Shown one piece after another: positions 1-64,000 of a stretch of DNA of 64,000 nt (positions within the stretch are counted from its first letter, which is position 1; each line of letters begins with the position of its first letter). The notes below the pieces were generated by a model. The model ran no database searches and had not been told where the DNA came from. It saw only the letters and a list, made by a program, of their open reading frames with translations. The DNA lies in contig JABDEY010000003.1 in assembly GCA_013286805.1 (NCBI GenBank), positions 49 through 64,048 of the forward strand. Reading direction: 5' to 3'. The DNA comes from Bacteroidota bacterium (lineage in GTDB: Bacteria; Bacteroidota; Bacteroidia; JABDFU01). The translations under genes and the position numbers were made by a program.

Positions 1-1395
1 AGGCCCTACACAGCCGTTTGCACCTGTTGGAGTGATTACGTAGGTGACAGCTACAGGTGCCAGAGTGGTATTAATGAGTGTTTCTGCTATGGGGTTAGCA
101 ACCTGGCCTGCTACTGTTGCATTGCTAACACCTGCTACAGCAACTCTGCCCCAGCTAAAGGTAGTAGTACCCAAGCCACTGGTGATGGTATAGCTCTCAG
201 CCACTCCAGAGCAGATCGTGTTGGCGGCAGCACTGGTTACTACCGGAGTTGGATTTACTGTTACTACATAGTTAAAGGCAGGCCCTACGCAGCCGTTTGC
301 ACCTGTTGGAGTGATCACATAAGTGACAGCTACAGGTGCCAGAGTGGTATTAATGAGTGTTTCTGCTATGGGGTTAGCAACCTGGCCTGCTACTGTTGCA
401 TTGCTAACACCTGCTACCGCAACTCGTCCCCAGCTAAAGGTGGTAGTGCCTAAGCCACTGGTGATGGTATAGCTCTCAGCCACTCCTGAGCAGATCGTGT
501 TGGCGGCTGCACTGGTTACAACAGGAGTTGGATTTACTGTCACTACATAGTTAAAGGCAGGCCCTACGCAGCCGTTTGCACCTGTTGGAGTGATCACATA
601 AGTGACAGCTACAGGTGCCAGAGTGGTGTTGATCAGTGTTTCTGCGATTGGGTTAGCTACCTGGCCTGCTACTGTTGCATTGCTCACTCCTGCTACCGCA
701 ACTCTTCCCCAGCTAAAGGTGGTGGTGCCTAAGCCGCTGGTGATGGTATAACTCTCAGCTACTCCCGAGCAGATCGTGTTGGCGGCTGCGCTGGTTACTA
801 CCGGAGTTGGATTTACTGTTACTACATAGTTAAAGGCAGGCCCTACACAGCCGTTTGCACCCGTTGGAGTGATCACATAAGTGACAGCTACAGGTGCGAG
901 TGTGGTATTGATCAGTGTTTCTGCTATTGGGTTAGCTACCTGGCCTGCTACTGTTGCATTGCTCACTCCTGCTACAGCAACTCTTCCCCAGCTAAAGGTA
1001 GTAGTACCTAAGCCGCTGGTGATGGTATAACTCTCAGCTACTCCAGAGCAGATCGTGTTGGCGGCAGCACTGGTTACTACCGGAGTTGGATTTACTGTTA
1101 CTACATAGTTAAAGGCAGGCCCTACGCAGCCGTTTGCACCTGTTGGAGTGATCACATAAGTGACAGCTACAGGTGCCAGAGTGGTATTAATGAGTGTTTC
1201 TGCTATGGGATTAGCAACCTGGCCTGCTACTGTTGCATTGCTCACACCTGCCACAGCAACTCTTCCCCAGCTAAAGGTGGTGGTGCCTAAGCCACTGGTG
1301 ATGGTATAATTTTCAGCCACCCCTGAGCATATCGTTGTTGCTGCTGCACTGGTCACGACCGGAGTTGGATTTACTGTTACTACATAGCTAAATAC
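1..1395 (-). repeat. Five near-identical in-frame 279-bp tandem repeats, each encoding one 93-aa PKD-like domain
   Basis: Units start at 1, 280, 559, 838 and 1117 (aggccctacRcagccgtttgcacc...). The period is exactly 279 bp. I counted about 16 mismatches between units 1 and 2 (~94% identity). The array is cut by the window start. Confidence 0.9.
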
Positions 1396-4300
1396 AGGTC
1401 CTGCGCAAAGGCTCGGTCCCGGACCAGTAGGGCTGATCAGGTAAGTGACGGCAACAGGTGCCAAAGTAGTGTTGATCAGGGTTTCTGCTATTGGGTTAGC
1501 TACCTGACCCGGTGGAGCAACAGCATTGCTGATACCCACTACGGCAGCTCTTCCCCATGTAAAGGTGGTACCTGCTGTTGCGCTGGTAATGGTATAACTC
1601 TCTGCTACTCCCGAGCAGATAGTCGTAGCCGCAGCGCTGCTGACAGTTGGTGCTGGATTTACCGTTACTACGTAAGTAAACACAGGGCCTGGGCAATTGG
1701 TGGGAGCCGGGCCTATAGGGGTAATCAGGTAAGTGACAGCCACGGGACTAGCGGTTGTGTTGACAAGTGTTTCATTGATAGGATTAGTTCCCAGTGGTCC
1801 TGCTGCAGCATTACTGATTCCTGCCACGACAGCCCTGGTCCAGCTAAAAGTCGTACCTGCCAAAGCACTTGTGATCGTATAGTTTTCAGCTACACCGCTA
1901 CATACAGAACCTGTTGCGGCACTATTCACAGTTGGTAAAGGATTCACCGTTACCGTTACAGTAACCGGAGCTGCAATACAACCGTTATCAAAAGCATTGA
2001 CTGTATAAGTTGTTGTAATAGCAGGAGTAGCAATGGGGTTAGCTTTAGAAGGATCATCCAGACTGCCGGCAGGAGCCCAGGCATAAGTCGCACCTACCGG
2101 CCCGATAGGGTGGGCACCAAGGGTAACGCTACTACCAATACACATAGTTTGATTTGGACCCGCATCAATTTTAAAGGGAGCTGGGCGTCGTGTAGGAATA
2201 AAACAAGCATTGAGAAACACACGTTCTCCGTTAATACCTGCCTGGGTACCAACCGTACTGTAATCATGCCCTCCCATATAGAACACATTGCCTCCGGCAG
2301 AGTCAGCCTGATTCAGGTGCGCTGAGTAAACCTTAATATTGACATTACTTGGTTCCTGAACGCAAAAATACCCTCCATTATTCCATGTTCCGGAAAGAGA
2401 CTGAAAGTCTGCCAATGCTCCTGCATCATCATCCATAACACCCTGGAATTGCATAATTGCCATATCCGGATTGCTGTATGCCACCGAAGCCAAGCCATTA
2501 TTTTCGCCAATTCCGGTAGGAGTCATGAAATGGTGATTGGCTTCGTAGGTCTCTACGCCTTTACATTCTGTGAAAAAATTTCCGCCAGAATTCACGAAAT
2601 TCTTAACAAATGTTGTAAAGTTTATTTTGTTAGGCGTTGGAGTGATGCTACCACAAGAACCACCAAGACCGCAGAGTGTGTCCCAGTGAGCCTCTGTGCA
2701 CATCGTATAGCATTGAGAAAGCCCAGGAAATCCACCTGCTGACTGAACATCATATGCCGGATAAAGTCCTCCGCTTCCAATCTGAGTCATCCCGGCGTCC
2801 GTAAAATAGGAAATAGGAACATTGTCAAATCCCCCGTCGTTAAGAACAGATACTTTAATGGCTTGATTTAATGTGTAACGCACATCAACTGTAATGTTCC
2901 CCCCTGTCAATTGAAATACATTAACTTGATTTGTTCCGGGAGTAAGTGTAGCCTCGTATGCTGCGATTACCTGGGCTGCTGTAAGCCCTGTAGAATAAAA
3001 GGGTGTATTGATGTATTGAGGATCAACAATAAATGCGCTGGCACTAAAATTTCTAACAGTGGCTGCCCCAGCAGGTAATGGGAAATATTTAATGGTATTA
3101 GCTGAAAAGTCAACAGCATCTTTTGCCTTTCCTGATAAAATCACCCAATGTACCGGTATATTATTTTGAACAAAGGCATTGATCAAGCCATACGCTTTTA
3201 AATTGAACTTGCCGCCACTGTTCAGCTGATTGGTATTATCCATGGCAACAATCAATGCACCTGTTGTGATTAACGTAGGATTTGAAGCAGGATTGGGAAG
3301 GTCTGGTCTGCTACAGGTAGCATTTGTAATGATGCGTGTACCCGGAGGATTTGGTGTACTTATAATAGATTCAGTAGTCCCTCCCATGACAAATGAAGAA
3401 AGGGAAGCATCTAACTGATCTCCGACGTTTGCTGAACCCGGAACTGCATAATGAAGATAGAAGTAGTAGGTTCCGGGTTTTGTTAATGCAGCGGTTCCGT
3501 TTATTGTAAATGCGCCATTGGGGCTTGCAAAAGACCCGAACAGTGTTTTAACAGCAAACTGCGGCCTTGCGCCAACATTGTATTCCGGAATGGTATCTGT
3601 AAAATAAAGGTTAGCAGCTGTAATGTTCGTCAAAGGGTTTTGAGAAAAACCTGCATCACCAACGGTACTGAAATTGAACTGGGTGATATCAACACAGCTG
3701 CTTCCGGAAACTGTTACTGCAATTTGCAGAATATCATCATCCGCATCGGCACAATTAAGATTGATCGGGCCGGTTGAATACTGGGTGACGGCGCTTGATA
3801 CATAGGTGAGGGGATTCAATGCTGTTATTGAAACATCACTTATACTGGTACATGCACCATTGGTTATCGTCCAACGTAAAGTAGCAACAGCGCCAGAAAC
3901 TAAACCTGTAACGGTAGAAGTTGGGGAAGATGGAGTAGTAATGGTCGCTACTCCTGATACAAGTGACCAGGCTCCAATACCCACTCCTGGTGCATTGGCA
4001 GCCAGAGTAGTTGAGGTAGTGCCGCAAAGGGTCTGATCGGGACCGGCATTGGAGGTTGTTGGGGGTACACCAGCCATAGGTTTTATTGTACATGTTGAAA
4101 CAGAATTAGCACATGGTGCATTTACAATCGTCCATTGAAAAGTTGTGGTAGTTCCAACAGTGAGGCCGGTAACATCTGAACTTTCAGAGCTTGGGGTTAC
4201 GATGGTTACTCCACCACAATTGGCTGTACAAGTCCAGGTTCCAACGCCGACCAAAGGAAGATTACCAGCCAACGTGGCAGTAGTAGTACAAGGTGTTTGA

Positions 4301-6381
4301 TTAGGGCCTGCAACTGCAACTGTCGGTGGTAGTGCTTCTGTGATAGACATGGCCGAAGAAAGGGAGCAAGTTCCTCTTGTAGTTGTCCAAAGTAAGTCGG
4401 CAGTAGTCCCTGGCACAAGGCCCGTCACTCCGGAAGTAGGTGATGTTGGAGTTGTAATTGTTGCGGTTCCGGAAGTAACTGACCACAAACCTGTGGTTGG
4501 TAATACAACAGGGTTAGGGGTAGCTGCAAGTGTAGCTGTTGTGAGGTTACAATGAGTCTGGTTTGGTCCGGCCGCTGCCGCCGTAGGATTGGCAACTCCT
4601 GTTACAACCACATTACTGGATGATGCAGCGCATGGGGCATTTGAAATGGTCCATTTAAATGTAGTTGCAGTTCCAACCGCAATTCCGGTAATGCCAGAAT
4701 TAGCAGTGGTATTGGCAGTAATTCCAACTCCCCCGCAATTGGTAATACAGGTCCATAATCCAGCTCCGGTCACCGGAATGTTGCCGGCAAGGGCTGAAGC
4801 TCCACCTCCACAAACGTTAAAAGCAGGGCCTGCTACAGATACTGTAGGTGGAGCAGTTGAAGTAAAGTTCATAGATGAAGAAAGTGAACATGTACCACGT
4901 GTCGTGGTCCAGGTGAAGACGACAGTGGTACCGACTTCTATTCCGGTCACGCCGGAATTATTTGCTGAGGGGGTAGTAAGTGTTGCGGTTCCGGAAGTAA
5001 CAGACCAGAGACCCGTAGTTGGCAATACAACGGCGGTTGCATTAAGAGTACCGCTTGTAACATCACAATTATTTTGATCTGCCCCTGCAACTGGAGCAGT
5101 TGGAAGAGGAGCGCCGGTTACAACTACGGTACTGGATGAACTGCATGAGCCGTTTGTAATGGTCCACTGAAATGTTGTTGCAGTTCCAACCGCAATTCCG
5201 GTTATTGCGGAAGTAGGAGATGCTGGGGTTGTAATACCGACTCCTCCACAATTGGCAGTACAGGTCCATAACCCGGCACCAACAATAGGTGTATTGCCAG
5301 CAAGGGTTGATGCGCCACCACCGCAAACGTTAAAAGCAGGACCAGCAACAGAAGCTGTTGGCGGAGCATCTACAGTTATGGTCATAGGTGAGGAAAGGGT
5401 ACATGCACCACGTGTTGTTGTCCAAAGCAAATTGGCAGAAGCCCCTACAACAAGGCCTGTCACTCCGGAAACAGGTGATGTGGGAGTTGTAATTGTTGCA
5501 GTCCCGGAAGTAACTGACCATGCACCAGTAGTTGGCAAAACAACCGGGTTAGGAGTAGCGTTAAGTGAAGTGGTTGTAACGTTACAAAGATCCTGATTTA
5601 CTCCTGCATTAGGAACTGTTGGATTAGCGACACCTGTTACCTGCACCGTACTGGATGATGGAGCACATGAACCATTTGAAATGGTCCATTGAAATGTGGT
5701 AGTGGTTCCAACCGGAATTCCTGAAAAACCATTTGTTGGAGATGTTCCGGGTGCAGTGATAGTCACGCCTGCACAATTGGTTGTACACGTCCATACTCCT
5801 GCTCCAACAATTGGTGTATTGCCTGCGAGGTTGCCACTGCCGCCACAGGCATTAAAGGCAGAACCAGCGTTAGATGCAGTTGGGGGAGCAATAGTAGTAT
5901 AATTCACAGTTCCATCGCCAAAAGTATTTGTTCCACCACTGGTATTTGGAATGGTCATCACAAGTGCAGCGGAAGTACCGGCAGGCATATTTGTAATGTT
6001 ATTAAGAACTACCGTAAATGTCTTATTTTTAGCAACAGCAATCGGGGCCAGAAAAGTTATCACGGTGGCTGACACATTTGTTATCACACCAATGTTGGTA
6101 CCATTGTATTGGCTACCATTTCCTGTAACACAGGTATTTGCATTCGTTCCTGCAGGAAAGGTAATTGTAACCAAAGCTCCAAGAGCCATCGGCGCATTGT
6201 TACTATTAGGTGTCGTTCCTGATAAGGTATATGTTGCAAGTACACCCTGGCAGTTATTGGATAAGGAAATGCTGTTCCAGGGCACCGTAAAACTGGCAGC
6301 ACAAACCCTCTGCACCCCGCCACATAAGCAGCAGACAACAATAAATCCAGCTAGAAAGTATTTGGGTACCTTTAATAGCAT
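1..6381 (-). CDS. Giant exported multi-repeat surface/adhesin-like protein. The N-terminal 2127 codons are in the window; the C-terminus lies beyond the window start.
   Basis: ATG at 6381..6379 opens MLLKVPKYFLAGFIVVCCLCGG (signal-peptide-like). 6381 is divisible by 3, so this frame runs exactly off position 1. I found no in-frame stop in the stretches I translated by hand (1-120, 2041-2340, 2640-2730, 3120-3270, 6300-6381). None of the tracked minus ORFs in 1-6400 shares this frame. It is probably absent from the track because it has no stop in the window. The translation gives 8 Ig-like repeats, a globular middle region, and at least 7 PKD-like repeats (ICSGVAE.YTITS..TTFSW...VTYVITP..C.GP.F.YVVTVNP). 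Confidence 0.85.
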   Translation of the reverse strand, partial: MLLKVPKYFLAGFIVVCCLCGGVQRVCAASFTVPWNSISLSNNCQGVLATYTLSGTTPNSNNAPMALGALVTITFPAGTNANTCVTGNGSQYNGTNIGVITNVSATVITFLAPIAVAKNKTFTVVLNNITNMPAGTSAALVMTIPNTSGGTNTFGDGTVNYTTIAPPTASNAGSAFNACGGSGNLAGNTPIVGAGVWTCTTNCAGVTITAPGTSPTNGFSGIPVGTTTTFQWTISNGSCAPSSSTVQVTGVANPTVPNAGVNQDLCNVTTTSLNATPNPVVLPTTGAWSVTSGTATITTPTSPVSGVTGLVVGASANLLWTTTRGACTLSSPMTITVDAPPTASVAGPAFNVCGGGASTLAGNTPIVGAGLWTCTANCGGVGITTPASPTSAITGIAVGTATTFQWTITNGSCSSSSTVVVTGAPLPTAPVAGADQNNCDVTSGTLNATAVVLPTTGLWSVTSGTATLTTPSANNSGVTGIEVGTTVVFTWTTTRGTCSLSSSMNFTSTAPPTVSVAGPAFNVCGGGASALAGNIPVTGAGLWTCITNCGGVGITANTTANSGITGIAVGTATTFKWTISNAPCAASSSNVVVTGVANPTAAAAGPNQTHCNLTTATLAATPNPVVLPTTGLWSVTSGTATITTPTSPTSGVTGLVPGTTADLLWTTTRGTCSLSSAMSITEALPPTVAVAGPNQTPCTTTATLAGNLPLVGVGTWTCTANCGGVTIVTPSSESSDVTGLTVGTTTTFQWTIVNAPCANSVSTCTIKPMAGVPPTTSNAGPDQTLCGTTSTTLAANAPGVGIGAWSLVSGVATITTPSSPTSTVTGLVSGAVATLRWTITNGACTSISDVSITALNPLTYVSSAVTQYSTGPINLNCADADDDILQIAVTVSGSSCVDITQFNFSTVGDAGFSQNPLTNITAANLYFTDTIPEYNVGARPQFAVKTLFGSFASPNGAFTINGTAALTKPGTYYFYLHYAVPGSANVGDQLDASLSSFVMGGTTESIISTPNPPGTRIITNATCSRPDLPNPASNPTLITTGALIVAMDNTNQLNSGGKFNLKAYGLINAFVQNNIPVHWVILSGKAKDAVDFSANTIKYFPLPAGAATVRNFSASAFIVDPQYINTPFYSTGLTAAQVIAAYEATLTPGTNQVNVFQLTGGNITVDVRYTLNQAIKVSVLNDGGFDNVPISYFTDAGMTQIGSGGLYPAYDVQSAGGFPGLSQCYTMCTEAHWDTLCGLGGSCGSITPTPNKINFTTFVKNFVNSGGNFFTECKGVETYEANHHFMTPTGIGENNGLASVAYSNPDMAIMQFQGVMDDDAGALADFQSLSGTWNNGGYFCVQEPSNVNIKVYSAHLNQADSAGGNVFYMGGHDYSTVGTQAGINGERVFLNACFIPTRRPAPFKIDAGPNQTMCIGSSVTLGAHPIGPVGATYAWAPAGSLDDPSKANPIATPAITTTYTVNAFDNGCIAAPVTVTVTVNPLPTVNSAATGSVCSGVAENYTITSALAGTTFSWTRAVVAGISNAAAGPLGTNPINETLVNTTASPVAVTYLITPIGPAPTNCPGPVFTYVVTVNPAPTVSSAAATTICSGVAESYTITSATAGTTFTWGRAAVVGISNAVAPPGQVANPIAETLINTTLAPVAVTYLISPTGPGPSLCAGPVFSYVVTVNPTPVVTSAAATTICSGVAENYTITSGLGTTTFSWGRVAVAGVSNATVAGQVANPIAETLINTTLAPVAVTYVITPTGANGCVGPAFNYVVTVNPTPVVTSAAANTICSGVAESYTITSGLGTTTFSWGRVAVAGVSNATVAGQVANPIAETLINTTLAPVAVTYVITPTGANGCVGPAFNYVVTVNPTPVVTSAAANTICSGVAESYTITSGLGTTTFSWGRVAVAGVSNATVAGQVANPIAETLINTTLAPVAVTYVITPTGANGCVGPAFNYVVTVNPTPVVTSAAANTICSGVAESYTITSGLGTTTFSWGRVAVAGVSNATVAGQVANPIAETLINTTLAPVAVTYVITPTGANGCVGPAFNYVVTVNPTPVVTSAAANTICSGVAESYTITSGLGTTTFSWGRVAVAGVSNATVAGQVANPIAETLINTTLAPVAVTYVITPTGANGCVGP
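1396..1974 (-). repeat. Two diverged units of the same PKD-like repeat
   Basis: One unit starts at 1396 (aggtcctgcgcaaagg, 288 bp). The next starts at 1684 (agggcctgggcaattgg, ~290 bp). Both keep the domain pattern (ICSGVAE.YTITS..FTW/FSW...VTYLI.P...C.GPVF.YVVTVNP) but have indels and many substitutions. Confidence 0.75.
3820..5900 (-). repeat. Eight ~87-aa Ig-like coding repeats in two alternating subtypes (ABABABAB; super-repeat ~510-525 bp)
   Basis: Type A carries AGPAFNVCGGGAS.LAGN.P..GAG.WTC..NCGGV.I. Type B carries AG..Q..C....TLNATP.PVVLPTTG.WSVTSGTATITTP. The plus-strand shadow ORFs 4340..4555, 4589..5077, 5252..5596 and 5696..5902 repeat the same antisense peptides (PVTPE.GDVGVVIVAVPEVTDH; QVHNPAP..G.LPAR...PPPQTLKAGPA). 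Confidence 0.8.
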
Positions 6382-6607
6382 TTTAATCTGTTATGACTGA
6401 AACCATACTTATGGGGTATAATACTAATTAACAGATAGATAGCTATTATACGTAGTTAGGCTTCAATATGTTTCAAATATAAGGAAATAAACGCATATTT
6501 TCTTACATTGGTAAGTAAAGGAGTAGTTATGACCTGAATATTGACCCTTTTTCAGATACCTGAGAGCAGGAAGAAAAAAGCGGAAACGAGGAGTTCTCAA
6601 AAAAAAG

Positions 6608-6692
6608 CGGAGGAAGAGGGATTCGAACCCCCGGTAGTGTTACCTACAACAGTTTTCAAGACTGCCGCGTTAAACCGCTCTGCCATTCCTCC
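6608..6692 (-). tRNA. tRNA-Ser (anticodon UGA)
   Basis: The reverse complement reads GGAGGAATGGCAGAGCGGTTTAACGCGGCAGTCTTGAAAACTGTTGTAGGTAACACTACCGGGGGTTCGAATCCCTCTTCCTCCG. It has a 7-bp acceptor stem (GGAGGAA/TTCCTCC), anticodon loop CTTGAAA, a long variable arm and a GTTCGAATC T-loop. It is 85 nt with no encoded CCA. Confidence 0.9.
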
Positions 6693-6750
6693 GCGACAAA
6701 AGTAGAATATTTTTCTGTTTTGGGGCTAAAAATTGTGAACTTCGTATGAA

Positions 6751-8292
6751 ATGCAAAATTTCGGAGGTTCATATTCAAAAAAATACAAAGTCGTCCGCCT
6801 TTACTTATTTGTACTTCTGTCTTTGATTTTTTTTTCCCAATTTATTCTCGCAGGGAGTTTGTCTGCATTTTTGGGGTATTCTGCTTTTTTTTCTACTCAG
6901 AAGGGCCCTTATATTGAAACGTATCTGACGGTGATGGGGCAAACTGTTGTTTACAAAAAAAAACCAAATGGAAAGTATCAGGGTACAATAAGTATAACTA
7001 TGTTATTCAGGCAAAATGATACAATTAAGGCAGTTCGCAAATACAACCTTCATAGTCTGGAAATTGAAGATACACTGAGGGGAAGGGTTAATTTTATTGA
7101 TGAGCAGCGTTTTTTTATGAAGGAAGGGATTTATGATTTCGAGCTGCAGATTGCTGACAAAAATAGTTTGTTGCAGCCTTATAAGTATTCCCAAAAAATT
7201 GAAATCAGGTATGATGAGCAAAAAATGGCACTCTCTGATATTGAATTTCTTGAATCTTATTCCAGGTCCGTCACTCCAACTATTTTAACCAAGAATGGCT
7301 ATGATCTTATACCCTATGTTTCTGAAATTTATCCAAAGAACCTTAGCCGGCTTTCGTTTTATTGTGAGGTATATAATGCAGCTAAAATTTTAGGTGATAG
7401 TGAAAAATTTGTAACGTTCTACACGATTAAGTCAGTTGATTCAATGAAAATTATTTCAACTACTATTTCGGATAATGTTCCAAAAAAGGCAATTGCTGAT
7501 TACAGAAGTTTTTCAAAACAAAAAGCAGCACCCATAAACGGGATCTTAGCATCATTTGATATAACTAATTTATATTCAGGTAATTATAATATATTTATTG
7601 AAGTGAAAGATAAAGAAAATAATTTGCTGGTTAGTAAAAGCCGGAATTTTAAACGTGAAAATCCCATTCCCTTAATCAGTTCTCCTTATATGGGTAATTC
7701 GGTTAAGGATGGTATGATTCCTGCTTCATTTGCTTTCCGTCTTAGAAACAGGGATTCCTTAAATGAATTTGTAAATAGTTTAAGGCCCATTGCACAGGCT
7801 TCAGAGAAAAAAATTATTGACGAAAATCTTAAAGATACAGGAATTGAGTTGTTGCAGCAGTTCTTTTTCAACTTCTGGAAAGCGCGCAATGCTTCTAATC
7901 CTGAAGGGGAATGGAATACATATTATGCGGATGTGAGAAAGGTAAATAAGTTGTTCGGTTCATTAAATATCAAAGGTTATAATGCGGACAGAGGGCGGGT
8001 ATATTTGCAATACGGGGAGCCTTACAGCCGTATTCCCGGGGATAATAGTGTTGGCGTGTACCCATATGAAATCTGGAAATACAATAAGATAGGAAATCAA
8101 ACCAATGTGCGGTTTATTTTTTACGATCCGGATTATTCCAACAATTATTTCGTTTTGCTTCATTCTGATGTGCGCGGGGAACCGAATAATGAGCAATGGC
8201 AGGCTGTTCTGCAGAAACAGAACCAATTAAACGGGAGTCCGAACAATTCGTATGGAAACAGGGTACAGGAAGATTTCTTGAACTCTAAGTAG
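6751..8292 (+). CDS. GWxTD domain-containing exported protein
   Basis: 513-aa ORF with a hydrophobic N-terminal signal or anchor (LYLFVLLSLIFFSQFILAGS). The C-terminal region NPEGEWNTYYADVRKVNKLFG...KGYNADRGRVYLQYGEPYSR matches my recollection of the GWxTD domain family. Confidence 0.7.
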   Translation: MQNFGGSYSKKYKVVRLYLFVLLSLIFFSQFILAGSLSAFLGYSAFFSTQKGPYIETYLTVMGQTVVYKKKPNGKYQGTISITMLFRQNDTIKAVRKYNLHSLEIEDTLRGRVNFIDEQRFFMKEGIYDFELQIADKNSLLQPYKYSQKIEIRYDEQKMALSDIEFLESYSRSVTPTILTKNGYDLIPYVSEIYPKNLSRLSFYCEVYNAAKILGDSEKFVTFYTIKSVDSMKIISTTISDNVPKKAIADYRSFSKQKAAPINGILASFDITNLYSGNYNIFIEVKDKENNLLVSKSRNFKRENPIPLISSPYMGNSVKDGMIPASFAFRLRNRDSLNEFVNSLRPIAQASEKKIIDENLKDTGIELLQQFFFNFWKARNASNPEGEWNTYYADVRKVNKLFGSLNIKGYNADRGRVYLQYGEPYSRIPGDNSVGVYPYEIWKYNKIGNQTNVRFIFYDPDYSNNYFVLLHSDVRGEPNNEQWQAVLQKQNQLNGSPNNSYGNRVQEDFLNSK

Positions 8293-8364
8293 ACTTGCAT
8301 GCCAAGGGGCACGTTTAGCCTACTTTGTGCCCGAATGGGCCTAAATAAACTTAGCTTTGCAACA

Positions 8365-9399
8365 ATGAGCAAGGTAGCAGTCGTAATCTTAAATTGGAAC
8401 GGGAGGGCATTGCTGGAGCAATTTCTGCCTGCTGTGATTCAATTTAGCTCATCTGCTGAAATTATAGTTGCAGACAATAATTCGACGGACGATTCAGTAG
8501 AATTTGTTGAAACAAATTTTTCTACTGTAAGAATAGTGAAGAATTCTTCCAATGGGGGATATGCCAAAGGATATAATGATGCATTGAAGCAGGTGGAGGC
8601 GGAGTATTGTATTTTGCTGAATTCGGATGTGGAAGTTACTTCCGGATGGCTGGAACCTGTAATACGCATGATGGATGCAGACCTGTCTATAGTTGCTGCT
8701 CAACCTAAATTATTAGCATATAACCAAAAAGAACAGTTTGAATATGCAGGTGCTGCAGGTGGGTTTATTGATAAGTACGGTTATCCTTTTTGCAGGGGAC
8801 GGATTTTTGATTCATACGAAAACGATTTTGGCCAATATGATGATTCCAGAGAGATTCATTGGGCCACAGGTGCTTGCTTATTTGTAAGAACTGCTGTTTT
8901 TAAAGCGGAAGGAGGTCTGGATGAGGACTTTTTTGCGCATATGGAGGAGATTGATTTATGCTGGCGCTTGAAGAACAGAGGTTTCAGGATTATGTATTGT
9001 GCTGAATCAGTGGTTTACCATGTTGGTGCAGGGACACTGGCTAAACACAGTCCTCATAAAACTTATTTGAATTTCAGGAATAACCTGATACTACTGTGCA
9101 AAAATCATTCCCGGCAATATTTCAGACTAAAGTTAGTATTGCGCATGCTGATGGATGGGATTGCCGGACTTAAATTTTTAGTTTCGGGAGATGCAGCTCA
9201 TTGTATTGCTGTTATGAAGGCTCACATCAGTTTTTATTCCACCTTTCCAAAAACTCTGGCAAAGAGAAAGGAACTGAAAAAGGGGGTTGTGAAGTATTCT
9301 ACCAGCGCTATTTATAATCGCAGTATTGTGGCAGATTATTACTTGAGGGGTAAGAAAAAATTTAGCGATTTGCGTTCTGATAAATTTCTTAATATCTGA
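8365..9399 (+). CDS. Glycosyltransferase family 2
   Basis: MSKVAVVILNWNG..LLEQFLP, VADNNSTDDS and the DEDFF..EEIDLCWR motifs are typical GT2 (GT-A fold, DxD). I prefer the ATG at 8365 to the track start at 8299, which only adds 22 non-conserved-looking residues. Confidence 0.85.
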   Translation: MSKVAVVILNWNGRALLEQFLPAVIQFSSSAEIIVADNNSTDDSVEFVETNFSTVRIVKNSSNGGYAKGYNDALKQVEAEYCILLNSDVEVTSGWLEPVIRMMDADLSIVAAQPKLLAYNQKEQFEYAGAAGGFIDKYGYPFCRGRIFDSYENDFGQYDDSREIHWATGACLFVRTAVFKAEGGLDEDFFAHMEEIDLCWRLKNRGFRIMYCAESVVYHVGAGTLAKHSPHKTYLNFRNNLILLCKNHSRQYFRLKLVLRMLMDGIAGLKFLVSGDAAHCIAVMKAHISFYSTFPKTLAKRKELKKGVVKYSTSAIYNRSIVADYYLRGKKKFSDLRSDKFLNI

Positions 9400-9805
9400 A
9401 ACTTTCAATGGCCAGCCTGTAGGAGTTCAGGCCAAAGCCGGAAATGATTCCTTTGCAAACAGCTGCTATCATTGAGTTTTTTCTGAATTCTTCACGTGCC
9501 TGAATGTTTGAAATATGTATTTCTATGACCGGAGATTTTATTGATGCTATGGCATCGGCAATTGCTACTGAAGTATGGGTATATCCACCAGCATTTAAGA
9601 TGATGCCGTCATAAGAAAATCCTGTTTCCTGAAGTTTATTGATAAGTTCACCTTCAATATTGCTTTGATAATAATCTAATTCCATGCCGGGATAAAATGA
9701 CTTTAGCTTTTCAAACCAAACTTCAAAGGATTGGTTTCCATAAATCGCAGGTTCGCGAATCCCCAATAAATTTAGATTCGGGCCGTTTATTATGATTAGC
9801 TTCAT
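9389..9805 (-). CDS. aroQ: Type II 3-dehydroquinate dehydratase
   Basis: 138 aa. MKLIIINGPNLNLLGIREP.IYG...GGYTHTSVAI.DA are classic AroQ motifs. It overlaps the convergent GT2 3' end by 11 nt. Confidence 0.92.
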   Translation of the reverse strand: MKLIIINGPNLNLLGIREPAIYGNQSFEVWFEKLKSFYPGMELDYYQSNIEGELINKLQETGFSYDGIILNAGGYTHTSVAIADAIASIKSPVIEIHISNIQAREEFRKNSMIAAVCKGIISGFGLNSYRLAIESFRY

Positions 9806-9842
9806 AGGTTAAATATACTGAAACTTGACAGATTTACGAATT

Positions 9843-9904
9843 GCGAAGCAATCATGAGCACCTGAGAAAGGCAAGTAGTGAATAATGTAAAGTTGGTTAG
9901 TATC
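9843..9904 (+). repeat. Dispersed intergenic repeat, family 1 (core ATGAGCACC), copy B
   Basis: gcgaagcaatcATGAGCACCtgagaaaggcaagtagtgaataatgtaaagttggttagtatc aligns by eye at ~70% with 17691..17744. Confidence 0.45.
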
Positions 9905-9998
9905 AGTTAATGCCAGCGTTTGCGGTTTTCGGTTTTCGGAAACCTACCTGGGTTGGTATATAATGAAATCCACGGTTGGATGTAGAATTGCATAAAAC

Positions 9999-10928
9999 AT
10001 GATTTGGGAATCTTACATAAATGGGTTTAAATCCTATTTGAAATTAGAGAAGTCACTTTCCGGTAATTCTGTGGAAGCCTATTTGCACGATGTGGTTAAA
10101 CTAACACAGTTTTTGGAATTGAAGGAATTCATACGAAAACCTGAGCAGGATAGTTCAGTTAATCTTTTGCCTGAAAATCTGAATCTGGATGTTTTGCAAA
10201 ATTTTGTGAAATGGGTAAATGAATTGGGTATGTCTGCAAGCAGTCAAGCAAGGATGGTATCAGGTATTAAGGCTTTTTACAGTTATTTATTACTGGAAAA
10301 TTGTATTTCTATTGACCCCACACAGCTTTTAGAAGCCCCGGCGAAGTCGCGTAAATTACCGGATGTGTTGACTGTTGCAGATATTGACGGACTGATTTCT
10401 GCAATTGATCTTTCAAAACCGGAGGGTCAAAGAAATAAGGCTATGCTTGAAACGCTTTATAGTTGCGGACTCAGGGTGAGTGAACTGGTGAATCTTAAAG
10501 TCTCGAATTTGTACCTGAAAGAAGGTTTTATTAAAGTGATTGGAAAGGGTGATAAGGAAAGACTTGTGCCCGTCGGGAGTATCGCAATAAAACAAATTAA
10601 TATTTATCTGGATGAAGTAAGGTGTCATGTATTACCAATAAAGGGGTTTGAGGATGTTTTATTTTTAAACCGGAGAGGGAGGAAGCTTAGCAGGGTGATG
10701 GTGTTTACCATTATAAAGGTGTTGGCGCAGGCGAGCGGGCTGGAAAAACATGTTAGCCCGCATACTTTCAGGCATTCGTTTGCCACGCATTTAATTGAAG
10801 GCGGGGCCGACCTGAGGGCTATTCAGGAAATGCTGGGTCATGCTTCCATCACCACTACTGAAATTTATACGCATATGGACCGGCACTATCTGAGGGATGT
10901 GATTATCCAGTTTCATCCAAGGTCTTAA
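9999..10928 (+). CDS. xerD: Site-specific tyrosine recombinase XerD
   Basis: 309 aa with an N-terminal SAM-like domain. Catalytic motifs are GLRVSELV, HTFRHSFATHL and LGHASITTTEIYTH. Its neighbours are housekeeping genes. Confidence 0.85.
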   Translation: MIWESYINGFKSYLKLEKSLSGNSVEAYLHDVVKLTQFLELKEFIRKPEQDSSVNLLPENLNLDVLQNFVKWVNELGMSASSQARMVSGIKAFYSYLLLENCISIDPTQLLEAPAKSRKLPDVLTVADIDGLISAIDLSKPEGQRNKAMLETLYSCGLRVSELVNLKVSNLYLKEGFIKVIGKGDKERLVPVGSIAIKQINIYLDEVRCHVLPIKGFEDVLFLNRRGRKLSRVMVFTIIKVLAQASGLEKHVSPHTFRHSFATHLIEGGADLRAIQEMLGHASITTTEIYTHMDRHYLRDVIIQFHPRS

Positions 10929-10954
10929 TGGATGCATTCCAGATTAATGATGAG

Positions 10955-11914
10955 TCAATTTTTCCTCGAAATAACTTTTAAGGCCGCTTCTACAATGTTT
11001 ATGGTATCAAGGCCGTATTTGGTCATCAGCTGATCGGGGGTACCACTTTCTCCAAAGCTGTCTTTTATTGCTACCATTTCGAGCGGGGCTGGAAAATGAC
11101 CGGAAATAATTTGGGCTATGCTGTCTCCAAGTCCACCATTTTGCTGGTGTTCCTCAGCAGTGACTGCGCATTTTGTTTTACGCACACTCTGAAGGATGGC
11201 TTTTTCATCTATGGGTTTTATGGTATGGATGTTTATGATTTCGGCGCTGATCCCTTTTGCCTGCAATTCTTCACATGCTTCTATTGCTTTCCAAACTAAA
11301 TGCCCGGTGGCAAAAATACTTACGTCGCTGCCTTCATTTAATACAATGGCTTTCCCAATTTCAAAGAGTTTGCCTGCTGGTGTAAAATTTGGAACTGCTG
11401 GTCGGCCAAAGCGAAGGTAAACGGGGCCAATGTAATCAGCGATGGCAAGCGTTGCGGCCTGCGTCTGGTTGTAATCACAGGGATTTATTACGACCATTCC
11501 GGGTAACATTTTCATCAGGCCTATGTCTTCTAATATCTGGTGGGTAGCTCCGTCTTCTCCAAGTGTAAGTCCGGCATGGGATGCGCAGATTTTTACATTT
11601 TTTCCAGAGTAGGCTACTGACTGGCGAATCTGGTCGTAAACACGGCCGGTTGAAAAATTAGCGAACGTTCCGGTAAATGGTATTTTGCCTCCGATGGTTA
11701 ATCCTGCTGCTATGCCTATCATATTTGCTTCGGCTATTCCAACCTGGATAAAACGCTCCGGAAAATCTTTCAGGAATGCGTCCATTTTTAAGGACCCGGT
11801 TAAATCAGCGCAGAGTGCTACTACATTTGGGTTTTGTTTTCCAAGCGCATGTAGGCCGGCCCCAAAGCCGGAGCGGGTGTCTTTCTTTTCCGTGTAAGTG
11901 TATTTGTGGGTCAT
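10955..11914 (-). CDS. Transketolase, C-terminal (pyrimidine-binding and C-terminal domain) subunit
   Basis: 319 aa. FPERFIQVGIAEANMIGIAAGL and CASHAGLTLGEDGATHQ are motifs of the C-terminal half of split transketolases. Confidence 0.9.
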   Translation of the reverse strand: MTHKYTYTEKKDTRSGFGAGLHALGKQNPNVVALCADLTGSLKMDAFLKDFPERFIQVGIAEANMIGIAAGLTIGGKIPFTGTFANFSTGRVYDQIRQSVAYSGKNVKICASHAGLTLGEDGATHQILEDIGLMKMLPGMVVINPCDYNQTQAATLAIADYIGPVYLRFGRPAVPNFTPAGKLFEIGKAIVLNEGSDVSIFATGHLVWKAIEACEELQAKGISAEIINIHTIKPIDEKAILQSVRKTKCAVTAEEHQQNGGLGDSIAQIISGHFPAPLEMVAIKDSFGESGTPDQLMTKYGLDTINIVEAALKVISRKN

Positions 11915-11991
11915 TTATTTAAAATTCGTTAAAAGTAAATTGTTCCTAATAAGAATCGTAACAAGTATTTGTATGAATCTGCTGTCGTTTA

Positions 11992-13536
11992 TTAATACAT
12001 TTTTATTGATACTGTAGAACCGGACTCGACTTTGAATTTTCGTTCTACGGTATAAATCGATTCTTTTGCTGACTTGGAACGCCATTCTGCCCTGTAATTA
12101 CCAGGCTGCAAAACGATGTTTTCCTGAATCTGATTTTCCTGTAAGTTGCATACCCAGGTTAATTTGTTTTTCTCTTCTACGAAAAGGCTTCCTGGTCCTT
12201 CATTTGTCCTGGTAATAACTACCATTCCAGCCTGAGGTATTTCGAGGGTTGTGGTTTTACTTTGGGCGATGTCAATATTGGAAAGTGTAATACGCGGCAG
12301 GGTGAGGATTTCGAGGTCGTATTTCCCTACTATGTATTTCTCAACTTGTGTGAAGTCCTGAACATTGAGTGTTTGCATTTCTCCTCGTTTGCGAACGATG
12401 CATTTTAAAGTTTTATAGTTGTTAAAGGCTACTTTTAAACTTAATAAACCCTGTGGAGCATCCAGAGCAATAATATTGTGCTTGCCTGCAATAAGGGTAA
12501 TATCATGTTTTTCAACAGGAGGAATGGTGTGCACTACCAGATGATAGGTTTGAACCGGGTCAAGGGTAAGTGTATCGGGTAAGCCTTTATTGTTGAGGGT
12601 GTGCATGTAATCATATCTGATAAGTCCGGAGGTCTCATCGTAAAATGTCATGTTGACATCTGTTTCAGTGGGCTTGCCTATCTGATCGAGTAAATTTACC
12701 TGGGCTGAGGTGTTGTTTAATGCCTGGGAAATAACGATGTTGAGAATATTCTTGAAGGTTTCTTCATTCGAGGCGTCGTAAAATTTTCCTATGCAGCCAA
12801 AAGAGTTTTTGAGGTTTTCATCCAGCCCGACTCCTATGATAAAAGGTTTGAGGATAATGCCTTTCCTTTGTAGTGAAAGTGATACGGCACAAGGGTCTCC
12901 GTCGCATTCTTCAATGCCGTCTGTTATCAGAATAATTATATTACGCACAGCAGGGCTTCCGGGTACAGGAAAGTCATCCCCGCATTGTTCAAGGGAATAG
13001 GCTATTGGTGTGGTTCCTCTTGGTACTATATCAACTAATTTTCGTTTGATGGCTGCTACGTTGGCGCGAATATCCGGATCAAAAGGAACTTCTAGTTTGG
13101 TGTCTTTGCAATCACGCTGTGGACGCAGGTTGTGTTGATGTCCATAGGCACGGAATGCTACTTCGAGGTGGTCAAAACTACGCAGGCTGTCAAGAAATTC
13201 TCCCAGCAGCCTTTTTGCAATGTCTATCTTCATTCCGCTTTGCCATTGGCCGAACATGCTGTAGGAAGCATCGAAGACAAAGAGTATGCGAGTGGTGGGT
13301 TTCACAGTTGGTTGTTGTGAACGTTGTGATTTAGGCTGGGCGATTGAGGTAAAGGGTGTGATAAGAGCTAAGAGAAAAAAAACAAAAGGCAAAAGAGCAG
13401 TAGACGAGCGAAAATACTTAATGGCTATTACAAAGCGAATTAAGGCAATTAGCCGGTGCCCAATTGAGCCAGTTTGTGTGAAAGTGGGCGCTCTAAAAGA
13501 TAAACGAGTTAATAAATTCGATTGAAATGGATACAT
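11992..13536 (-). CDS. von Willebrand factor type A (VWA) domain protein with a C-terminal beta-rich region
   Basis: 514-aa ORF with MIDAS-type ILFVFDASYSM and ITDGIEECDGDPC. A hydrophobic signal-like segment (LLPFVFFLLALITPFTSIAQ) lies ~45 aa after the first ATG, so the true start is uncertain. Confidence 0.75.
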   Translation of the reverse strand: MYPFQSNLLTRLSFRAPTFTQTGSIGHRLIALIRFVIAIKYFRSSTALLPFVFFLLALITPFTSIAQPKSQRSQQPTVKPTTRILFVFDASYSMFGQWQSGMKIDIAKRLLGEFLDSLRSFDHLEVAFRAYGHQHNLRPQRDCKDTKLEVPFDPDIRANVAAIKRKLVDIVPRGTTPIAYSLEQCGDDFPVPGSPAVRNIIILITDGIEECDGDPCAVSLSLQRKGIILKPFIIGVGLDENLKNSFGCIGKFYDASNEETFKNILNIVISQALNNTSAQVNLLDQIGKPTETDVNMTFYDETSGLIRYDYMHTLNNKGLPDTLTLDPVQTYHLVVHTIPPVEKHDITLIAGKHNIIALDAPQGLLSLKVAFNNYKTLKCIVRKRGEMQTLNVQDFTQVEKYIVGKYDLEILTLPRITLSNIDIAQSKTTTLEIPQAGMVVITRTNEGPGSLFVEEKNKLTWVCNLQENQIQENIVLQPGNYRAEWRSKSAKESIYTVERKFKVESGSTVSIKMY

Positions 13537-13539
13537 AAA

Positions 13540-14490
13540 TTAATAATCTCCAAGTGTTTCCGGCAACTGAGACAAGGCCTTGGCAAGCTGATCGTCATTT
13601 GGGGCAACTCCATGCCATTTGTGAGAACCGGTCATGAAGTCCACACCAAAACCCATTTCAGTTTTCATGAGGATTACTACTGGTTTGCCTTTTCCCGAAT
13701 GTTGCTGGGCAAGGTTTAATACATCAGAGACCTCCGGTAAATTATTCCCATTCATTTCGAGGACGTCCCATCCAAAGGCCAGCCATTTTGCTTTCAGGTC
13801 TCCAAGTGGCAGAACCTGATTTACATCTCCATCAATCTGACGTCCATTCCAGTCTACTGTGGAAATAAGGTTGTCTACCTTGTTTGCTGAGGCGAACATA
13901 ATAGCTTCCCAATTTTGTCCTTCCTGCAATTCCCCGTCTCCATGGAGGGAATACACCAATCGGGAATCCTTATTCATTTTCTTTGCCAATGCTGCTCCTA
14001 TCGCAACGGATAGTCCTTGTCCCAGGGAGCCAGAGGCAACGCGAACTCCCGGGATTCCTTCATGGGTTGCAGGATGACCCTGGAGACGTGAGTTTAGTTT
14101 ACGGAAGGTGGATAGCTCTTTTACCGGAAAATAACCGGAACGCGCAAGCACGCTGTACCAGACGGGTGAAATATGACCGTTGGAAAGAAAGAATAAATCT
14201 TCCCCGATTCCATCCATGTTAAATTTTGCAGGATTGTGTTTCATTAATGAGAAATACAGGGTTACAAAAAATTCAGTACAGCCCAATGAAGCCCCGGGAT
14301 GGCCTGAATTTACAGCATGAACCATTCTGACTATGTCCCGCCTGACCTGGGAGGTTATTTTTTTTAATTCTTCGGGAGATGACATAGTAAGAGCCTGTGA
14401 AGGCATATTAGAAACCTGTGAGGACATAGTCTTAATTAAGAAATCAAAAGTATCGTTTTTAATTTCTCCAGTTTTTAATGTTAATAACAT
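13540..14490 (-). CDS. Transketolase, N-terminal (TPP-binding) subunit
   Basis: Motifs NSGHPGASLG, LSNGH and HGDGELQEGQNWEA (the GDG..EG TPP motif). The true start may be an internal Met such as 14427, because the first ~35 residues look non-conserved. Confidence 0.9.
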   Translation of the reverse strand: MLLTLKTGEIKNDTFDFLIKTMSSQVSNMPSQALTMSSPEELKKITSQVRRDIVRMVHAVNSGHPGASLGCTEFFVTLYFSLMKHNPAKFNMDGIGEDLFFLSNGHISPVWYSVLARSGYFPVKELSTFRKLNSRLQGHPATHEGIPGVRVASGSLGQGLSVAIGAALAKKMNKDSRLVYSLHGDGELQEGQNWEAIMFASANKVDNLISTVDWNGRQIDGDVNQVLPLGDLKAKWLAFGWDVLEMNGNNLPEVSDVLNLAQQHSGKGKPVVILMKTEMGFGVDFMTGSHKWHGVAPNDDQLAKALSQLPETLGDY

Positions 14491-14568
14491 TTATGGAATG
14501 TTGAAAACTGAAAATTTGGATAATGGTATCTTCGCCTTTTAAATTTAAAAAAACAATTTGCTGAAATT

Positions 14569-15669
14569 ATGGCGTTAAAGTGCGGGATAGTGGGTTTGCC
14601 GAATGTTGGGAAGTCAACTTTATTTAATTGTTTGTCGAATGCCAAAGCTCAGGCGGCTAATTTTCCTTTTTGTACCATTGAACCGAATATTGGGGTGATT
14701 ACTGTGCCTGATGAACGACTGACACGGCTTTCTGAATTTGTAAAGCCTGAACGGATTGTACCTACTACCATTGAGATTGTTGATATTGCCGGGCTTGTTA
14801 AGGGTGCAAGTAAAGGGGAGGGGTTAGGAAATCAGTTTCTGGGTAATATTAGAGAATGCAATGCGATTATTCATGTGCTGCGTTGTTTTGATGATCCCAA
14901 TGTGGTGCATGTGGATGGGTCGGTCAATCCGGTTCGTGATAAGGATGTTATTGATACGGAGCTTCAGTTAAAGGATATTGAAAGTGTAGACGGGAAAATC
15001 CGCAAGGTGGAGAAGCTTGCAAAAGCGGGTGTTGACAAGGATGCAAAGAAAGCATACGAAACTTTGCTGATTTACAGAGCGCATCTGGAAGAGGGGAAAT
15101 CTGCCCGTTCGGCTGCGGTTAAGAAAGAAGATAAACAGTACATTGAAGATATACATTTGTTGACTGATAAGGCGGTGGTTTATGTTTGTAATGTAGACGA
15201 AGCTTCGGTGATCACGGGGAATAAGTATGTCGAACAGATCAGAGAGCTTGTGAAAGATGAGGGGGCTGAAGTAATTGTTATTACTGCTGCTATGGAAGCT
15301 GAAATTGCTGCACTTGATACCTATGAGGACCGGCAGGTTTTCTTAAAAGAAATTGGCCTGGAGGAACCAGGTGTGAATAAGCTCATTAAAGCTGCCTATC
15401 GGCTTTTGCGTCTGCAGACTTATTTTACTGCGGGTGTGAAGGAGGTCAGAGCCTGGACTATTTCACAGGGAATGACTGCTCCTCAGGCTGCCGGTGTTAT
15501 TCATACTGATTTTGAAAGGGGATTTATTAAAGCAGAAGTTATTAAGTATGTTGATTTTTTAAAGTATGGCTCGGAGTCGGCTTGCCGTGACATCGGAAAG
15601 CTTTCTCAGGAAGGCAAAGAATATGTTGTAGGTGATGGGGATGTTATGCATTTTAAGTTTAATGTTTAA
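14569..15669 (+). CDS. ychF: Redox-regulated ATPase YchF (Obg-family GTPase/ATPase)
   Basis: 366 aa. MALKCGIVGLPNVGKSTLFN, the C-terminal TGS-like FERGFI.AEV and GDGDVMHFKFNV. Confidence 0.93.
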   Translation: MALKCGIVGLPNVGKSTLFNCLSNAKAQAANFPFCTIEPNIGVITVPDERLTRLSEFVKPERIVPTTIEIVDIAGLVKGASKGEGLGNQFLGNIRECNAIIHVLRCFDDPNVVHVDGSVNPVRDKDVIDTELQLKDIESVDGKIRKVEKLAKAGVDKDAKKAYETLLIYRAHLEEGKSARSAAVKKEDKQYIEDIHLLTDKAVVYVCNVDEASVITGNKYVEQIRELVKDEGAEVIVITAAMEAEIAALDTYEDRQVFLKEIGLEEPGVNKLIKAAYRLLRLQTYFTAGVKEVRAWTISQGMTAPQAAGVIHTDFERGFIKAEVIKYVDFLKYGSESACRDIGKLSQEGKEYVVGDGDVMHFKFNV

Positions 15670-15741
15670 TAGAATGGATTTGTATAGATGGAAACGATTG
15701 AGTTTAAACTAAGAAACTTTAAACGTTCAAACTGAAAAAGG

Positions 15742-17613
15742 ATGGCAGAACCAAAATATAACGAAGACAGTGTAAAGTCGCTTGACTGGAAGGAGCATAT
15801 CCGGCTCAGGCCAGGTATGTATATTGGCAAGCTTGGAGATGGTTCTTCACAGGATGATGGTATTTATATTCTGATGAAGGAGACCATTGACAATTGCATT
15901 GATGAACATGTGATGGGATATGGTAAACATGTGGATATTACCGTGCGAGACAAGTCGGTGACGGTACGGGATTATGGCAGAGGTATACCGCTCGGTAAAG
16001 TAATTGACTGTGTTTCTAAGATTAATACGGGTGCGAAATATGATTCGGAGGCTTTTAAAAAATCGGTGGGGCTAAATGGTGTGGGAACAAAGGCTGTGAA
16101 TGCGTTGGCTTCAAATTTTATTATTCAGTCTATTCGCGAAGGGAAAATAAAGGTTGCTGAGTTTGAAAGGGGAACCATTCAAAAGGATACGAGTATAAAA
16201 GCGAGTGACCAGAACTCCGGCACTATCGTCACGTTTACTCCGGATGAAAAGATTTTCGGCAAATACCATTTTATTCATGAGTACATAGAGCGAATGTGCT
16301 GGAATTATGCCTACCTAAATACCGGGCTAAAGCTGAATTTTAATGGAAAGGAATTTGTTTCCATGAACGGTTTGATGGATCTGCTGGAGCGTAACCTGAG
16401 TGGGCCAATTCTTTTTCCAATTATTCATCTGAAGGGTGAGGATATTGAAGTGGCGATGACGCATGCTGAAATGCAGTATGGTGAGGAATATTATTCTTTT
16501 GTGAACGGACAGCATACGACTCAAGGAGGAACGCATCAGGCTGCATTCCGTGAAGCGATTGTAAAAACCATTCGTGAGTTTTATAAAAAGGAGTTTGAAG
16601 CAGGGGATATACGGACTTCCATTGTAGCCGCGATAAGTGTGAAGGTTCAGGAGCCTGTATTTGAATCACAGACCAAGACCAAACTGGGTTCTCAGGAAAT
16701 TGCCCCGGGTGGAAAGAGCATGAAAGCGTTTATTGGTGATTTTGTGAAGGAGGCTTTGGATAATTACCTGCATAAAAATCCGGCTACGGCAGATACACTC
16801 CTGAAAAAAATTCAACAGTCCGAAAAGGAACGTAAGGAACTGTCCGGTATACAAAAACTGGCAAGGGAGCGGGCAAAAAAAGCGAGCCTTCATAACAGAA
16901 AGCTAAGAGATTGCCGTGCGCATTATAATACGAACGATGACAGGCGTCAGGACACTACGCTGTTTATCTGTGAGGGTGATTCGGCCAGCGGGTCCATTAC
17001 CAAGGTAAGGGATGTGAATACCCAGGCGGTTTTCAGTTTGAAGGGTAAACCTTTGAATGCGTTTGGTTTGTCCAAGAAGGTAGTGTATGAGAATGAAGAG
17101 TTTAATCTGCTTCAGGCGGCTTTAAATATTGAGGATAATCTTGAGGAGCTACGCTATAACCAGGTGGTGATCTCTACGGATGCGGATGTGGATGGGATGC
17201 ATATTCGCTTATTGCTGCTGACTTTCTTTTTGCAGTTTTTTCCTGATCTGGTGAAAAACGGGCATGTGTATATTCTTCAGACGCCTTTGTTTCGTGTCCG
17301 GAATAAAAAAGAAACCATTTATTGCTACTCGGAAGATGAGCGTCGGGCTGCTATGACAAAGCTTGGTGGGAAACCGGAGATTACCCGATTTAAAGGCCTG
17401 GGTGAGATATCTCCTGATGAGTTTAAAAATTTTATTGGCAAGGATATGCGGATTGAGCCAGTTATTATTGGAGGAGGACAGTCTATTACAGAAATCCTGA
17501 GCTATTATATGGGTAAAAATACACAGGAAAGACAGGATTTTATTATTAATAATCTGAAGATAGAGAAGGATGTAGTTGAAGGGGTTGTTAATGAGCCTGT
17601 TTTGAGTGCGTGA
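15742..17613 (+). CDS. parE: DNA topoisomerase IV subunit B (ParE-type type IIA topoisomerase ATPase)
   Basis: 623 aa with [16 protein letters not shown] and Toprim [10 protein letters not shown]...[10 protein letters not shown]. It lies directly upstream of a ParC-like gene that lacks a GyrA box, and a separate gyrA is present at 57927. Confidence 0.85.
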
Positions 17614-17690
17614 CGAAGGAGGGCACTCAGGCTTCACACAGGCTGGCTCCAGCATTCACTGGATGTTGGCCCCTGATTGAGTCGGTTAGC

Positions 17691-17744
17691 GCGAAGATTA
17701 TGAGCACCAAATAAAGGGAAAGAGCGAATAACAAAATTAGTACC
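17691..17744 (+). repeat. Dispersed intergenic repeat, family 1, copy A (parE-parC spacer)
   Basis: gcgaagattATGAGCACCaaataaagggaaagagcgaataacaaaattagtacc shares gcgaag, ATGAGCACC, aaagg, gaataa and ttagta blocks, in the same order, with 9843..9904. Confidence 0.45.
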
Positions 17745-17767
17745 AATTACATTTTGATTGAATCAGT

Positions 17768-20341
17768 ATGGAAGAAAATAAAGATATGAGTTCGTCTGAG
17801 GATCACGCTGCTGTTCAGGTTGCCGGCATGTACCAGAGCTGGTTTCTGGATTATGCTTCTTATGTCATTCTGGAACGCGCTGTTCCGGCTATTGAGGATG
17901 GTTTGAAGCCGGTACAAAGAAGGATTATGCATTCGATGTGGGAGATGGAGGATGGGCGCTACAATAAAGTAGCGAACGTGATTGGAAATACCATGAAATA
18001 CCATCCGCATGGGGATGCTTCTATCGGTGATGCCATGGTGCAGGTGGGTCAAAAGGATATTTTGATTGATATGCAGGGGAACTGGGGTAATATTTTAACC
18101 GGAGATTCTGCCGCTGCTCCGCGTTATATTGAGGCAAGGTTGTCGAAGTTTGCGCTGGAAGTGGCGTTCAATCCTAAAACTACGATCTGGCTTTCGAGCT
18201 ATGATGGACGGAATAAAGAGCCGGAGACCTTACCAATGAAGTTTCCTTTGCTGCTGGCTCAGGGTGTGGAAGGTATTGCAGTCGGACTTGCCTGCAAGAC
18301 ATTGCCTCATAATTTTAATGAGCTGATTGAGGCTTCTATTCAGGTTTTGAGGGGGCGAAAAACAGATATTTTACCGGATTTCCCTACAGGAGGGTCGGCT
18401 GATTTTTCTAATTACGCGGATGGATTAAGGGGCGGTAAAGTGAGGGTGAGGGCTAAAATTGCCCAACTGAATAAAAAGACGCTGATCGTTTCTGAAATTC
18501 CTTTTGGCACTACTACTCAGTCTTTGATTGATTCTATACTTTCTGCCAATGATAAGGGTAAAATAAAAGTGAAGAAAGTCGATGACAATACTTCTGAGCA
18601 TGTTGAAATTCTTATTCACCTGCCTCCGGATGTTTCACCTGACAAAACCATTGATGCACTATATGCTTTTACAGATTGTGAAGTTTCTATTTCTCCAAAC
18701 GGATGTATCATAGAACATGATAAACCACGTTTTGTGGGTGTAAATGAGATGCTGAAAATTTCGACGCATCAGACGATGGGCCTGCTAAAGAAGGAATTAG
18801 AGATTGAGTTAGCTGAGTTAAATGAATCCTGGCATTTTGCTTCACTAGAAAAAATATTCATCCGGGAAGAAATGTACATTGACTTTAAGAAATACAGCGA
18901 CAAGGAAAACTTATTCAAGTATTTGTATGAACAATTCAAACCTCATAAGCGTAAGCTTAACAGGGCAATACAGGATGATGACCTGGAGCGCTTAACCCGG
19001 ATACCCATGATTCGTATTACGCGTTTTGACAGCATCAAGGCGGACGATCTGATCAAGGAACTGGAAGGGAAAATGGAGATTGCAAAGCATCACCTGAGTA
19101 ACCTGACGGAATATGCGGTAGAGTATTTCAAAAACCTGAAGAAGAAGTATGGGGAGGGCCGGGAACGGAAAACCGAAATCAGGTCCTTTGAAAATATTGA
19201 AGTCCGCCAGGTTGCTGTGGCGAATGAAAAGCTATACGTCAACCGAGAAGAAGGGTTTATTGGTTATGGCCTGAAGAAGGATGAATATGTTTGTGATTGC
19301 TCGGATATTGACGATATCATTGCTTTTACACGGGAAGGTAAAATGAAGATTGTAAAGGCAGCCGACAAAGTTTTTATCGGAAAGGATGTCATTTATGTGA
19401 ATGTATTCCGTAAGAATGATGAGCATATGATCTACAATATGATCTACAGGGATGGTAAGAAGGGTGCGACGCTGATGAAACGTTTTCCAGTTACGGGTAT
19501 TACACGGGATAAGGAGTATGAGTTGACTAAAGGAAGTCCGGAATCGGAAGTACTGTATTTTACTGCAAATCCAAATGGGGAATCTGAAATTGTGCGGGTG
19601 AACCTGAAAGCATTGCCTGGTTTGCGGAAGCTGGAGTTTGACCTGAATTTTGCTGATCTCGCTGTTAAGGCAAGGGGCACTATGGGGAACGTAGTAACTA
19701 AGTACCCTGTCAAAAAGATTGTCCAGAAATCCAAAGGGGCAGGAGTAGTGCGGCTGGAGAAAATATGGTTTGATGATTCGGTTCACCGCATCAATAAGGA
19801 TGAGTATGGAACTTATCTGGGTGAATTTTCAGGGGAGGATAAGATATTGGTGATTACTCAAAGCGGGCATTATAAGCTTTGTTCATACGATTTGTCTACG
19901 CATTTTGATGAAGATATTGTTCTGATTGAAAAACTAAATCCCGCTTTGCCTGTTTCGGCCGTATATTATGACGGTGGCGATAAAATTTGCTATGTTAAGC
20001 GTTTTATCATTGAACCTACGGATAAGAAGGTGTTGTTTATCAGTGAAGCAGAGGGCTCTGTTCTGGAAATGGCTACTACTCAGGCGAATCCTGTTGTTGA
20101 AGTGGTGTTTTCCAGAAAGGAGTTCAGGAATAAAAAGGTGAATTTGCTTGAGTTTATTGAAATCAAAGGGCTTAAAGCCAAAGGAAATAAGTTGTCGGAC
20201 AATAAAGTGAAGGAAGTAAATTTATTGGCGTCTAAAGAAAAACCTGTTGTGTCTGCTCCTGAACCTGATGAAAGTAAAATTTCTGCTGAGGAAAAGAAGA
20301 AGAAAGGCGGAAAGCCTGGACAGACTTCGCTGGATATTTAA
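17768..20341 (+). CDS. parC: DNA topoisomerase IV subunit A (ParC)
   Basis: 857 aa with DGLKPVQRRI and the active-site Tyr context AAPRYIEARL. I saw no QxRGGxG GyrA-box in the C-terminal domain. It is paired with parE. Confidence 0.85.
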   Translation: MEENKDMSSSEDHAAVQVAGMYQSWFLDYASYVILERAVPAIEDGLKPVQRRIMHSMWEMEDGRYNKVANVIGNTMKYHPHGDASIGDAMVQVGQKDILIDMQGNWGNILTGDSAAAPRYIEARLSKFALEVAFNPKTTIWLSSYDGRNKEPETLPMKFPLLLAQGVEGIAVGLACKTLPHNFNELIEASIQVLRGRKTDILPDFPTGGSADFSNYADGLRGGKVRVRAKIAQLNKKTLIVSEIPFGTTTQSLIDSILSANDKGKIKVKKVDDNTSEHVEILIHLPPDVSPDKTIDALYAFTDCEVSISPNGCIIEHDKPRFVGVNEMLKISTHQTMGLLKKELEIELAELNESWHFASLEKIFIREEMYIDFKKYSDKENLFKYLYEQFKPHKRKLNRAIQDDDLERLTRIPMIRITRFDSIKADDLIKELEGKMEIAKHHLSNLTEYAVEYFKNLKKKYGEGRERKTEIRSFENIEVRQVAVANEKLYVNREEGFIGYGLKKDEYVCDCSDIDDIIAFTREGKMKIVKAADKVFIGKDVIYVNVFRKNDEHMIYNMIYRDGKKGATLMKRFPVTGITRDKEYELTKGSPESEVLYFTANPNGESEIVRVNLKALPGLRKLEFDLNFADLAVKARGTMGNVVTKYPVKKIVQKSKGAGVVRLEKIWFDDSVHRINKDEYGTYLGEFSGEDKILVITQSGHYKLCSYDLSTHFDEDIVLIEKLNPALPVSAVYYDGGDKICYVKRFIIEPTDKKVLFISEAEGSVLEMATTQANPVVEVVFSRKEFRNKKVNLLEFIEIKGLKAKGNKLSDNKVKEVNLLASKEKPVVSAPEPDESKISAEEKKKKGGKPGQTSLDI

Positions 20342-20372
20342 ATATTTTATTCTTATTCCAGAAAAAATCAGC

Positions 20373-20400
20373 GTTCAAGTCTGCAAATAAATCGGGCTTT
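20373..20400 (+). repeat. 28-nt gene-end motif, family 3 (GTTCAAGTCTGMAAATAAATCGGGCTTT)
   Basis: gttcaagtctgcaaataaatcgggcttt lies 32 nt after the parC stop. It is near-identical to 31882..31910. Confidence 0.6.
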
Positions 20401-21725
20401 TATAGCAACCCTACTGTTTTTTTGTATTGTACTATGCCTACAAGGTAATTGTAAACCGCATTCAGATAATTTGTCTGTGTCTGCTGCAGTGTGTAATAGG
20501 TTGTGGCAAGGTCATTTGGTTTGATTGTGCCGTTTTTTAGCCGGTCGCTGTCAATTTTGTACAAATCATTGGCCAGGTCTAAATTCTTTTTTTGATAGTC
20601 AAGATCGGTTTGCGCATTTAACAGGGAGGTAAGGGAATTACGGGTTTCCTGCTGGTAATCATTTTTTAGTTTTTCGTAGTTCAGCCTGGAGGATTCGCTT
20701 TTTAATTTGTATTCTGATTTGCTTCTTTCTTTCAATAGTCCATCAAAGATGGGTATGCTGGCTTTTACGCCAAGGTAGTTAAAGGGGTACCAGTAACTGG
20801 ATGTAAATGGGGAAAAATCATTGTCAAGGTATTGAAAAGTGTAATTTCCATAAAAACTGATGGATGGTATATAGGAAAGGTTTTGTTTTTTGATATTCAA
20901 CTGATAGATGGCTAATTGCCATTTTTCCATATCCAGCTCCGGACGCTTTAGCTCAGGGTTCGCTACTGTGGCCTGCATATATTGAAGATACAGGTGGTTG
21001 ATGTCATCTGACAAGATGTATTTCTTTATCGTATCGTCTCCCATTTTATAAGAAAGGTCGGTCAGGGAGAGTTCGAGGCTCTTTTTATTTTTTTCGTTTT
21101 CCGAAAAGGCGTTTTCATAATCAATGCGGTAATGCTGCAAATCGTAAGAGGTAATCTGTGCCTGTGAAAGCTGGTCTTTACCGGTAGTGTATATATTATT
21201 TGTACGATCTACATTTATCTTTGTCAGGTCCGTTTTTTCCTTCCACAGCAGTGCCGTAAAATAGGCCTGGGTGACATCCATTTTTACATCGATTTCCGTT
21301 TTTCTGACATTGAACTGGTTGTAACGGGTCTGGGCCTGCGCTATTTGCCTGTCTCCGGAGTTTACCGGATTGTAAAGGATTTGATTGAAATTAAATGCCC
21401 AGAGTGTATTGTAGGTGGTCCCGAATTGCACAGGTTTGCCATCTCCATTAGGCTGACCAAAGAATATACCTGGCAAAATATTGGTCTGGAGTTCTGAATT
21501 ATACCTTACATCAAGGTCGGAGCTGATTTGGGGGAGGTTACGGGAGTTGACTTCTTTTACCTGCATATCGGAAACCTGCACGTTGATTTGCTGAATTTTT
21601 AAATCCAGCCTGTTTTTCAGGGCCTGCTGAATGGCATTGTCCAGGCTCAGGCTGTTTTTATCCTGTCCGAAAAGGAAGGTGGAACTAAAAATGAGTGTTG
21701 TACCAAAAATGAATATGCGCGTCAT
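20400..21725 (-). CDS. TolC-family outer-membrane efflux protein
   Basis: 441 aa with a signal peptide (IFIFGTTLIFSSTFLFGQ). LSLDNAIQQALKNRLDLK and two internally similar coiled halves are typical of OEP/TolC. It is the last gene of the exporter operon. Confidence 0.8.
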   Translation of the reverse strand: MTRIFIFGTTLIFSSTFLFGQDKNSLSLDNAIQQALKNRLDLKIQQINVQVSDMQVKEVNSRNLPQISSDLDVRYNSELQTNILPGIFFGQPNGDGKPVQFGTTYNTLWAFNFNQILYNPVNSGDRQIAQAQTRYNQFNVRKTEIDVKMDVTQAYFTALLWKEKTDLTKINVDRTNNIYTTGKDQLSQAQITSYDLQHYRIDYENAFSENEKNKKSLELSLTDLSYKMGDDTIKKYILSDDINHLYLQYMQATVANPELKRPELDMEKWQLAIYQLNIKKQNLSYIPSISFYGNYTFQYLDNDFSPFTSSYWYPFNYLGVKASIPIFDGLLKERSKSEYKLKSESSRLNYEKLKNDYQQETRNSLTSLLNAQTDLDYQKKNLDLANDLYKIDSDRLKNGTIKPNDLATTYYTLQQTQTNYLNAVYNYLVGIVQYKKTVGLL

Positions 21726-21774
21726 ATATTTTATAGGGTGCTTATTGTTTCAATGCAATGTTTCGTAATTATTC

Positions 21775-22896
21775 TTATCCTCTGAACACCTGTGCCGGTT
21801 CCAAACTTGTTATGCGCCTTATGGCAAACATACTTCCGCAGAATGCAATGACAAGGGTTACGCCAAAAAAACAAAAACGCAGCCAGAGGGGGTAATTGAA
21901 AATTGTTCCTGCTTTTGCAATGCCATTTCTGAATCCTTCTACCAGTGCCATTCCAACACAAAATCCCAAAACACCAATTACCAGCGCTTGTGTTATAATC
22001 AGTTTGCGGATGTAGCCGTTTGTAGCTCCGATCGCTTTCAGCGTTCCATAATCTTTGATCCGGTCTATTGCTGCCGAATATAAAGTAAGACCGATAATCA
22101 CAAATCCAACTATGAGGGCAAAGATAATGAGTGTGCCGAATGATATGGCTATGCCTGATGTTTTCAGTACAGTGATGATGGTTGCTTTGGCAAAATCATC
22201 ACTCTTCCAGGCCCGGACACTTTTGATGGTAGAATTGATGGAATTTATTATTCTTTGTTCGTCTCCTTTGTTCTTCACTTTTACTAAAAATGCACTGGCT
22301 TTATCAGTAGCGAAACTGCCCAGGTACCTTGCCCTTTCGATTGTTGTAAATGTGTAGATGCCTCCAAAGGACCTTACGCCTTTGGATTGTGCAGCATTAA
22401 ATACCTTTTTACCGTTGATTTCGAAGTACTGGTCGGGTAAAACATCTCCAAGGGAAGCTTTGTCAAAATAATCTGTAATGATTGCTTCATCTTTCAGCAT
22501 ATCTTCTTTTCTTCCATTGAACATCCTCCAGGGGCCCCCTGCGAAAACAGGCGCTTCAACTCCTATAAGGGTAATTCCTGCTGATTTCCCGTTTTCAAAC
22601 CGCGCTGCTCCGGGAGTGACGACAATGGGATGCACTGTTTCTATACCTTCTATGCTACTCAATTCGTAGCCTACACGGATATCCAGGGTTGCAAGGGCAT
22701 TTATATTGGTGGTCATGTTGTCCACTACCCATACATATTCGGAATTATTCTGAACCAGACTTGACATGGCATTTATCAGGTAAATAAAAATTCCTGCCTG
22801 CTGTCCAATCAGAAAAATTGAAATAATGGTGCCTGCCAAAGCTCCAATTGATTTTGGCTTGTCAAAAAGTAAAAATCGTATGGCTGTTCTGAACAA
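21775..22896 (-). CDS. ABC transporter permease, FtsX/DevC-like
   Basis: 373 aa with an N-terminal TM helix, a large periplasmic loop, and a C-terminal FtsX-type 3-TM bundle (DYGTLKAIGATNGYI...). Confidence 0.8.
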   Translation of the reverse strand: MFRTAIRFLLFDKPKSIGALAGTIISIFLIGQQAGIFIYLINAMSSLVQNNSEYVWVVDNMTTNINALATLDIRVGYELSSIEGIETVHPIVVTPGAARFENGKSAGITLIGVEAPVFAGGPWRMFNGRKEDMLKDEAIITDYFDKASLGDVLPDQYFEINGKKVFNAAQSKGVRSFGGIYTFTTIERARYLGSFATDKASAFLVKVKNKGDEQRIINSINSTIKSVRAWKSDDFAKATIITVLKTSGIAISFGTLIIFALIVGFVIIGLTLYSAAIDRIKDYGTLKAIGATNGYIRKLIITQALVIGVLGFCVGMALVEGFRNGIAKAGTIFNYPLWLRFCFFGVTLVIAFCGSMFAIRRITSLEPAQVFRG

Positions 22897-22945
22897 GTTA
22901 TATCAGTTATTAAATGGAAACAGAATAAATTTCAATTTATCTCTT

Positions 22946-23941
22946 TTATTGTTTTGTTTTTAAAAGAATAACACATTCTACCCTGCTGCCTATAAGTGTT
23001 TTTGCTCCTTCGTCCAGTAAAACTCTTACTTCCCTGACGCGTCTGTCTTCCATGTTTGCAGCATCATCTGAAAACAAGGACTTTTTCCGGAGGTAAGGGG
23101 AGGTCAGAAATATCTTTCCGGTTGCCAGGGTATCCTGTTTTCCCTGGGGACGGATATATGCGCTCATGCCATTTTGTATTTTATCTGCGAATAGTTCGTC
23201 AACTTCGGTTATTGCCATTAATGGACCATCCGGGGCAAAATCACAAATAGATTGGGTGGTACTCACATTGTTCCCAACCTTTACATCCATGGAGAGTACC
23301 TTGCCATTAACAGGAGCTTTTATTTTTTTGCGGTCTACAATTTTTTGGTTGTAATTGATGTCTGCCTGCAGTTCTTTCATTTTATTTTCCTGCTGTTTTA
23401 CATTTGCATCGGAGCTGGCCTGATCAGCATGCTGAGAATTATAGGCAAAACGGCTGTCATCCAATACCTGCTGGGTTATACCTCCGGATTTTATAAGGTT
23501 CTGGTTCCGTTCAAAATTTACTTTGGCATTTTCCATTTTAACAGAAACAGATGTCAGCTGGGCCTGTGCGGAAGCAAGCATTGATTCCTGAGTGGCTAAT
23601 TTTGACTGTGCCTGTTCCAGTTGTGCCTGTTCCACATCACTGACTAATTCTACGATCACTTCATTTTCTTTTACATCCTCATTGATGTCGTGGTCGATTT
23701 TTTTTATGATTCCTCCTGTCTCTGCATAGAGGGAAACGATATGGGATTTTGGTTCTATGGTTGCTACCCCTACAATCTGGTCAATATTAATGGGTTTGGA
23801 AAGGCTGTCTTTTCTGTTCTCTTCAATTGTGTTCTTATTTCCACCTCCACAGGAAAAAAATGAAAGGAGAAGGAGAACGGAGCCAGTGTAAATTCCGGTT
23901 TTCATAACAACGATCTGGCAATGCGAACTATATTTTTTCAT
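22946..23941 (-). CDS. HlyD/DevB-family periplasmic adaptor (membrane fusion) lipoprotein
   Basis: Lipobox-like LLLLSFFSCGG. It has a Q/A-rich coiled-coil hairpin (EQAQLEQAQSKLATQESMLASAQAQL) flanked by beta-barrel segments. The start could be Met-13 at 23905. Confidence 0.75.
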   Translation of the reverse strand: MKKYSSHCQIVVMKTGIYTGSVLLLLSFFSCGGGNKNTIEENRKDSLSKPINIDQIVGVATIEPKSHIVSLYAETGGIIKKIDHDINEDVKENEVIVELVSDVEQAQLEQAQSKLATQESMLASAQAQLTSVSVKMENAKVNFERNQNLIKSGGITQQVLDDSRFAYNSQHADQASSDANVKQQENKMKELQADINYNQKIVDRKKIKAPVNGKVLSMDVKVGNNVSTTQSICDFAPDGPLMAITEVDELFADKIQNGMSAYIRPQGKQDTLATGKIFLTSPYLRKKSLFSDDAANMEDRRVREVRVLLDEGAKTLIGSRVECVILLKTKQ

Positions 23942-23947
23942 AAACTG

Positions 23948-24658
23948 TTATTTTTTAGGAGAAAAGAATGCATTAGATGATTGTGTCTCTGTTACTATCC
24001 CATTGTTTACTTCAATGACGCGATGTGCATATTCCTCAAGGCGGGGGTCGTGTGTCACTACTGCTACCGACTTGCCGTTATCAGCAAGCTGGCGTAATTC
24101 CTTCATTACCACTACCATGGAATCCTTATCAAGGGATGCTGTAGGCTCGTCACATAAAATAAGTTTGGGATCTGTAACAAGTGCCCTTGCAATTGCTATT
24201 CGTTGCTGCTGGCCTCCTGAAAGTTGTTTGGGAAGACTTTTGCGCCTGTCCATCATATTTACCATTTCCAATGCATGTATCACTTTCTCTCTGGCTGTTT
24301 GCCTGTCTTCGCCCTTCAACTGAAGCGGAATCATAACATTCTGCTCTCCGGTTAAAGGAGCAAGCAGGTTAAAGTTCTGGAATACAAACCCAATGGTATT
24401 CAAACGCAATCTGGCCAGCTGATTTTCATTCATTTCATTTATCAGCTGATTGTCTACCCAAAGTTTGCCTGTGCTTGGATATATAACGCAGCCCAATAAG
24501 GATATCAGGGTGGTTTTACCGGATCCGGATGGGCCTATAATAAGCAATAACTCTCCTTTATTTACCTGAAGTGTTGTTTCCTGCAAGGCTATCAGCCGCT
24601 GATCTCCAACTATGTATTCTTTTGATACGCCTTCCAGTTTTGCTATCATCTTATTCAT
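23948..24658 (-). CDS. ABC transporter ATP-binding protein (MacB/LolD/DevA-like)
   Basis: Walker A GPSGSGKTT, signature LSGGQQQRIAIARAL and Walker B LILCDEPT. Its start abuts the tsaD stop with no gap. Confidence 0.9.
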   Translation of the reverse strand: MNKMIAKLEGVSKEYIVGDQRLIALQETTLQVNKGELLLIIGPSGSGKTTLISLLGCVIYPSTGKLWVDNQLINEMNENQLARLRLNTIGFVFQNFNLLAPLTGEQNVMIPLQLKGEDRQTAREKVIHALEMVNMMDRRKSLPKQLSGGQQQRIAIARALVTDPKLILCDEPTASLDKDSMVVVMKELRQLADNGKSVAVVTHDPRLEEYAHRVIEVNNGIVTETQSSNAFFSPKK

Positions 24659-25681
24659 TTAAAGGGCATATCCTGCAAGAGCTGTGATATTCTGATCACA
24701 GAATTCAGCCTTTTGGAATTTATAGTATCCGGTCATGGCAATCATGGCTGCATTGTCTGTACAATATTCAAATGCCGGAATGTAAATATTCCAGTTAGCA
24801 AGCAGGGCCTGATTTTTCAGAGCAGCTCTTAATCCGGTATTTGCAGCTACTCCGCCTGCAAGTGCAATTTGGATAATTCCAGTTTGCCCGGAAGCTTGCT
24901 TCAGTTTTGCCATCAGAATATCTACTACTGTTTTTTGAAAGGAGGCGGCGAGGTCATTTGTGTTGTTCAATATGAAATCAGGGTTGTGCTTTTGCTTCTC
25001 ATTGATAAAGTAAAGAAATGAAGTTTTAAGACCGCTGAAACTAAAGTTAAGTGCGGGTAGATTTGGATGGGGAAATTTAAAAGATTCCGGGTTTCCTGTT
25101 TGCGCTAACTTGTCGATTAATGGTCCACCAGGATAGGGGAGCCCAATTATTTTGGCAGCTTTGTCAAAAGCCTCTCCTGCTGCGTCGTCTGTTGTTTCAC
25201 CTAGTACTTTCATACCCAGGTAATCCTTAACCAGAATTATCTGTGTGTGCCCTCCTGAAACAGTCAGGCATAAAAAGGGAAAGGAGGGGTGTTTTGCACC
25301 GGCTTCATCTGATATAAAATGAGCCAATACATGTGCTTGCATGTGGTTTACTTCAATCAGAGGAATAGCCAGCGCAAGTGAAAGCCCTTTGGCAAATGAA
25401 GTTCCTACCAGTAAAGAACCGATCAAACCCGGGCCACGGGTAAATGCAATGGCACTTAGCTGTTGTTTGGAAATCCCTGCTTTTTTCAGGGCTGAATTTA
25501 CAACTGGAACTATGTTCTTCTGATGTGCTCTTGATGCCAGTTCTGGCACTACACCTCCGTATTCTTTGTGTATACTTTGACCGGCGACAACATTGGCAAG
25601 AAGTTTGCCATTTTGAATGATGGCTGCTGCAGTATCATCACAGGAGGATTCTATGCCTAAAATGGTTATATCAGGGCTCAT
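24659..25681 (-). CDS. tsaD: tRNA N6-adenosine threonylcarbamoyltransferase TsaD
   Basis: 340 aa. ILGIESSCDDTAAA..., HM.AH and SGGHT motifs of the Kae1/TsaD family. Confidence 0.92.
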   Translation of the reverse strand: MSPDITILGIESSCDDTAAAIIQNGKLLANVVAGQSIHKEYGGVVPELASRAHQKNIVPVVNSALKKAGISKQQLSAIAFTRGPGLIGSLLVGTSFAKGLSLALAIPLIEVNHMQAHVLAHFISDEAGAKHPSFPFLCLTVSGGHTQIILVKDYLGMKVLGETTDDAAGEAFDKAAKIIGLPYPGGPLIDKLAQTGNPESFKFPHPNLPALNFSFSGLKTSFLYFINEKQKHNPDFILNNTNDLAASFQKTVVDILMAKLKQASGQTGIIQIALAGGVAANTGLRAALKNQALLANWNIYIPAFEYCTDNAAMIAMTGYYKFQKAEFCDQNITALAGYAL

Positions 25682-25766
25682 TTGCTTAATTTTGTAAAGT
25701 TATACCAAAGAGTTTCAGTTTATCAAAAAACCGCTTAAAATATTTCTGATTTCCCTCCTGATTCTG

Positions 25767-28700
25767 GTGCTGTTCATTGTGTCAGGATTGGTTTGTATGC
25801 GTTCCAGCTGGGCCCAGACTAAACTTACAAGGACTGCTGCTTCCTGGTATTCATCCAAATTAGGCACTGTGGTTACTGTTGGAGGTGTAGACATAGAATT
25901 TTTTAAGAAATTGGTTTTCAGAGATGTGTATATTCAGGACTTACACAGGGACACGCTGTTGTATTTAAAGGAATTAAAACTGGATGTAACTTCCATCAGT
26001 TTTAAGAAGCATGAGTTGTATGCTTCCGAACTAATAATGGAGAATGTCCGGGCAAAACTTGCCAGGTACAAGGGCGAGAATCGGTTTAACTTTCAATTTC
26101 TGATTGATGCTTTTTCCGTTAAGGATACAGTCAAAACACGTGATTCTCCATGGGAAATTCAATGTGCAGATGTTGCTCTCCGATCCGTTGACTTTACCTA
26201 CAAGAATCTGGAGGATGCCGGAAAATCTGCGGGAATAAATTTTTCTGACCTGGCCATAAAAAACCTGAATGGGAACCTGCGGAAAATCCATTTTGAAAAA
26301 AAAGAACTTACGGTTACGGTTTCAAATTTATCCGCACGCGAAAAGAGCGGATTTGTTCTAACTACGCTGAATACAAAGGCTTCTCTTTCTTCTGTGCGTC
26401 TTTTATTGGAAAAGCTGGAAATAGTTACTCCACTTAGCCATATCAGCACTGATTTGACTATGAGCTATACCTGTTACGGGGACTTTTCCGACTTTTTGAA
26501 TCAGGTGAACCTGAAGGCAAAGTTTGATACCTGCAGGGTTGAATTCTCAGACCTTGCCTATTTTGCTCCTGCTTTGAAAGGAATCCACCACACTGTTATT
26601 TTCTCGGGTAATGTGAATGGAAAGATCAGTGCAATTAATGGGCGTCAGATGAAAATCCGATTGGGGAAGTCTACCTTTTTTGACGGTGATATTAAGTTGG
26701 ACGGCCTGCCTGATATCGATGAGACAGTCATGTACCTGAAAGTTAATAAGGTGATTACAAACAGGAATGATCTGCAGGAATTTCCTATTCCTCCTTTTAC
26801 GGATGGCAAGACGTTGGAAATTCCGGTTAATATGACTTCTCTGGGTGCCATTTCCTTTCATGGAAACATGGCTGGTTTCCTGGATGATTTCGTTGCGTAT
26901 GGTACATTTTATTCTGCATTAGGAAGTGTTTCAACTGATTTGTCGGTTAATGAGGATTTTAAAACCGGGAAATTGTATTACGATGGCAAGTTAAACTCTG
27001 AAGGTTTTGATATAGGACAGTTTCTCAACATAAAACAAGTGGGTATTCTTGCACTTGATGCTGCTATTAAAGGTAGTGGTGTTGAAAGTGATAAGGTAGA
27101 TGCTAAGCTGGACGGGACAATCAAACGAATTGATGCAATGGGGTACAGTTATAAAGATGTGCTGGTATCTGCAAGGGTATCTAAAAAAATATTCGATGGA
27201 AGTCTTTTTATAAATGATGATAATCTTAAATTAAATTTTGATGGAAATATAAATTTCAGCAATGTTGTTCCTTTATTAAATTTTGGTGCTGACATACGGT
27301 ATGCCAACCTGACTGCTCTTCATCTAATCACTAACGGCAAGCCAACCTCCTTTTCATCGGTGCTGGCGATTAAAATGAAGGGAAATACAATTGATAATAT
27401 TACAGGGGTAATGGATGTTAATCATACACAGGTGAGCGTAGATAAGGATGTGTTTAATTTTCATTCATTCCGGCTCCTGGCAACTAATGACAGCAAAATA
27501 AAGCAGTTAAACATTGAGTCTGATTTCTTTACAGGGGATATTAAGGGAAAATTTACTTTAAAGGAATTGGGAGTTTCTGTTGAAAACCTGTTAAGCACTG
27601 TTATGCCTGCCTATTTTAGTTCTATTCACCTCAAAGTTCCTGTGGAAGAAAATTTTGAACTGAAAGCGAAATTGAACAAACCACGGGATTTTATGAAGTT
27701 GTTTTTCCCAAAGTATGAAATTGCAGATGGAACACTTATTAATGGCTCTTATAGTTCATCCATGGAGCAATTGGGTTTTACCATAAGTTCTTCCAGAATC
27801 AGCGTTTTTGGCAAACAGATCAATAACCTGGATGTGAATTCGCAATTGAGGAACGGAAAACTTGATGTACATTTAAAATCAAGTCAGATTGCTGTTTCAG
27901 ACAGTGCCTTTTTCAAAAATTTTGATCTGGATATTTCAACTAAAAATGACTCCTCTGCTCTGCAAGCAAAATGGGGCAATCATTCGCACCCTGAAAACAG
28001 TGGAATGGTAAAGGCTAAACTTATTTTTAAAACTGGTCCGGAAATAAGATTCAGTTTCCTGCCGTCTGAAGTGGTTATTGCAGATTCTGTATGGAATGTT
28101 AATTCTACTAATCTGATCAGCATTGATCCTTCCTGTGTGTATATACACAATATGGAGTTTGCAAATGGACTTCAGCACATCACCATAAACGGAAGTTCAT
28201 CTAACTATTCAAATGACAGTATGTTTATTGCATTTTCGCAATTTAATCTGGCCAACCTGAATAAGATGACCGGTGCTGGACTGAAACTGAAAGGAATTGT
28301 AAATGGAAAAACCGTTATCTGCGGAATATATTCTTCCCCGGTGATTCTAAGCAATAATAATTTTACAGATTTGCAGATTAATACAGAAAGGATTGGAAAC
28401 GGATATGTAAAAACAATCTGGGACACGGATAAAGATGCGCTGGGGTTAAATGGATTGTTCAGCAAAGAATTGCTGCCTAATATTGTGTTTTCCGGATTCT
28501 ATTACCCCAAAAAGGGCAACAGCATAGACCTGAACCTGACGCTGAACACCCTCAGCCTGGACCTGTTAAAACCTTACGTGAAGGAGTATTGCAGGGACCT
28601 GTCGGGAGATTTTTCAGGCATGATCAGCATTAAAGGCCCCATAAGTAAACCGGACCTAAACGGGAAACTCCGCATTGATGCAAAAAAAATTACGGTGAAC

Positions 28701-30203
28701 TACCTGGGCACTTCCTACAGTTTTAAACAGGATTTAATTATTGAACCTAATTCCTTTGGTTTCCAAAACCTGATCGTTTATGATCAGGTTTATGAACAGA
28801 ATAGAAAAAACAATACGCTTTCTGATAAGGATAAAAAGTCGGGTTCGGGTACTGCAATTGTAAACGGAAAGCTTTACCATGATAATTTCAAAAATTTTCA
28901 GCTCGATTTTGATATTGCCCCTACAAAGTTTATGGCACTCAATACCAATGAAAATGACAATAGTTTGTATTACGGAAAGGCCTATGTAACCGGTCCTCAT
29001 GTAAACATATCGGGCTTTTTAAACAATATCATTCATATTGTAGCCGATGTGAAAACAGATAAAGTGACCTTTTCCAACCGAAGCGAACTCACTAAATTAT
29101 ATATCCCGCTCACCAGCACAACAGATATTTCTTCCACTAATTATATCACATTTATTTCAAAAGACACGATTCATAAAATAAATAAATATAAAGTTGACCT
29201 GAGCGGATTGCAGCTTGATTTTGATCTGGACATGACTACGGATGCTGAAATTCAACTGATATTTGATCAAAAGGTGGGTGATGTGATAAAGGCGCAGGGT
29301 AATGGTGCAGTTAAGCTGGAAATAAGTACGCTTGGCAAATTCAACATGTTTGGCAATTATACAGTGGAAAACGGGGATTATTTATTTACCCTTCAAAATA
29401 TTATCAATAAAAAATTTAATCTGGAAAAGGGTGGGACCATAAAATGGGCGGGAGATCCTTATGATGCCAGTATTGACCTGAGTGCCATATATAAAGTGAG
29501 AACTTCCCTCACTCCTTTATTTGATACGAGTGCAATTTACAAGCATCAATATCCTGTAAACTGCAAAATGTTGCTGGCCAATAAACTGATGAGTCCGGAT
29601 ATTACTTTTGATATTGATTTGCCTACGGCTGATGAAGGCACCAGACGGGATGTCAGAAGTATTGTGAACAGTGATCTGGAAATGAACCGGCAGGTATTTT
29701 CCCTGATGGTGCTTGGTAGTTTTGTAACGCCTCAGAATCTGGCAGGTTTTGCGACGAATGAAACCAGCAGTGCGGGATTGAATGCATCGAGTGAGTTGTT
29801 GTCCAATCAGCTCAGTAATATGCTCTCTAAAATCAGCAAGGATTTCGATCTGGGTGTAAAGTATCAGGCCGGCGATAAGTTAACCAATGAGGAAATGCAA
29901 GTGGCTCTTTCTACCCAATTGTTTAATAACCGGCTTGCGATTGATGGTAATTTTGGGGTTTCTTCAAGCGTTACTCAGAACACCAATACGTTGGTTGGGG
30001 ACGTGAATATGGAATACAAATTAACGGACGATGGTAAGGTACGCATTAAGGCTTTTAACCGGACGAATGACAATGCGATTATTAATTTAAGTTCGCCCTA
30101 TACCCAGGGTGTGGGGATATTTTACAGAGAGGAGTTTAATACGATCAGTGATTTGTGGAAGCGGTATATTCTGAAAACTGAGAAGAAGGTTGGTGACCGG
30201 TGA
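25767..30203 (+). CDS. TamB-like translocation and assembly module protein (DUF490-type C-terminus)
   Basis: 1478-aa beta-rich ORF, divergent from tsaD. The C-terminal region (GDPYDASIDLSAIYKV...) resembles the TamB/DUF490 family. The N-terminal signal-anchor is truncated at the GTG chosen by the track (see finding). Confidence 0.7.
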   Translation: MLFIVSGLVCMRSSWAQTKLTRTAASWYSSKLGTVVTVGGVDIEFFKKLVFRDVYIQDLHRDTLLYLKELKLDVTSISFKKHELYASELIMENVRAKLARYKGENRFNFQFLIDAFSVKDTVKTRDSPWEIQCADVALRSVDFTYKNLEDAGKSAGINFSDLAIKNLNGNLRKIHFEKKELTVTVSNLSAREKSGFVLTTLNTKASLSSVRLLLEKLEIVTPLSHISTDLTMSYTCYGDFSDFLNQVNLKAKFDTCRVEFSDLAYFAPALKGIHHTVIFSGNVNGKISAINGRQMKIRLGKSTFFDGDIKLDGLPDIDETVMYLKVNKVITNRNDLQEFPIPPFTDGKTLEIPVNMTSLGAISFHGNMAGFLDDFVAYGTFYSALGSVSTDLSVNEDFKTGKLYYDGKLNSEGFDIGQFLNIKQVGILALDAAIKGSGVESDKVDAKLDGTIKRIDAMGYSYKDVLVSARVSKKIFDGSLFINDDNLKLNFDGNINFSNVVPLLNFGADIRYANLTALHLITNGKPTSFSSVLAIKMKGNTIDNITGVMDVNHTQVSVDKDVFNFHSFRLLATNDSKIKQLNIESDFFTGDIKGKFTLKELGVSVENLLSTVMPAYFSSIHLKVPVEENFELKAKLNKPRDFMKLFFPKYEIADGTLINGSYSSSMEQLGFTISSSRISVFGKQINNLDVNSQLRNGKLDVHLKSSQIAVSDSAFFKNFDLDISTKNDSSALQAKWGNHSHPENSGMVKAKLIFKTGPEIRFSFLPSEVVIADSVWNVNSTNLISIDPSCVYIHNMEFANGLQHITINGSSSNYSNDSMFIAFSQFNLANLNKMTGAGLKLKGIVNGKTVICGIYSSPVILSNNNFTDLQINTERIGNGYVKTIWDTDKDALGLNGLFSKELLPNIVFSGFYYPKKGNSIDLNLTLNTLSLDLLKPYVKEYCRDLSGDFSGMISIKGPISKPDLNGKLRIDAKKITVNYLGTSYSFKQDLIIEPNSFGFQNLIVYDQVYEQNRKNNTLSDKDKKSGSGTAIVNGKLYHDNFKNFQLDFDIAPTKFMALNTNENDNSLYYGKAYVTGPHVNISGFLNNIIHIVADVKTDKVTFSNRSELTKLYIPLTSTTDISSTNYITFISKDTIHKINKYKVDLSGLQLDFDLDMTTDAEIQLIFDQKVGDVIKAQGNGAVKLEISTLGKFNMFGNYTVENGDYLFTLQNIINKKFNLEKGGTIKWAGDPYDASIDLSAIYKVRTSLTPLFDTSAIYKHQYPVNCKMLLANKLMSPDITFDIDLPTADEGTRRDVRSIVNSDLEMNRQVFSLMVLGSFVTPQNLAGFATNETSSAGLNASSELLSNQLSNMLSKISKDFDLGVKYQAGDKLTNEEMQVALSTQLFNNRLAIDGNFGVSSSVTQNTNTLVGDVNMEYKLTDDGKVRIKAFNRTNDNAIINLSSPYTQGVGIFYREEFNTISDLWKRYILKTEKKVGDR

Positions 30204-30271
30204 TCGGTAAGGGAGATCAAAACAATTAAATCGCTTCATTTTCCTATATTTGTTGAAATCCTGATATTCAA

Positions 30272-31861
30272 ATGAACTATAACCGGATATTTCAATTTGT
30301 TTTTGTGGCACTTGTTGGGCTGCCCTTTTGTATTTTTTCTCAATCAACCGATGAGAAAAAAAAACCTGCTGATCTGAAATCGGCTGAAGAAAAGATGAGA
30401 TCGGGAAACTTTGAAGGTGCATTGGACGATTTCCTGGTATTGCTCGAAAAGGATCCCAAGAATATTAAATTCAATTATGATATTGGTGTTTGTTACCTGA
30501 ATTCGAATATTGGTAAAAAAAAGGCTATCCCTTATTTAGAGATTGTTACCCGCAATGCTGATTCTGATCCGAATGCAAAATATCTATTAGGTAGGGCTTA
30601 TCATTTTGCCTATCGCCTGGACGACGCGCTAAAGGCCTATAATGCATTTAAAGAAGGTGGAAAAGGCAAACCCGAAAACCTGAAAGAGGTTGACCGGCAG
30701 ATTCAGGATTGTATTAATGCGAAGGAATTAATGAAGTTTCCATTGAATGTTACTTTTGAAAATATGGGTAAGAATGTGAATTCTCCTTTTGCAGATTATT
30801 ACCCTTTTATCACCAAGGATGAATCTTTTGTGGTATTTAATTCCAAGCGTCCTGGTACAGGTTCTGAGACTGGAATAGATGGGGCTTATCCTTCTACTAT
30901 ATTCATTTCACGTGTTCAAAATGGGATTTATACCAAGGCTCAGGTCATTGGCCCTCCTATTACTCAAGGGAATGGGAATGAGGAAGTAATCGGTCTGTCA
31001 AGTGCGGGAGATAAAATGTTGCTGTATTATTTTAAAGGTGGGGCCGGCGAGATTTATATGTCAACCCAGAATGCGGATAAGGCTTTTACAAAAGCACAGC
31101 TAATGGGTGATAATGTGAATGCAAAAGGAGGACATGAAATTGCTGCCTCTATTACGGCAGATGGAAACGCTATTTATTTTGCAAGCGATAAGCCAGGGGG
31201 AAATGGAGGCGTGGATATTTATGTTTCCCGGATTTTACCAAATGGGTTGTGGGGACCGGCGGAAAACCTGGGAACAGAAGTCAATTCAGCGCTGGATGAG
31301 GATTTTCCGAATATTTCTCCCGATGGGAAAACACTCTATTTTAGTTCCAAAGGTCATACCAGTATGGGTGGGTATGATATATTCAAGGCTGAGTTGAATG
31401 AGGTCACTCATAAGTTTGAGGCCGTGAAAAATGTGGGATACCCGATTAATACACCTGAGGATGACATGAATCTGCGTTTGTCAGAAAACGGAAGGTATGG
31501 ATACATTTCGGCTGTGCGCGATGGTGGTCTCGGTGACCTGGATATTTATCGTGTGACCTTTGGTGATGTTGAGCCCCAGTATTCTGTGCTTACAGGACTA
31601 ATTGCTTCTGCTGACGGGGTGAAAAAGGTTAACTATACAGATGTGTTTATTACTGTTACGGATAATAAGACCCAGCAGATTTATGGTAACTATATTCCTA
31701 ATCCTTCTTCGGGTCGTTATGTGATTATTTTACCTCCCGGAACGTATCATATGGAACTGGAGGCTACTGGTTTTGAAACCTATACGGAGACCCTGAATGT
31801 GCTTGATAAAAGTTCGTTTGCTACTGAGATTGACAAGGATATTAAGTTGAAGGGGAAGTAA
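30272..31861 (+). CDS. Exported TPR / PD40 (TolB-like beta-propeller) / carboxypeptidase-regulatory-like domain protein
   Basis: Signal peptide (FVFVALVGLPFCIFSQ) and a TPR segment. PD40-type repeats are DGNAIYFASDKPGGNGGVDIYVS and DGKTLYFSSKGHTSMGGYDIFKA. The C-terminal region is GRYVIILPPGTYHMELEATGFE. There is no OmpA domain. Confidence 0.7.
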   Translation: MNYNRIFQFVFVALVGLPFCIFSQSTDEKKKPADLKSAEEKMRSGNFEGALDDFLVLLEKDPKNIKFNYDIGVCYLNSNIGKKKAIPYLEIVTRNADSDPNAKYLLGRAYHFAYRLDDALKAYNAFKEGGKGKPENLKEVDRQIQDCINAKELMKFPLNVTFENMGKNVNSPFADYYPFITKDESFVVFNSKRPGTGSETGIDGAYPSTIFISRVQNGIYTKAQVIGPPITQGNGNEEVIGLSSAGDKMLLYYFKGGAGEIYMSTQNADKAFTKAQLMGDNVNAKGGHEIAASITADGNAIYFASDKPGGNGGVDIYVSRILPNGLWGPAENLGTEVNSALDEDFPNISPDGKTLYFSSKGHTSMGGYDIFKAELNEVTHKFEAVKNVGYPINTPEDDMNLRLSENGRYGYISAVRDGGLGDLDIYRVTFGDVEPQYSVLTGLIASADGVKKVNYTDVFITVTDNKTQQIYGNYIPNPSSGRYVIILPPGTYHMELEATGFETYTETLNVLDKSSFATEIDKDIKLKGK

Positions 31862-31881
31862 GGGATACGTTTAAAAAGAAA

Positions 31882-31910
31882 GTTCAAGTCTGAAAATAAA
31901 TCGGGGCTTT
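31882..31910 (+). repeat. Gene-end motif, family 3, second copy
   Basis: gttcaagtctgaaaataaatcggggcttt lies 21 nt after the stop of the PD40 protein gene. It differs from 20373..20400 by one substitution and one extra G. Confidence 0.6.
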
Positions 31911-32005
31911 TTGTTGGTATTAATGCCGCGCAGATGAACTCGCCTCTGGGGCTCAGACAGCCTCTGCTTTCTTTGATTCCTTTCTCGTTTCTTTCTTTCT
32001 TTCTC

Positions 32006-32770
32006 CTAATCCTGCAAGTTGAATATTTTCCAGGATTTGTCGGCCTGAAGTTTTAGCATGTTTATGCCATTCATTGTCTTAGCTCCATTTAGTTTTCCCC
32101 TTTTCAGGAATTCTGTTTCCTCAGGGTTATAAACGAGGTCATACAAAAAGTGTTTTGTTGTGAGGTGTTCGTAAGGAATTTGAGGATAGTTATGTATATC
32201 CGGAAATGTGCCCATTGGGGTTGTGTTGATGATCAGCTGACAGGATTGAATTATTTCTTTTGTCAGTTCGCTATACAAAAAATCTGCTTTGTACGGTTTA
32301 CTCTTAGCGTTGCGGCTTACCTTAATGGTTTCAATTCCTGTTTTTTTTAATGCATATTCTACTGCTTTGGATGCACCGCCATTGCCAAGTATCAATGCTT
32401 TCCGGTAATGATTCTTCAGAAAAGGCTTTATGCTTTGTGAGAATCCATAAGCATCTGTGTTAAAACCTTTAAGTGATACCTGGCCGGATAGTGAATGTTT
32501 GATTTTTATACAATTGACTGCGCCAATGATCTTTGCTGTTGCTTCCAGTTCTGTCAGAAAGGGAATTATTTGTTCTTTATAAGGAATTGTTACATTCAGG
32601 CCTAAAAGATTTGGGTGGGTTGCGATAAGCGTACTGAATTCCTTTATGTCAGAGATTGGGAATAATTCATAGGAGGTATTTGTGATGATTTCCCGTCTGA
32701 ACTTTTCTTTGAAATAGTTATGTGAAAATGAATGGGTGAGGGGATACCCTATTAAACCAAAAATTCGCAT
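32006..32770 (-). CDS. aroE: Shikimate dehydrogenase
   Basis: 254 aa. FGLIGYPLTHSFSHNYF, NVTIPYK and GNGGASKAV (Rossmann) are AroE motifs. Confidence 0.88.
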   Translation of the reverse strand: MRIFGLIGYPLTHSFSHNYFKEKFRREIITNTSYELFPISDIKEFSTLIATHPNLLGLNVTIPYKEQIIPFLTELEATAKIIGAVNCIKIKHSLSGQVSLKGFNTDAYGFSQSIKPFLKNHYRKALILGNGGASKAVEYALKKTGIETIKVSRNAKSKPYKADFLYSELTKEIIQSCQLIINTTPMGTFPDIHNYPQIPYEHLTTKHFLYDLVYNPEETEFLKRGKLNGAKTMNGINMLKLQADKSWKIFNLQD

Positions 32771-33405
32771 CAGGACTTTTTTGCGGTACGCGCCTTGATA
32801 AGTTCAAATGCAATGGGTAAAAGAGATAAGAGGATTATTCCTATGGCCACTTTTTCAATATTGTTCCGTATCCATTCAAAATGGCCCAGAAAATAACCTG
32901 CAAAGGTTAAACTGCCTATCCATATCGCACCTCCAAGTAAATCGAACAGTAAAAAAACGCGGTATTTCATTTCTGCTATTCCGGCAACAAAAGGTGCAAA
33001 TGTTCTCACTATCGGCACGAAGCGTGCCAGGATAATTGTTTTGGGTCCATGTTTTTCATAAAATAGATGTGTTTTGCTGAGGTATTCCTGCTTAACCATA
33101 TTTTTTCCTTTGACTTTTAATTTTAAAATGCGCAAGCCGATGTTCTTTCCTATAAAATAATTTGTGTTATCACCCAAAACTGCCGCTATGAAAAGCAGCA
33201 TGAACAGAAATGCGATATTCATATACCCAAGGCGCGCGAATAGCCCAGCTGTAAATAACAGGGAGTCTCCAGGTAAAAAGGGGGTGACTACTAAGCCGGT
33301 TTCAGCAAATATGATCAGAAATAAGATACAATAAACGAGGGTTCCGTAATTCGAAAACAGCCATTCAAAATCGAGGTGAAGAATGTGTTTGAATAATTCT
33401 ACCAT
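32770..33405 (-). CDS. DedA/VTT-domain membrane protein
   Basis: 211 aa and multi-TM. PFLPGDSLLF and ARFVPIVRTFAPFVAG are DedA family motifs. Confidence 0.85.
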   Translation of the reverse strand: MVELFKHILHLDFEWLFSNYGTLVYCILFLIIFAETGLVVTPFLPGDSLLFTAGLFARLGYMNIAFLFMLLFIAAVLGDNTNYFIGKNIGLRILKLKVKGKNMVKQEYLSKTHLFYEKHGPKTIILARFVPIVRTFAPFVAGIAEMKYRVFLLFDLLGGAIWIGSLTFAGYFLGHFEWIRNNIEKVAIGIILLSLLPIAFELIKARTAKKS

Positions 33406-33412
33406 GCATTAA

Positions 33413-33727
33413 TTAATACTTAGTTAAGGATTTATCAATTGTATCAGCATAAGCCAATATTCCTCCTTTGAGATTAAAGACATTGTCATATCCCTGCTGT
33501 TCGAGCATCTGAACAATAGCAGCAGAGCGCTTGCCGCTTTTACAATAGACGACTACCTGTTTGTTTTTATTTATCCTTTTAAGATTATCCACAACTTCCC
33601 CCATGGGAATTAGCTCGCCTCCGATGGTTGTAATTTCAACTTCAAATGGTTCTCTTACATCTATCAATTGAAAATCTGCTTTATTGTCTCTGAGATTTTT
33701 TAATTCCTGTGGGGTGATTTCCTTCAT
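33413..33727 (-). CDS. Rhodanese-like single-domain sulfurtransferase
   Basis: 104 aa with the active-site loop VVVYCKSGKRSA (CxxGxR). Confidence 0.85.
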   Translation of the reverse strand: MKEITPQELKNLRDNKADFQLIDVREPFEVEITTIGGELIPMGEVVDNLKRINKNKQVVVYCKSGKRSAAIVQMLEQQGYDNVFNLKGGILAYADTIDKSLTKY

Positions 33728-34517
33728 TGTAGAATTCTAAATAGTTTTTTTGCATGTTTTTAGGTAAAAAGCTGAAAAAAGTATCTCCCCGAAGCCCTAA
33801 TCGCAATGTTTCCAATGGTATTACATCATCGTAACCTATGTTACCCAAATTCACATTTGGCCCCAGTAATTTAATAAACCAAACCTGCTGGGATTTTTGA
33901 GGTGCTTCCCATAATACATCGTCTTTGTTAATTGTTCCAAGTATTTTATTAATGAGCAAGGTATGTGCATGTCCGCTTGACCGATAAATACCAACGGTTC
34001 CACTCTCCCTCGCTTCTGCAATTACTTTGAACGAGCCCGCCTGAAGTTCTTTTTTCATCATTGAAGTCCACTTTGCAGGGCGGATAACAAATCCTTCTTC
34101 TTTGGACCCTACTTCGGAAAGCACCGTGAAGTTTTTAGAAAGGGTATGGATGTATTCGCATTTTTTCGCATGGGGTAAGGTAATTGAACCGTCGGATACT
34201 TCGGCCATGTCCAGTTTCAGTTTTTCAAGTAATTTGACATAATCGTTAAACATGTCCCTGATAATAAACGATTCAAATAAAGTGCCTCCAAGGTAAACCC
34301 TGATATTTGCCTCTTTGTATAATCTAATTTTCTTCTCGACGTTTTTTGTCAGAAAAGACGTTCCGAAACCAAGTTTTACAATATCCGTATAATCTCCGTT
34401 GGTTTCAATGAAGTCTTCTACCTGTCTCAGGCTAAGACCTTTGTCCATCATCATGGTAAGACCTGACTTACGAGGCTTTCCTGTACGTTCCGGTATATGT
34501 GGTAAAGTAAAATTCAT
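33681..34517 (-). CDS. comA: (2R)-phospho-3-sulfolactate synthase (ComA family)
   Basis: 278 aa. PERTGKPRKSGLTMMMDKGL...YTDIVKLGFGTS...YLGGTLFE matches my recollection of the ComA/PF02679 TIM-barrel family. Its 3' end overlaps the rhodanese start by 47 nt. Confidence 0.75.
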   Translation of the reverse strand: MNFTLPHIPERTGKPRKSGLTMMMDKGLSLRQVEDFIETNGDYTDIVKLGFGTSFLTKNVEKKIRLYKEANIRVYLGGTLFESFIIRDMFNDYVKLLEKLKLDMAEVSDGSITLPHAKKCEYIHTLSKNFTVLSEVGSKEEGFVIRPAKWTSMMKKELQAGSFKVIAEARESGTVGIYRSSGHAHTLLINKILGTINKDDVLWEAPQKSQQVWFIKLLGPNVNLGNIGYDDVIPLETLRLGLRGDTFFSFLPKNMQKNYLEFYNEGNHPTGIKKSQRQ

Positions 34518-35926
34518 TTTTTATAGGATTCAATCAGATCCAGAACAATGGTATTTTCTTTGAGTTGAGGCAGGTATTCAAACAGGTCAGAATGTTTATC
34601 ATAATCCAGACCCAAAGCATTGTGCAGAAATGTTAAAGCTTCCTGTTTTTGACCTACACTGAACAAACAGGCTGAAATCCGGTATAATAATTCCGCATTG
34701 TCTGGATGATGTTTAACACCTTCTGCCAGAATTTCCAGTGCCCGCGTCTTGTCTCCTTGACTATCCAACAGATTGGCGAAGTCCAGCCAGATATCCTTAT
34801 TCTCAGGTTCCAACTCAGTTACTTTGGTATACGCAATACCTGCTTCTTCATAAAAATCAAGTTTACACTGCATATCACCAAATACATACCAGAAAACACC
34901 GCTCTCCGGCTGCAGATCAATTGCCTTTTTTACATAATGAATACCTTCTGATGTGCGTGCCAATGAGTCGAGTGAGATACCTATTCCAAGCCATGCATCG
35001 GCAAGGAGCGGATCTGCCTTAATGGCTTTATTGTAAAAAACCAGTGCCGTGTCATATTGCTCTTTTTTTTCATAACATTCGGCTATGTAATAATAGGCCA
35101 GAGCATCCTGGTGTTCATACAGGAATGTTTCTTTGTAGGTTTCTATTGCCTCATCATAACGTTCGAGGTTGGCAAGTGCATTGGCTTTGTTAAAATAGGC
35201 GGATGCGAAGGTCTCATCTATTGCCAGTGCATAGTCGTATGCAAGAATTGCCTTTTCATACAAAGCTAACCTGTTGTAGCTGACTCCGAGGTTGAACCAG
35301 GCTGTTTTAGAATAAGGGTTTTTATCCAGAAACCCTGAATAATATTTGACCGCTTCTTCTGATTTTCCGGTTATTTCATAACAAAAAGCCAATTCATAAA
35401 GCGCAGCTTCATTTTCAGGGTTACACTGGACTGCCTTTTTCAGGTAATAAATGGCATCATCTGTCTTTCCGTTATTCCCGAATTCAAAGGCCATATTCAA
35501 ATACACCTCATCCGGTACTTCCGTAAACTCCAGCGCTTTTTTGTAATTCTCTATGGCCTGATCAGTCAGGCCCATCTGGCTATACACCCCGCCTTTAGTC
35601 ATATACAATTCATCACTTGGGGACTCCAGCCGCTCCGCCTGGCTAAGTATTTCCAATGCCTTATGAGTTTGGTTAGCTGCAGATAAAAGCTGTGCACTGC
35701 GCAGCATAAAAAATGTTGCGGTGGGGTATTGTTCGAGTGCAAATTCGATGACAACTACAGCCTGAGGGTGATTATTTACATCAATATAGAATTCAACAAT
35801 TTCTTCCAGTTCGTGTGTGTCAAAAAACAAGTGCTCCCCTTTTTGGATCATTTCTTCGAAACGACCAACAAGAGCCTTGATTTCCTGCTCTTCGTTTTCT
35901 TCAAAATCGTCTTTATTTTCAGCCAT
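34514..35926 (-). CDS. Tetratricopeptide-repeat protein
   Basis: 470 aa with many 34-aa A/Y/L-periodic TPR units (AIE.YKKALE..P...EA.YNLA..Y) and an acidic N-terminus. It shows an ATGA-type 4-nt overlap with the comA start. Confidence 0.8.
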   Translation of the reverse strand: MAENKDDFEENEEQEIKALVGRFEEMIQKGEHLFFDTHELEEIVEFYIDVNNHPQAVVVIEFALEQYPTATFFMLRSAQLLSAANQTHKALEILSQAERLESPSDELYMTKGGVYSQMGLTDQAIENYKKALEFTEVPDEVYLNMAFEFGNNGKTDDAIYYLKKAVQCNPENEAALYELAFCYEITGKSEEAVKYYSGFLDKNPYSKTAWFNLGVSYNRLALYEKAILAYDYALAIDETFASAYFNKANALANLERYDEAIETYKETFLYEHQDALAYYYIAECYEKKEQYDTALVFYNKAIKADPLLADAWLGIGISLDSLARTSEGIHYVKKAIDLQPESGVFWYVFGDMQCKLDFYEEAGIAYTKVTELEPENKDIWLDFANLLDSQGDKTRALEILAEGVKHHPDNAELLYRISACLFSVGQKQEALTFLHNALGLDYDKHSDLFEYLPQLKENTIVLDLIESYKK

Positions 35927-36010
35927 TAAAAGCGGGTAAGTTTATCCCTCAAATGTAATTAAATAACTGAAAAAAAGTATCTTTGTGCTCCTCTAAAAAC
36001 GAACAAGCTA

Positions 36011-37426
36011 TTGGCACTGATAAAATCAATTTCAGGGATACGTGGAACGATAGGCGGTAAGGCAGGGCAAGGACTGACTCCGGTTGATATTGTCAAATAC
36101 ACTTCCGCCTTTGGTTTTTGGGTAAAGAAATATGCCAAAAGCCAGCGGGTACATATCGTAGTAGGAAGAGATGCCCGGATATCTGGCGATATGGTCAATA
36201 ATCTTGTTTTGGGAACCTTACAGGGATTGGGGATAGATGCGATTGACATTGGTGTTTCTACCACTCCTACTGTGGAAATTGCAGTTTCGGAGGAGCATGC
36301 CGACGGAGGAATTATTATTACAGCAAGTCATAATCCCAAGCAATGGAATGCCCTGAAGCTTTTGAATGAAAAAGGAGAATTTATTTCTGAAAAGGACGGA
36401 GCTGAGGTGCTCCACATAGCGGAACAGGATTCCTTCTCTTTTGCTGAAGTAAATGTTCTTGGTCAGGTCAAGCGTAATGATACGTATTTCCAAAAACACA
36501 TTTCAAAAATCCTGGCTTTGGATTTGATTGATGTGATGGCTATAAGGGCAAAAAAATTCAAGGTGGTAATAGATTGTGTCAACTCCTCCGGGGGCATTGT
36601 TATTCCTCAATTATTGAATGCACTTGGTGTGGAAGATATTGTAAAAGTTTTTTGCGAACCAAACGGTGAGTTTCAGCATAACCCGGAACCTTTACCTGAG
36701 AATTTAAGAGAATTAGCCAAAGCGGTAACCAAAAACAAAGCTCATTTGGGATTTGCCGTTGATCCGGATGTGGACCGCCTGGCAATCGTGTGTGAGGACG
36801 GAGAGATGTTCGGAGAGGAGTATACGCTTGTAACAGTTGCTGATTATGTGTTGAAGAACAGTAAAAAAGCAGGTAATACGGTATCGAATATGTCTTCCAC
36901 AAGAGCTTTGAGGGATGTGACTGAGAAAGCCGGTGTAAGTTACACCGCATCCGCTGTGGGAGAGGTAAATGTGGTAACACTCATGAAGGAGACAAGGGCG
37001 ATCATTGGAGGAGAAGGAAACGGAGGAATTATCTATCCGGAGCTTCATTATGGCCGTGATGCACTTGTGGGGATTGCTTTATTCCTAAGTCAGTTGGCAA
37101 GGTATGGGAAAAGTTGTTCCATGCTGCGTGCGACTTATCCGGATTATCATATCTCTAAAAATAAAATTGAATTATTGCCGGAGTTGAATGTGGAAAGTAT
37201 TTTACGCGGTATTCAGGAAAAATACAAGAAACATCCTATCAATACAGTTGATGGTGTGAAGATTGAATTTAATAACAAGGAATGGGTACACCTGAGACGA
37301 TCCAATACGGAACCCATCATTCGTATTTATTCTGAGAGTGAATCTGCAACAACTGCTGACAATCTGGCAAAGAAAATAATCCTTGACATTCGGGAGATTA
37401 TCAAGAATCAGCGAATTCAGGCTTAA
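36011..37426 (+). CDS. glmM: Phosphoglucosamine mutase (alpha-D-phosphohexomutase family)
   Basis: TTG start giving MALIKSISGIRGTIGG. It has the phosphoserine loop ITASHNPKQWNALK and the metal loop FAVDPDVDRL. Confidence 0.85.
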   Translation: MALIKSISGIRGTIGGKAGQGLTPVDIVKYTSAFGFWVKKYAKSQRVHIVVGRDARISGDMVNNLVLGTLQGLGIDAIDIGVSTTPTVEIAVSEEHADGGIIITASHNPKQWNALKLLNEKGEFISEKDGAEVLHIAEQDSFSFAEVNVLGQVKRNDTYFQKHISKILALDLIDVMAIRAKKFKVVIDCVNSSGGIVIPQLLNALGVEDIVKVFCEPNGEFQHNPEPLPENLRELAKAVTKNKAHLGFAVDPDVDRLAIVCEDGEMFGEEYTLVTVADYVLKNSKKAGNTVSNMSSTRALRDVTEKAGVSYTASAVGEVNVVTLMKETRAIIGGEGNGGIIYPELHYGRDALVGIALFLSQLARYGKSCSMLRATYPDYHISKNKIELLPELNVESILRGIQEKYKKHPINTVDGVKIEFNNKEWVHLRRSNTEPIIRIYSESESATTADNLAKKIILDIREIIKNQRIQA

Positions 37427-37470
37427 TAGGTAGTTTGAATTGAATGAATGCATATTGTTGAATTGAATGA

Positions 37471-38613
37471 ATGCAAATGAACGTTTATTTAGATAACGCT
37501 GCTACGACGCCTCTTGATAAGGAAGTGCTGGAGGCCATGCTTCCTGTCATGCAGGATCATTTTGGCAATCCTTCTTCTATACACAGTATGGGCAGGCAGG
37601 CGCGATCGCTGATTGAAAATGCACGGAAATCGATTGCTAAATTATTGTCTGTTTCTCCCGCTGAAATTTTCTTTACATCCGGCGGTACAGAAGCTGACAA
37701 TCAGGCGATTGCGTGTACCCTGAAGGACCTGGACATTCACCGTGTCCTGACTTCTAAAATTGAACATCATGCCGTCTTGCATACTCTGGAGGCAATGGAG
37801 CACAAGGGGTTGATTAAACTTGAGTATGTGAATCTGGATAAAAAAGGACATGTTGACCTGCATCACCTCGAGGAACTTCTGAAAGGCAGGGAACGAACAC
37901 TGGTATCGCTTATGCATGCCAATAATGAAATTGGAAACCTGTTGCCTATGAAAGAAACAGGGGCGCTTTGTAAAAAGTATGAGGCCATTTTTCATTCCGA
38001 TACCGTACAAACAATGGGACATTATGCACTTGACCTGCAGGCCATAAATGTGCATTTTGTAACCTGTGCAGCCCATAAATTTCATGGACCAAAAGGAGTT
38101 GGATTTTTATATATCAGCAATCAGGTGAAAATAAGCCCTTTTATTCATGGAGGTTCTCAGGAAAGAAATATGCGGGGTGGTACTGAAAATGTATATGGGA
38201 TAGTGGGTCTGGCTAAAGCTATGGAAATTGCTTACCGTCATCTGAAAGAACATCAGGAATACATTCAGGGTTTAAAAACCTATATGATACAGCAACTGGA
38301 GGACGCTATTCCGGGCGTTGAATTTAATGGGGATGCCAAGGGCAGCAGCCTTTATACAATTTTGAATGTTTTGCTTCCGCCAAGCGAAAATGCGGAGATG
38401 CTGTTATTTAGCCTGGATATTCAAGGTATTGCCGCATCCGGTGGTAGTGCCTGCACTTCAGGCAGCAGTCAGGGTTCACATGTATTGCGTCAACTGGGAA
38501 TTGATCAGAGCCGGCCCTCTGTTCGATTTTCGTTCAGCAAATACAATACGAAGGAAGAGATTGATTTTTGTGTCAGCAAACTAAAAGAAATGTATTCGGT
38601 TAAGGTGGCATAA
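37471..38613 (+). CDS. Cysteine desulfurase (NifS/IscS class V aminotransferase)
   Basis: YLDNAATTP, the PLP-lysine context AAHKFHGPKG and the catalytic Cys loop SGGSACTSG. Confidence 0.88.
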   Translation: MQMNVYLDNAATTPLDKEVLEAMLPVMQDHFGNPSSIHSMGRQARSLIENARKSIAKLLSVSPAEIFFTSGGTEADNQAIACTLKDLDIHRVLTSKIEHHAVLHTLEAMEHKGLIKLEYVNLDKKGHVDLHHLEELLKGRERTLVSLMHANNEIGNLLPMKETGALCKKYEAIFHSDTVQTMGHYALDLQAINVHFVTCAAHKFHGPKGVGFLYISNQVKISPFIHGGSQERNMRGGTENVYGIVGLAKAMEIAYRHLKEHQEYIQGLKTYMIQQLEDAIPGVEFNGDAKGSSLYTILNVLLPPSENAEMLLFSLDIQGIAASGGSACTSGSSQGSHVLRQLGIDQSRPSVRFSFSKYNTKEEIDFCVSKLKEMYSVKVA

Positions 38614-38626
38614 ATTAATCACCGGA

Positions 38627-39391
38627 ATGAAAATTACTTTTTTAGGTACAGGTACATCACAAGGTATTCCACTTATTGCCTGTTCCTGCCCGGTATGTCA
38701 ATCAGGAAATTCAAAAGACAAACGCCTCCGCAGCTCCATTATGATTGAGGAGAATGGACATGTATATGTCATCGATACGGGACCGGATTTCAGGTATCAA
38801 ATGCTCAGGGAAAATGTAAAACGTCTTGATGCAGTTATTTTTACACATGAACACAAGGATCATATTGCTGGCTTTGATGATATCAGGGCTTTTAATTATG
38901 TTCTGAAAAAGAAGATCAATGTATATGCAACCTCACGTGTTCAGGGAGCCATAAGGAGAGAGTTTGCCTATATATTTGATACGATAAAATACCCCGGAAT
39001 ACCTGAGATTAATCTGCATACGATAGATTCGATTCCTTTTATGATTGATTCTACACGGTTTACTCCGATCGAATTAATGCACAGCAAACTTCCGGTTTTA
39101 GGTTTTCGAATACATGACTTCACCTATATAACGGATGCCAACTCCATTTCGGAAGCAGAAAAGGAAAAAATTAAGGGCAGTAAGGTTTTGGTATTGAATG
39201 CGCTCAGGAGAGAATTGCATATCTCCCATTTTACTTTTGATCAGGCGATAGAACTGGCTAAAGAACTGAAGGCTGAAAAAACGTATTTCACACATATCAG
39301 CCATCAGTTGGGGCTGCATGCGGAGGTGGAACGGGAGCTGCCGGAAGGTATTTCACTTGCGTGGGATGGTTTAAAACTTGAGTTGAATTAG
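38627..39391 (+). CDS. MBL-fold metallo-hydrolase (PhnP/GPMB-like)
   Basis: 254 aa with the HxHxDH motif THEHKDH and an N-terminal CxxC (CSCPVC) typical of this subgroup. Confidence 0.8.
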   Translation: MKITFLGTGTSQGIPLIACSCPVCQSGNSKDKRLRSSIMIEENGHVYVIDTGPDFRYQMLRENVKRLDAVIFTHEHKDHIAGFDDIRAFNYVLKKKINVYATSRVQGAIRREFAYIFDTIKYPGIPEINLHTIDSIPFMIDSTRFTPIELMHSKLPVLGFRIHDFTYITDANSISEAEKEKIKGSKVLVLNALRRELHISHFTFDQAIELAKELKAEKTYFTHISHQLGLHAEVERELPEGISLAWDGLKLELN

Positions 39392-39392
39392 C

Positions 39393-41279
39393 ATGGCAAC
39401 CAAACTGCACAGTTACAGCCTGGCATTGATCTTTATTTGTACCTCTGCTTCCGTTAGTCTTGCATTTCCTTCCATTACTGTAAACAACAGCTATCATTTT
39501 TTTATTGATCTCACTAAGGTAAAGGGCCATAAATTGGAAATTACCCTTGTTCCTCCTGATTTGGTCTCAGATACTGTAATTTACCACTTTCCGGCGATTG
39601 TTCCCGGCACCTATGCAGTCTATGATTTTGGAAGATTCGTTTCGGATTTCACAGTTTCAGACCAGAATGGAAGCCTGATCAAAACGGAGAGGCTGGATAT
39701 TAATAGCTGGAAGATAAGCGGGGCGAGAAACATTCAAAAAATCACCTATTGGGTGGAAGATACCTGGAACTCGGGAATTAAGGGAAACATCGTTTTTGAA
39801 CCCGGAGGAACCAATCTAGAAGGGGGAAAGAATTTTCTTATTAATACGCATGGTTTCTTTGGCTATTTTGAGGAATATACACATGTCCCTTTTGAGCTGG
39901 AGTTCAGGAAGCCAGCGGGTTTTTATGGCTCTACTTCTTTAATTGCAGAACGGCCTACTTCTCTGACAGAAACCTATCAGGTGAGTGATTACATGCGTCT
40001 GGTGGATTCTCCAATTATGTTTTGTGTACCGGATACAACTACCCTGAATATAGGAGGAGCAAAAATTCTGATCTCTGTGTATGCTGCCAAAAAAGGGAAT
40101 ATTGCGAAGCTCCTGGCAAATAATATTGAGGTTATTTTACAGGCTCAGAAAGATTACCTGGGGGGCAGGTTACCGATTAATAAATATGCCTTTATTATTT
40201 ATATGTTTTCCGGGACTACCCATTCAGGTGCTTATGGAGCATTAGAGCATTCTTATTCTTCTTTTTATGTGCTGCCGGAAATGGAACCTGCGGAGTTGGG
40301 AAAGGAAGTAAGGGATTTTGCAGCGCATGAATTTTTCCACATTCTGACTCCTTTGAGTATTCATTCTGAAGAGATTGGCAATTTTGACTTTAACGTTCCA
40401 AAAATGTCTAAGCATTTGTGGTTGTATGAAGGAGTAACTGAATATTTTGCCGGTCATGTCCAGATAAATCAGGGATTACAAAAAGCTGCAGATTACCTTG
40501 AGGTGCTTCATAAAAAAATGGATGGGAAGGATGCCTATAATGATACGCTGGCGTTTACTAAAATGAGCCTAGGTTGTCTGAACACGTACAAAGACCAATA
40601 TGATAATGTGTATCAGAAGGGGGCTTTAATTGGTTTATGCCTGGATATTGAACTGAGAAAACGCTCAGATGGCAAATATGGAGTTATGAATTTACTGCAG
40701 GATCTGGCCAAGGTTTACGGAGTCACCAAATCTTTTAAGGACGATGAATTATTTGGAGAAATCACCCGACTTACTTATCCTGAAATTGGTGATTTCCTGA
40801 ATTCCTATGTTGGCGGGAATCGCCCTTTGCCCTTACCCGAAGTGTTGAATCTGGTTGGTATCAATTACCAGGAATCATATACTACACGTGGAATTTCCCC
40901 TTTAGGGGGAATTATGCCCGCCTATGATATGGAAACAAAACGGTTTTTTATTCATGCAGACAGTTACAAAAATATAGATGATTTTGGGAGAAGTATTGGA
41001 TTTAAAATTGGGGATGATCTTCTGCGCTTCAATGGAAAAAGGCTGAAAATCAGCAACGCGGAAAAATCATTGGGTTATTACTTTGCCAGGGTGAAAGAAG
41101 GAGATGAGTTAAGTATCGTTGTTTTGCGCCGGAATGAGGATACGGGTAAACAATATAAAGTGAGGTTAAAAGTAAAAGTTAAGCCTACTGAACTGCTGAA
41201 AAGAAACAGTTTGTCCTTCAATGAGCATGCGGATGTGCAGCAAACAAGGCTGCGCAAGGCCTGGCTGGGGGTTAATTAG
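39393..41279 (+). CDS. Peptidase M61 (glycyl aminopeptidase-like) with a C-terminal PDZ domain
   Basis: Signal peptide, zinc motif AAHEFFHILTP (HExxH) with a downstream WLYEGVTEYF, and a PDZ-like IGDDLLRFNGKRL. Confidence 0.78.
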   Translation: MATKLHSYSLALIFICTSASVSLAFPSITVNNSYHFFIDLTKVKGHKLEITLVPPDLVSDTVIYHFPAIVPGTYAVYDFGRFVSDFTVSDQNGSLIKTERLDINSWKISGARNIQKITYWVEDTWNSGIKGNIVFEPGGTNLEGGKNFLINTHGFFGYFEEYTHVPFELEFRKPAGFYGSTSLIAERPTSLTETYQVSDYMRLVDSPIMFCVPDTTTLNIGGAKILISVYAAKKGNIAKLLANNIEVILQAQKDYLGGRLPINKYAFIIYMFSGTTHSGAYGALEHSYSSFYVLPEMEPAELGKEVRDFAAHEFFHILTPLSIHSEEIGNFDFNVPKMSKHLWLYEGVTEYFAGHVQINQGLQKAADYLEVLHKKMDGKDAYNDTLAFTKMSLGCLNTYKDQYDNVYQKGALIGLCLDIELRKRSDGKYGVMNLLQDLAKVYGVTKSFKDDELFGEITRLTYPEIGDFLNSYVGGNRPLPLPEVLNLVGINYQESYTTRGISPLGGIMPAYDMETKRFFIHADSYKNIDDFGRSIGFKIGDDLLRFNGKRLKISNAEKSLGYYFARVKEGDELSIVVLRRNEDTGKQYKVRLKVKVKPTELLKRNSLSFNEHADVQQTRLRKAWLGVN

Positions 41280-41295
41280 ACTTGCCCGAAAAATG

Positions 41296-41856
41296 CTAAT
41301 TGAGTTGAGGGTCTTCGGGGTAGTTAGCCATCATTCTGTATTCTCCACCGAGTGATTTTATGACTTTTGGCCAAAGATCATCTGCCGCTGAATTCATAAT
41401 TACTTCCACTTCGGGCATTGCAACTATCCATGAATGTTCTTTCATTTCTTTGTCAAGCTGGCTAGCTTCCCATCCGGCATAGCCAATAAAAAAACGTATT
41501 TGACCTGATTCGGCTTCTTGTTTTTTAATGAGGTTCTTTATTTTTTTGAAATCACCTCCCCACCAGAGTCCTTTGGTTACTTCTACACTGTTGGGAATTC
41601 TGTCTCCGAGCGTATGGATATAAAATAACTGATCGGTGCCTACTGGCCCTCCCATATATAACGCATCATCATAATGTGGAAAATCAAGGAGCGCTGAATT
41701 TAATTCAAGTTCAATCGTTTTGTTAAGTATAAATCCAAAGGACCCCTTTTCATCATGGTCGGCCAAAAGTACGACCGATCTCTTGAAATAGGGGTCTTTC
41801 ATAAACGGCTCCGCTATCAGAATTCTGCCTTTGCCGGGATATTGCATTTTCTTCAT
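41296..41856 (-). CDS. YqgE/AlgH family protein (UPF0301)
   Basis: 186 aa. ILIAEPFMKDPYFKRSVVLL..H...GSFGFILNK and GGPV....LFYIH are family hallmarks. Confidence 0.85.
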   Translation of the reverse strand: MKKMQYPGKGRILIAEPFMKDPYFKRSVVLLADHDEKGSFGFILNKTIELELNSALLDFPHYDDALYMGGPVGTDQLFYIHTLGDRIPNSVEVTKGLWWGGDFKKIKNLIKKQEAESGQIRFFIGYAGWEASQLDKEMKEHSWIVAMPEVEVIMNSAADDLWPKVIKSLGGEYRMMANYPEDPQLN

Positions 41857-41910
41857 AATTATTGTAAAGATAAAGGATTTAGTAGCCGGTTTTTTTTATT
41901 TTTGCAGTGC

Positions 41911-44256
41911 ATGTTAGGAAAGCATTTCTTCATACTCCTGTTGTTCTCCGGATCATTATCTGTTCTGGCACAAAGCGCCAAAAAATTATACAATGCAGGG
42001 GAGAAGTTTCGTGAAAATCTCAGTTACCAGGATGCCATTAACAGCTATACTCAATCCCTTGAAATAGATCCCAAATACATCAAATCCTATCAGGGAAGGG
42101 CGGCTTGTTATGAGAAAACCGGAAAATTAAACAGTGCGTTGGAGGATTATAAACGTGCACTTGTTTTCGCTCCTCAGGAGAAAGAGTTGTTTTGTGGTAC
42201 CGGGCGTCTGTATTTTGAGCTTGGAAAGTATTCTGAGGCCGATCCGTTGTTAAGAGATGCTATCAACAAGGACAAATACTACAGCGAAGCCCTGGAGTAC
42301 TTCATAAAAAACCTGTTGATGCTAAGAAACTTTCAGGATGCTTTGGAGGCTTCTGAACTTTGGCTGGACAATAAAAAAACAGCTGGTGGCTTTTATTATC
42401 ACGCAGTTGTTCTTGACAGCCTCCAGAATCTGGCCGACGCGGAGAAAGAATACAAACAATCCAAATATTATGACGCCAATTACATCCCTGCTTATGTGGG
42501 ACTCATGCTTGTGGAGAATAAACTCAGGAAATTTGCAGAAGCGATTACTGTATCGGAAGCTGCTATTTCAAAAGAGCCAAATAACAAGGCTGTTTTATAT
42601 GCCCGAAGCATTGTAAACGGCAGCAAAGGGGATTTCTTAGCATCTGTCAATGATATTTCCAAAGTGATTGCTTCTGACCCGAATGATGAGGATCTTTTCA
42701 TGAGAAGAGCCGGGTTCTATGAAAAGCTTGGACAATTTCAAAATGCCATTTATGATTATTCCAAAGTAATTGGGATGAACGGTAAAAATGTTTCTGCTTA
42801 TTACAGAAGGGCCTGGAACTATGAACAGGTTACCGGTTTTAAACTTGCCGCTGCGGATTACGAGAAAATAATGACGCTTGCTCCCAATAATGACAAAGCA
42901 GCACAATTGTTGAAAGGAGCCCGAGAAAGGCTTTATGAATTGAACAGGGAGAATTTTAAACCTGAAATTGAACTGCTGGTTCCAAAGGCCAGCGAAAAGA
43001 ATGTAATCCGGCTTCCTCAGGATAAAACAGAACTGTTGGTAAAAGGGAAAATTAAGGATGCCAGCAGAATTAAATCTATTTCCCTTAATAATTTACCCGC
43101 GAAATATGATGCAGATACATTGAATCCTGATTTTACAGCCACAGTCCAGATTGGTACGGGAAATGAACTGACTGTCACAGCTACCGATATTTATGATAAT
43201 AAACAGAAAATAATTTATTCCATTGACCGCACGGAGATCAATAAACCGGTCGTCATGCTGACAACACCTATGGAGAGTTCAGACAAAGAAATTATGCTGG
43301 ATAACCTTAACCCTGAACTTTATATTGAAGGAAAAGTAATGGATGAAAGCCCGATTGAGGCGATTATTATTGATGGGGTTGCGGCAAGTTATCCCCTGGA
43401 AAGCCTGAACCCTGTTTTCTCCATTAAGTTAAAAATTGCCGACAAGAATGAACTTAATATTAAAGCGCGTGATATCTATGGCAATGAAACGAATGTGAAA
43501 TATAAAATAAGCCGTGAAAGTGCAAATGCTTCCCTGGATAATCCGATGGGCCTTACCTGGGTTGTGTTCATTGAGAATTCAACGTATAAAAATTTTGCCT
43601 CACTGGACGGGCCTCCCAAAGATATTTCCATGATGAAGTCGGCTTTGGCTAATTATAAGATTACCAAGATTATTCATAAAAAGGATCTGGTCAAATCGGA
43701 TATGGATGCTTTTTTTAATATTGACTTACGGGACCAGTTGAGAAACAACAAAGTCAAGTCGCTGGTTGTATGGTATTCCGGCCATGGTAAATATGTCAAT
43801 CAAACCGGGTACTGGATTCCTGTCGATGCCAAACGGGATGATGAAGCTTCCTATTTTAACCTGAATACACTTCAGGCTGCTTTGCAAAATTCATATAAAA
43901 CCCTGGACCATGAATTGGTCATTACGGATGCCTGCGAATCAGGTTCTACCTTTCTGGATGCTATGAGAGGAGATTCAGCTGTTACCTGTAATAATCCACT
44001 TTATTACAAATACAAAACTGCTCAGGTGCTTACTTCATCTGGTTATGAACTGGCTTCGGACAATTCGGAATTTGCCAAAAACATTGCAAAGCAGCTGAAT
44101 GATTCAAAAACCTGCGGGGCATCGGTGGATGGGATATTCCTGAACCTGCTTGCCATTGCTAAAAACTCCAACGGGAAAATTCAAACTCCGAAATTCGGGC
44201 AGATACTTGGGGCTGGTCATGTGAAACCAAGCACTTTCTTCTTTATCCGGCAATAA
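41911..44256 (+). CDS. Exported TPR-repeat / tandem Ig-like / caspase-like (peptidase C14) domain protein
   Basis: I prefer the ATG at 41911 (MLGKHFFILLLFSGSLSVLAQ, a Sec signal), because the track start at 41755 overlaps yqgE antisense. About 380 aa of TPRs are followed by two ~100-aa beta-sandwich repeats (43.0-43.5 kb). Next comes VVFIENSTYKNF..LDGPPKDISMM...LVVWYSGHGKY (His codon 43783) ...LVITDACESGS (Cys codon 43933), the caspase His/Cys dyad context. Confidence 0.75.
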   Translation: MLGKHFFILLLFSGSLSVLAQSAKKLYNAGEKFRENLSYQDAINSYTQSLEIDPKYIKSYQGRAACYEKTGKLNSALEDYKRALVFAPQEKELFCGTGRLYFELGKYSEADPLLRDAINKDKYYSEALEYFIKNLLMLRNFQDALEASELWLDNKKTAGGFYYHAVVLDSLQNLADAEKEYKQSKYYDANYIPAYVGLMLVENKLRKFAEAITVSEAAISKEPNNKAVLYARSIVNGSKGDFLASVNDISKVIASDPNDEDLFMRRAGFYEKLGQFQNAIYDYSKVIGMNGKNVSAYYRRAWNYEQVTGFKLAAADYEKIMTLAPNNDKAAQLLKGARERLYELNRENFKPEIELLVPKASEKNVIRLPQDKTELLVKGKIKDASRIKSISLNNLPAKYDADTLNPDFTATVQIGTGNELTVTATDIYDNKQKIIYSIDRTEINKPVVMLTTPMESSDKEIMLDNLNPELYIEGKVMDESPIEAIIIDGVAASYPLESLNPVFSIKLKIADKNELNIKARDIYGNETNVKYKISRESANASLDNPMGLTWVVFIENSTYKNFASLDGPPKDISMMKSALANYKITKIIHKKDLVKSDMDAFFNIDLRDQLRNNKVKSLVVWYSGHGKYVNQTGYWIPVDAKRDDEASYFNLNTLQAALQNSYKTLDHELVITDACESGSTFLDAMRGDSAVTCNNPLYYKYKTAQVLTSSGYELASDNSEFAKNIAKQLNDSKTCGASVDGIFLNLLAIAKNSNGKIQTPKFGQILGAGHVKPSTFFFIRQ

Positions 44257-47200
44257 TGTTCGTGCTTAAATACCTATCTGGGCGCAAACAAATGCGCCTC
44301 TTTTTGATTGGATTATTTCAATTTCTCCTCCTTAGCTCTGGCGCACAGATTTTTTCTTTTGACAATTATCCGGTTTCTGATGGGCTGGTGCAATCAAATG
44401 TCAAGTGCATCATCCAGGATAAAAAAGGATATATATGGCTTGGAACTGATGGGGGCCTTTCCCGATTTGACGGCAAAGTGTTTCAGAATTACTCTGTGAA
44501 TGAAGGGTTGGCCGATAATAGCATAAGTGCACTCCTTACGGATCATTCCGGAACTATCTGGATCGGACATGCAACTGGTGGGCTGACGCTTTTCAAAGAG
44601 GATAAGTTCAATGTGATGAGTTCTGTTATTTTGCCTGGCACGAAAAAGGTTTTATGCATTTTTGAAGACCTTAAGGGCTCTGTTTGGATTTCCTACCAGG
44701 ATTTTGGAGTAGTAAAGATAATAGATCCAGTTGCTGACCTGAATGATCCGCACAATTTTTTTGTATTCAGGAGCAGTGATGGCCTGAGCGCACTTGTGTT
44801 TGATATGCTGGAGACTAAAAATGCGGATTTTTATTTCGCCACAGATGTTGGTGTCAAGCACCTTATGGCGGATGGGAAAAGTTTTGAGTTTTTAAAGAAT
44901 AAAGAACTGGAAGGGCATCAGACTACGAAAATGCTGGAAGACGATGCCGGCAATCTGTGGTTCGGACTTTATCTCGGAGGTTCCGGATTACTGGCCAGGC
45001 TGGATAAAAATTCGGGAACGGTAACAACCACTTTTCTGAACTCCTTTATTGCTAATCTGATAAAGGATCGAAATGGGAACCTATGGGCTTCCACCTGGGG
45101 CAGTGGAATTATTAAAATCAATTGCAAGACGAATCAACTGACCCGGTTTGGTCCTCAGAATGGATTGAATTCAGAAAAAAACTATTGCCTTTTTAATGAC
45201 AGGGAAGGGAATATCCTGATAGGTTCACAAAATAATGGATTTTATATTTTCAAAGGTGAGCGCTTCGTTACTTATAACTCCTCTGGAGGCCTTGCAGGAG
45301 ATCAGGTATATGCTGTTGTACCTGGGGAAAATTCGTTGATATGGGTTGGCACAAATAAGGGTCTGTCCGCTATTAATCAGAATGATAATACGATCAGGAA
45401 CCTGAGCAAAGGTAACGAAATGAGTATTCGCTCAATGGTAAATGATGGTCTGGGCAATTTGTGGATTGGCACAACTGATCAAAAAGTTATCCGATTCAAC
45501 CTTCCTACCGGAAAATTTTCTACTCCTGAACTCCTGAATGACCATTTTACAAGTTCCATTGTCAACGCTCTTGTCATAGACAAATCAGGCAGACTTTGGG
45601 TTGGTACTATTGGAAGCGGTTTGTGTGCATGGGATGTGAAAGGGACTGATTTGCCAAAAAATTTTACGATTGAAGATGGATTTTTCGGGCAACTGGTTAC
45701 GATTAATTCATTGCTATGTGATCACCAGGGTACCATCTGGATCAGTGTGGACGGAAAAGGGATTGCAAGGTACTCTGGAAATAAATTTATAACGCTTAAA
45801 AAGCAGGATGGCTTTCCTGTTACTGATCCAACTGCCCTGGCGGAAGACAAACAGGGAAATATTTGGATAGGAACCAGTGGGAATGGCTTGTATAAATATG
45901 ATGGAAAGCAATTCAGGCATTTTACTGTCAAAGAAGGATTAACTTCCGATCTGATAAACCTGATCACAGTGGATCAGGGAAATACAGTCTGGGCCGGAAC
46001 AAATAAGGGACTGAGTAAGTTTATTGAAAAGGATTCGCTGTTTATTTCATATGGTAAAAATGAAGGATTCCGCAGCATAGAAACAAAGGCTAATGCAGGT
46101 TATTCCGGCAACGGACGTTTCACCTGGTTTGGAACGGTGAATGGTCTGATCCGATATGATGCAGCATATGATCAGCTGAATACGCTGGAAGCACTCACAA
46201 GCATTGTTGATGTTAAAATTAATTATACATCTTCTTTAAGTTTATCTGCCCGGGCAGAATTAAACTATAAGGAAAATACCCTGTCCTTTTTTTATTCCGG
46301 TATTTGTATTTCAGATCCTGATGCGGTAAGGTATTCTGTTATGCTGGAGGGATTTGAGAGTAAATGGAGACCTTCCACCAGAGAGCGCTCAGTTATTTAC
46401 TCCAACCTGCCTCCCGGTAAGTATATTTTCAAGGTCCGAGCCGAAAATAATCTTGGGATACTGAATAAGATACCTGTCACCTTTACTTTCAGCATTTATC
46501 CGCCCTGGTATTTTACTTTTTGGGCATACTTGATTTATGTGCTTATCGGGGGTATATGGATTGTTGTTTTTATCAAATGGAGAGAAGGCAGGCTGAAGAT
46601 GGAAAATTTGGTACTGGAAGAAAAAGTAAGACTTAGGACAACTGAGGTATTGGATAAAAACAGGGAATTAGATACTAAGAACAAAGACATTATGGCCAGT
46701 ATCCGTTATGCAAAGCGGATTCAGGATGCAATTCTGCCACCGGATGAGTATGTGTTAAAATATTTACCTAAAACGTTTATCTTTTTTAAACCTAAGGATA
46801 TTGTGAGCGGTGATTTTTACTGGTTGCACGATGCAGGGGATAAAATTGTATTTGCTGCCGTGGATTGTACCGGCCATGGAGTGCCCGGAGCCTTTATGTC
46901 AATCGTTGGTCATAATCACCTGGAACAGATTGTTGGTAAGCAGGGGATTACCCAACCTGCTGCGATCCTGGATGCCCTTAATAGGAGTGTGAGCGAAACA
47001 CTCCGGCAATCTAATACGGATGAACATATCATAAAGGACGGTATGGATATTGCCATCTGTATGTTTAACAGAAAAACAAGTGAACTGCAATATGCGGGAG
47101 CCTATAATCCTTTATACTGGGTGCGTAATTCTGTACTGAATGAAATCAAAGCTGATAAATTTCCAATTGGAAATCTTCAAACGGAGGAGCATCTGGGGTT

Positions 47201-47444
47201 TAGCAATCACAGCCTGCAGCTGGAGAAGGGGGATACGCTCTATATTTTCTCGGATGGATTTGCGGATCAATTCGGAGGAGCAGATGGAAAAAAATTAAAA
47301 AGCAGGTTATTTAAGAAACTATTACTTGAAGCTCAGCATCTGAGTATGGAAGAACAGGGAATGTACATTGGGAAAGCCTTTGAAGAATGGAAGGGAAGTC
47401 TGGAACAGGTGGATGATATTTTAGTGATTGGAACAAGGCTTTGA
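44256..47444 (+). CDS. Sensor protein: signal peptide, two-component-regulator beta-propeller repeats with a Y_Y_Y-like domain, one TM helix, coiled coil, and a PP2C/SpoIIE phosphatase
   Basis: There are many G.LW.GT..GL..F/Y propeller blades. YSV.LEGFESKWRP is Y_Y_Y-like. The TM helix is FWAYLIYVLIGGIWIVVFIKW (~46.52-46.58 kb). The PP2C signature is SGDFYW...AAVDCTGHGVPGAFMS...DGF.DQFGG...DDILVIG. The ATG at 44256 overlaps the upstream TAA by 1 nt. An alternative ATG lies at 44292. Confidence 0.85.
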   Translation: MFVLKYLSGRKQMRLFLIGLFQFLLLSSGAQIFSFDNYPVSDGLVQSNVKCIIQDKKGYIWLGTDGGLSRFDGKVFQNYSVNEGLADNSISALLTDHSGTIWIGHATGGLTLFKEDKFNVMSSVILPGTKKVLCIFEDLKGSVWISYQDFGVVKIIDPVADLNDPHNFFVFRSSDGLSALVFDMLETKNADFYFATDVGVKHLMADGKSFEFLKNKELEGHQTTKMLEDDAGNLWFGLYLGGSGLLARLDKNSGTVTTTFLNSFIANLIKDRNGNLWASTWGSGIIKINCKTNQLTRFGPQNGLNSEKNYCLFNDREGNILIGSQNNGFYIFKGERFVTYNSSGGLAGDQVYAVVPGENSLIWVGTNKGLSAINQNDNTIRNLSKGNEMSIRSMVNDGLGNLWIGTTDQKVIRFNLPTGKFSTPELLNDHFTSSIVNALVIDKSGRLWVGTIGSGLCAWDVKGTDLPKNFTIEDGFFGQLVTINSLLCDHQGTIWISVDGKGIARYSGNKFITLKKQDGFPVTDPTALAEDKQGNIWIGTSGNGLYKYDGKQFRHFTVKEGLTSDLINLITVDQGNTVWAGTNKGLSKFIEKDSLFISYGKNEGFRSIETKANAGYSGNGRFTWFGTVNGLIRYDAAYDQLNTLEALTSIVDVKINYTSSLSLSARAELNYKENTLSFFYSGICISDPDAVRYSVMLEGFESKWRPSTRERSVIYSNLPPGKYIFKVRAENNLGILNKIPVTFTFSIYPPWYFTFWAYLIYVLIGGIWIVVFIKWREGRLKMENLVLEEKVRLRTTEVLDKNRELDTKNKDIMASIRYAKRIQDAILPPDEYVLKYLPKTFIFFKPKDIVSGDFYWLHDAGDKIVFAAVDCTGHGVPGAFMSIVGHNHLEQIVGKQGITQPAAILDALNRSVSETLRQSNTDEHIIKDGMDIAICMFNRKTSELQYAGAYNPLYWVRNSVLNEIKADKFPIGNLQTEEHLGFSNHSLQLEKGDTLYIFSDGFADQFGGADGKKLKSRLFKKLLLEAQHLSMEEQGMYIGKAFEEWKGSLEQVDDILVIGTRL

Positions 47445-47560
47445 AGAATGTCCCAGCTGTTCATGAAATGATGTTGGTCATGGTTTTGTAAATTGAATGT
47501 TGCCAGATTTGTGTTGGTCCGGAATAGGATGAAAGCACTTAATTTTTCAAAAATAATAAA

Positions 47561-48211
47561 ATGAAAGACATTAATGAACACATCAAAAGTCTGAGATCAG
47601 ATTATTCAAAGATGGAATTGAATGAGCGCGATATTCATAAAAGTCCATTTTTGCAATTTGAAAAATGGATGAAGGAGGCCATTGATGCTGAAATTATTGA
47701 ACCTCATGCAATGACGCTTTCAACTGTCAGTATTGAGTTGAAGCCTTCGGCAAGGATTGTTTTGCTGAGGGATTTTGGGATTTTAGGTTTTACCTTTTAT
47801 ACCAATTATACAAGTAGGAAAGGGCAGGACATAGCAGTACATCCGGACGCAGCTTTAACTTTCTTTTGGCCTCAGATTGAGCGGCAGGTGCGCATTGAAG
47901 GGGTGCTTGAAAAGGTGAGTGCATCTGTTTCCGATGCGTATTTTAATTCCCGGCCGAGAGAGAGCAAAATAGGAGCCTTGGTTTCAGAACAAAGCAAGTC
48001 AATTCAGAGCCGTGAATTGCTTGAAGAAAAAATGAATGATTTATCAACCCGTTTTGCCGGGAAAGAAATTTCCCGGCCGGAGTATTGGGGCGGGTATTGC
48101 CTGAAACCTTCTGTTTTTGAATTCTGGCAGGGTCGTCCAAGTCGCTTGCATGACCGTATCCAATTTACCTTGTCAGAAGAGAACTGGCTTATTCAGAGGC
48201 TTTCGCCTTAG
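47561..48211 (+). CDS. pdxH: Pyridoxamine 5'-phosphate oxidase
   Basis: 216 aa. R.VLLR, QVRIEG, YFNSRPRESKIGA and the C-terminal W...RLSP are PdxH motifs. Confidence 0.9.
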   Translation: MKDINEHIKSLRSDYSKMELNERDIHKSPFLQFEKWMKEAIDAEIIEPHAMTLSTVSIELKPSARIVLLRDFGILGFTFYTNYTSRKGQDIAVHPDAALTFFWPQIERQVRIEGVLEKVSASVSDAYFNSRPRESKIGALVSEQSKSIQSRELLEEKMNDLSTRFAGKEISRPEYWGGYCLKPSVFEFWQGRPSRLHDRIQFTLSEENWLIQRLSP

Positions 48212-48386
48212 AAGCTTTTTTTGCTGCTTTCTTTGGGGCGGCGGCTTTTTGTTCTGCTTTTTCTGCTTTCTTTTCCGCCTTCTTGGGAGAGGCTGATTTT
48301 GATACTTTCTTCTTATGTGGGCGGCTTACGCCATAAGATCCCATGAATATTTTTCCCTTTTTGCTCTTTTTGTCTCCTTTTCCCAT
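48189..48386 (-). CDS. 30S ribosomal protein THX with a Lys/Ala-rich C-terminal tail
   Basis: MGKGDKKSKKGKIFMGSYGVSRPHKKK matches the Bacteroidota THX N-terminus. The tail is KKAEKKAEKAEQKAAAPKKAAKKASKAKASE. Confidence 0.8.
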   Translation of the reverse strand: MGKGDKKSKKGKIFMGSYGVSRPHKKKVSKSASPKKAEKKAEKAEQKAAAPKKAAKKASKAKASE

Positions 48387-48425
48387 AACGATTTTTAATT
48401 TGTTTTTGTAAAAATAGGTAAAAAA

Positions 48426-48446
48426 AATTAAGCACCGTTCATCGCT
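48426..48446 (+). repeat. 21-nt repeat, family 2 (AATTAAGCACCGTTCRTCGCT)
   Basis: aattaagcaccgttcatcgct is identical to 60584..60604 except for one A/G difference. It lies between the TrmH-family gene stop and the THX start. Confidence 0.6.
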
Positions 48447-49123
48447 TATTTTTTGAGTCTTGCAATGTAATCTTCTTCAATGAGTTTTGAACTTCGGATT
48501 GAATTGCGGAGCCAAATCAGAAGTACCTGTTCTTTTTCTTCGTTGGATAGCTGCCAGTCGATTGTGGATTGATGCAATCTGTAAATAAGACTATTCAGAC
48601 ACAATGCGGCTGATACCGATATGTTAAAACTCTCCGTAAAGCCAAACATGGGTAGTTTCACAAATCCATCTGCCTGTTCCATTATCTCAGTGGATATTCC
48701 CTTTAATTCGGTGCCAAAAACCAACGCTGTTTTACAAGTAAGGTCCAGTTCCTGAATGCTGCAATCCTCTTTATGAGGACTTGTAACGATAATCTTATAG
48801 CCGTTCTTTTTAAGTCCTTCTATACAGGTTCTGGAGTTGTCAACCTGCTTTTTATAGGTAATAAGGTTGAGCCATTTGGATGAACCAAGCGCAATGTCCT
48901 GATTGACTTTGTAAGTATTTTTGTTTTCAATTATATGTACATCCTGTATTCCAAAACAATCACAGGAACGCAAAACAGCACTGGCATTGTGAGGCTGGTA
49001 GAGGTCTTCAAGAACAACAGTTATGTGGCGTGTCCTGTATTGTATAACCTGCTCAAATTTTGCCTTGCGTTCATCTGAGACGAATGATGAGAGGTAGTAG
49101 ATCAGATCCTTTGAGTTATTCAT
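48446..49123 (-). CDS. TrmH/SpoU-family RNA 2'-O-methyltransferase
   Basis: 225 aa. NASAVLRSCDCFGIQDVHII, LVFGTELKGIS and SFNISVSAA are the SpoU motifs 1-3. Confidence 0.8.
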   Translation of the reverse strand: MNNSKDLIYYLSSFVSDERKAKFEQVIQYRTRHITVVLEDLYQPHNASAVLRSCDCFGIQDVHIIENKNTYKVNQDIALGSSKWLNLITYKKQVDNSRTCIEGLKKNGYKIIVTSPHKEDCSIQELDLTCKTALVFGTELKGISTEIMEQADGFVKLPMFGFTESFNISVSAALCLNSLIYRLHQSTIDWQLSNEEKEQVLLIWLRNSIRSSKLIEEDYIARLKK

Positions 49124-49176
49124 TTAAGCGTTGTGAATTAATCCTTTCAGCAAGGTGAATGATTGCTGATGTTATT

Positions 49177-50271
49177 TTATAGTATTCTTCCGTTTGATTT
49201 TCCAGCCAAACCGGCTATGCGATATAGCAGACGGGCAGCTACGTTGGCATCCCATTCATCCTTTCCAGGTGCAACTTCATTGATGTCAAATGCAATAATT
49301 GTCTTACCACTTTTGACTATTTTCTGAAGGAGGAACAGGATTTGCTCAAACTCAAACCCACCGGCTACCGGAGTGCCTGTATGCGGGCAAAGTTTGGGGT
49401 CGAGCCCGTCAATGTCAAAACTCAGGTAAATTTTTTCAGGCAGTTCTTCGATAATTTTTTCGCAAATCGCCGACCAGGCCACTCCTTCATACTGCTGTGT
49501 TTTTATATCGCGGTCATAAAATGTTTTTATCCGGCCTTTGGAATTTTTTATCAGTATTGCTTCGGCTTCACAATAATCACGGATTCCGATCTGTACCAGG
49601 CGGCTTACCTGAGGAATTTTAAGGGCATTGAACATTATGGATGCATGAGAAAATTCAAAGCCTTCATAGGCATCCCGGAGATCAGCATGCGCATCTATCT
49701 GAAGTATGGCGAAGGAAGGATGTCTTTTTGCCAATGCCTGCATCAGGCCCAATGGGGTGCTGTGATCCCCGCCAAGAAGGGCGGGGATTTTATTTTTAGT
49801 AAGGTAATGCAGGGCTTTTTCTTTTACTTCTGCGTTCATTTTTATGCAAGCCTTGTTAATTTCAGCCTGCAGGGTTTTCATAACCTTATTGGAGGAGGGG
49901 TTATGTCCCTTTTCAAACAATGCTAAGTATTTTTCTGCTTTTATGCGAAGCCGGTTACTGGTGCTTTGCAACCTCTTTGATACGGATTCCATTGCGATGC
50001 CCATTTTCCAAACGTTTTCAATCTCAGGGTCGAAGAGATCGACCTGGAAGGATGCATCATAAATGGCCTGGGGACCTTTGGCAGTTCCGGCGCTATAGGA
50101 GACGGTTACCTCCCAGGGTACAGGAATAACTACCACTTCGGCTTCTTCCGTGGTGAAGGGTAAACCGAACAGGTTGTTATTGGTGTCTCCAATACTATTT
50201 GGATCAAAGTTTTTTATTTTATCTGTTTTGTTCATGGTGTTCATTAGGGTAAAATTTAAAAGACCAGCCAT
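49177..50271 (-). CDS. Arginase/ureohydrolase-family protein (agmatinase or formimidoylglutamase-like)
   Basis: Mn-binding motifs LLGGDHS, QIDAHADLRD and SFDIDGLDP. The exact substrate and start codon are uncertain. Confidence 0.75.
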   Translation of the reverse strand: MAGLLNFTLMNTMNKTDKIKNFDPNSIGDTNNNLFGLPFTTEEAEVVVIPVPWEVTVSYSAGTAKGPQAIYDASFQVDLFDPEIENVWKMGIAMESVSKRLQSTSNRLRIKAEKYLALFEKGHNPSSNKVMKTLQAEINKACIKMNAEVKEKALHYLTKNKIPALLGGDHSTPLGLMQALAKRHPSFAILQIDAHADLRDAYEGFEFSHASIMFNALKIPQVSRLVQIGIRDYCEAEAILIKNSKGRIKTFYDRDIKTQQYEGVAWSAICEKIIEELPEKIYLSFDIDGLDPKLCPHTGTPVAGGFEFEQILFLLQKIVKSGKTIIAFDINEVAPGKDEWDANVAARLLYRIAGLAGKSNGRIL

Positions 50272-50312
50272 TCATGCATCAAAAGTATACTTATTCTTTG
50301 CTTATTCTTTGC

Positions 50313-51314
50313 TTATCCCTTTCCAATTCGCCACCTTTCATCTAATTGAAAGCCACGAAGAAATTCGGATACTTCCATACGTTTTTTACCAGCCAGCTGC
50401 AGTTCATGGATACATATAAAGCCTTCACTCAGGCTTGCTTTCAGATAGGATTTAGCGTCTGTTTTTAAAGTTCCCGGGGCGACAGACTGGGGTACTGCGA
50501 TTAGCTCCATTGATGTGCTGAAAATTTTTAATGAATAGGATTTTCCTTCCGGTGACAGAAGATCCGTAAATGCTGCAGGGTAGGGGCTCAAACCCCGGAT
50601 CAGGTTGTGAATTTCATGAATTGATTTTGTCCAATTGATTTTACAGTCTTCTTTGAAAATTTTGGGAGCCTGTTTTAGTTCTTCTTTGTCTGGAACAAAT
50701 TTATTTTGTTCGGTTTCGGAATAGGTATGTGTTTCTATTGCTTTTACTGTTTTTAGTACAAGTTCCGCTCCAACTGACATCAATTTGTCGTGAAGTTCTC
50801 CCGCTGTTTCATTTTCACCAATGGTGACTCTTTCCCTCGCTATGATCTTTCCTGTATCTATTTCCTGTTGGAGGAAAAAGGTGGTTACTCCGCTTTCTTT
50901 GTCTCCGTTCATGACCGCCCTATTGATGGGTGCTGCCCCACGATACTGGGGAAGGAGGGAGGCATGGAGGTTAAATGTACCAAGACGGGGCATATTCCAT
51001 ACTGATTCGGGTAACATGCGAAAGGCCACAACGATTTGTAAGTCGGCGTTCAAAGATTTTAACTGAGCGATAAATACCGGGTCTTTTAATTTTTCGGGTT
51101 GTAAAATGTTCAGGTCTTTTTCAAGCGCATACTTTTTTATTGCTGATTGACGCAAGTCAAGCCCTCTTCCGGCCGGTTTGTCAGGTGTAGTTATTACGCC
51201 AACTATGCTGTAATTCTGCTTTAGCAAAATATCAAGGGAGGCTACAGCAAATTCCGGAGTTCCCATGAAAATTATTTTTAATTCTGAACTCACGTTATGT
51301 TCGGCATCATTCAA
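50313..51314 (-). CDS. fmt: Methionyl-tRNA formyltransferase
   Basis: IIFMGTPEFAV, NLHASLLPQYRGAAPIN and a C-terminal PUA-like domain. 333 aa, with a ~15-aa N-terminal extension that may not be real. Confidence 0.9.
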   Translation of the reverse strand: MNDAEHNVSSELKIIFMGTPEFAVASLDILLKQNYSIVGVITTPDKPAGRGLDLRQSAIKKYALEKDLNILQPEKLKDPVFIAQLKSLNADLQIVVAFRMLPESVWNMPRLGTFNLHASLLPQYRGAAPINRAVMNGDKESGVTTFFLQQEIDTGKIIARERVTIGENETAGELHDKLMSVGAELVLKTVKAIETHTYSETEQNKFVPDKEELKQAPKIFKEDCKINWTKSIHEIHNLIRGLSPYPAAFTDLLSPEGKSYSLKIFSTSMELIAVPQSVAPGTLKTDAKSYLKASLSEGFICIHELQLAGKKRMEVSEFLRGFQLDERWRIGKG

Positions 51315-51323
51315 CAGTAGACC

Positions 51324-52535
51324 TTATTCAACATATAACACTAAACCCTTTAAATATTCTCCTTCAGGATGAAAAATGTTTACAGGATGGTCTGGTGGCT
51401 GGGACAAACTATGCAGGATTCGTACTTTTCTTCCGGCCAGAATAGCCGCTGCCATAACTGCACTGTTAAAGGAATACCGATCGACAACCTGTGAGCAGGA
51501 GAATGTAAAAATCAGACCTCCCGGTTTTATCTGTTTGATGGCTTCCGCATTCAGGCGCTTATAACCCTGAATGGCATTGTGTTTGGCGTCCCTGTGTTTT
51601 GCAAAAGCGGGGGGGTCAAGGACAATAATATCATAGGTGTTTTCTTTGCCGTTCAAAAAGTCAAATACGTCTGATACAAATGATTGATGGATATTTTCAT
51701 CAATCTCATTCAATCTTATATTTTTGTCAGTTAATTCTATGGCTTTTTTTGAGCTGTCCACTGAGTGAACGATACGTGCGCCTGCTCTGGCTGCATAGAC
51801 AGAGAACCCTCCAGTATAACAAAATGTATTCAAGACGGCTTTTCCTTTGGAGTAGCGGGCCAATAATTCCCTGTTTTCCCTTTGGTCGATGAAAAAACCT
51901 GTTTTTTGCCCGGCCTCCCAATCCACAAAAAATTTATACCCGTTTTCTAAAACTTCATTGGAATGCAATTGCCCGAATAAATAACCATTCTTAGCTTTGA
52001 CAAAGGATTGTTTTGGGATGGTTTCTTCGCTCTTGTCGTAAACTGCTTTGAGCTGGTCACCATATACCTGCTGTAACGCGTCAACGACCTGGTCCTTTAC
52101 CAAATGCATACCGATGGAATGTGTCTGGAGTACTGCAGTTCCGTTGTAATAATCAATTACAAGTCCTGGCAAACCATCTCCTTCAGCATACAGTAATCTA
52201 TAAACATTTGTTGCGGAGTTTTCAGCCAAACCTATGCTATGCCTGAAATTGTAGGCCTGCTGGATTTTGCTTTTCCAAAAGGCCAGACCGATGGTTTCTT
52301 GCTCAAATGTAAATACACGGACTGCAATGGAACCAATCTGGCAATGGCCTGTTCCCAGGTAACTATTTTCGCTGTCATATACTTCAACCAAATCCCCTTC
52401 CTCCACTTTCTGATCAATCGTATCTATTGCCCCAGAAAACACCCATGGGTGGAATCTTCTCAGACTTGTGTCTTTGCCGGGCTTTAGGGTTACTTTAATC
52501 ACACCTGAATTTTCATTGCTTGTTTTTGTCACCAA
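51324..52535 (-). CDS. rlmI: 23S rRNA (cytosine-C5)-methyltransferase RlmI-like (PUA plus class I SAM MTase)
   Basis: 403 aa. HPWVFSGAI, VLNTFCYTGGFSV and IVLDPPAF motifs. Confidence 0.8.
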   Translation of the reverse strand: MVTKTSNENSGVIKVTLKPGKDTSLRRFHPWVFSGAIDTIDQKVEEGDLVEVYDSENSYLGTGHCQIGSIAVRVFTFEQETIGLAFWKSKIQQAYNFRHSIGLAENSATNVYRLLYAEGDGLPGLVIDYYNGTAVLQTHSIGMHLVKDQVVDALQQVYGDQLKAVYDKSEETIPKQSFVKAKNGYLFGQLHSNEVLENGYKFFVDWEAGQKTGFFIDQRENRELLARYSKGKAVLNTFCYTGGFSVYAARAGARIVHSVDSSKKAIELTDKNIRLNEIDENIHQSFVSDVFDFLNGKENTYDIIVLDPPAFAKHRDAKHNAIQGYKRLNAEAIKQIKPGGLIFTFSCSQVVDRYSFNSAVMAAAILAGRKVRILHSLSQPPDHPVNIFHPEGEYLKGLVLYVE

Positions 52536-53202
52536 TCAAAACATATTGCAGAATATTGGCGCCCATCTTCAATGCTTTGATATGGGATTCAGGGGAATCT
52601 TTATGGACTTCGTAGGATTCCCATCCATCGCCAAGGTCACATTCATAATCATAAAAACATACCAATCGTCCCTCGTAAATAAGCCCGAAGCCTTGTGCCG
52701 GTTTGCCATCATGTTCATGTATTTTGGGTAATCCTCCTGGGAAATCATATTTCTGATGGTAGATAGGATGTGAGAATGGAAGCTCTACAAAATCGAGTTC
52801 CGGGAAAACTTTTTTCATCTGTGGCCGCATAAATTTATCGATACCATAATTATCCGAAATTTCTAAAAATCCGCCACCAATAAGGTATTTGCGCAAATTT
52901 TCAACTTCTTCCGGATTGAAGACTATGTTTCCATGCCCTGTAATGTGGACCAGTGGATAGTTAAATAATTCCGGACTTCCAACCTCTACAATGCCTTGCT
53001 CTGGATTGATGTTTGTCTTTAGGTTTTCGTTACAGAATCTGATCAGATTGGGCAAGGAGGTTTCGAGATTGGCATACCAGTCGCCACCCCCGCTATACTT
53101 AAGAAGGCCTATTTGCCAGGAAGGTGTCGGCAAAATAAATGCGGATAACAGGCTTAGAGTGGTAAGAAACAGAAGTACGCGCGCCATTTTTAACATACGC
53201 AA
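52513..53202 (-). CDS. DUF4159-like exported protein
   Basis: 229 aa with a signal peptide. LLKYSGGGDWYAN...GGGFL are as I recall for DUF4159. It overlaps the rlmI start by 23 nt. Confidence 0.6.
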   Translation of the reverse strand: MRMLKMARVLLFLTTLSLLSAFILPTPSWQIGLLKYSGGGDWYANLETSLPNLIRFCNENLKTNINPEQGIVEVGSPELFNYPLVHITGHGNIVFNPEEVENLRKYLIGGGFLEISDNYGIDKFMRPQMKKVFPELDFVELPFSHPIYHQKYDFPGGLPKIHEHDGKPAQGFGLIYEGRLVCFYDYECDLGDGWESYEVHKDSPESHIKALKMGANILQYVLIGDKNKQ

Positions 53203-53249
53203 AGTTAAGTATTATAAGGAAATTCGGTACATCTTCGTACTTTTGTAGT

Positions 53250-54119
53250 GTGATTACTTCTCTCACAATTAAACTTAAGTTTTTTTGCATTGTCTTGCTG
53301 TTTCTTTTCGCGGGAATGCCCGGGCTTGTTGCTCAGGATAAGAGTAAAGCCAAACAAGATTCTTCTGCCGTTGTTCCTATGAATAAGCCAGCCCTCACAA
53401 AGCCAGTTGACCCGAGTGGTTTAAAACCATCCGTAAATAAATCCCTCACTCCTGCCACTACGGTCAAAAAAAGGACTCAAACAAGGCCTCCTGATCTTAC
53501 TGTTGCTTACCGAAAACCGGCAACCAATTATCTGGCGTCAAAAGACAGATATTCCAATGGGCAATTAAAAGAAAAGGGTGATTCCATTAATGGACTCAAA
53601 GAGGGTGTATGGATAGTGTATGACAGAAATGGTGCTATGACCGGTAAAGTGACATATGTCAAGGGAGTAAAGGAAGGTGAATCTATTGAGTATTTTGACG
53701 ATGGGGCGGTTAAGGAAACGGGTAAGATTGTGAATGATAAATATGAAGGGCAGGTTACTTCCTACTTTAATAATGGGCAGATTTTTTTTCAGAGATGGTA
53801 TTTAAACGGCATTCAGGACAGTATCTGGACCTGGAATTATGAGAATGGCAAAGCTTCGAAAATTGTTCACTATACGAATGGTAAACTAAATGGAGAATAC
53901 ATCGAAAATTTTGAAAGCGGACAGTTGAAAATTAAAGCGACCTATCTCAATGGGAAGTTAGAAGGGGATTATGTAAAATATTTTGCAAGCGGTCAGGAGA
54001 GAAGGACTTGTTCTTATCTGAATGGAAAGAGAAATGGTGAACTGATACAATACACGGAAGACGGCAAGGTTGCGTATAAGCAGGAGTATGAACTGGGGGT
54101 GGGAGGAAAGATTAAGTAG
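53250..54119 (+). CDS. MORN-variant (YwqK-like) repeat protein with a Pro/Lys/Thr-rich linker
   Basis: GTG start and a signal-like FCIVLLFLFAGMPGLVAQ. It has about 7 repeats of the G.W..Y..NG......Y..G...GE type. Confidence 0.72.
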   Translation: MITSLTIKLKFFCIVLLFLFAGMPGLVAQDKSKAKQDSSAVVPMNKPALTKPVDPSGLKPSVNKSLTPATTVKKRTQTRPPDLTVAYRKPATNYLASKDRYSNGQLKEKGDSINGLKEGVWIVYDRNGAMTGKVTYVKGVKEGESIEYFDDGAVKETGKIVNDKYEGQVTSYFNNGQIFFQRWYLNGIQDSIWTWNYENGKASKIVHYTNGKLNGEYIENFESGQLKIKATYLNGKLEGDYVKYFASGQERRTCSYLNGKRNGELIQYTEDGKVAYKQEYELGVGGKIK

Positions 54120-54237
54120 AGGTTTGTACCTTTTTGCAAGCTGAAACTTTAGGGAAGGAAACTATGCGTTTTTGGAGTGTTTTTATAGGTCCAGCAAAAT
54201 AGACCTATGGAGGCTCAAAGGTTCAACAAAATGAACT

Positions 54238-54290
54238 TATGAGAGCATCAACGAAGGACTTTATGCGTACAAACAAAATCGGTTGTGGAC
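54238..54290 (+). repeat. Dispersed intergenic repeat, family 1, degenerate copy D
   Basis: ttATGAGAGCATCaacgaaggactttatgcgtacaaacaaaatcggttgtggac. Compare copy A: ATGAGCACCaaataaaggg...gcgaataacaaaat. Confidence 0.35.
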
Positions 54291-54344
54291 GCCCCCGCCC
54301 GGAAAAAAAACAAAAGTTATGGTTATAGCTAATTTGAAAGGCTA

Positions 54345-55073
54345 TTAATTAAGGCTATTAATAATGGTGCATGCTACTAAGGCTGCTGTTTCTGTACGGA
54401 GGCGGGAATTACCGAGGCTGATTTCAGTGTAGCCATTTTGTTTTGCAAGCTGAATTTCTTCGGGAGAAAAGTCTCCTTCCGGGCCAATTAGTATCAGGGC
54501 GTTTTGGCCGGGTATGTATGCGTTTTTCAGGTTGTTATTTTTAGTGTTTTCTGCTATATCGTTCTGAGGCGGATTACAATGTGCTATGAATTTTTGCCCT
54601 TCAAATGGGCGAGAAATGAAATCTTTAAAAATTGTCATTTCATTCAGCTTTGGTAAAAATGCTTTGATGGATTGTTTGATAGCTGACACTGCTATTTTAA
54701 GAAGGCGGTCTGTTTTAATAACTGTGCGTTCAGAATGTTCACAGTTGAGCGGTGTGAATTCATCCAGTCCGATCTCTGTTGCCTTTTCCAGAAACCATTC
54801 CATTCGATCATTACTTTTGGTTGGCGCAACGGCTAAATGTAAATATACAGGGTGTTTCCCGTATTCCTTCAGCTTTTTTATTATAGTAATTGTGCAGCGT
54901 TTGGGATTGGCATCATTAATTTTGGCTGTGTAAAATCCTCCTTTGCCATCTATCAGGTTAATAAAATCTCCATTAATCAGGCGAAATACACGGACAGCAT
55001 GTTTGGATTCTTCTTCGTTTAAAGTGTAATCCGGCAGCGTAATATCCGGTGTGTAGAATAGATTCAATATCAA
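54345..55073 (-). CDS. rsmE: 16S rRNA (uracil1498-N3)-methyltransferase
   Basis: 242 aa with an N-terminal PUA-like HAV.V.R...GD. The C-terminal LIGPEGDFSPEEI....G......LG..RLRTETA is the RsmE signature. Confidence 0.88.
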   Translation of the reverse strand: MILNLFYTPDITLPDYTLNEEESKHAVRVFRLINGDFINLIDGKGGFYTAKINDANPKRCTITIIKKLKEYGKHPVYLHLAVAPTKSNDRMEWFLEKATEIGLDEFTPLNCEHSERTVIKTDRLLKIAVSAIKQSIKAFLPKLNEMTIFKDFISRPFEGQKFIAHCNPPQNDIAENTKNNNLKNAYIPGQNALILIGPEGDFSPEEIQLAKQNGYTEISLGNSRLRTETAALVACTIINSLN

Positions 55074-55089
55074 AATCCGTAAGTAAAAA

Positions 55090-57630
55090 CTACTCCTCTT
55101 TTTTCTTCTTACTGGCTTTAGGAGCTACAGGTTTATTAATTTTAATACGAATTTCCTGTTTTTCTTTGTCAAAGTCCAGCTCGATGGTGTCGCCTTCAGA
55201 AAGATTTGATTTGATGATTTCTTCCGCGAGAGGGTCTTCCACGTATTTTTGAATAGCACGTTTCAAAGGGCGTGCACCGAGGTTGGCATCAAAACCTTTG
55301 TCTGCAATAAAGTCTTTGGCTTCATCTGTCATCTTTATGATGTACCCAAGTGTATGGATGCGGCTATACAATTTCTCCAGTTCAATGTCAATGATTTTAT
55401 GAATTTCTTCACGTCCTAGAGAGTTGAAAACAACAACATCATCAATTCGGTTAAGAAATTCGGGAGCAAATGCTTTTTTTAAGGCACCTTCAATGACATT
55501 TTTTGCATTGTCGTCTGCCTGATCCTTTTTAGCACCTGTACTGAATCCTACTCCCTGCCCGAAATCTTTTAACTGACGGGAACCTATGTTGGAGGTCATA
55601 ATAACTATTGTGTTCTTGAAATCAACTTTACGGCCAAGACTATCTGTCAACTGGCCATCATCCAATACCTGCAATAATAAGTTAAATACATCCGGATGGG
55701 CTTTTTCAATTTCATCCAGTAAGACAACTGCATAAGGACGTCTGCGTACTTTTTCGGTTAGCTGGCCTCCTTCTTCATAACCTACATACCCGGGAGGAGC
55801 ACCAATCAGGCGGGATACGGCAAATTTTTCCATGTATTCGCTCATGTCAATACGTATCATAGATTCTTCGCTGTCAAATAAATACCTGGAAATAATTTTG
55901 GCGAGCTGGGTTTTACCGACTCCTGTAGGCCCCAGAAATATAAAGGAACCTATTGGTTTATTGGGATCTTTGAGTCCTGCGCGGTTACGTTGTATGGCTT
56001 TTACAATTTTGGCAATGGCATGATCCTGACCTATGACTCTCCCTTTTAACTCTTCTCCCATTTTCGCCAGCTTTCCAGACTCGTTCTGGGCTACACGCTG
56101 AACCGGAATACCCGTCATCATGGATACCACTTCTGCCACATTGTCTTCCGTAACTACCTCCCGATGCGTTTTGGTATCCTCCTCCCAGGCCTTTTTGGCT
56201 TGTTCCAATTGTTCCAGCAACTGACGTTCTGTGTCGCGCAATTTAGCAGCTTCTTCGTATTTCTGGCTGCGTACCACTTTATTTTTTTCTTCTTTTATAT
56301 CTTCAATCTTTTTTTCAATCTCCAATACATTTCTCGGAACGTTGATGTTTTTTATGTGTACACGAGACCCTGACTCATCAAGCGCATCAATTGCCTTATC
56401 CGGCAAATGACGGTCTGTAATGTACCGCGCTGTAAGTGTTACACAGGCTTTTATTGCTTCATCTGTATAACTTACGTTATGGTGGTCTTCGTATTTGGAT
56501 TTAATGTTGTTTAATATCTGTACGGTTTCTTCCGGTGTGGTAGGTTCAACCAGCACTTTCTGGAAACGTCTTTCGAGGGCTCCGTCCTTTTCTATGTACT
56601 GACGGTATTCGTCCAGCGTAGTAGCACCTATACATTGTACCTCTCCGCGTGCCAGTGCTGGCTTGAACATATTGGAAGCATCCAGTGATCCGGAGGCACC
56701 TCCTGCGCCAACGATGGTATGTATCTCATCAATGAATAAAATTACGTCCGGAGATTTTTCCAGTTCGTTCATGACGGCTTTCATCCGTTCTTCAAACTGT
56801 CCACGGTATTTAGTTCCTGCAACAAGGGAAGCCAGATCAAGTGTAACTACCCGTTTGTTAAAAAGAACGCGCGATACTTTTCGCTGAATAATACGAAGTG
56901 CAAGTCCTTCTGCAATTGCCGATTTTCCAACACCGGGCTCACCAATTAAAATCGGGTTATTCTTTTTTCTGCGGCTTAATATCTGTGAAACCCGTTCAAT
57001 TTCTTTTTCCCGGCCGACGATTGGATCCAGTTTCCCGTCTTCAGCAGATTTGGTTAAATCCCGGCCAAAATTGTCTAATACAGGGGTTTTGGATTTTGAT
57101 TCTGCCACCTTTTTGGAACTTGCTCCAAAAGCCCCTCCTGCTTCTTCATCTCCTTCATCATCCGCAGGTGAACCTGGACGTTCGGCCTTGGGATCAATAA
57201 CTATATCTTCCAATTCCTGTTTAACTGCTTCGTAATCAACGTCAAATTTATTGAGCGCTTTGGTGGGTATATTGTTATTGTCTTTCAAAATAGAGAGTAA
57301 TAAATGTTCGGTTCCGATTAAATCACTTTTGTGAAGTTTTGCTTCCAGATAGGTCACTTTAAGTGCTTTTTCAGCTTGTTTGACCAAAGGGATATTCGCA
57401 AGATTATTCACCTGTTTGCTACCTGGAACAAGCAATTCTTCAATTACCCTCCTCAGTTCCGGCACATTGACTTTTAATTTTTTCAGAATCTTAATAGCCA
57501 ATCCTTCTCCTTCACGTATAATGCCTAACATGAGGTGCTCTGGTCCTATGTAATCATGCCCAAGGCGCAAGGCCTCTTCCCGGCTAAAAGTAATTACATC
57601 CCTTACTCTCGGCGAAAATTTTGCTTCCAT
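55090..57630 (-). CDS. clpC: ATP-dependent Clp protease ATP-binding subunit ClpC
   Basis: 846 aa with two Clp_N repeats. Walker A motifs are GEPGVGKSA and [13 protein letters not shown]-like middle motif ([16 protein letters not shown]) points to ClpC rather than ClpB. Confidence 0.9.
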
Positions 57631-57926
57631 AAACCCTTTTATTAGTGTTTAACGTATTCCCCGGAAAATTGTTTCAATTTAAACGAATTGTCCTTAAAAT
57701 ACGCTGATTTCTCTATTTTTCAAAGCTAAGCACTCGTTTGAATTACCTGTTTCCGCTTACTATCTATTTATGAACAATTACTTGTTGAATTTGTTGATAA
57801 TTCCGAACTTGTACCCACCTTGCAGAAGATGCCAATTAACTACCTTCGGAACCTTTGTTCCTGAATATCATCAATAATTATACCAAGGCATAAACTGACA
57901 AATTATACAAGACATAAACTGACAAA

Positions 57927-60572
57927 ATGAGCGGAGAAAAAATCATACAGATTAACATTGAAGATGAAATGAAAACGGCTTATATCGATTATTCGATGTC
58001 GGTTATTGTTTCAAGGGCTCTTCCGGATGTACGTGACGGGTTAAAACCTGTTCACCGCAGGGTATTGTTTGGCATGCTGGATCTGGGGGTCATGTCTAAC
58101 CGCCCCTATAAGAAATCTGCCCGTATTGTGGGAGAAGTGCTTGGAAAGTATCATCCGCACGGGGATACTTCTGTTTATGATACAATGGTTAGAATGGCTC
58201 AATACTGGAGCCTGAGATATACACTTATTGACGGACAGGGTAATTTTGGTTCTGTGGACGGTGATCCGCCTGCTGCCATGCGTTATACAGAAGCCAGATT
58301 GCGCAAAATAGCAGAGGAAATGTTGGTTGATATAGAGAAGGATACAGTTGATTTCCGCCCCAATTTTGATGATTCATTAACTGAACCAACTGTTCTTCCT
58401 ACCCGCATACCCAACTTGCTGATTAACGGAGCTGCCGGAATTGCTGTTGGTATGGCTACCAATATGCCCCCGCATAACCTGTCGGAAGTTATTGATGCGA
58501 CGATCGCCTACATTGATAACCGTTCTATAGATATCGATGGTTTGATGAAATATGTGAAAGCTCCTGATTTCCCTACGGGCGGATCCATATATGGCTACGC
58601 GGGTGTAAAGGAAGCCTTTCATACCGGAAGAGGACGAATTGTCATGCGCGCCAAATCCAATATAGAAACGCTTGCAAATGGCCGGGAACGCATTATTGTC
58701 AATGAGATTCCCTACCAGATCAATAAAGCTGATATGATTAAAAAAACAGCTGATCTGGTAAATGATAAAAAGATTGAGGGTATTTCGGATATACGTGATG
58801 AGAGTGACAGGGATGGGATGCGCATCGTGTATGAACTCAAGAAAGATGCAATTGGGAATGTGGTTTTGAATAACCTGTACAAGCAAACAGAGCTTCAGTC
58901 CTCTTTCAGTGTCAATAATATTGCATTGGTCGCTGGACGACCAATGATGCTGAATTTAAAAGATCTGGTGGTGCATTTTGTGGATCACCGCCACGACGTA
59001 GTTATCCGTCGTACCAAATATGATCTTTCACAGGCTGAAAAACGTGCCCATATACTACAGGGCTATCTGATTGCACTGGACAACCTGGATGCCGTCATTA
59101 AACTGATACGCGAATCGGCTACGCCCAACGATGCTCAAATAGGGTTGATGAACAATTTCAGCCTCTCTGAAGTTCAGGCCAAGGCGATACTTGAACTGAG
59201 ACTAAGGGTGCTTACCAGTCTGGAAAGTGACAAAATTAAGGAAGAGTACAATAATCTGATGGAACTGATCAAATATCTGAAAGAGGTACTGGAAGACGAA
59301 GTGCTTAGAATGGAAATTATTAAGGATGAGTTGCGTGAAGTGAAGGAAAAATATGGCGATGAACGTAAAACAGAAATAATTTTTGCCAGTGATGATATCC
59401 GGATGGAAGATATGATTGCAGATGAGGATGTGGTTATTACGATTTCCCATATGGGTTATATTAAACGGACGATTCTGGCTGAATACAGGACTCAGGGAAG
59501 AGGTGGAGTGGGTTCTAAAGGAACTGCTACCCGTGATGAAGATTTTCTGGAGCATCTGTTTGTTGCTTCTACGCATAATTACCTGATGTTTTTTACAGAA
59601 CAGGGACGTTGCTTCTGGTTGAGGGCTTATGAAATACCGGAGGGAACTAAATCGTCCAAAGGAAGAGCAATACAAAACCTGATCAATATTCCTCCGGATG
59701 ATAAAGTGAAGGCGTATATCAATGTGAAAAATCTGGCTGACGCCGATTACCTGAAAAATAATTTTATCATTATGTGTACCAAACAAGGTACTATTAAGAA
59801 GACTACACTGGAAGCCTATTCCCGTCCACGTCAAAATGGGATCAATGCCATCACCATACATGAAGGGGACAGTCTGTTGGAAGCCAAACTGACCAATGGA
59901 AAATGCGAGATTATGCTGGCTACAAAATTGGGCAAGGTAGTTCGTTTTAATGAGGTGAAAGTAAGGCCTATGGGGCGTAATGCCTCCGGTGTACGCGGAG
60001 TAAATCTGGACGACGAAGCAGGAAATACGAACGAGGTGATTGGCATGATTGCCTTGCCTGATCCTTCAGTAAACGTGCTGGTGGTTTCGGAGAAAGGTCT
60101 GGGTAAACGCTCTGAACTGGAAGAATACCGGGTGACAAACAGAGGTGGAAAAGGGGTAAAGACTTTGAATATTTCCGAAAAAACAGGGGCTTTGGTAGCG
60201 ATTAAGGATGTTACGGATAAAAATGACCTGATGATTATTACTAAATCGGGTATTGCGATACGTTTGCCGGTTGTTGATTTACGTGTGATGGGGAGAGCTA
60301 CACAAGGTGTGAGGCTAATCAACCTGAAGGATGACGATGAAATTGCTGCGGTGACGAATGTGGATTCGGATGAGGTGGTTTTGAACGAGGGTGGAGTAGA
60401 TGGTGGGATAAGCAATGGGGCGGGAAGTCAACCAGGTGAATCGGCAAATGAAGACTCAGGTTTGTCCAGAGAGGGTTCAGGCCAACATGGAGAGAAGAGA
60501 GAAGGAGACAATGATTCGGGATCAGATCAGAATAACGAGCCTGGTTCAGCTGATGATACTACGATAGAATAA
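57927..60572 (+). CDS. gyrA: DNA gyrase subunit A
   Basis: 881 aa with [11 protein letters not shown], the active-site [10 protein letters not shown], and the GyrA box [10 protein letters not shown]. It has an acidic low-complexity C-terminal tail. Confidence 0.93.
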
Positions 60573-60583
60573 TTGTTTGTGTA

Positions 60584-60604
60584 AATTAAGCACCGTTCGT
60601 CGCT
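60584..60604 (+). repeat. 21-nt repeat, family 2, copy downstream of gyrA
   Basis: aattaagcaccgttcgtcgct matches 48426..48446 at 20 of 21 positions. Confidence 0.6.
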
Positions 60605-60674
60605 GCCGGTAAATCGACTTACACACTTTCTGCCCTCTCGATTTCCTGAAGGCTGGTCGGCCCAGGATCTGGCT

Positions 60675-60695
60675 CAAACAGCCTGAGGCTGTTTG
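60675..60695 (+). other. Perfect 9-bp stem / 3-nt loop hairpin inside the gyrA-M16 spacer
   Basis: caaacagcc tga ggctgtttg. It is not followed by a T-tract, so it is not a canonical intrinsic terminator. Confidence 0.6.
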
Positions 60696-60798
60696 CCCTC
60701 TCTGCTACTTAATTTACCTGGATGTAAGAACATTTTTTAGCCCTGAAATGAATAATTCTACTATTTTTGGTGAAAATTTAATAAATACCTTATTCCGT

Positions 60799-63681
60799 AT
60801 GACGAACTCTATTCGAAAAACATTATTTACTGCGGCATTGTTTACTGCTTCAATTGCTGTTGTCAGTGCCCAGTCAACACTCGTTGATAAAATTGAACCC
60901 AGCGCGGATGGCTTGACTATCCCTTACTCAAAATACAAATTGCCTAACGGTCTGGTTGTTATGGTTAATGAAGACCATTCTGATCCTGTGGCTACTGTTA
61001 TGATTACCTATAAGGTAGGATCCGACAGGGAGAGTATAGGTAAATCGGGGTTTGCCCACTTTTTTGAACATATGATGTTTGGAGGTTCTAAGCACCTCGC
61101 GGATAAACAGCATTTCAGGATGATCAGTGCAGCAGGTGGTAACATGAATGGAAATACCACTGAAGACCGCACTCAGTATTTTAATAATATTCCCAGCAAT
61201 CAGGTAGAAGTTGCGCTCTGGCTGGAAGCTGACCGTATGGGCTATTTGCTGGATTCACTGACACAGAAGAAATTCGAAATTCAAAGATCCACAGTCAAAA
61301 ATGAAAAATCACAGAACCAGGTTAATCAACCTTATGGCATGATTGAGGAATTTATGGGTCAGACTTTATATCCTTATGGCCATCCCTATAGCTGGCCGAC
61401 TATTGGTTATGTGGATGATCTGGACAGGGAATCCTTAGGTGATTTGAAAAATTTCTTTCTGCGCTGGTACGGACCTAATAATGCTATCTTAACGATTTCA
61501 GGTGACGTGGATTCCAAACAGATCATGACCTGGGTAGAAAAATATTTCGGGAACATCAAACAAGGCCCGGAGGTAAAAAAATTGAGGGTGGCTCCTGTTA
61601 CACTTGCCAGTGATAAATACTTTAGCTACAAGGATAAGGTATATCTGCCACTGACTTACCGGGTTTATCCAACTGTTCCAAAATTTCATAAAGATGAGCC
61701 TGCTTTGGATGTTTTGGGGGAGATGATGGGGGGAGGTAATAACTCAATTTTTTATAAGAATTTTGTTAAAACTGAAAGGGCTGCTTCGGTTGAAATTGGC
61801 AATCAGACAAAAGAGTTGTCTGGTGAATTTGCCATCGCTGTTTTCCCATACCCGCCTGATGAGGCTTTTGAGGATTATACGGCATATGATAAAATGTTTA
61901 AGCTGACAGAGGACAGTATTAAGTCCACGCTTAACCAATTTGAAAAGACGGGTATTACAGATGAAGCGCTTCAACGTGTGAAAGCTAAATTAGAAGCTCA
62001 GATTGTCGGAGGTGCGGAAAGCACTTATGCCAAAGCTGCCATGCTTTCTGAATGGGAAATGGTTCTTGGCCGTCCATTTAATATTAAGGATGAATTAGAC
62101 AGGTATTCGAAAGTATCTAAAGAAGATGTGATAAGAGTTTTCAATAAATATATCAAAGGTGCCGGTGCCGGAGTTGTTAATGTGTACCCCCGTATTTCAG
62201 ATAAGGATTCCGTAAAAAGTAACAATCCGAATGCAGGAATGGTTTTGAAAGAAGAGCCAGAATATGCCGGTCTTTCTTTTGTTCCGCTTTCAGATACTCC
62301 CGACAGATGGAAAAAGCCAGAGCCTCAGGCGCCCAAAGTTGCCAAGGTTCCCGAATATTATACTTCACAGCTTAAAAACGGATTGAAAATTATTGGAACC
62401 AAGACTTCTGAAACTCCTACTATTGAAATTCTGCTTACAATTGACGGTGGAAATCTTATTCTGAATTCAGATGAGTTAAAGAAGAACGGAATAGCTGAAC
62501 TGACTGCCGATTTGCTAAATGAGGGAACCAAAAATTTCACTACCGAACAAATTAGTGCTGAATTGGATAAACTGGGTGCTACGGTAACTTTTTCTGCAGA
62601 TAAAACAACTTCCCGCGTGACTGTTTCCTGTCTGAAAAAAAATCTGGATGCTACACTTAAGCTTTTTGAAGAAAAATTACTTAAGCCGAGATTTGATGAA
62701 AAAGATTTTAAGCGTGTGAAAAAACAATTAAAAGAAAACCTGGCTCAACAGAAGAGTAATGCTGACTATGTGGCCTCAGCAGCCTTTTCTTCTGTGTTAT
62801 ACGGTAACTCTATCTGGGGATTGAATCCGGTTAAAAAGAATATTGAAAAACTGGAACTGGCTCAGGTAAAGTCTTATTATGATAAATTCTATTCACCAAG
62901 TGTTGCCCGTCTGGTAATTGTTGGTGATGTGGATCAAGCCGAGATACTTCCCAAACTGGAGTTTTTAAACAGCTGGCAGGCAAAAGAAGTGAAGATTAAC
63001 AGTGCTGTTTCTACTACTGAAGTTGATCCTGTGGTTTATGTGGTGGATAAAATGGGTGCTCCTTCTTCTGTTGTCCGGATTGGAAGCCCTTCTATTCCAT
63101 ATGATGCTACCGGGGAGTATTTCAAGAATTCTGTGGCCAATTTTATGCTTGGAGGAAACTTTAACTCCCGCCTTAACCTTAATTTGCGGGAAGACAAGGG
63201 CTATACATATGGCATTAGTTCCGGATTCAGGGCCGATAAATACAAGGGTACTTTTGTAATTGGGGCTGCTGTGAAACGTAAGGAAACGGGTCATTCCATG
63301 TCGGAAATTATGAAAGAAGTGCAGAATTACATGAAGAATGGCGTTACAGATGCGGATGTTGAATTTACCAAGAGCTGCATATTAAATCAGGATGCAATGA
63401 AGTATGAGACCAAGAACAACAAAGCTAATTTTCTGGGTAAAGTTCTTGAATTTAATTTAAGCAAGGATTTTCCTGCACAACAGGCCCAGGTGTTAAAGGC
63501 CATGACTAAGGAGGATTTCAATAATCAGATTAAGAAGGCGATTGATCCCACTAAAACAGCTATTGTTATTGTCGGGGATAAGGTGGCTATAAAGAAACAA
63601 CTGGAGTCGCTTAATATTAATGTGAAGGATTTTAATGAGAAGCTGAACCTGAAAAAGTTTAAGGAAGTGGATGTGGACTAG
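60799..63681 (+). CDS. Peptidase M16 (pitrilysin/insulinase family), fused two-module form
   Basis: The inverted zinc motif is HFFEHMMF (HxxEH) with a downstream E, and there is a second M16-like inactive half. The signal peptide follows Met-18 (MTNSIRKTLFTAALFTASIAVVSAQ), so I prefer 60799 to 60748. Confidence 0.82.
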   Translation: MTNSIRKTLFTAALFTASIAVVSAQSTLVDKIEPSADGLTIPYSKYKLPNGLVVMVNEDHSDPVATVMITYKVGSDRESIGKSGFAHFFEHMMFGGSKHLADKQHFRMISAAGGNMNGNTTEDRTQYFNNIPSNQVEVALWLEADRMGYLLDSLTQKKFEIQRSTVKNEKSQNQVNQPYGMIEEFMGQTLYPYGHPYSWPTIGYVDDLDRESLGDLKNFFLRWYGPNNAILTISGDVDSKQIMTWVEKYFGNIKQGPEVKKLRVAPVTLASDKYFSYKDKVYLPLTYRVYPTVPKFHKDEPALDVLGEMMGGGNNSIFYKNFVKTERAASVEIGNQTKELSGEFAIAVFPYPPDEAFEDYTAYDKMFKLTEDSIKSTLNQFEKTGITDEALQRVKAKLEAQIVGGAESTYAKAAMLSEWEMVLGRPFNIKDELDRYSKVSKEDVIRVFNKYIKGAGAGVVNVYPRISDKDSVKSNNPNAGMVLKEEPEYAGLSFVPLSDTPDRWKKPEPQAPKVAKVPEYYTSQLKNGLKIIGTKTSETPTIEILLTIDGGNLILNSDELKKNGIAELTADLLNEGTKNFTTEQISAELDKLGATVTFSADKTTSRVTVSCLKKNLDATLKLFEEKLLKPRFDEKDFKRVKKQLKENLAQQKSNADYVASAAFSSVLYGNSIWGLNPVKKNIEKLELAQVKSYYDKFYSPSVARLVIVGDVDQAEILPKLEFLNSWQAKEVKINSAVSTTEVDPVVYVVDKMGAPSSVVRIGSPSIPYDATGEYFKNSVANFMLGGNFNSRLNLNLREDKGYTYGISSGFRADKYKGTFVIGAAVKRKETGHSMSEIMKEVQNYMKNGVTDADVEFTKSCILNQDAMKYETKNNKANFLGKVLEFNLSKDFPAQQAQVLKAMTKEDFNNQIKKAIDPTKTAIVIVGDKVAIKKQLESLNINVKDFNEKLNLKKFKEVDVD

Positions 63682-63708
63682 TAGGTATTATCGTTGAGTA
63701 AATTGAAG

Positions 63709-63741
63709 AAGGTCTTCTCCCATAAAGAGAAGGCCTTTTTT
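63709..63741 (+). terminator. Rho-independent terminator downstream of the M16 peptidase gene
   Basis: The 11-bp stem aaggtcttctc / gagaaggcctt (one G-U pair) has loop ccataaa and is followed by TTTTT. Confidence 0.75.
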
Positions 63742-63832
63742 GCATTTAGATGGGAAAGTTTTTTTATTTTTAGAGGAGAATAGTGATTGATTTTAAAAGG
63801 GATAGTTTTATAAAAATTAAAAGGAAATATTT

Positions 63833-64000
63833 ATGTTTAAAATGAAATTTTTGACAGTAGTGATCATTGCCGGCTCGGCCGGAATGTTTGGACAAAGCAA
63901 CAATGTGCAAAATGCCTGGAATTACCTGAGATCAAAGGATTTGGACAAGGCTAAAGCTGCCATCGATCTGGCTGCCGTACATGAGGATACCAAAAGCAAA
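63833..64000 (+). CDS. Partial exported protein of unknown function (N-terminal 56 codons)
   Basis: ATG at 63833 gives MFKMKFLTVVIIAGSAGMFGQ (signal peptide). The frame stays open to the window end. The next residues look like a TPR/helical start (AWNYLRSKDLDKAKAAIDLA). Confidence 0.55.
   Translation, partial: MFKMKFLTVVIIAGSAGMFGQSNNVQNAWNYLRSKDLDKAKAAIDLAAVHEDTKSK

Follow-up and report, generated by a model that had tools for sequence, protein, structure and literature searches.

Environmental Bacteroidota are rich in giant T9SS surface proteins and, to our knowledge, what has been learned about almost all of these proteins stops at the description "repeat-containing adhesin". Among described systems, SprB/SprF of Flavobacterium johnsoniae (gliding motility-associated C-terminal domain proteins) resembles the protein analysed here in giant size, in a putative Sec signal peptide and in a long Ig-like array. 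As with SprB-type cargo, the relatives of the giant protein end in a type B sorting domain (CHU_C) with a PorP/SprF gene directly downstream, and the source genome likewise has gliding/T9SS genes. Unlike SprB, the giant protein has no SprB repeats (no PF13573 match), which are present in other members of the family defined by its core domain; its stalk is made of PKD_5 units and another Ig type, and it is further set apart by a CBM93-like and a GATase1-fold module. A paralog on contig C22 has SprB-like repeats by eye. The grappling-hook protein GhpA of Aureispira, which is T9SS-dependent, is also a giant Bacteroidota surface filament of Ig-like modules, and its fragments 9flp, 9flv, 9flw and 9flx match the Ig/PKD parts of our larger structural model (residues 881-1500); only generic Ig modules are common to the two proteins, and the likeness carries no sign of hooks or predation.

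For the core, the relevant comparison is with the class I GATase-like superfamily (PF00117; gamma-glutamyl peptidases; ThuA, PF06283; STM3548/DUF1355; GH42 mid-domain), with which it shares the alpha/beta fold, an elbow Cys (strand-Cys-helix) and a His past the last strand. The core differs from class I GATases in being about twice their size because of beta-hairpin insertions, in having no detectable sequence homology to them and no Glu at His+2, and in being extracellular, mounted on T9SS cargo. A GATase1-like domain named GIFT (GldG, IFT52, OST48/Wbp1) was reportedly described by Beatson and Ponting in 2004. OST48 and the N-terminal part of IFT52, both GATase1-like with a proposed sugar-related role (PMC7226087), match the core by fold, whereas the conserved Cys/His set of the core is absent from GIFT domains and the core has no GIFT/ABC_transp_aux Pfam match. 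Finally, the CBM93 domain (PF14873) of Tannerella forsythia NanH, a Bacteroidota GH33 enzyme, binds glycans and lies directly N-terminal to the catalytic domain (PMC9472817); the module here is likewise the immediate N-terminal neighbour of the presumed functional domain, which is a GATase1-fold domain in place of the GH33 beta-propeller of NanH.

The protein appears to be of a known kind, a giant T9SS surface filament, with an undescribed head that is probably enzymatic or ligand-binding. The reading that we favor, and to which we give about an even chance, is that of a T9SS type B giant surface protein with a CBM93-like and GATase1-fold Cys/His head that is hydrolase-like or covalent-binding.

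Architecture of the giant protein

The gene occupies 1..6381 on the minus strand of the window (the whole 64,000-nucleotide stretch of DNA that was analysed, positions 49-64048 of contig C3); it starts at an ATG at 6381, encodes 2127 residues within the window and is open at its 3' end. The original prediction had divided its product into a signal peptide, a beta-rich N-terminal domain of about 150 residues, eight Ig-like repeats, a neuraminidase-N-like domain at about 3320-3800, a core that it could not assign, one PKD/Ig module and at least seven PKD-like repeats. Each of these modules has been recovered, and the core, which indeed cannot be assigned by sequence, can now be named at the level of fold. 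All coordinates below refer to the minus strand.

The Bacteroidota -7 promoter consensus is TAnnTTTG, and a candidate that matches it, TATATTTG, was read from the sequence at 6474..6481, 93 nt upstream of the ATG. Residues 1-27/28 (6301..6381) form a putative Sec-type signal peptide, recognised by inspection from a basic n-region, a hydrophobic core and an A-x-A-like cleavage site between MLLKVPKYFLAGFIVVCCLCGGVQRVCA and the following A. The beta-rich N-terminal domain comprises 137 residues (28-164; 5890..6300); it is 56% identical to residues 28-144 of the homolog P0024 and, by eye, also opens P0265, a protein of the same genus. Against Pfam this domain gave nothing above noise, and an assignment as GAPDH-like was rejected, the weak PDB sequence matches behind it (E ≥ 0.019) being judged compositional. 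The eight Ig/PKD-like repeats that follow, each 85-88 residues long (residues 165-860; 3802..5889), are supported by an identity matrix and by self-matches at an offset of about 174 residues. They fall into two subtypes in the order ABABAB, followed by two more diverged units, with identities of 66-74% between A units, 61-75% between B units and only 36-46% between A and B; a weak K319L-like_PKD match was obtained from Pfam in this region (E = 0.021).

Residues 861-1020 (3322..3801) are a CBM93/BNR_assoc_N-like beta-sandwich. The model of residues 881-1500 matches the N-terminal domains of the GH33 sialidases 6mrx, 7qxo, 4bbw, 4q6k and 4fj6 at a probability of 1.0, and PF14873 matches in 9 of 22 aligned homologs (best E = 3.7e-7) and in the congener's P0265 (E = 4.6e-4), the giant protein's own residues 861-1020 giving no PF14873 match at E ≤ 10. 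By its fold the module would be of the glycan-binding type, a property demonstrated for NanH only. It is present in only 18 of 157 core-family members.

The core (residues 1021-1402; 2176..3321) comes directly after the CBM93-like module and is followed by a single PKD/Ig-like module (residues 1403-1476; 1954..2175). This module occurs after the core in nearly all relatives and is matched by BLASTP in 119 fetched homologs; it is conserved in the family alignment A1, and the fold search matches it to the PKD domain 2yrl. The remainder of the protein within the window (residues 1477-2127; 1..1953) is a stalk of seven complete PKD_5 (PF19406) units of 93-95 residues, delimited by TRF and by Pfam (seven stretches, E = 1.7e-88, 291 bits against a cut-off of 25). 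The array runs past the window and the contig end, and the unit count is at least seven.

Fold and conserved residues of the core domain

Sequence comparison places the 382-residue core in no named family. Pfam and NCBIfam, searched with the whole protein and with pieces of it, gave no match to the core, phmmer found no sequence match in the PDB, and a profile of 34 core-family members returned chance matches only from the PDB (E about 1). Pfam searches of 22 family members yielded only weak BPL_N matches, in five of them, and no match to the ABC_transp_aux, IFT52_GIFT or ThuA models at E ≤ 1; PF00117 was matched by Pfam neither in the giant protein nor in the 22 homologs. The AF2 model of the core is confident (pLDDT 89.6, pTM 0.91), and with it Foldseek retrieved PabA, TrpG and GuaA-type GATases, gamma-glutamyl peptidase, ThuA-like proteins, STM3548, the GH42 mid-domain and IFT52 at a probability of 1.0 and TMt of 0.57-0.67 (8rp2 at 0.67; also 2a9v, 1i7q, 9k7i, 1t0b, 2gk3 and 5xb7). 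With the larger model, OST48 ranked first among the PDB matches (E = 2.5e-5). Foldseek, the AF2 model and the residues described below all indicate a flavodoxin-like alpha/beta fold with a nucleophile elbow and, on the model, the core is a class I glutamine-amidotransferase-like alpha/beta domain representing a family that has no Pfam or NCBIfam name.

In 158 core sequences with an identity of otherwise about 35-45%, some 22 polar positions reach 92% conservation or more. Conservation is 0.97 for D1048 (3238-3240), 0.98 for H1232 (2686-2688), 0.99 for C1273 (2563-2565) and 0.97 for H1372 (2266-2268), and C1224 (2710-2712) is also conserved in the family. C1273 lies in the motif A-Q-C-x-[A/G], between a strand (residues 254-258 of the AF2 model) and a helix (260-269), in the strand-Cys-helix arrangement of a nucleophile elbow; position -2 holds Ala, Gly, Thr, Cys or Ser in 153 of the 158 sequences, and position +2 holds Ala, Gly, Ser or Thr in every one of them. 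H1372 is found after the last strand and before the C-terminal helix of the model. In the GATase1 fold, the catalytic Cys and His occupy such positions, the Cys at the elbow and the His after the last strand. Because comparison of the family alignment A2 with 17 genuine GATase1 domains by hhalign finds no sequence relationship (probability 0.3%), the equivalence of Cys and His to those of GATase1 is one of secondary-structure topology only. A Cys-His-Glu triad of the H-x-E type is absent: 148 of 158 sequences have Tyr or Phe, and not the GATase Glu, two residues after H1372. D1048, H1232, C1273 and H1372, placed at the C-termini of the central beta-strands, would build a pocket, and the core appears to keep an enzyme-like Cys/His site.

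The same architecture and secretion would also accommodate a core that is a non-catalytic ligand-binding or structural tip, comparable to GIFT, ThuA or the GH42 mid-domain, with the Cys and His residues forming a disulfide, a structural metal site or both, and the whole protein being a plain adhesin. We regard this as a credible possibility, although somewhat short of an even chance. Lack of catalysis is common among extracellular GATase1-like modules: the GH42 mid-domain is one example, and the GIFT domains of OST48 and IFT52 are others. The fold matches of the core include these non-catalytic proteins together with ThuA-like proteins and STM3548. Moreover, the core lacks a sequence relation to true GATases as well as the triad Glu, the giant stalk is typical of adhesins such as SprB, and two conserved Cys and two conserved His suit a C2H2-type metal site or a disulfide no less well than a catalytic site; C1224 and C1273 could form a structural disulfide as an alternative to a catalytic role. 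Binding of sugars has been proposed for GIFT domains (PMC7226087). However, this degree of conservation of polar residues at such low overall identity exceeds the usual constraint on a scaffold, and the elbow motif of a Cys flanked at -2 and +2 by small residues (Sm-x-Cys-x-Sm) is retained. A C1224-C1273 disulfide would, on the AF2 model, be topologically unlikely because C1224 precedes its strand whereas C1273 follows its own. The short stand-alone versions of the core with type A sorting domains also look like secreted T9SS enzymes, which speaks against a non-catalytic tip.

It is tempting to go further and to view the core as the founding example of an undescribed group of T9SS-displayed amidotransferase-fold Cys/His enzymes, acting as glycoconjugate amidase, peptidase or acyl-transferase, or of a covalent "grip", made in short secreted or long-filament forms and targeted here by the CBM93-like module; we put this forward tentatively and consider it rather doubtful. 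If the core is an enzyme, it would represent a new catalytic family in the T9SS secretome and show the amidotransferase fold in a new extracellular role; as a binding head, it would be the portion of the filaments that meets their target. The non-repeat part of a giant surface protein can here be defined: it is compact, its fold is modelled with confidence, some of its residues are sharply conserved, and it has no Pfam or NCBIfam name. Either way, residues 1015-1402 constitute a small expressible target for experiments.

Relatives, sorting domains and proposed surface display

The core recurs in hundreds of protein clusters (563 in the family as collected here), either in stand-alone secreted proteins or at the head of filaments that run to thousands of residues, and these clusters are mostly N-terminal heads of T9SS cargo. 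The core begins no more than 60 residues from the N-terminus in 110 of 157 core-bearing proteins, and a T9SS sorting domain is recognisable at the C-terminus in 80 of the 157. A type B domain alone is carried by 44 proteins with a median length of 2131 aa and a type A match by 36 with a median of 576 aa; three of the latter also match type B, which brings the type B C-termini in the family to 47. All complete long homologs of the core end in a type B sorting domain (FTPNGDG...GWDG), which bears out the suggestion of a T9SS C-terminus in the original prediction. In the full-length P0265, the N-terminal domain, the CBM-like module, the core and the PKD module follow each other as in the giant protein, and the stretch from the domain preceding the core to the PKD module is 45% identical over 683 aa. 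P0265 ends in CHU_C (E = 3.8e-15), and the next gene, P0266, encodes a PorP_SprF protein (E = 6.2e-37).

T9SS machinery is present in the source genome, with GldM at 337 bits, seven PorP/SprF matches and at least 27 CHU_C proteins, and several of the PorP/SprF genes lie directly downstream of CHU_C genes; a search for SprA was uninformative, giving no match in the source genome and none in the controls. Type B cargo is anchored via PorP-like proteins (PMC9143113). In the model that we favor, the Sec signal peptide would direct the protein to the periplasm, and the missing C-terminus of the present copy, by analogy with its relatives most probably a sorting domain of type B (CHU_C), would mediate passage through the T9SS and then attachment to an outer-membrane partner of the PorP/SprF type, whose gene would lie downstream. 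The Ig-like and PKD_5 repeats would make up a long stiff stalk, and the two-part functional module, in which the CBM93-like beta-sandwich leads directly into the GATase1-fold domain, would be placed mid-stalk here and at the N-terminal tip in most relatives. The core would then be displayed at the surface as a Cys/His hydrolase-like or covalent-binding head, which may act on, or grip, a glycan or glycoconjugate recognised by the adjoining CBM-like module. As for the term "adhesin", we infer it from the architecture.

The neighbourhoods of two short family members have no shared context and give no consistent functional hint. One short member, on a mobile element, has a PAS kinase on one side and a LuxR-type regulator on the other, and one adjoins beta-helix and cadherin-like proteins. 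A scan with a single protein yielded only four loci.

Contig end and the PKD_5 repeat array

The minus frame read from ATG 6381 contains zero stops. Frame integrity and a C-terminus beyond the window were both part of the original prediction, and both hold: translation of the reverse complement of 1..6381 is uninterrupted, and the frame stays open across a further 48 bases (16 codons past base 1 of the window) to the contig end, giving 2143 codons and 6429 bases. The about 20 short shadow ORFs of that prediction are in line with 27 stop-to-stop stretches of at least 60 aa in the other five frames of 1..6381. Because these 6429 bases are free of stops and frameshifts, we reject a pseudogene or several genes; the locus is a single intact gene, truncated by the end of the assembly, that encodes a giant protein, probably of the cell surface, in an uncultured member of the Bacteroidota.

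The contig end falls within a 279-bp tandem array of 5.8 copies (TRF), and the C-terminus is missing because the assembly breaks inside this array. The source genome is a MAG, 56% complete and in 136 contigs, no other of which overlaps the PKD_5 repeat array; blastn of the first 900 bases against the assembly found C3 itself and a 68% match in C68 only. C68 was rejected as the continuation of the gene, as its product is another protein, which has a single PKD_5 unit and, by eye, a type A-like C-terminus. The three N-terminally cut CHU_C fragments in C124, C52 and C29 were likewise rejected as the orphan C-terminus, none of them starting with a PKD_5 unit.

Four consecutive PKD_5 units (residues 1761-2132; 1..1101) are identical in protein sequence. 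Their DNA has 31 variable nucleotide columns, all synonymous and 30 of them at codon position 3, and each pair of units has 13-24 synonymous and 0 nonsynonymous codon differences; were substitutions random, this synonymous-only pattern would have a P of about 2e-18. That the locus is not a single functional gene, being a pseudogene remnant or an assembly chimera with an array stitched together from co-existing metagenome strains, is very improbable: the termination of the contig within the array and the fragmentary MAG are compatible with it, and synonymous polymorphism between strains could pass for differences between units, but a 6.4 kb open frame is too long for chance, all modules are intact and recur, conserved and in unchanged order, in a genome of the same genus, the estimated contamination is 0.15%, an independent repeat array in the congener has the same synonymous excess, and the differences between units are what would let a short-read assembler walk through five of them. 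With divergence confined to synonymous positions, the four protein-identical repeats provide a clean natural case of a protein sequence that is frozen without homogenisation of its DNA.

Architecture of the giant protein

Our results point to a model in which the minus-strand gene opening at ATG 6381 would encode a type B cargo of the T9SS that forms a surface filament, and in which the working part would consist of a CBM93-like module and a head of class I glutamine amidotransferase (GATase1) fold that keeps an enzyme-like Cys/His pocket; we give this reading about an even chance. The kind of protein is known, and the family of the head is unnamed. With residues counted from ATG 6381 and all modules on the minus strand, a signal peptide recognized by inspection (aa 1-27/28) precedes an N-terminal domain (aa 28-164) that gave no family match in Pfam and PDB sequence searches, is kept in the core homolog P0024 (56% identity) and by eye looks homologous to that of P0265, a relative encoded in the same-genus genome G001. 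Eight Ig-like repeats follow (aa 165-860; units of 85-88 aa), among which an identity matrix groups units 1, 3 and 5 (66-74% identical) and units 2, 4 and 6 (61-75%), with 36-46% identity across types, while units 7 and 8 have diverged further. After these come a pre-domain (aa 861-1020), the core (aa 1021-1402), a PKD/Ig-like module found after the core in nearly all relatives (aa 1403-1476), and seven stretches of PKD_5 (PF19406) repeats (aa 1477-2127; E = 1.7e-88).

The original prediction of a domain like the N-terminal domain of BNR-repeat neuraminidases was borne out in the pre-domain. In an AlphaFold2 model of aa 881-1500, built on 22 sequences (mean pLDDT 78.6), the first part gives fold matches to the N-terminal domains of the Bacteroidota GH33 sialidases 6mrx, 7qxo, 4bbw, 4q6k and 4fj6 (probability 1.0), and PF14873 (BNR_assoc_N) matches nine of 22 aligned homologs (best E = 3.7e-7) together with the same-genus relative (E = 4.6e-4); the giant protein's own pre-domain is below detection for PF14873 in the Pfam search. 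Judged from sequence and model, the pre-domain appears to be of the CAZy CBM93 type. In T. forsythia NanH, CBM93 binds glycans and sits directly before the catalytic domain (PMC9472817).

Fold and conserved site of the core

The core has no Pfam, NCBIfam or PDB-sequence match, even with a 34-sequence profile. The fold matches of its core-only model (pLDDT 89.6, pTM 0.91) in the PDB are uniformly GATase1-like, comprising the GuaA-type subunit 2a9v, PabA (8rp2, TMt 0.67), TrpG (1i7q and 1qdl), gamma-glutamyl peptidase 9k7i, STM3548 (2gk3), ThuA-like 1t0b and 4jqs, the GH42 mid-domain 5xb7, MetA (2ghr) and the IFT52 GIFT domain 5fmr. The top match of the core-only search, levan utilisome chain 8aa2_G, is a poor alignment (rmsd 15), and OST48 is the top match of the larger aa 881-1500 model.

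Across 158 family members, at least 92% conservation is found at D1048, Q1052, N1060, Y1064, W1079, K1085, D1091, D1166, R1168, C1224, T1226, H1232, N1268, C1273, Y1279, E1280, D1306, Q1311, H1372, N1384, R1387 and N1391. The core model places C1273 exactly where a beta-strand gives way to a helix, and the residues that flank C1273, small at -2 in 153 of 158 members and at +2 in all 158, make up the Sm-x-Nuc-x-Sm signature of a nucleophile elbow. H1372 lies after the last strand and before the C-terminal helix, the same place as the catalytic His of GATase1, and D1048 and H1232 likewise follow strand ends. Because active sites of alpha/beta folds lie at the C-terminal edge of the sheet, we infer that D1048, H1232, C1273 and H1372 should form one predicted pocket.

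The main alternative retains the same architecture and makes the head non-catalytic, with a ligand-binding or structural role as in GIFT domains, ThuA and the GH42 mid-domain, all of which have counterparts among the fold matches. Profile-profile alignment found no sequence relationship between the core family and 17 genuine GATase1 domains (probability 0.3%), and GATases have Glu two residues after the His whereas the core family has Tyr or Phe; on the other side stand the elbow signature and the many residues conserved across the family. We regard a non-catalytic head as possible, without being the reading that we favor.

Distribution of the core family

An exhaustive phmmer search with the core over 1.84 billion cluster representatives returned 563 clusters at E <= 1e-3, 171 of them at E <= 1e-30, and nearly all matches span the core end to end; the relatives carry only the public names "hypothetical", "PKD domain-containing" or "Calx-beta domain-containing". 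The core begins no later than residue 60 in 110 of 157 core-bearing proteins and beyond residue 500 in 12, among them the giant protein with its ~1000 preceding residues. At the C-terminus, 44 of the 157 have a T9SS sorting domain of type B only (median length 2131 aa) and 36 match type A (median 576 aa), three of these also matching type B; many of the other 77 are metagenomic fragments. We conclude that the core is an autonomous unit, found either in short secreted proteins or at the head of long filaments. Its distribution is rare and patchy, with occurrences in 4/299 sampled high-quality Bacteroidota genomes and in four of the six genomes of the host's genus. One stand-alone 574-aa member with a type A sorting domain (L037:8001-9725) is flanked by genes for a PAS histidine kinase on one side and a response regulator of LuxR type on the other; because relaxase, MobC and primase genes occur a few kb away, it may belong to a mobile element.

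The family occurs twice in the host genome. The second copy, on another contig (C22:16207-22446), is a 2080-aa open frame with a signal peptide, the core, a PKD module and ~1600 aa of repeats resembling SprB repeats by eye. This frame stops ahead of a separate short fragment of CHU_C, the type B sorting domain (C22:15267-15503), and a downstream gene for PorP/SprF, the outer-membrane partner family of type B cargo, is split (12617-12895 and 12948-13526); C22:12617-22446 may be a decaying locus. The core homolog P0008 is probably the homolog from the same-genus genome G002 (the two open frames are equally long, and identity is 54% versus 52%).

Secretion, reading frame and stalk repeats

The host genome encodes GldM, seven PorP/SprF matches and at least 27 CHU_C proteins, with PorP/SprF genes directly downstream of CHU_C genes on contigs C12, C8, C52 and C22. 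Type B cargo is kept on the surface via PorP-like partners (PMC9143113). All complete long core homologs end with an FTPNGDG...GWDG motif. The complete 4060-codon relative P0265 (G001, L035:4435-16617), which is 45% identical to the giant protein over 683 aa from pre-domain to PKD and 39% over ~800 aa of Ig-like repeats, ends in CHU_C (E = 3.8e-15) and has a PorP_SprF gene directly downstream (E = 6.2e-37). Its upstream neighbor differs, so that it is apparently not syntenic with the giant-gene locus, and it is probably a paralog-grade relative rather than an ortholog. It also has extra repeat classes further downstream, for which the spacing of motifs gives periods of ~331 and ~251 aa, and its 88-aa array includes a stretch of masked bases (X). 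A search of the assembly contigs for a continuation did not recover the C-terminus of the giant gene.

As originally predicted, a single large minus-strand frame runs from ATG 6381, with no stop over the 2127 codons to window base 1 in an open-ended ORF listing and translation, and it stays open over the 48 bases that separate the window, bases 49-64048 of contig C3, from the end of the contig (2143 codons); the short shadow ORFs, put at about 20, amount to 27 in the other five frames of 1..6381, counting open stretches of 60 aa or more. The contig ends within a tandem array (period 279 bp, 5.8 copies), and the gene is therefore cut by assembly, not biology. A pseudogene or an assembly artefact, which a MAG source (2.32 Mb in 136 contigs; estimated 56% complete, 0.15% contaminated) might bring to mind, is improbable for a frame open over this length.

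Directly upstream, on the same minus strand, lie TATATTTG, which matches the consensus of the -7 promoter box of Bacteroidota (6481-6474), and tRNA-Ser(tga) (6607-6692); the other neighbors are housekeeping genes. The genes for a GWxTD-domain protein (513 aa) and, beginning 6 nt after it in the same orientation, a family-2 glycosyltransferase (6751-9399) point away from the giant gene. In 10955-14490, a 514-aa VWA-domain gene (11992-13536) lies between the two halves of a split transketolase (13540-14490 and 10955-11914, minus strand).

PKD_5 units appear common to cargo of different sorting-domain types in the host genome, as an N-terminally cut protein (C68:1-2871) that has ~55-aa repeats with "LYGMT..GG..G.GT.FQ", several Ig-like modules and a C-terminus resembling a type A sorting domain also carries one such unit, with 64-67% identity to the units of the giant gene. 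In the giant protein, the four units starting at aa 1761, 1854, 1947 and 2040 (window 1-1101, minus, and on to the contig end) are the same 93-aa protein. Every one of the 31 nucleotide columns at which they vary is synonymous, and 30 of these fall at codon position 3; each pair differs by 13-24 synonymous and 0 nonsynonymous codons; with 27% of random substitutions synonymous, the chance of this pattern is ~2e-18. The synonymous-only differences suggest that the DNA of stalk units diverges with no gene conversion and that their protein sequence stays constant, although strain SNPs threaded by assembly into successive units might account for them. Two residues distinguish the preceding unit from these four, protein divergence between the two oldest units and the others is ~40-57%, and the next, partial unit, where the contig ends, carries a single replacement, VTVNP to VTVKP. 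A milder version of this tendency is seen in the 88-aa array of the congener, where 769 codon differences are synonymous and 412 nonsynonymous.

Follow-up and report, generated by a model that had tools for sequence, protein, structure and literature searches.

Related systems and comparison with the locus

Bacterial caspase homologues are numerous, and to our knowledge almost none of them has a known physiological role. Among the envelope quality-control factors in the periplasm of diderm bacteria, BepA and NlpI-Prc each join a TPR module to a protease; we know of no link between BepA or Prc and a signalling phosphatase. In CpxP-CpxA, TorT-TorS and LuxP-LuxQ, a soluble periplasmic partner encoded beside the sensor gene sets the activity of the sensor. 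Propeller sensors of the Bacteroides type are familiar from glycan-sensing hybrid kinases.

The locus described here covers positions 41911-47444 of a 64-kb window (the whole stretch of Bacteroidota DNA that was analyzed), and all features given below are on its plus strand. Gene 2 resembles SiaA of the Pseudomonas aeruginosa SiaABCD system (PDB 6K4E; PMC7647112, PMC8457831) in being a membrane-anchored PP2C phosphatase with an extracytoplasmic sensor. However, the sensor of gene 2 is a double propeller with a Y_Y_Y domain, and there are no adjoining siaB, siaC and siaD genes; instead, an exported caspase-like gene, gene 1, is coupled upstream. With the Bacteroides hybrid kinases, HTCS (BT4663, PDB 4A2L/4A2M; 3V9F, 3OTT), gene 2 shares a Reg_prop double propeller and a Y_Y_Y domain that are followed by a single TM helix (E 1e-47), whereas its output is a PP2C domain rather than HisKA/HATPase/receiver/AraC, and the gene pair lies outside a polysaccharide utilisation locus.

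With MALT1 and the bacterial orthocaspases and metacaspases (MEROPS C14), gene 1 shares the caspase fold, a His/Cys dyad and acidic residues of the S1 pocket, and as in MALT1 the protease is preceded by Ig-like domains. Unlike these proteins, to which its identity is only 13-17%, gene 1 is Sec-exported and predicted to be periplasmic, carries an N-terminal TPR superhelix, has no death or CARD domains and is linked to a sensor phosphatase gene. Its TPR-protease combination may be compared by analogy with BepA and NlpI-Prc, although its protease belongs to C14 rather than to M48 or S41. The pairing of gene 1 with gene 2 is likewise only analogous to that of CpxA, TorS and LuxQ with their partners, since these sensors are histidine kinases and the partners are not proteases. 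We found no description of the gene pair in the literature on bacterial caspases and PP2C, partner switching, DUF1987/SiaC or exported orthocaspases.

Gene calls and organization of the pair

Both genes were recovered by an ORF scan in the positions initially annotated, and an independent gene caller gave identical calls of 781 aa for gene 1 and 1062 aa for gene 2. The longest ORF for gene 1 extends from 41755 to 44256 and overlaps the AlgH gene on the minus strand, whereas translation from the ATG at 41911 yields a protein of 781 aa with a canonical signal peptide. On the basis of the ORF, Pfam, AF2 and the gene caller, the coding sequence at 41911-44256 was assigned to an exported protein with a TPR region, two Ig-like domains and a C14 caspase-like protease. 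The coding sequence of gene 2 (44256-47444; ORF, Pfam, NCBIfam, gene caller) specifies a signal peptide, a double propeller, a Y_Y_Y domain, a TM helix, a coiled coil and a PP2C domain.

The TAA of gene 1 (44254-44256) and the ATG of gene 2 (44256-44258) have one base in common, in agreement with the initial annotation. A start of gene 2 at ATG 44292 had been considered as a point against coupling. This possible alternative start leaves a spacer of 35 nt, and the spacing is thus at most 35 nt with either ATG, inside the 0-40 nt range of the orthologues. No TAnnTTTG motif, the Bacteroidota-type promoter motif, was present on the plus strand within the gene pair, and the motif was not enriched in the window. 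The hairpin at 44280-44299 between the genes was no better than shuffled sequences (z -0.75), and no enrichment of terminator-like sites was found. An internal promoter or terminator between the two genes was rejected as a candidate, and none of these signals was counted as evidence. We tentatively read gene 1 and gene 2 as one operon, as part of an overall explanation, mechanism included, to which we assign slightly less than an even chance.

Gene 1 is an exported protein with a paracaspase-like domain

Hydropathy analysis indicated a canonical signal peptide at aa 1-20 of gene 1, with Gln21 at the predicted cleavage site between VLA and QS (41911-41973), as had been claimed. Gln21 is invariant in 45 orthologues and fits the Q-rule of Bacteroidetes. 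The signal peptide is followed by a TPR superhelix of about 10 repeats at aa 23-344 (41977-42942). This assignment is based on matches to many Pfam TPR families, on TPR helices in the AF2 model with pLDDT above 90, and on Foldseek matches of the full-length model to OGT and CTPR. The TPR region had been predicted correctly, although its length is about 320 aa in the model rather than the proposed 380 aa. Two tandem Ig-like beta-sandwich domains were then identified at aa 346-441 and 442-536 (42946-43518), with AF2 strands at 352-441 and 447-534. These repeats, also recognized in the initial annotation, are 36% identical to each other (E 3e-18). The full-length AF2 model has a pLDDT of 83 and a pTM of 0.50, and its inter-domain arrangement is uncertain.

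The C14 caspase/paracaspase-like domain at aa 544-781 (43540-44253) was identified with Pfam, a PDB profile match, AF2 and Foldseek. Peptidase_C14 (PF00656) matched residues 550-686 with a score of 47.5 bits (cut-off 21.4; E 2.4e-12), and the full-length AF2 model displayed a caspase fold at 549-780. The isolated domain was modelled with a pLDDT of 89.4 and a pTM of 0.89 and has the caspase-hemoglobinase fold of C14. In a Foldseek search with this model, MALT1 was retrieved first (E 1.5e-10, TM about 0.63), followed by caspase-1, -4, -9, -3 and -8 (E 1e-10 to 1e-7). Both the domain-only profile and the domain-only model point to the MALT1 paracaspase as the nearest solved structure; they were required because TPR matches drowned all others when the full-length profile and model were used. 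A single-sequence PDB search with the caspase domain alone gave no match. When homologues were sought by word index with the profile of the caspase domain, only fragments of the protein's own family came back. An exhaustive search set this family apart, within a superfamily of 13,626 matches, as a clade of its own with roughly 90 clusters whose members are about 780 aa long.

The catalytic dyad is in register with that of C14. His625 (WYSGHGK, 43783-43785) aligned with MALT1 H415 in the profile alignment, and Cys675 (TDACESG, 43933-43935) follows after 50 residues, as compared to 49 in MALT1; both codon positions given earlier were reproduced by counting from 41911. Acidic pocket residues are also present. 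Asp571 (43621-43623) corresponds to the S1-pocket residue D365 of MALT1, which the alignment places 50 residues ahead of H415; Asp673, two residues ahead of Cys675, corresponds to D462, and E713 corresponds to E500 by both alignment and spacing. All five residues are invariant in 79 out of 79 genome orthologues and in 44 out of 45 database orthologues. The acidic residues D571, D673 and E713 suggest that gene 1 probably cleaves after Arg or Lys. Arg686 (AMR, 43966-43968), located 11 residues past the catalytic Cys in a loop that the AF2 model gives with low pLDDT at 682-684, is a conserved basic residue, with R or K in 44 of the 45 orthologues. We regard it as a candidate site of autoprocessing, at which gene 1 may cleave itself. 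Within gene 1, conservation is highest in the caspase domain, whose mean column identity is 72%. Thus, within the same tentative explanation, gene 1 is predicted to be an active periplasmic cysteine protease of the caspase/paracaspase type.

Gene 2 combines an HTCS-like sensor with a SiaA-type phosphatase

The signal peptide of gene 2 (44256-44348, or from ATG 44292 with the alternative start) was recognized by hydropathy; cleavage is predicted between SGA and QIFSF, just before Gln31. In the orthologues, the signal peptides all finish with AQ ahead of TYxFDNY. Both proteins of the pair thus have a signal peptide with Gln at position +1, conserved in orthologues. The periplasmic sensor (44346-46496) consists of Reg_prop beta-propellers (130.9 bits in Pfam) and a Y_Y_Y domain at aa 686-747. 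It matched the PDB entries 4A2L/4A2M, 3V9F and 3OTT/3VA6, the first of these with an E-value of 1e-47, and is by sequence homologous to the sensor domains of the Bacteroides HTCS.

Only two hydrophobic segments were found in gene 2, namely the signal peptide (15-35) and a single TM helix at aa 752-776 (46509-46583, by hydropathy). The basic residues C-terminal to the helix (KWREGRLK) constitute a positive-inside flank. The predicted topology, with both the TPR/caspase protein and the propellers outside the cytoplasm and the phosphatase inside, was borne out by the two signal peptides, the single helix and its flank. Hydropathy and Pfam also agreed with the domain order proposed for gene 2, from the Reg_prop array to the SpoIIE domain.

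The cytoplasmic part (46584-47441) contains a helical linker and a PP2C domain, with PF07228 (SpoIIE) matching aa 861-1059 at 71.8 bits (cut-off 25). The metal-site motifs GDFYW, DCTGHG, DGMD, SDG..DQ and DD are invariant in 57 gene 2 orthologues. This is the sole cytoplasmic domain detected with Pfam; the HisKA-HATPase-receiver-AraC output of the HTCS is absent. The only solved structure matching the cytoplasmic part was SiaA (PDB 6K4E, E 2e-38), with about 275 residues aligned over the helix and the PP2C domain. SiaA (NF038263) was also the top NCBIfam match, at 208.7 bits against a cut-off of 700 and over the C-terminal 270 residues only, which places gene 2 outside the equivalog family. 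The earlier assignment to PP2C is therefore correct, but the phosphatase is of the SiaA type and not of the RsbU/SpoIIE type.

Since the PP2C domain is of the SiaA type, a SiaC (DUF1987)/SiaB-like pair is a likelier candidate for the missing partner than the classical STAS protein and anti-sigma kinase. No STAS protein, anti-sigma kinase or sigma factor was found in any of the window's ORFs with 100 aa or more, as had been observed before. A cognate SiaB/SiaC or RsbW/STAS pair was found neither in the window nor as a recurrent feature of 80 loci. Genes for paralogous PP2C proteins are located near the pair in four loci (L004, L019, L080 and L089), but these have no adjoining STAS- or SiaC-like genes, and nearby genes were rejected as the source of the phosphatase substrate.

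The two genes are linked across Bacteroidota

Relatives of gene 1 were retrieved from at least 583 species genomes. In 74 of the 76 informative loci, with gene 1 identities from 40 to 77%, gene 1 is followed by gene 2 in the same orientation, and the spacers between the two genes are mostly -4 to +40 nt. The loci are labelled as Bacteroidales, Flavobacteriales (Vicingaceae, Parvicellaceae) and Sphingobacteriales. The adjacency, which might have been restricted to very close relatives, is thus conserved far beyond them, in several orders, and comparative genomics establishes that the two genes are coupled throughout the phylum. All other neighbours of the pair are lineage-specific housekeeping genes; the order RecX-PrmC-RibD-gene 1 is seen in 24-35 of the loci. 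Sister-clade relatives of gene 2, at 35-36% identity, have a different exported protein closely coupled upstream. No protease domain is detectable in this protein, and its only Pfam match is a weak one to CarboxypepD_reg. A dedicated accessory partner is a general theme among these sensors.

Proposed mechanism and alternative explanations

We interpret the pair as an operon for signalling from the envelope to the cytoplasm, with gene 1 as co-sensor or input of the gene 2 phosphatase, an interpretation that we hold with a little less than even confidence. Gene 1 would be exported to the periplasm, where the TPR superhelix and the pair of Ig-like domains would hold protein partners, and gene 2 would be a single-pass sensor of the inner membrane, with the propellers and the Y_Y_Y domain outside and the SiaA-type PP2C domain inside. 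As the periplasmic input, gene 1 would alter by proteolysis what the propeller domain senses, either through self-processing at the Arg686 loop or by cutting envelope proteins caught by the TPRs. The altered sensing would switch the phosphatase, which would then dephosphorylate a SiaC- or STAS-like phosphoprotein encoded elsewhere in the genome. We infer in this scheme a physical interaction between the two proteins, the direction of signalling and the substrates of both protease and phosphatase, and proteolysis may be what drives the signal. Against this scheme, the sister-clade accessory implies that proteolysis is not intrinsic to this sensor family, and no basic residue of the gene 2 ectodomain is invariant in the 57 orthologues, which leaves cleavage of the sensor at a fixed position unsupported. 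Two loci (L029 and L068) have an intact gene 1 with no adjoining gene 2, and neither the window nor any of the loci contains a substrate of the phosphatase.

A more specific version is a proteolysis-to-phosphorylation relay over the inner membrane of Bacteroidota, in which caspase-like cleavage is the primary signal that gates the SiaA-type PP2C domain and hence a cytoplasmic partner-switch. We consider this version doubtful.

It is unlikely, though a serious alternative, that gene 1 acts without contact with gene 2, being merely co-expressed with it or controlled by its pathway as an output. In this case gene 1 would be a periplasmic TPR-protease for quality control or remodelling, and both its similarity in composition to BepA and NlpI-Prc and the housekeeping context on the chromosome are consistent with such a role. 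Loci L029 and L068, where gene 2 does not adjoin gene 1, also fit this view. However, near-universal adjacency over a large phylogenetic distance with spacers of 0-40 nt is stronger than usual for co-regulation, and the alternative dedicated accessory of the sister clade suggests that the partner role is physical.

The sensor may itself be the substrate: gene 1 would make a regulated and irreversible cut in the periplasmic part of gene 2, as DegS does in RseA, and so release or lock the phosphatase activity. The conserved pairing, the intact dyad and the location of both proteins in one compartment would allow this, and the TPR and Ig domains could dock on the propellers. We nevertheless consider it quite improbable, because neither the ectodomain nor the juxtamembrane segment of gene 2 has an invariant Arg or Lys in the 57 orthologues, because the sister clade manages with an accessory in which no protease domain is detectable, and because one-shot cutting of a 1062-aa sensor is costly for a system in a housekeeping context.

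Very unlikely is a role of gene 1 as a non-catalytic scaffold or pseudo-protease, in which the caspase fold only binds a ligand or the sensor. Pseudo-orthocaspases do exist in bacteria (PMC6426788), and in one relative of gene 1 (P0080) Ser replaces the catalytic Cys. This relative, the only one of the 45 orthologues to have also lost R/K at position 686, is one of two orphans without gene 2 downstream, the most divergent known (30-31% identity), whereas the near-complete conservation of the dyad and the three acidic residues of the pocket in both sets of orthologues argues against loss of catalysis.

Finally, bacterial caspases are mostly discussed in the context of conflict, defence and programmed cell death. 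Although such systems often contain a C14 domain together with TPR or propeller partners (PMC7159879), and gene 1 has a weak NCBIfam match to an EACC1-associated caspase (38 bits, cut-off 140), we dismiss such a module as highly improbable, as both proteins are exported, the site is stably syntenic among housekeeping genes, no NTPase, effector or mobile element is in the neighbourhood, and PADLOC returned 0 matches for either protein, on which ground membership in a defence system was rejected.

Implications

The pair looks like an undescribed signalling route from the envelope to the cytoplasm. It places a caspase homologue in a fixed, phylum-wide partnership with a signalling protein, which provides a testable hypothesis for its role, with the phosphorylation state of the PP2C substrate as a read-out. 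Experiments are feasible in the two cultured carriers of the pair, Aurantibacillus circumpalustris and Vicingus serpentipes. The Bacteroides-type propeller sensor is also found joined to a phosphatase as its output, and dedicated accessory proteins in the periplasm go with it. If the relay is true, it would be the first defined physiological role other than death for a bacterial caspase homologue, and would represent a new class of sensor of envelope stress or envelope state.

Coupling of gene 1 and gene 2

ORF calling placed gene 1, which encodes the exported caspase-like protein, at 41755–44256 in its long form and gene 2, which encodes the sensor phosphatase, at 44256–47444, both on the + strand. 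The first 52 codons of the long form overlap an AlgH-like gene on the minus strand (41296–41856), and translation from the ATG at 41911 yields the proposed Sec signal peptide at the N-terminus (MLGKHFFILLLFSGSLSVLA↓QS). An independent gene caller, run on the public copy of the contig, returned the same products of 781 and 1062 aa with a one-base overlap. The junction reads ATAATG, with the TAA at 44254–44256 and the ATG at 44256–44258, confirming the shared nucleotide described in the initial annotation. The two genes form one operon-like unit.

Several other signals were observed around the starts. The sequence TATTTTTG at 41897–41904 (+) matches the Bacteroidota −7 promoter motif TAnnTTTG, with its last base 7 nt ahead of the gene 1 ATG. 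Were it functional, the gene 1 mRNA would have no leader, or almost none. Over the window as a whole, the motif shows no enrichment. An in-frame alternative start of gene 2, ATG 44292, would leave a spacer of 35 nt and falls inside a terminator-like hairpin at 44280–44309 (+), GGGCGCAAACAAATGCGCCT then CTTTTTGATT, just past the gene 1 stop. We rejected this hairpin as a terminator: it is probably due to chance, since its folding energy is no more favourable than that of shuffled sequences (z −0.75) and it is missing in the closest orthologue.

Scanning one genome per species identified gene 1 relatives in at least 583 stretches. The pairing was analyzed by tblastn searches for gene 2 downstream of gene 1 in the best 80 of these loci, with 40–77% identity in gene 1, four of which were uninformative due to contig ends. 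A gene 2 orthologue was located downstream on the same strand in 74 of the 76 informative loci, including one (L034) in which two small genes separate the pair, whereas loci L029 and L068 contained no gene 2 within 6 kb. The adjacency is thus conserved well beyond close relatives, with spacers mostly from −4 to +40 nt. All-against-all clustering of neighbouring ORFs revealed gene 2 as the only universally linked gene; the other neighbours (RibD, PrmC, RecX, PrfB, thioredoxin and DnaE) are housekeeping and lineage-specific. Cultured carriers are Aurantibacillus circumpalustris and Vicingus serpentipes. By record title, the carriers range over Bacteroidales, Flavobacteriales (Vicingaceae, Parvicellaceae) and MAGs labelled Sphingobacteriaceae; some of the MAG labels are clearly wrong.

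A paracaspase-like protease

The Pfam search of gene 1 matched many TPR families and Peptidase_C14 (residues 550–686; 47.5 bits, cut-off 21.4). A full-length AF2 model, for which 45 orthologues were used (pLDDT 83), showed a TPR superhelix (23–344), two beta-sandwiches (352–441 and 447–534; 36% identical to each other, E 3e-18) and an alpha/beta domain (549–780), in agreement with the predicted layout except that the TPR region covers about 320 aa instead of about 380. MALT1 paracaspase was the only match of the C-terminal domain profile among solved structures (E 6e-4), and also the best structural match of a domain-only AF2 model (pLDDT 89.4, pTM 0.89; E 1.5e-10, TM about 0.63), followed by caspases-1, -4, -9, -3 and -8.

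The profile alignment pairs WYAGHG with YYAGHG of MALT1, and H625 therefore corresponds to MALT1 H415. D571 is aligned with D365, the Asp that precedes H415 by 50 residues, and C675 lies within a D-x-C motif like that of MALT1 (D462-x-C464), 50 residues past the His as compared to 49 in MALT1. Residues W621, G624, H625, G626, K627, D673, A674, C675, E676, S677 and G678 are conserved in all 79 locus-translated orthologues; D571 and E713 are invariant among the 45 database orthologues. The suspected His/Cys pair aligns with the C14 dyad. Cleavage after Arg or Lys is predicted because three acidic residues occupy the MALT1 S1-pocket positions. A basic residue, R686 (AMR), is located 11 residues past the Cys in a low-confidence loop of the model. 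Of 45 orthologues, 44 are basic at this position, R-to-K being the sole change among them; the residue is a candidate self-processing site.

A sensor phosphatase with a SiaA-type output

For gene 2, Pfam matched Reg_prop (130.9 bits), Y_Y_Y (686–747) and SpoIIE (861–1059), as anticipated. The only hydrophobic segments are the signal peptide (15–35, SGA↓QIFSF) and a TM segment (752–776) directly followed by KWREGRLK. Both products are thus exported or bear an exported domain, with the phosphatase inside the cytoplasm, as inferred initially. The ectodomain shares homology with periplasmic sensors of known structure from Bacteroides hybrid two-component systems (HTCS; 4A2L/4A2M, E 1e-47; 3V9F; 3OTT/3VA6), but gene 2 has no kinase output, and the pair was rejected as an HTCS on this basis. 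The cytoplasmic 286 residues have a single solved relative, the PP2C phosphatase SiaA of P. aeruginosa (6K4E, E 2e-38). The SpoIIE/PP2C assignment holds at the family level, the phosphatase being of the SiaA and not of the RsbU/SpoIIE type. Gene 2 is an HTCS-type sensor with a SiaA-type output, but no siaBCD genes accompany the pair, and the top NCBIfam match, the SiaA model, scored 208.7 bits against an equivalog cut-off of 700; membership of SiaABCD was rejected. Across 57 orthologues, none of the PP2C metal-site motifs varies. Judged from these residues, the protease and phosphatase sites are both intact.

Limits of the pairing

A sister clade of the sensor (P0231–P0233, 35–36% identity to gene 2) is tightly coupled to a different upstream gene with a product of about 400–437 aa (L085:4800–5999; L088:2725–4029; L089:2675–3988). 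This exported protein, unrelated to gene 1, combines a beta-sandwich of CarboxypepD_reg type with a long helix rich in E and K and a C-terminal domain that is small and conserved. The pairing of an exported accessory with a propeller-PP2C protein thus seems to be a wider theme of modular build. A gene 2 relative with 32% identity has no such upstream partner. Conversely, gene 2 is missing downstream of the two gene 1 relatives that diverge most (30–31% identity): P0080 (L086:3359–5722), in which Ser replaces the catalytic Cys675 and Arg686 is also lost, and P0079 (L087:6001–8349), which retains the upstream RecX-PrmC-RibD synteny. A Reg_prop/Y_Y_Y hybrid histidine kinase is encoded 2.5 kb upstream of the latter. 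These cases, among which the orphans are a small sample, fit the view that the sensor has a dedicated periplasmic accessory encoded by its upstream gene, and that pairing with gene 2 places the protease under strong constraint.

Other features of the window

On the minus strand, a giant ORF (1–6381, >2126 aa) extends past the start of the window. Thr, Ala, Val and Gly are abundant in it, and it begins at about 6381 with a hydrophobic N-terminal segment consistent with a signal peptide. This ORF accounts for the elevated GC (0.51) in the first 2 kb. No Pfam match was obtained for the + strand ORFs at 4589–6400, which are probably its shadows. ARAGORN and Rfam identified a tRNA-Ser (anticodon TGA; 6607–6692, minus), and a gene for a tyrosine recombinase, either XerC/D-like or an integrase, is located at 9999–10928. 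The stretch with TamB (25767–30203), a TPR and PD40 (TolB-like) beta-propeller protein (30272–31861, +) and an all-TPR protein of 470 aa (34514–35926, −) is rich in envelope-biogenesis genes.

Possible partners and mechanism

Among window ORFs of at least 100 aa, none encodes a STAS protein, an anti-sigma kinase or a sigma factor, as noted initially, and none encodes DUF1987; no such gene recurs across the gene 1 loci. Paralogous PP2C phosphatases are encoded near the pair in several genomes (L080:11630–13960, −; L019:1924–4002, −; L089:8721–11051, +; L004:11356–13296, +), a hint that one substrate may be shared by several sensor phosphatases. Three of these have N-terminal TPR modules, and the L004 copy matched SpoIIE only.

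We tentatively propose that gene 1 acts as a periplasmic co-sensor of gene 2. Arg/Lys-directed proteolysis by gene 1, of its own chain or of envelope proteins that the TPRs capture, would change the state of the propeller domain and thereby switch the PP2C, which would act on a SiaC/STAS-like phosphoprotein encoded elsewhere; we consider this model, taken as a whole, quite possible. That the two proteins are merely co-expressed, or that gene 1 is an output protease, appears rather unlikely. Cleavage of the sensor itself by gene 1 is unlikely, considering that the gene 2 ectodomain has no invariant basic residue and that the sister-clade accessory has no detectable protease domain. A role of gene 1 as a pseudo-protease scaffold is very unlikely given its invariant His/Cys dyad. 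A conflict or cell-death module is hardly credible, since the proteins are exported, the synteny is conserved and defence matches are absent.

The domains of the pair all come from known families, namely C14, TPR, Reg_prop/Y_Y_Y and PP2C. The pair was not found in the literature, and its zero matches in PADLOC led us to reject it as a catalogued defence system. What is new is that an exported caspase-like protease is coupled to a transmembrane sensor phosphatase in a fixed manner and throughout the phylum, and the pair would be of greater interest if proteolysis were shown to gate the phosphatase.
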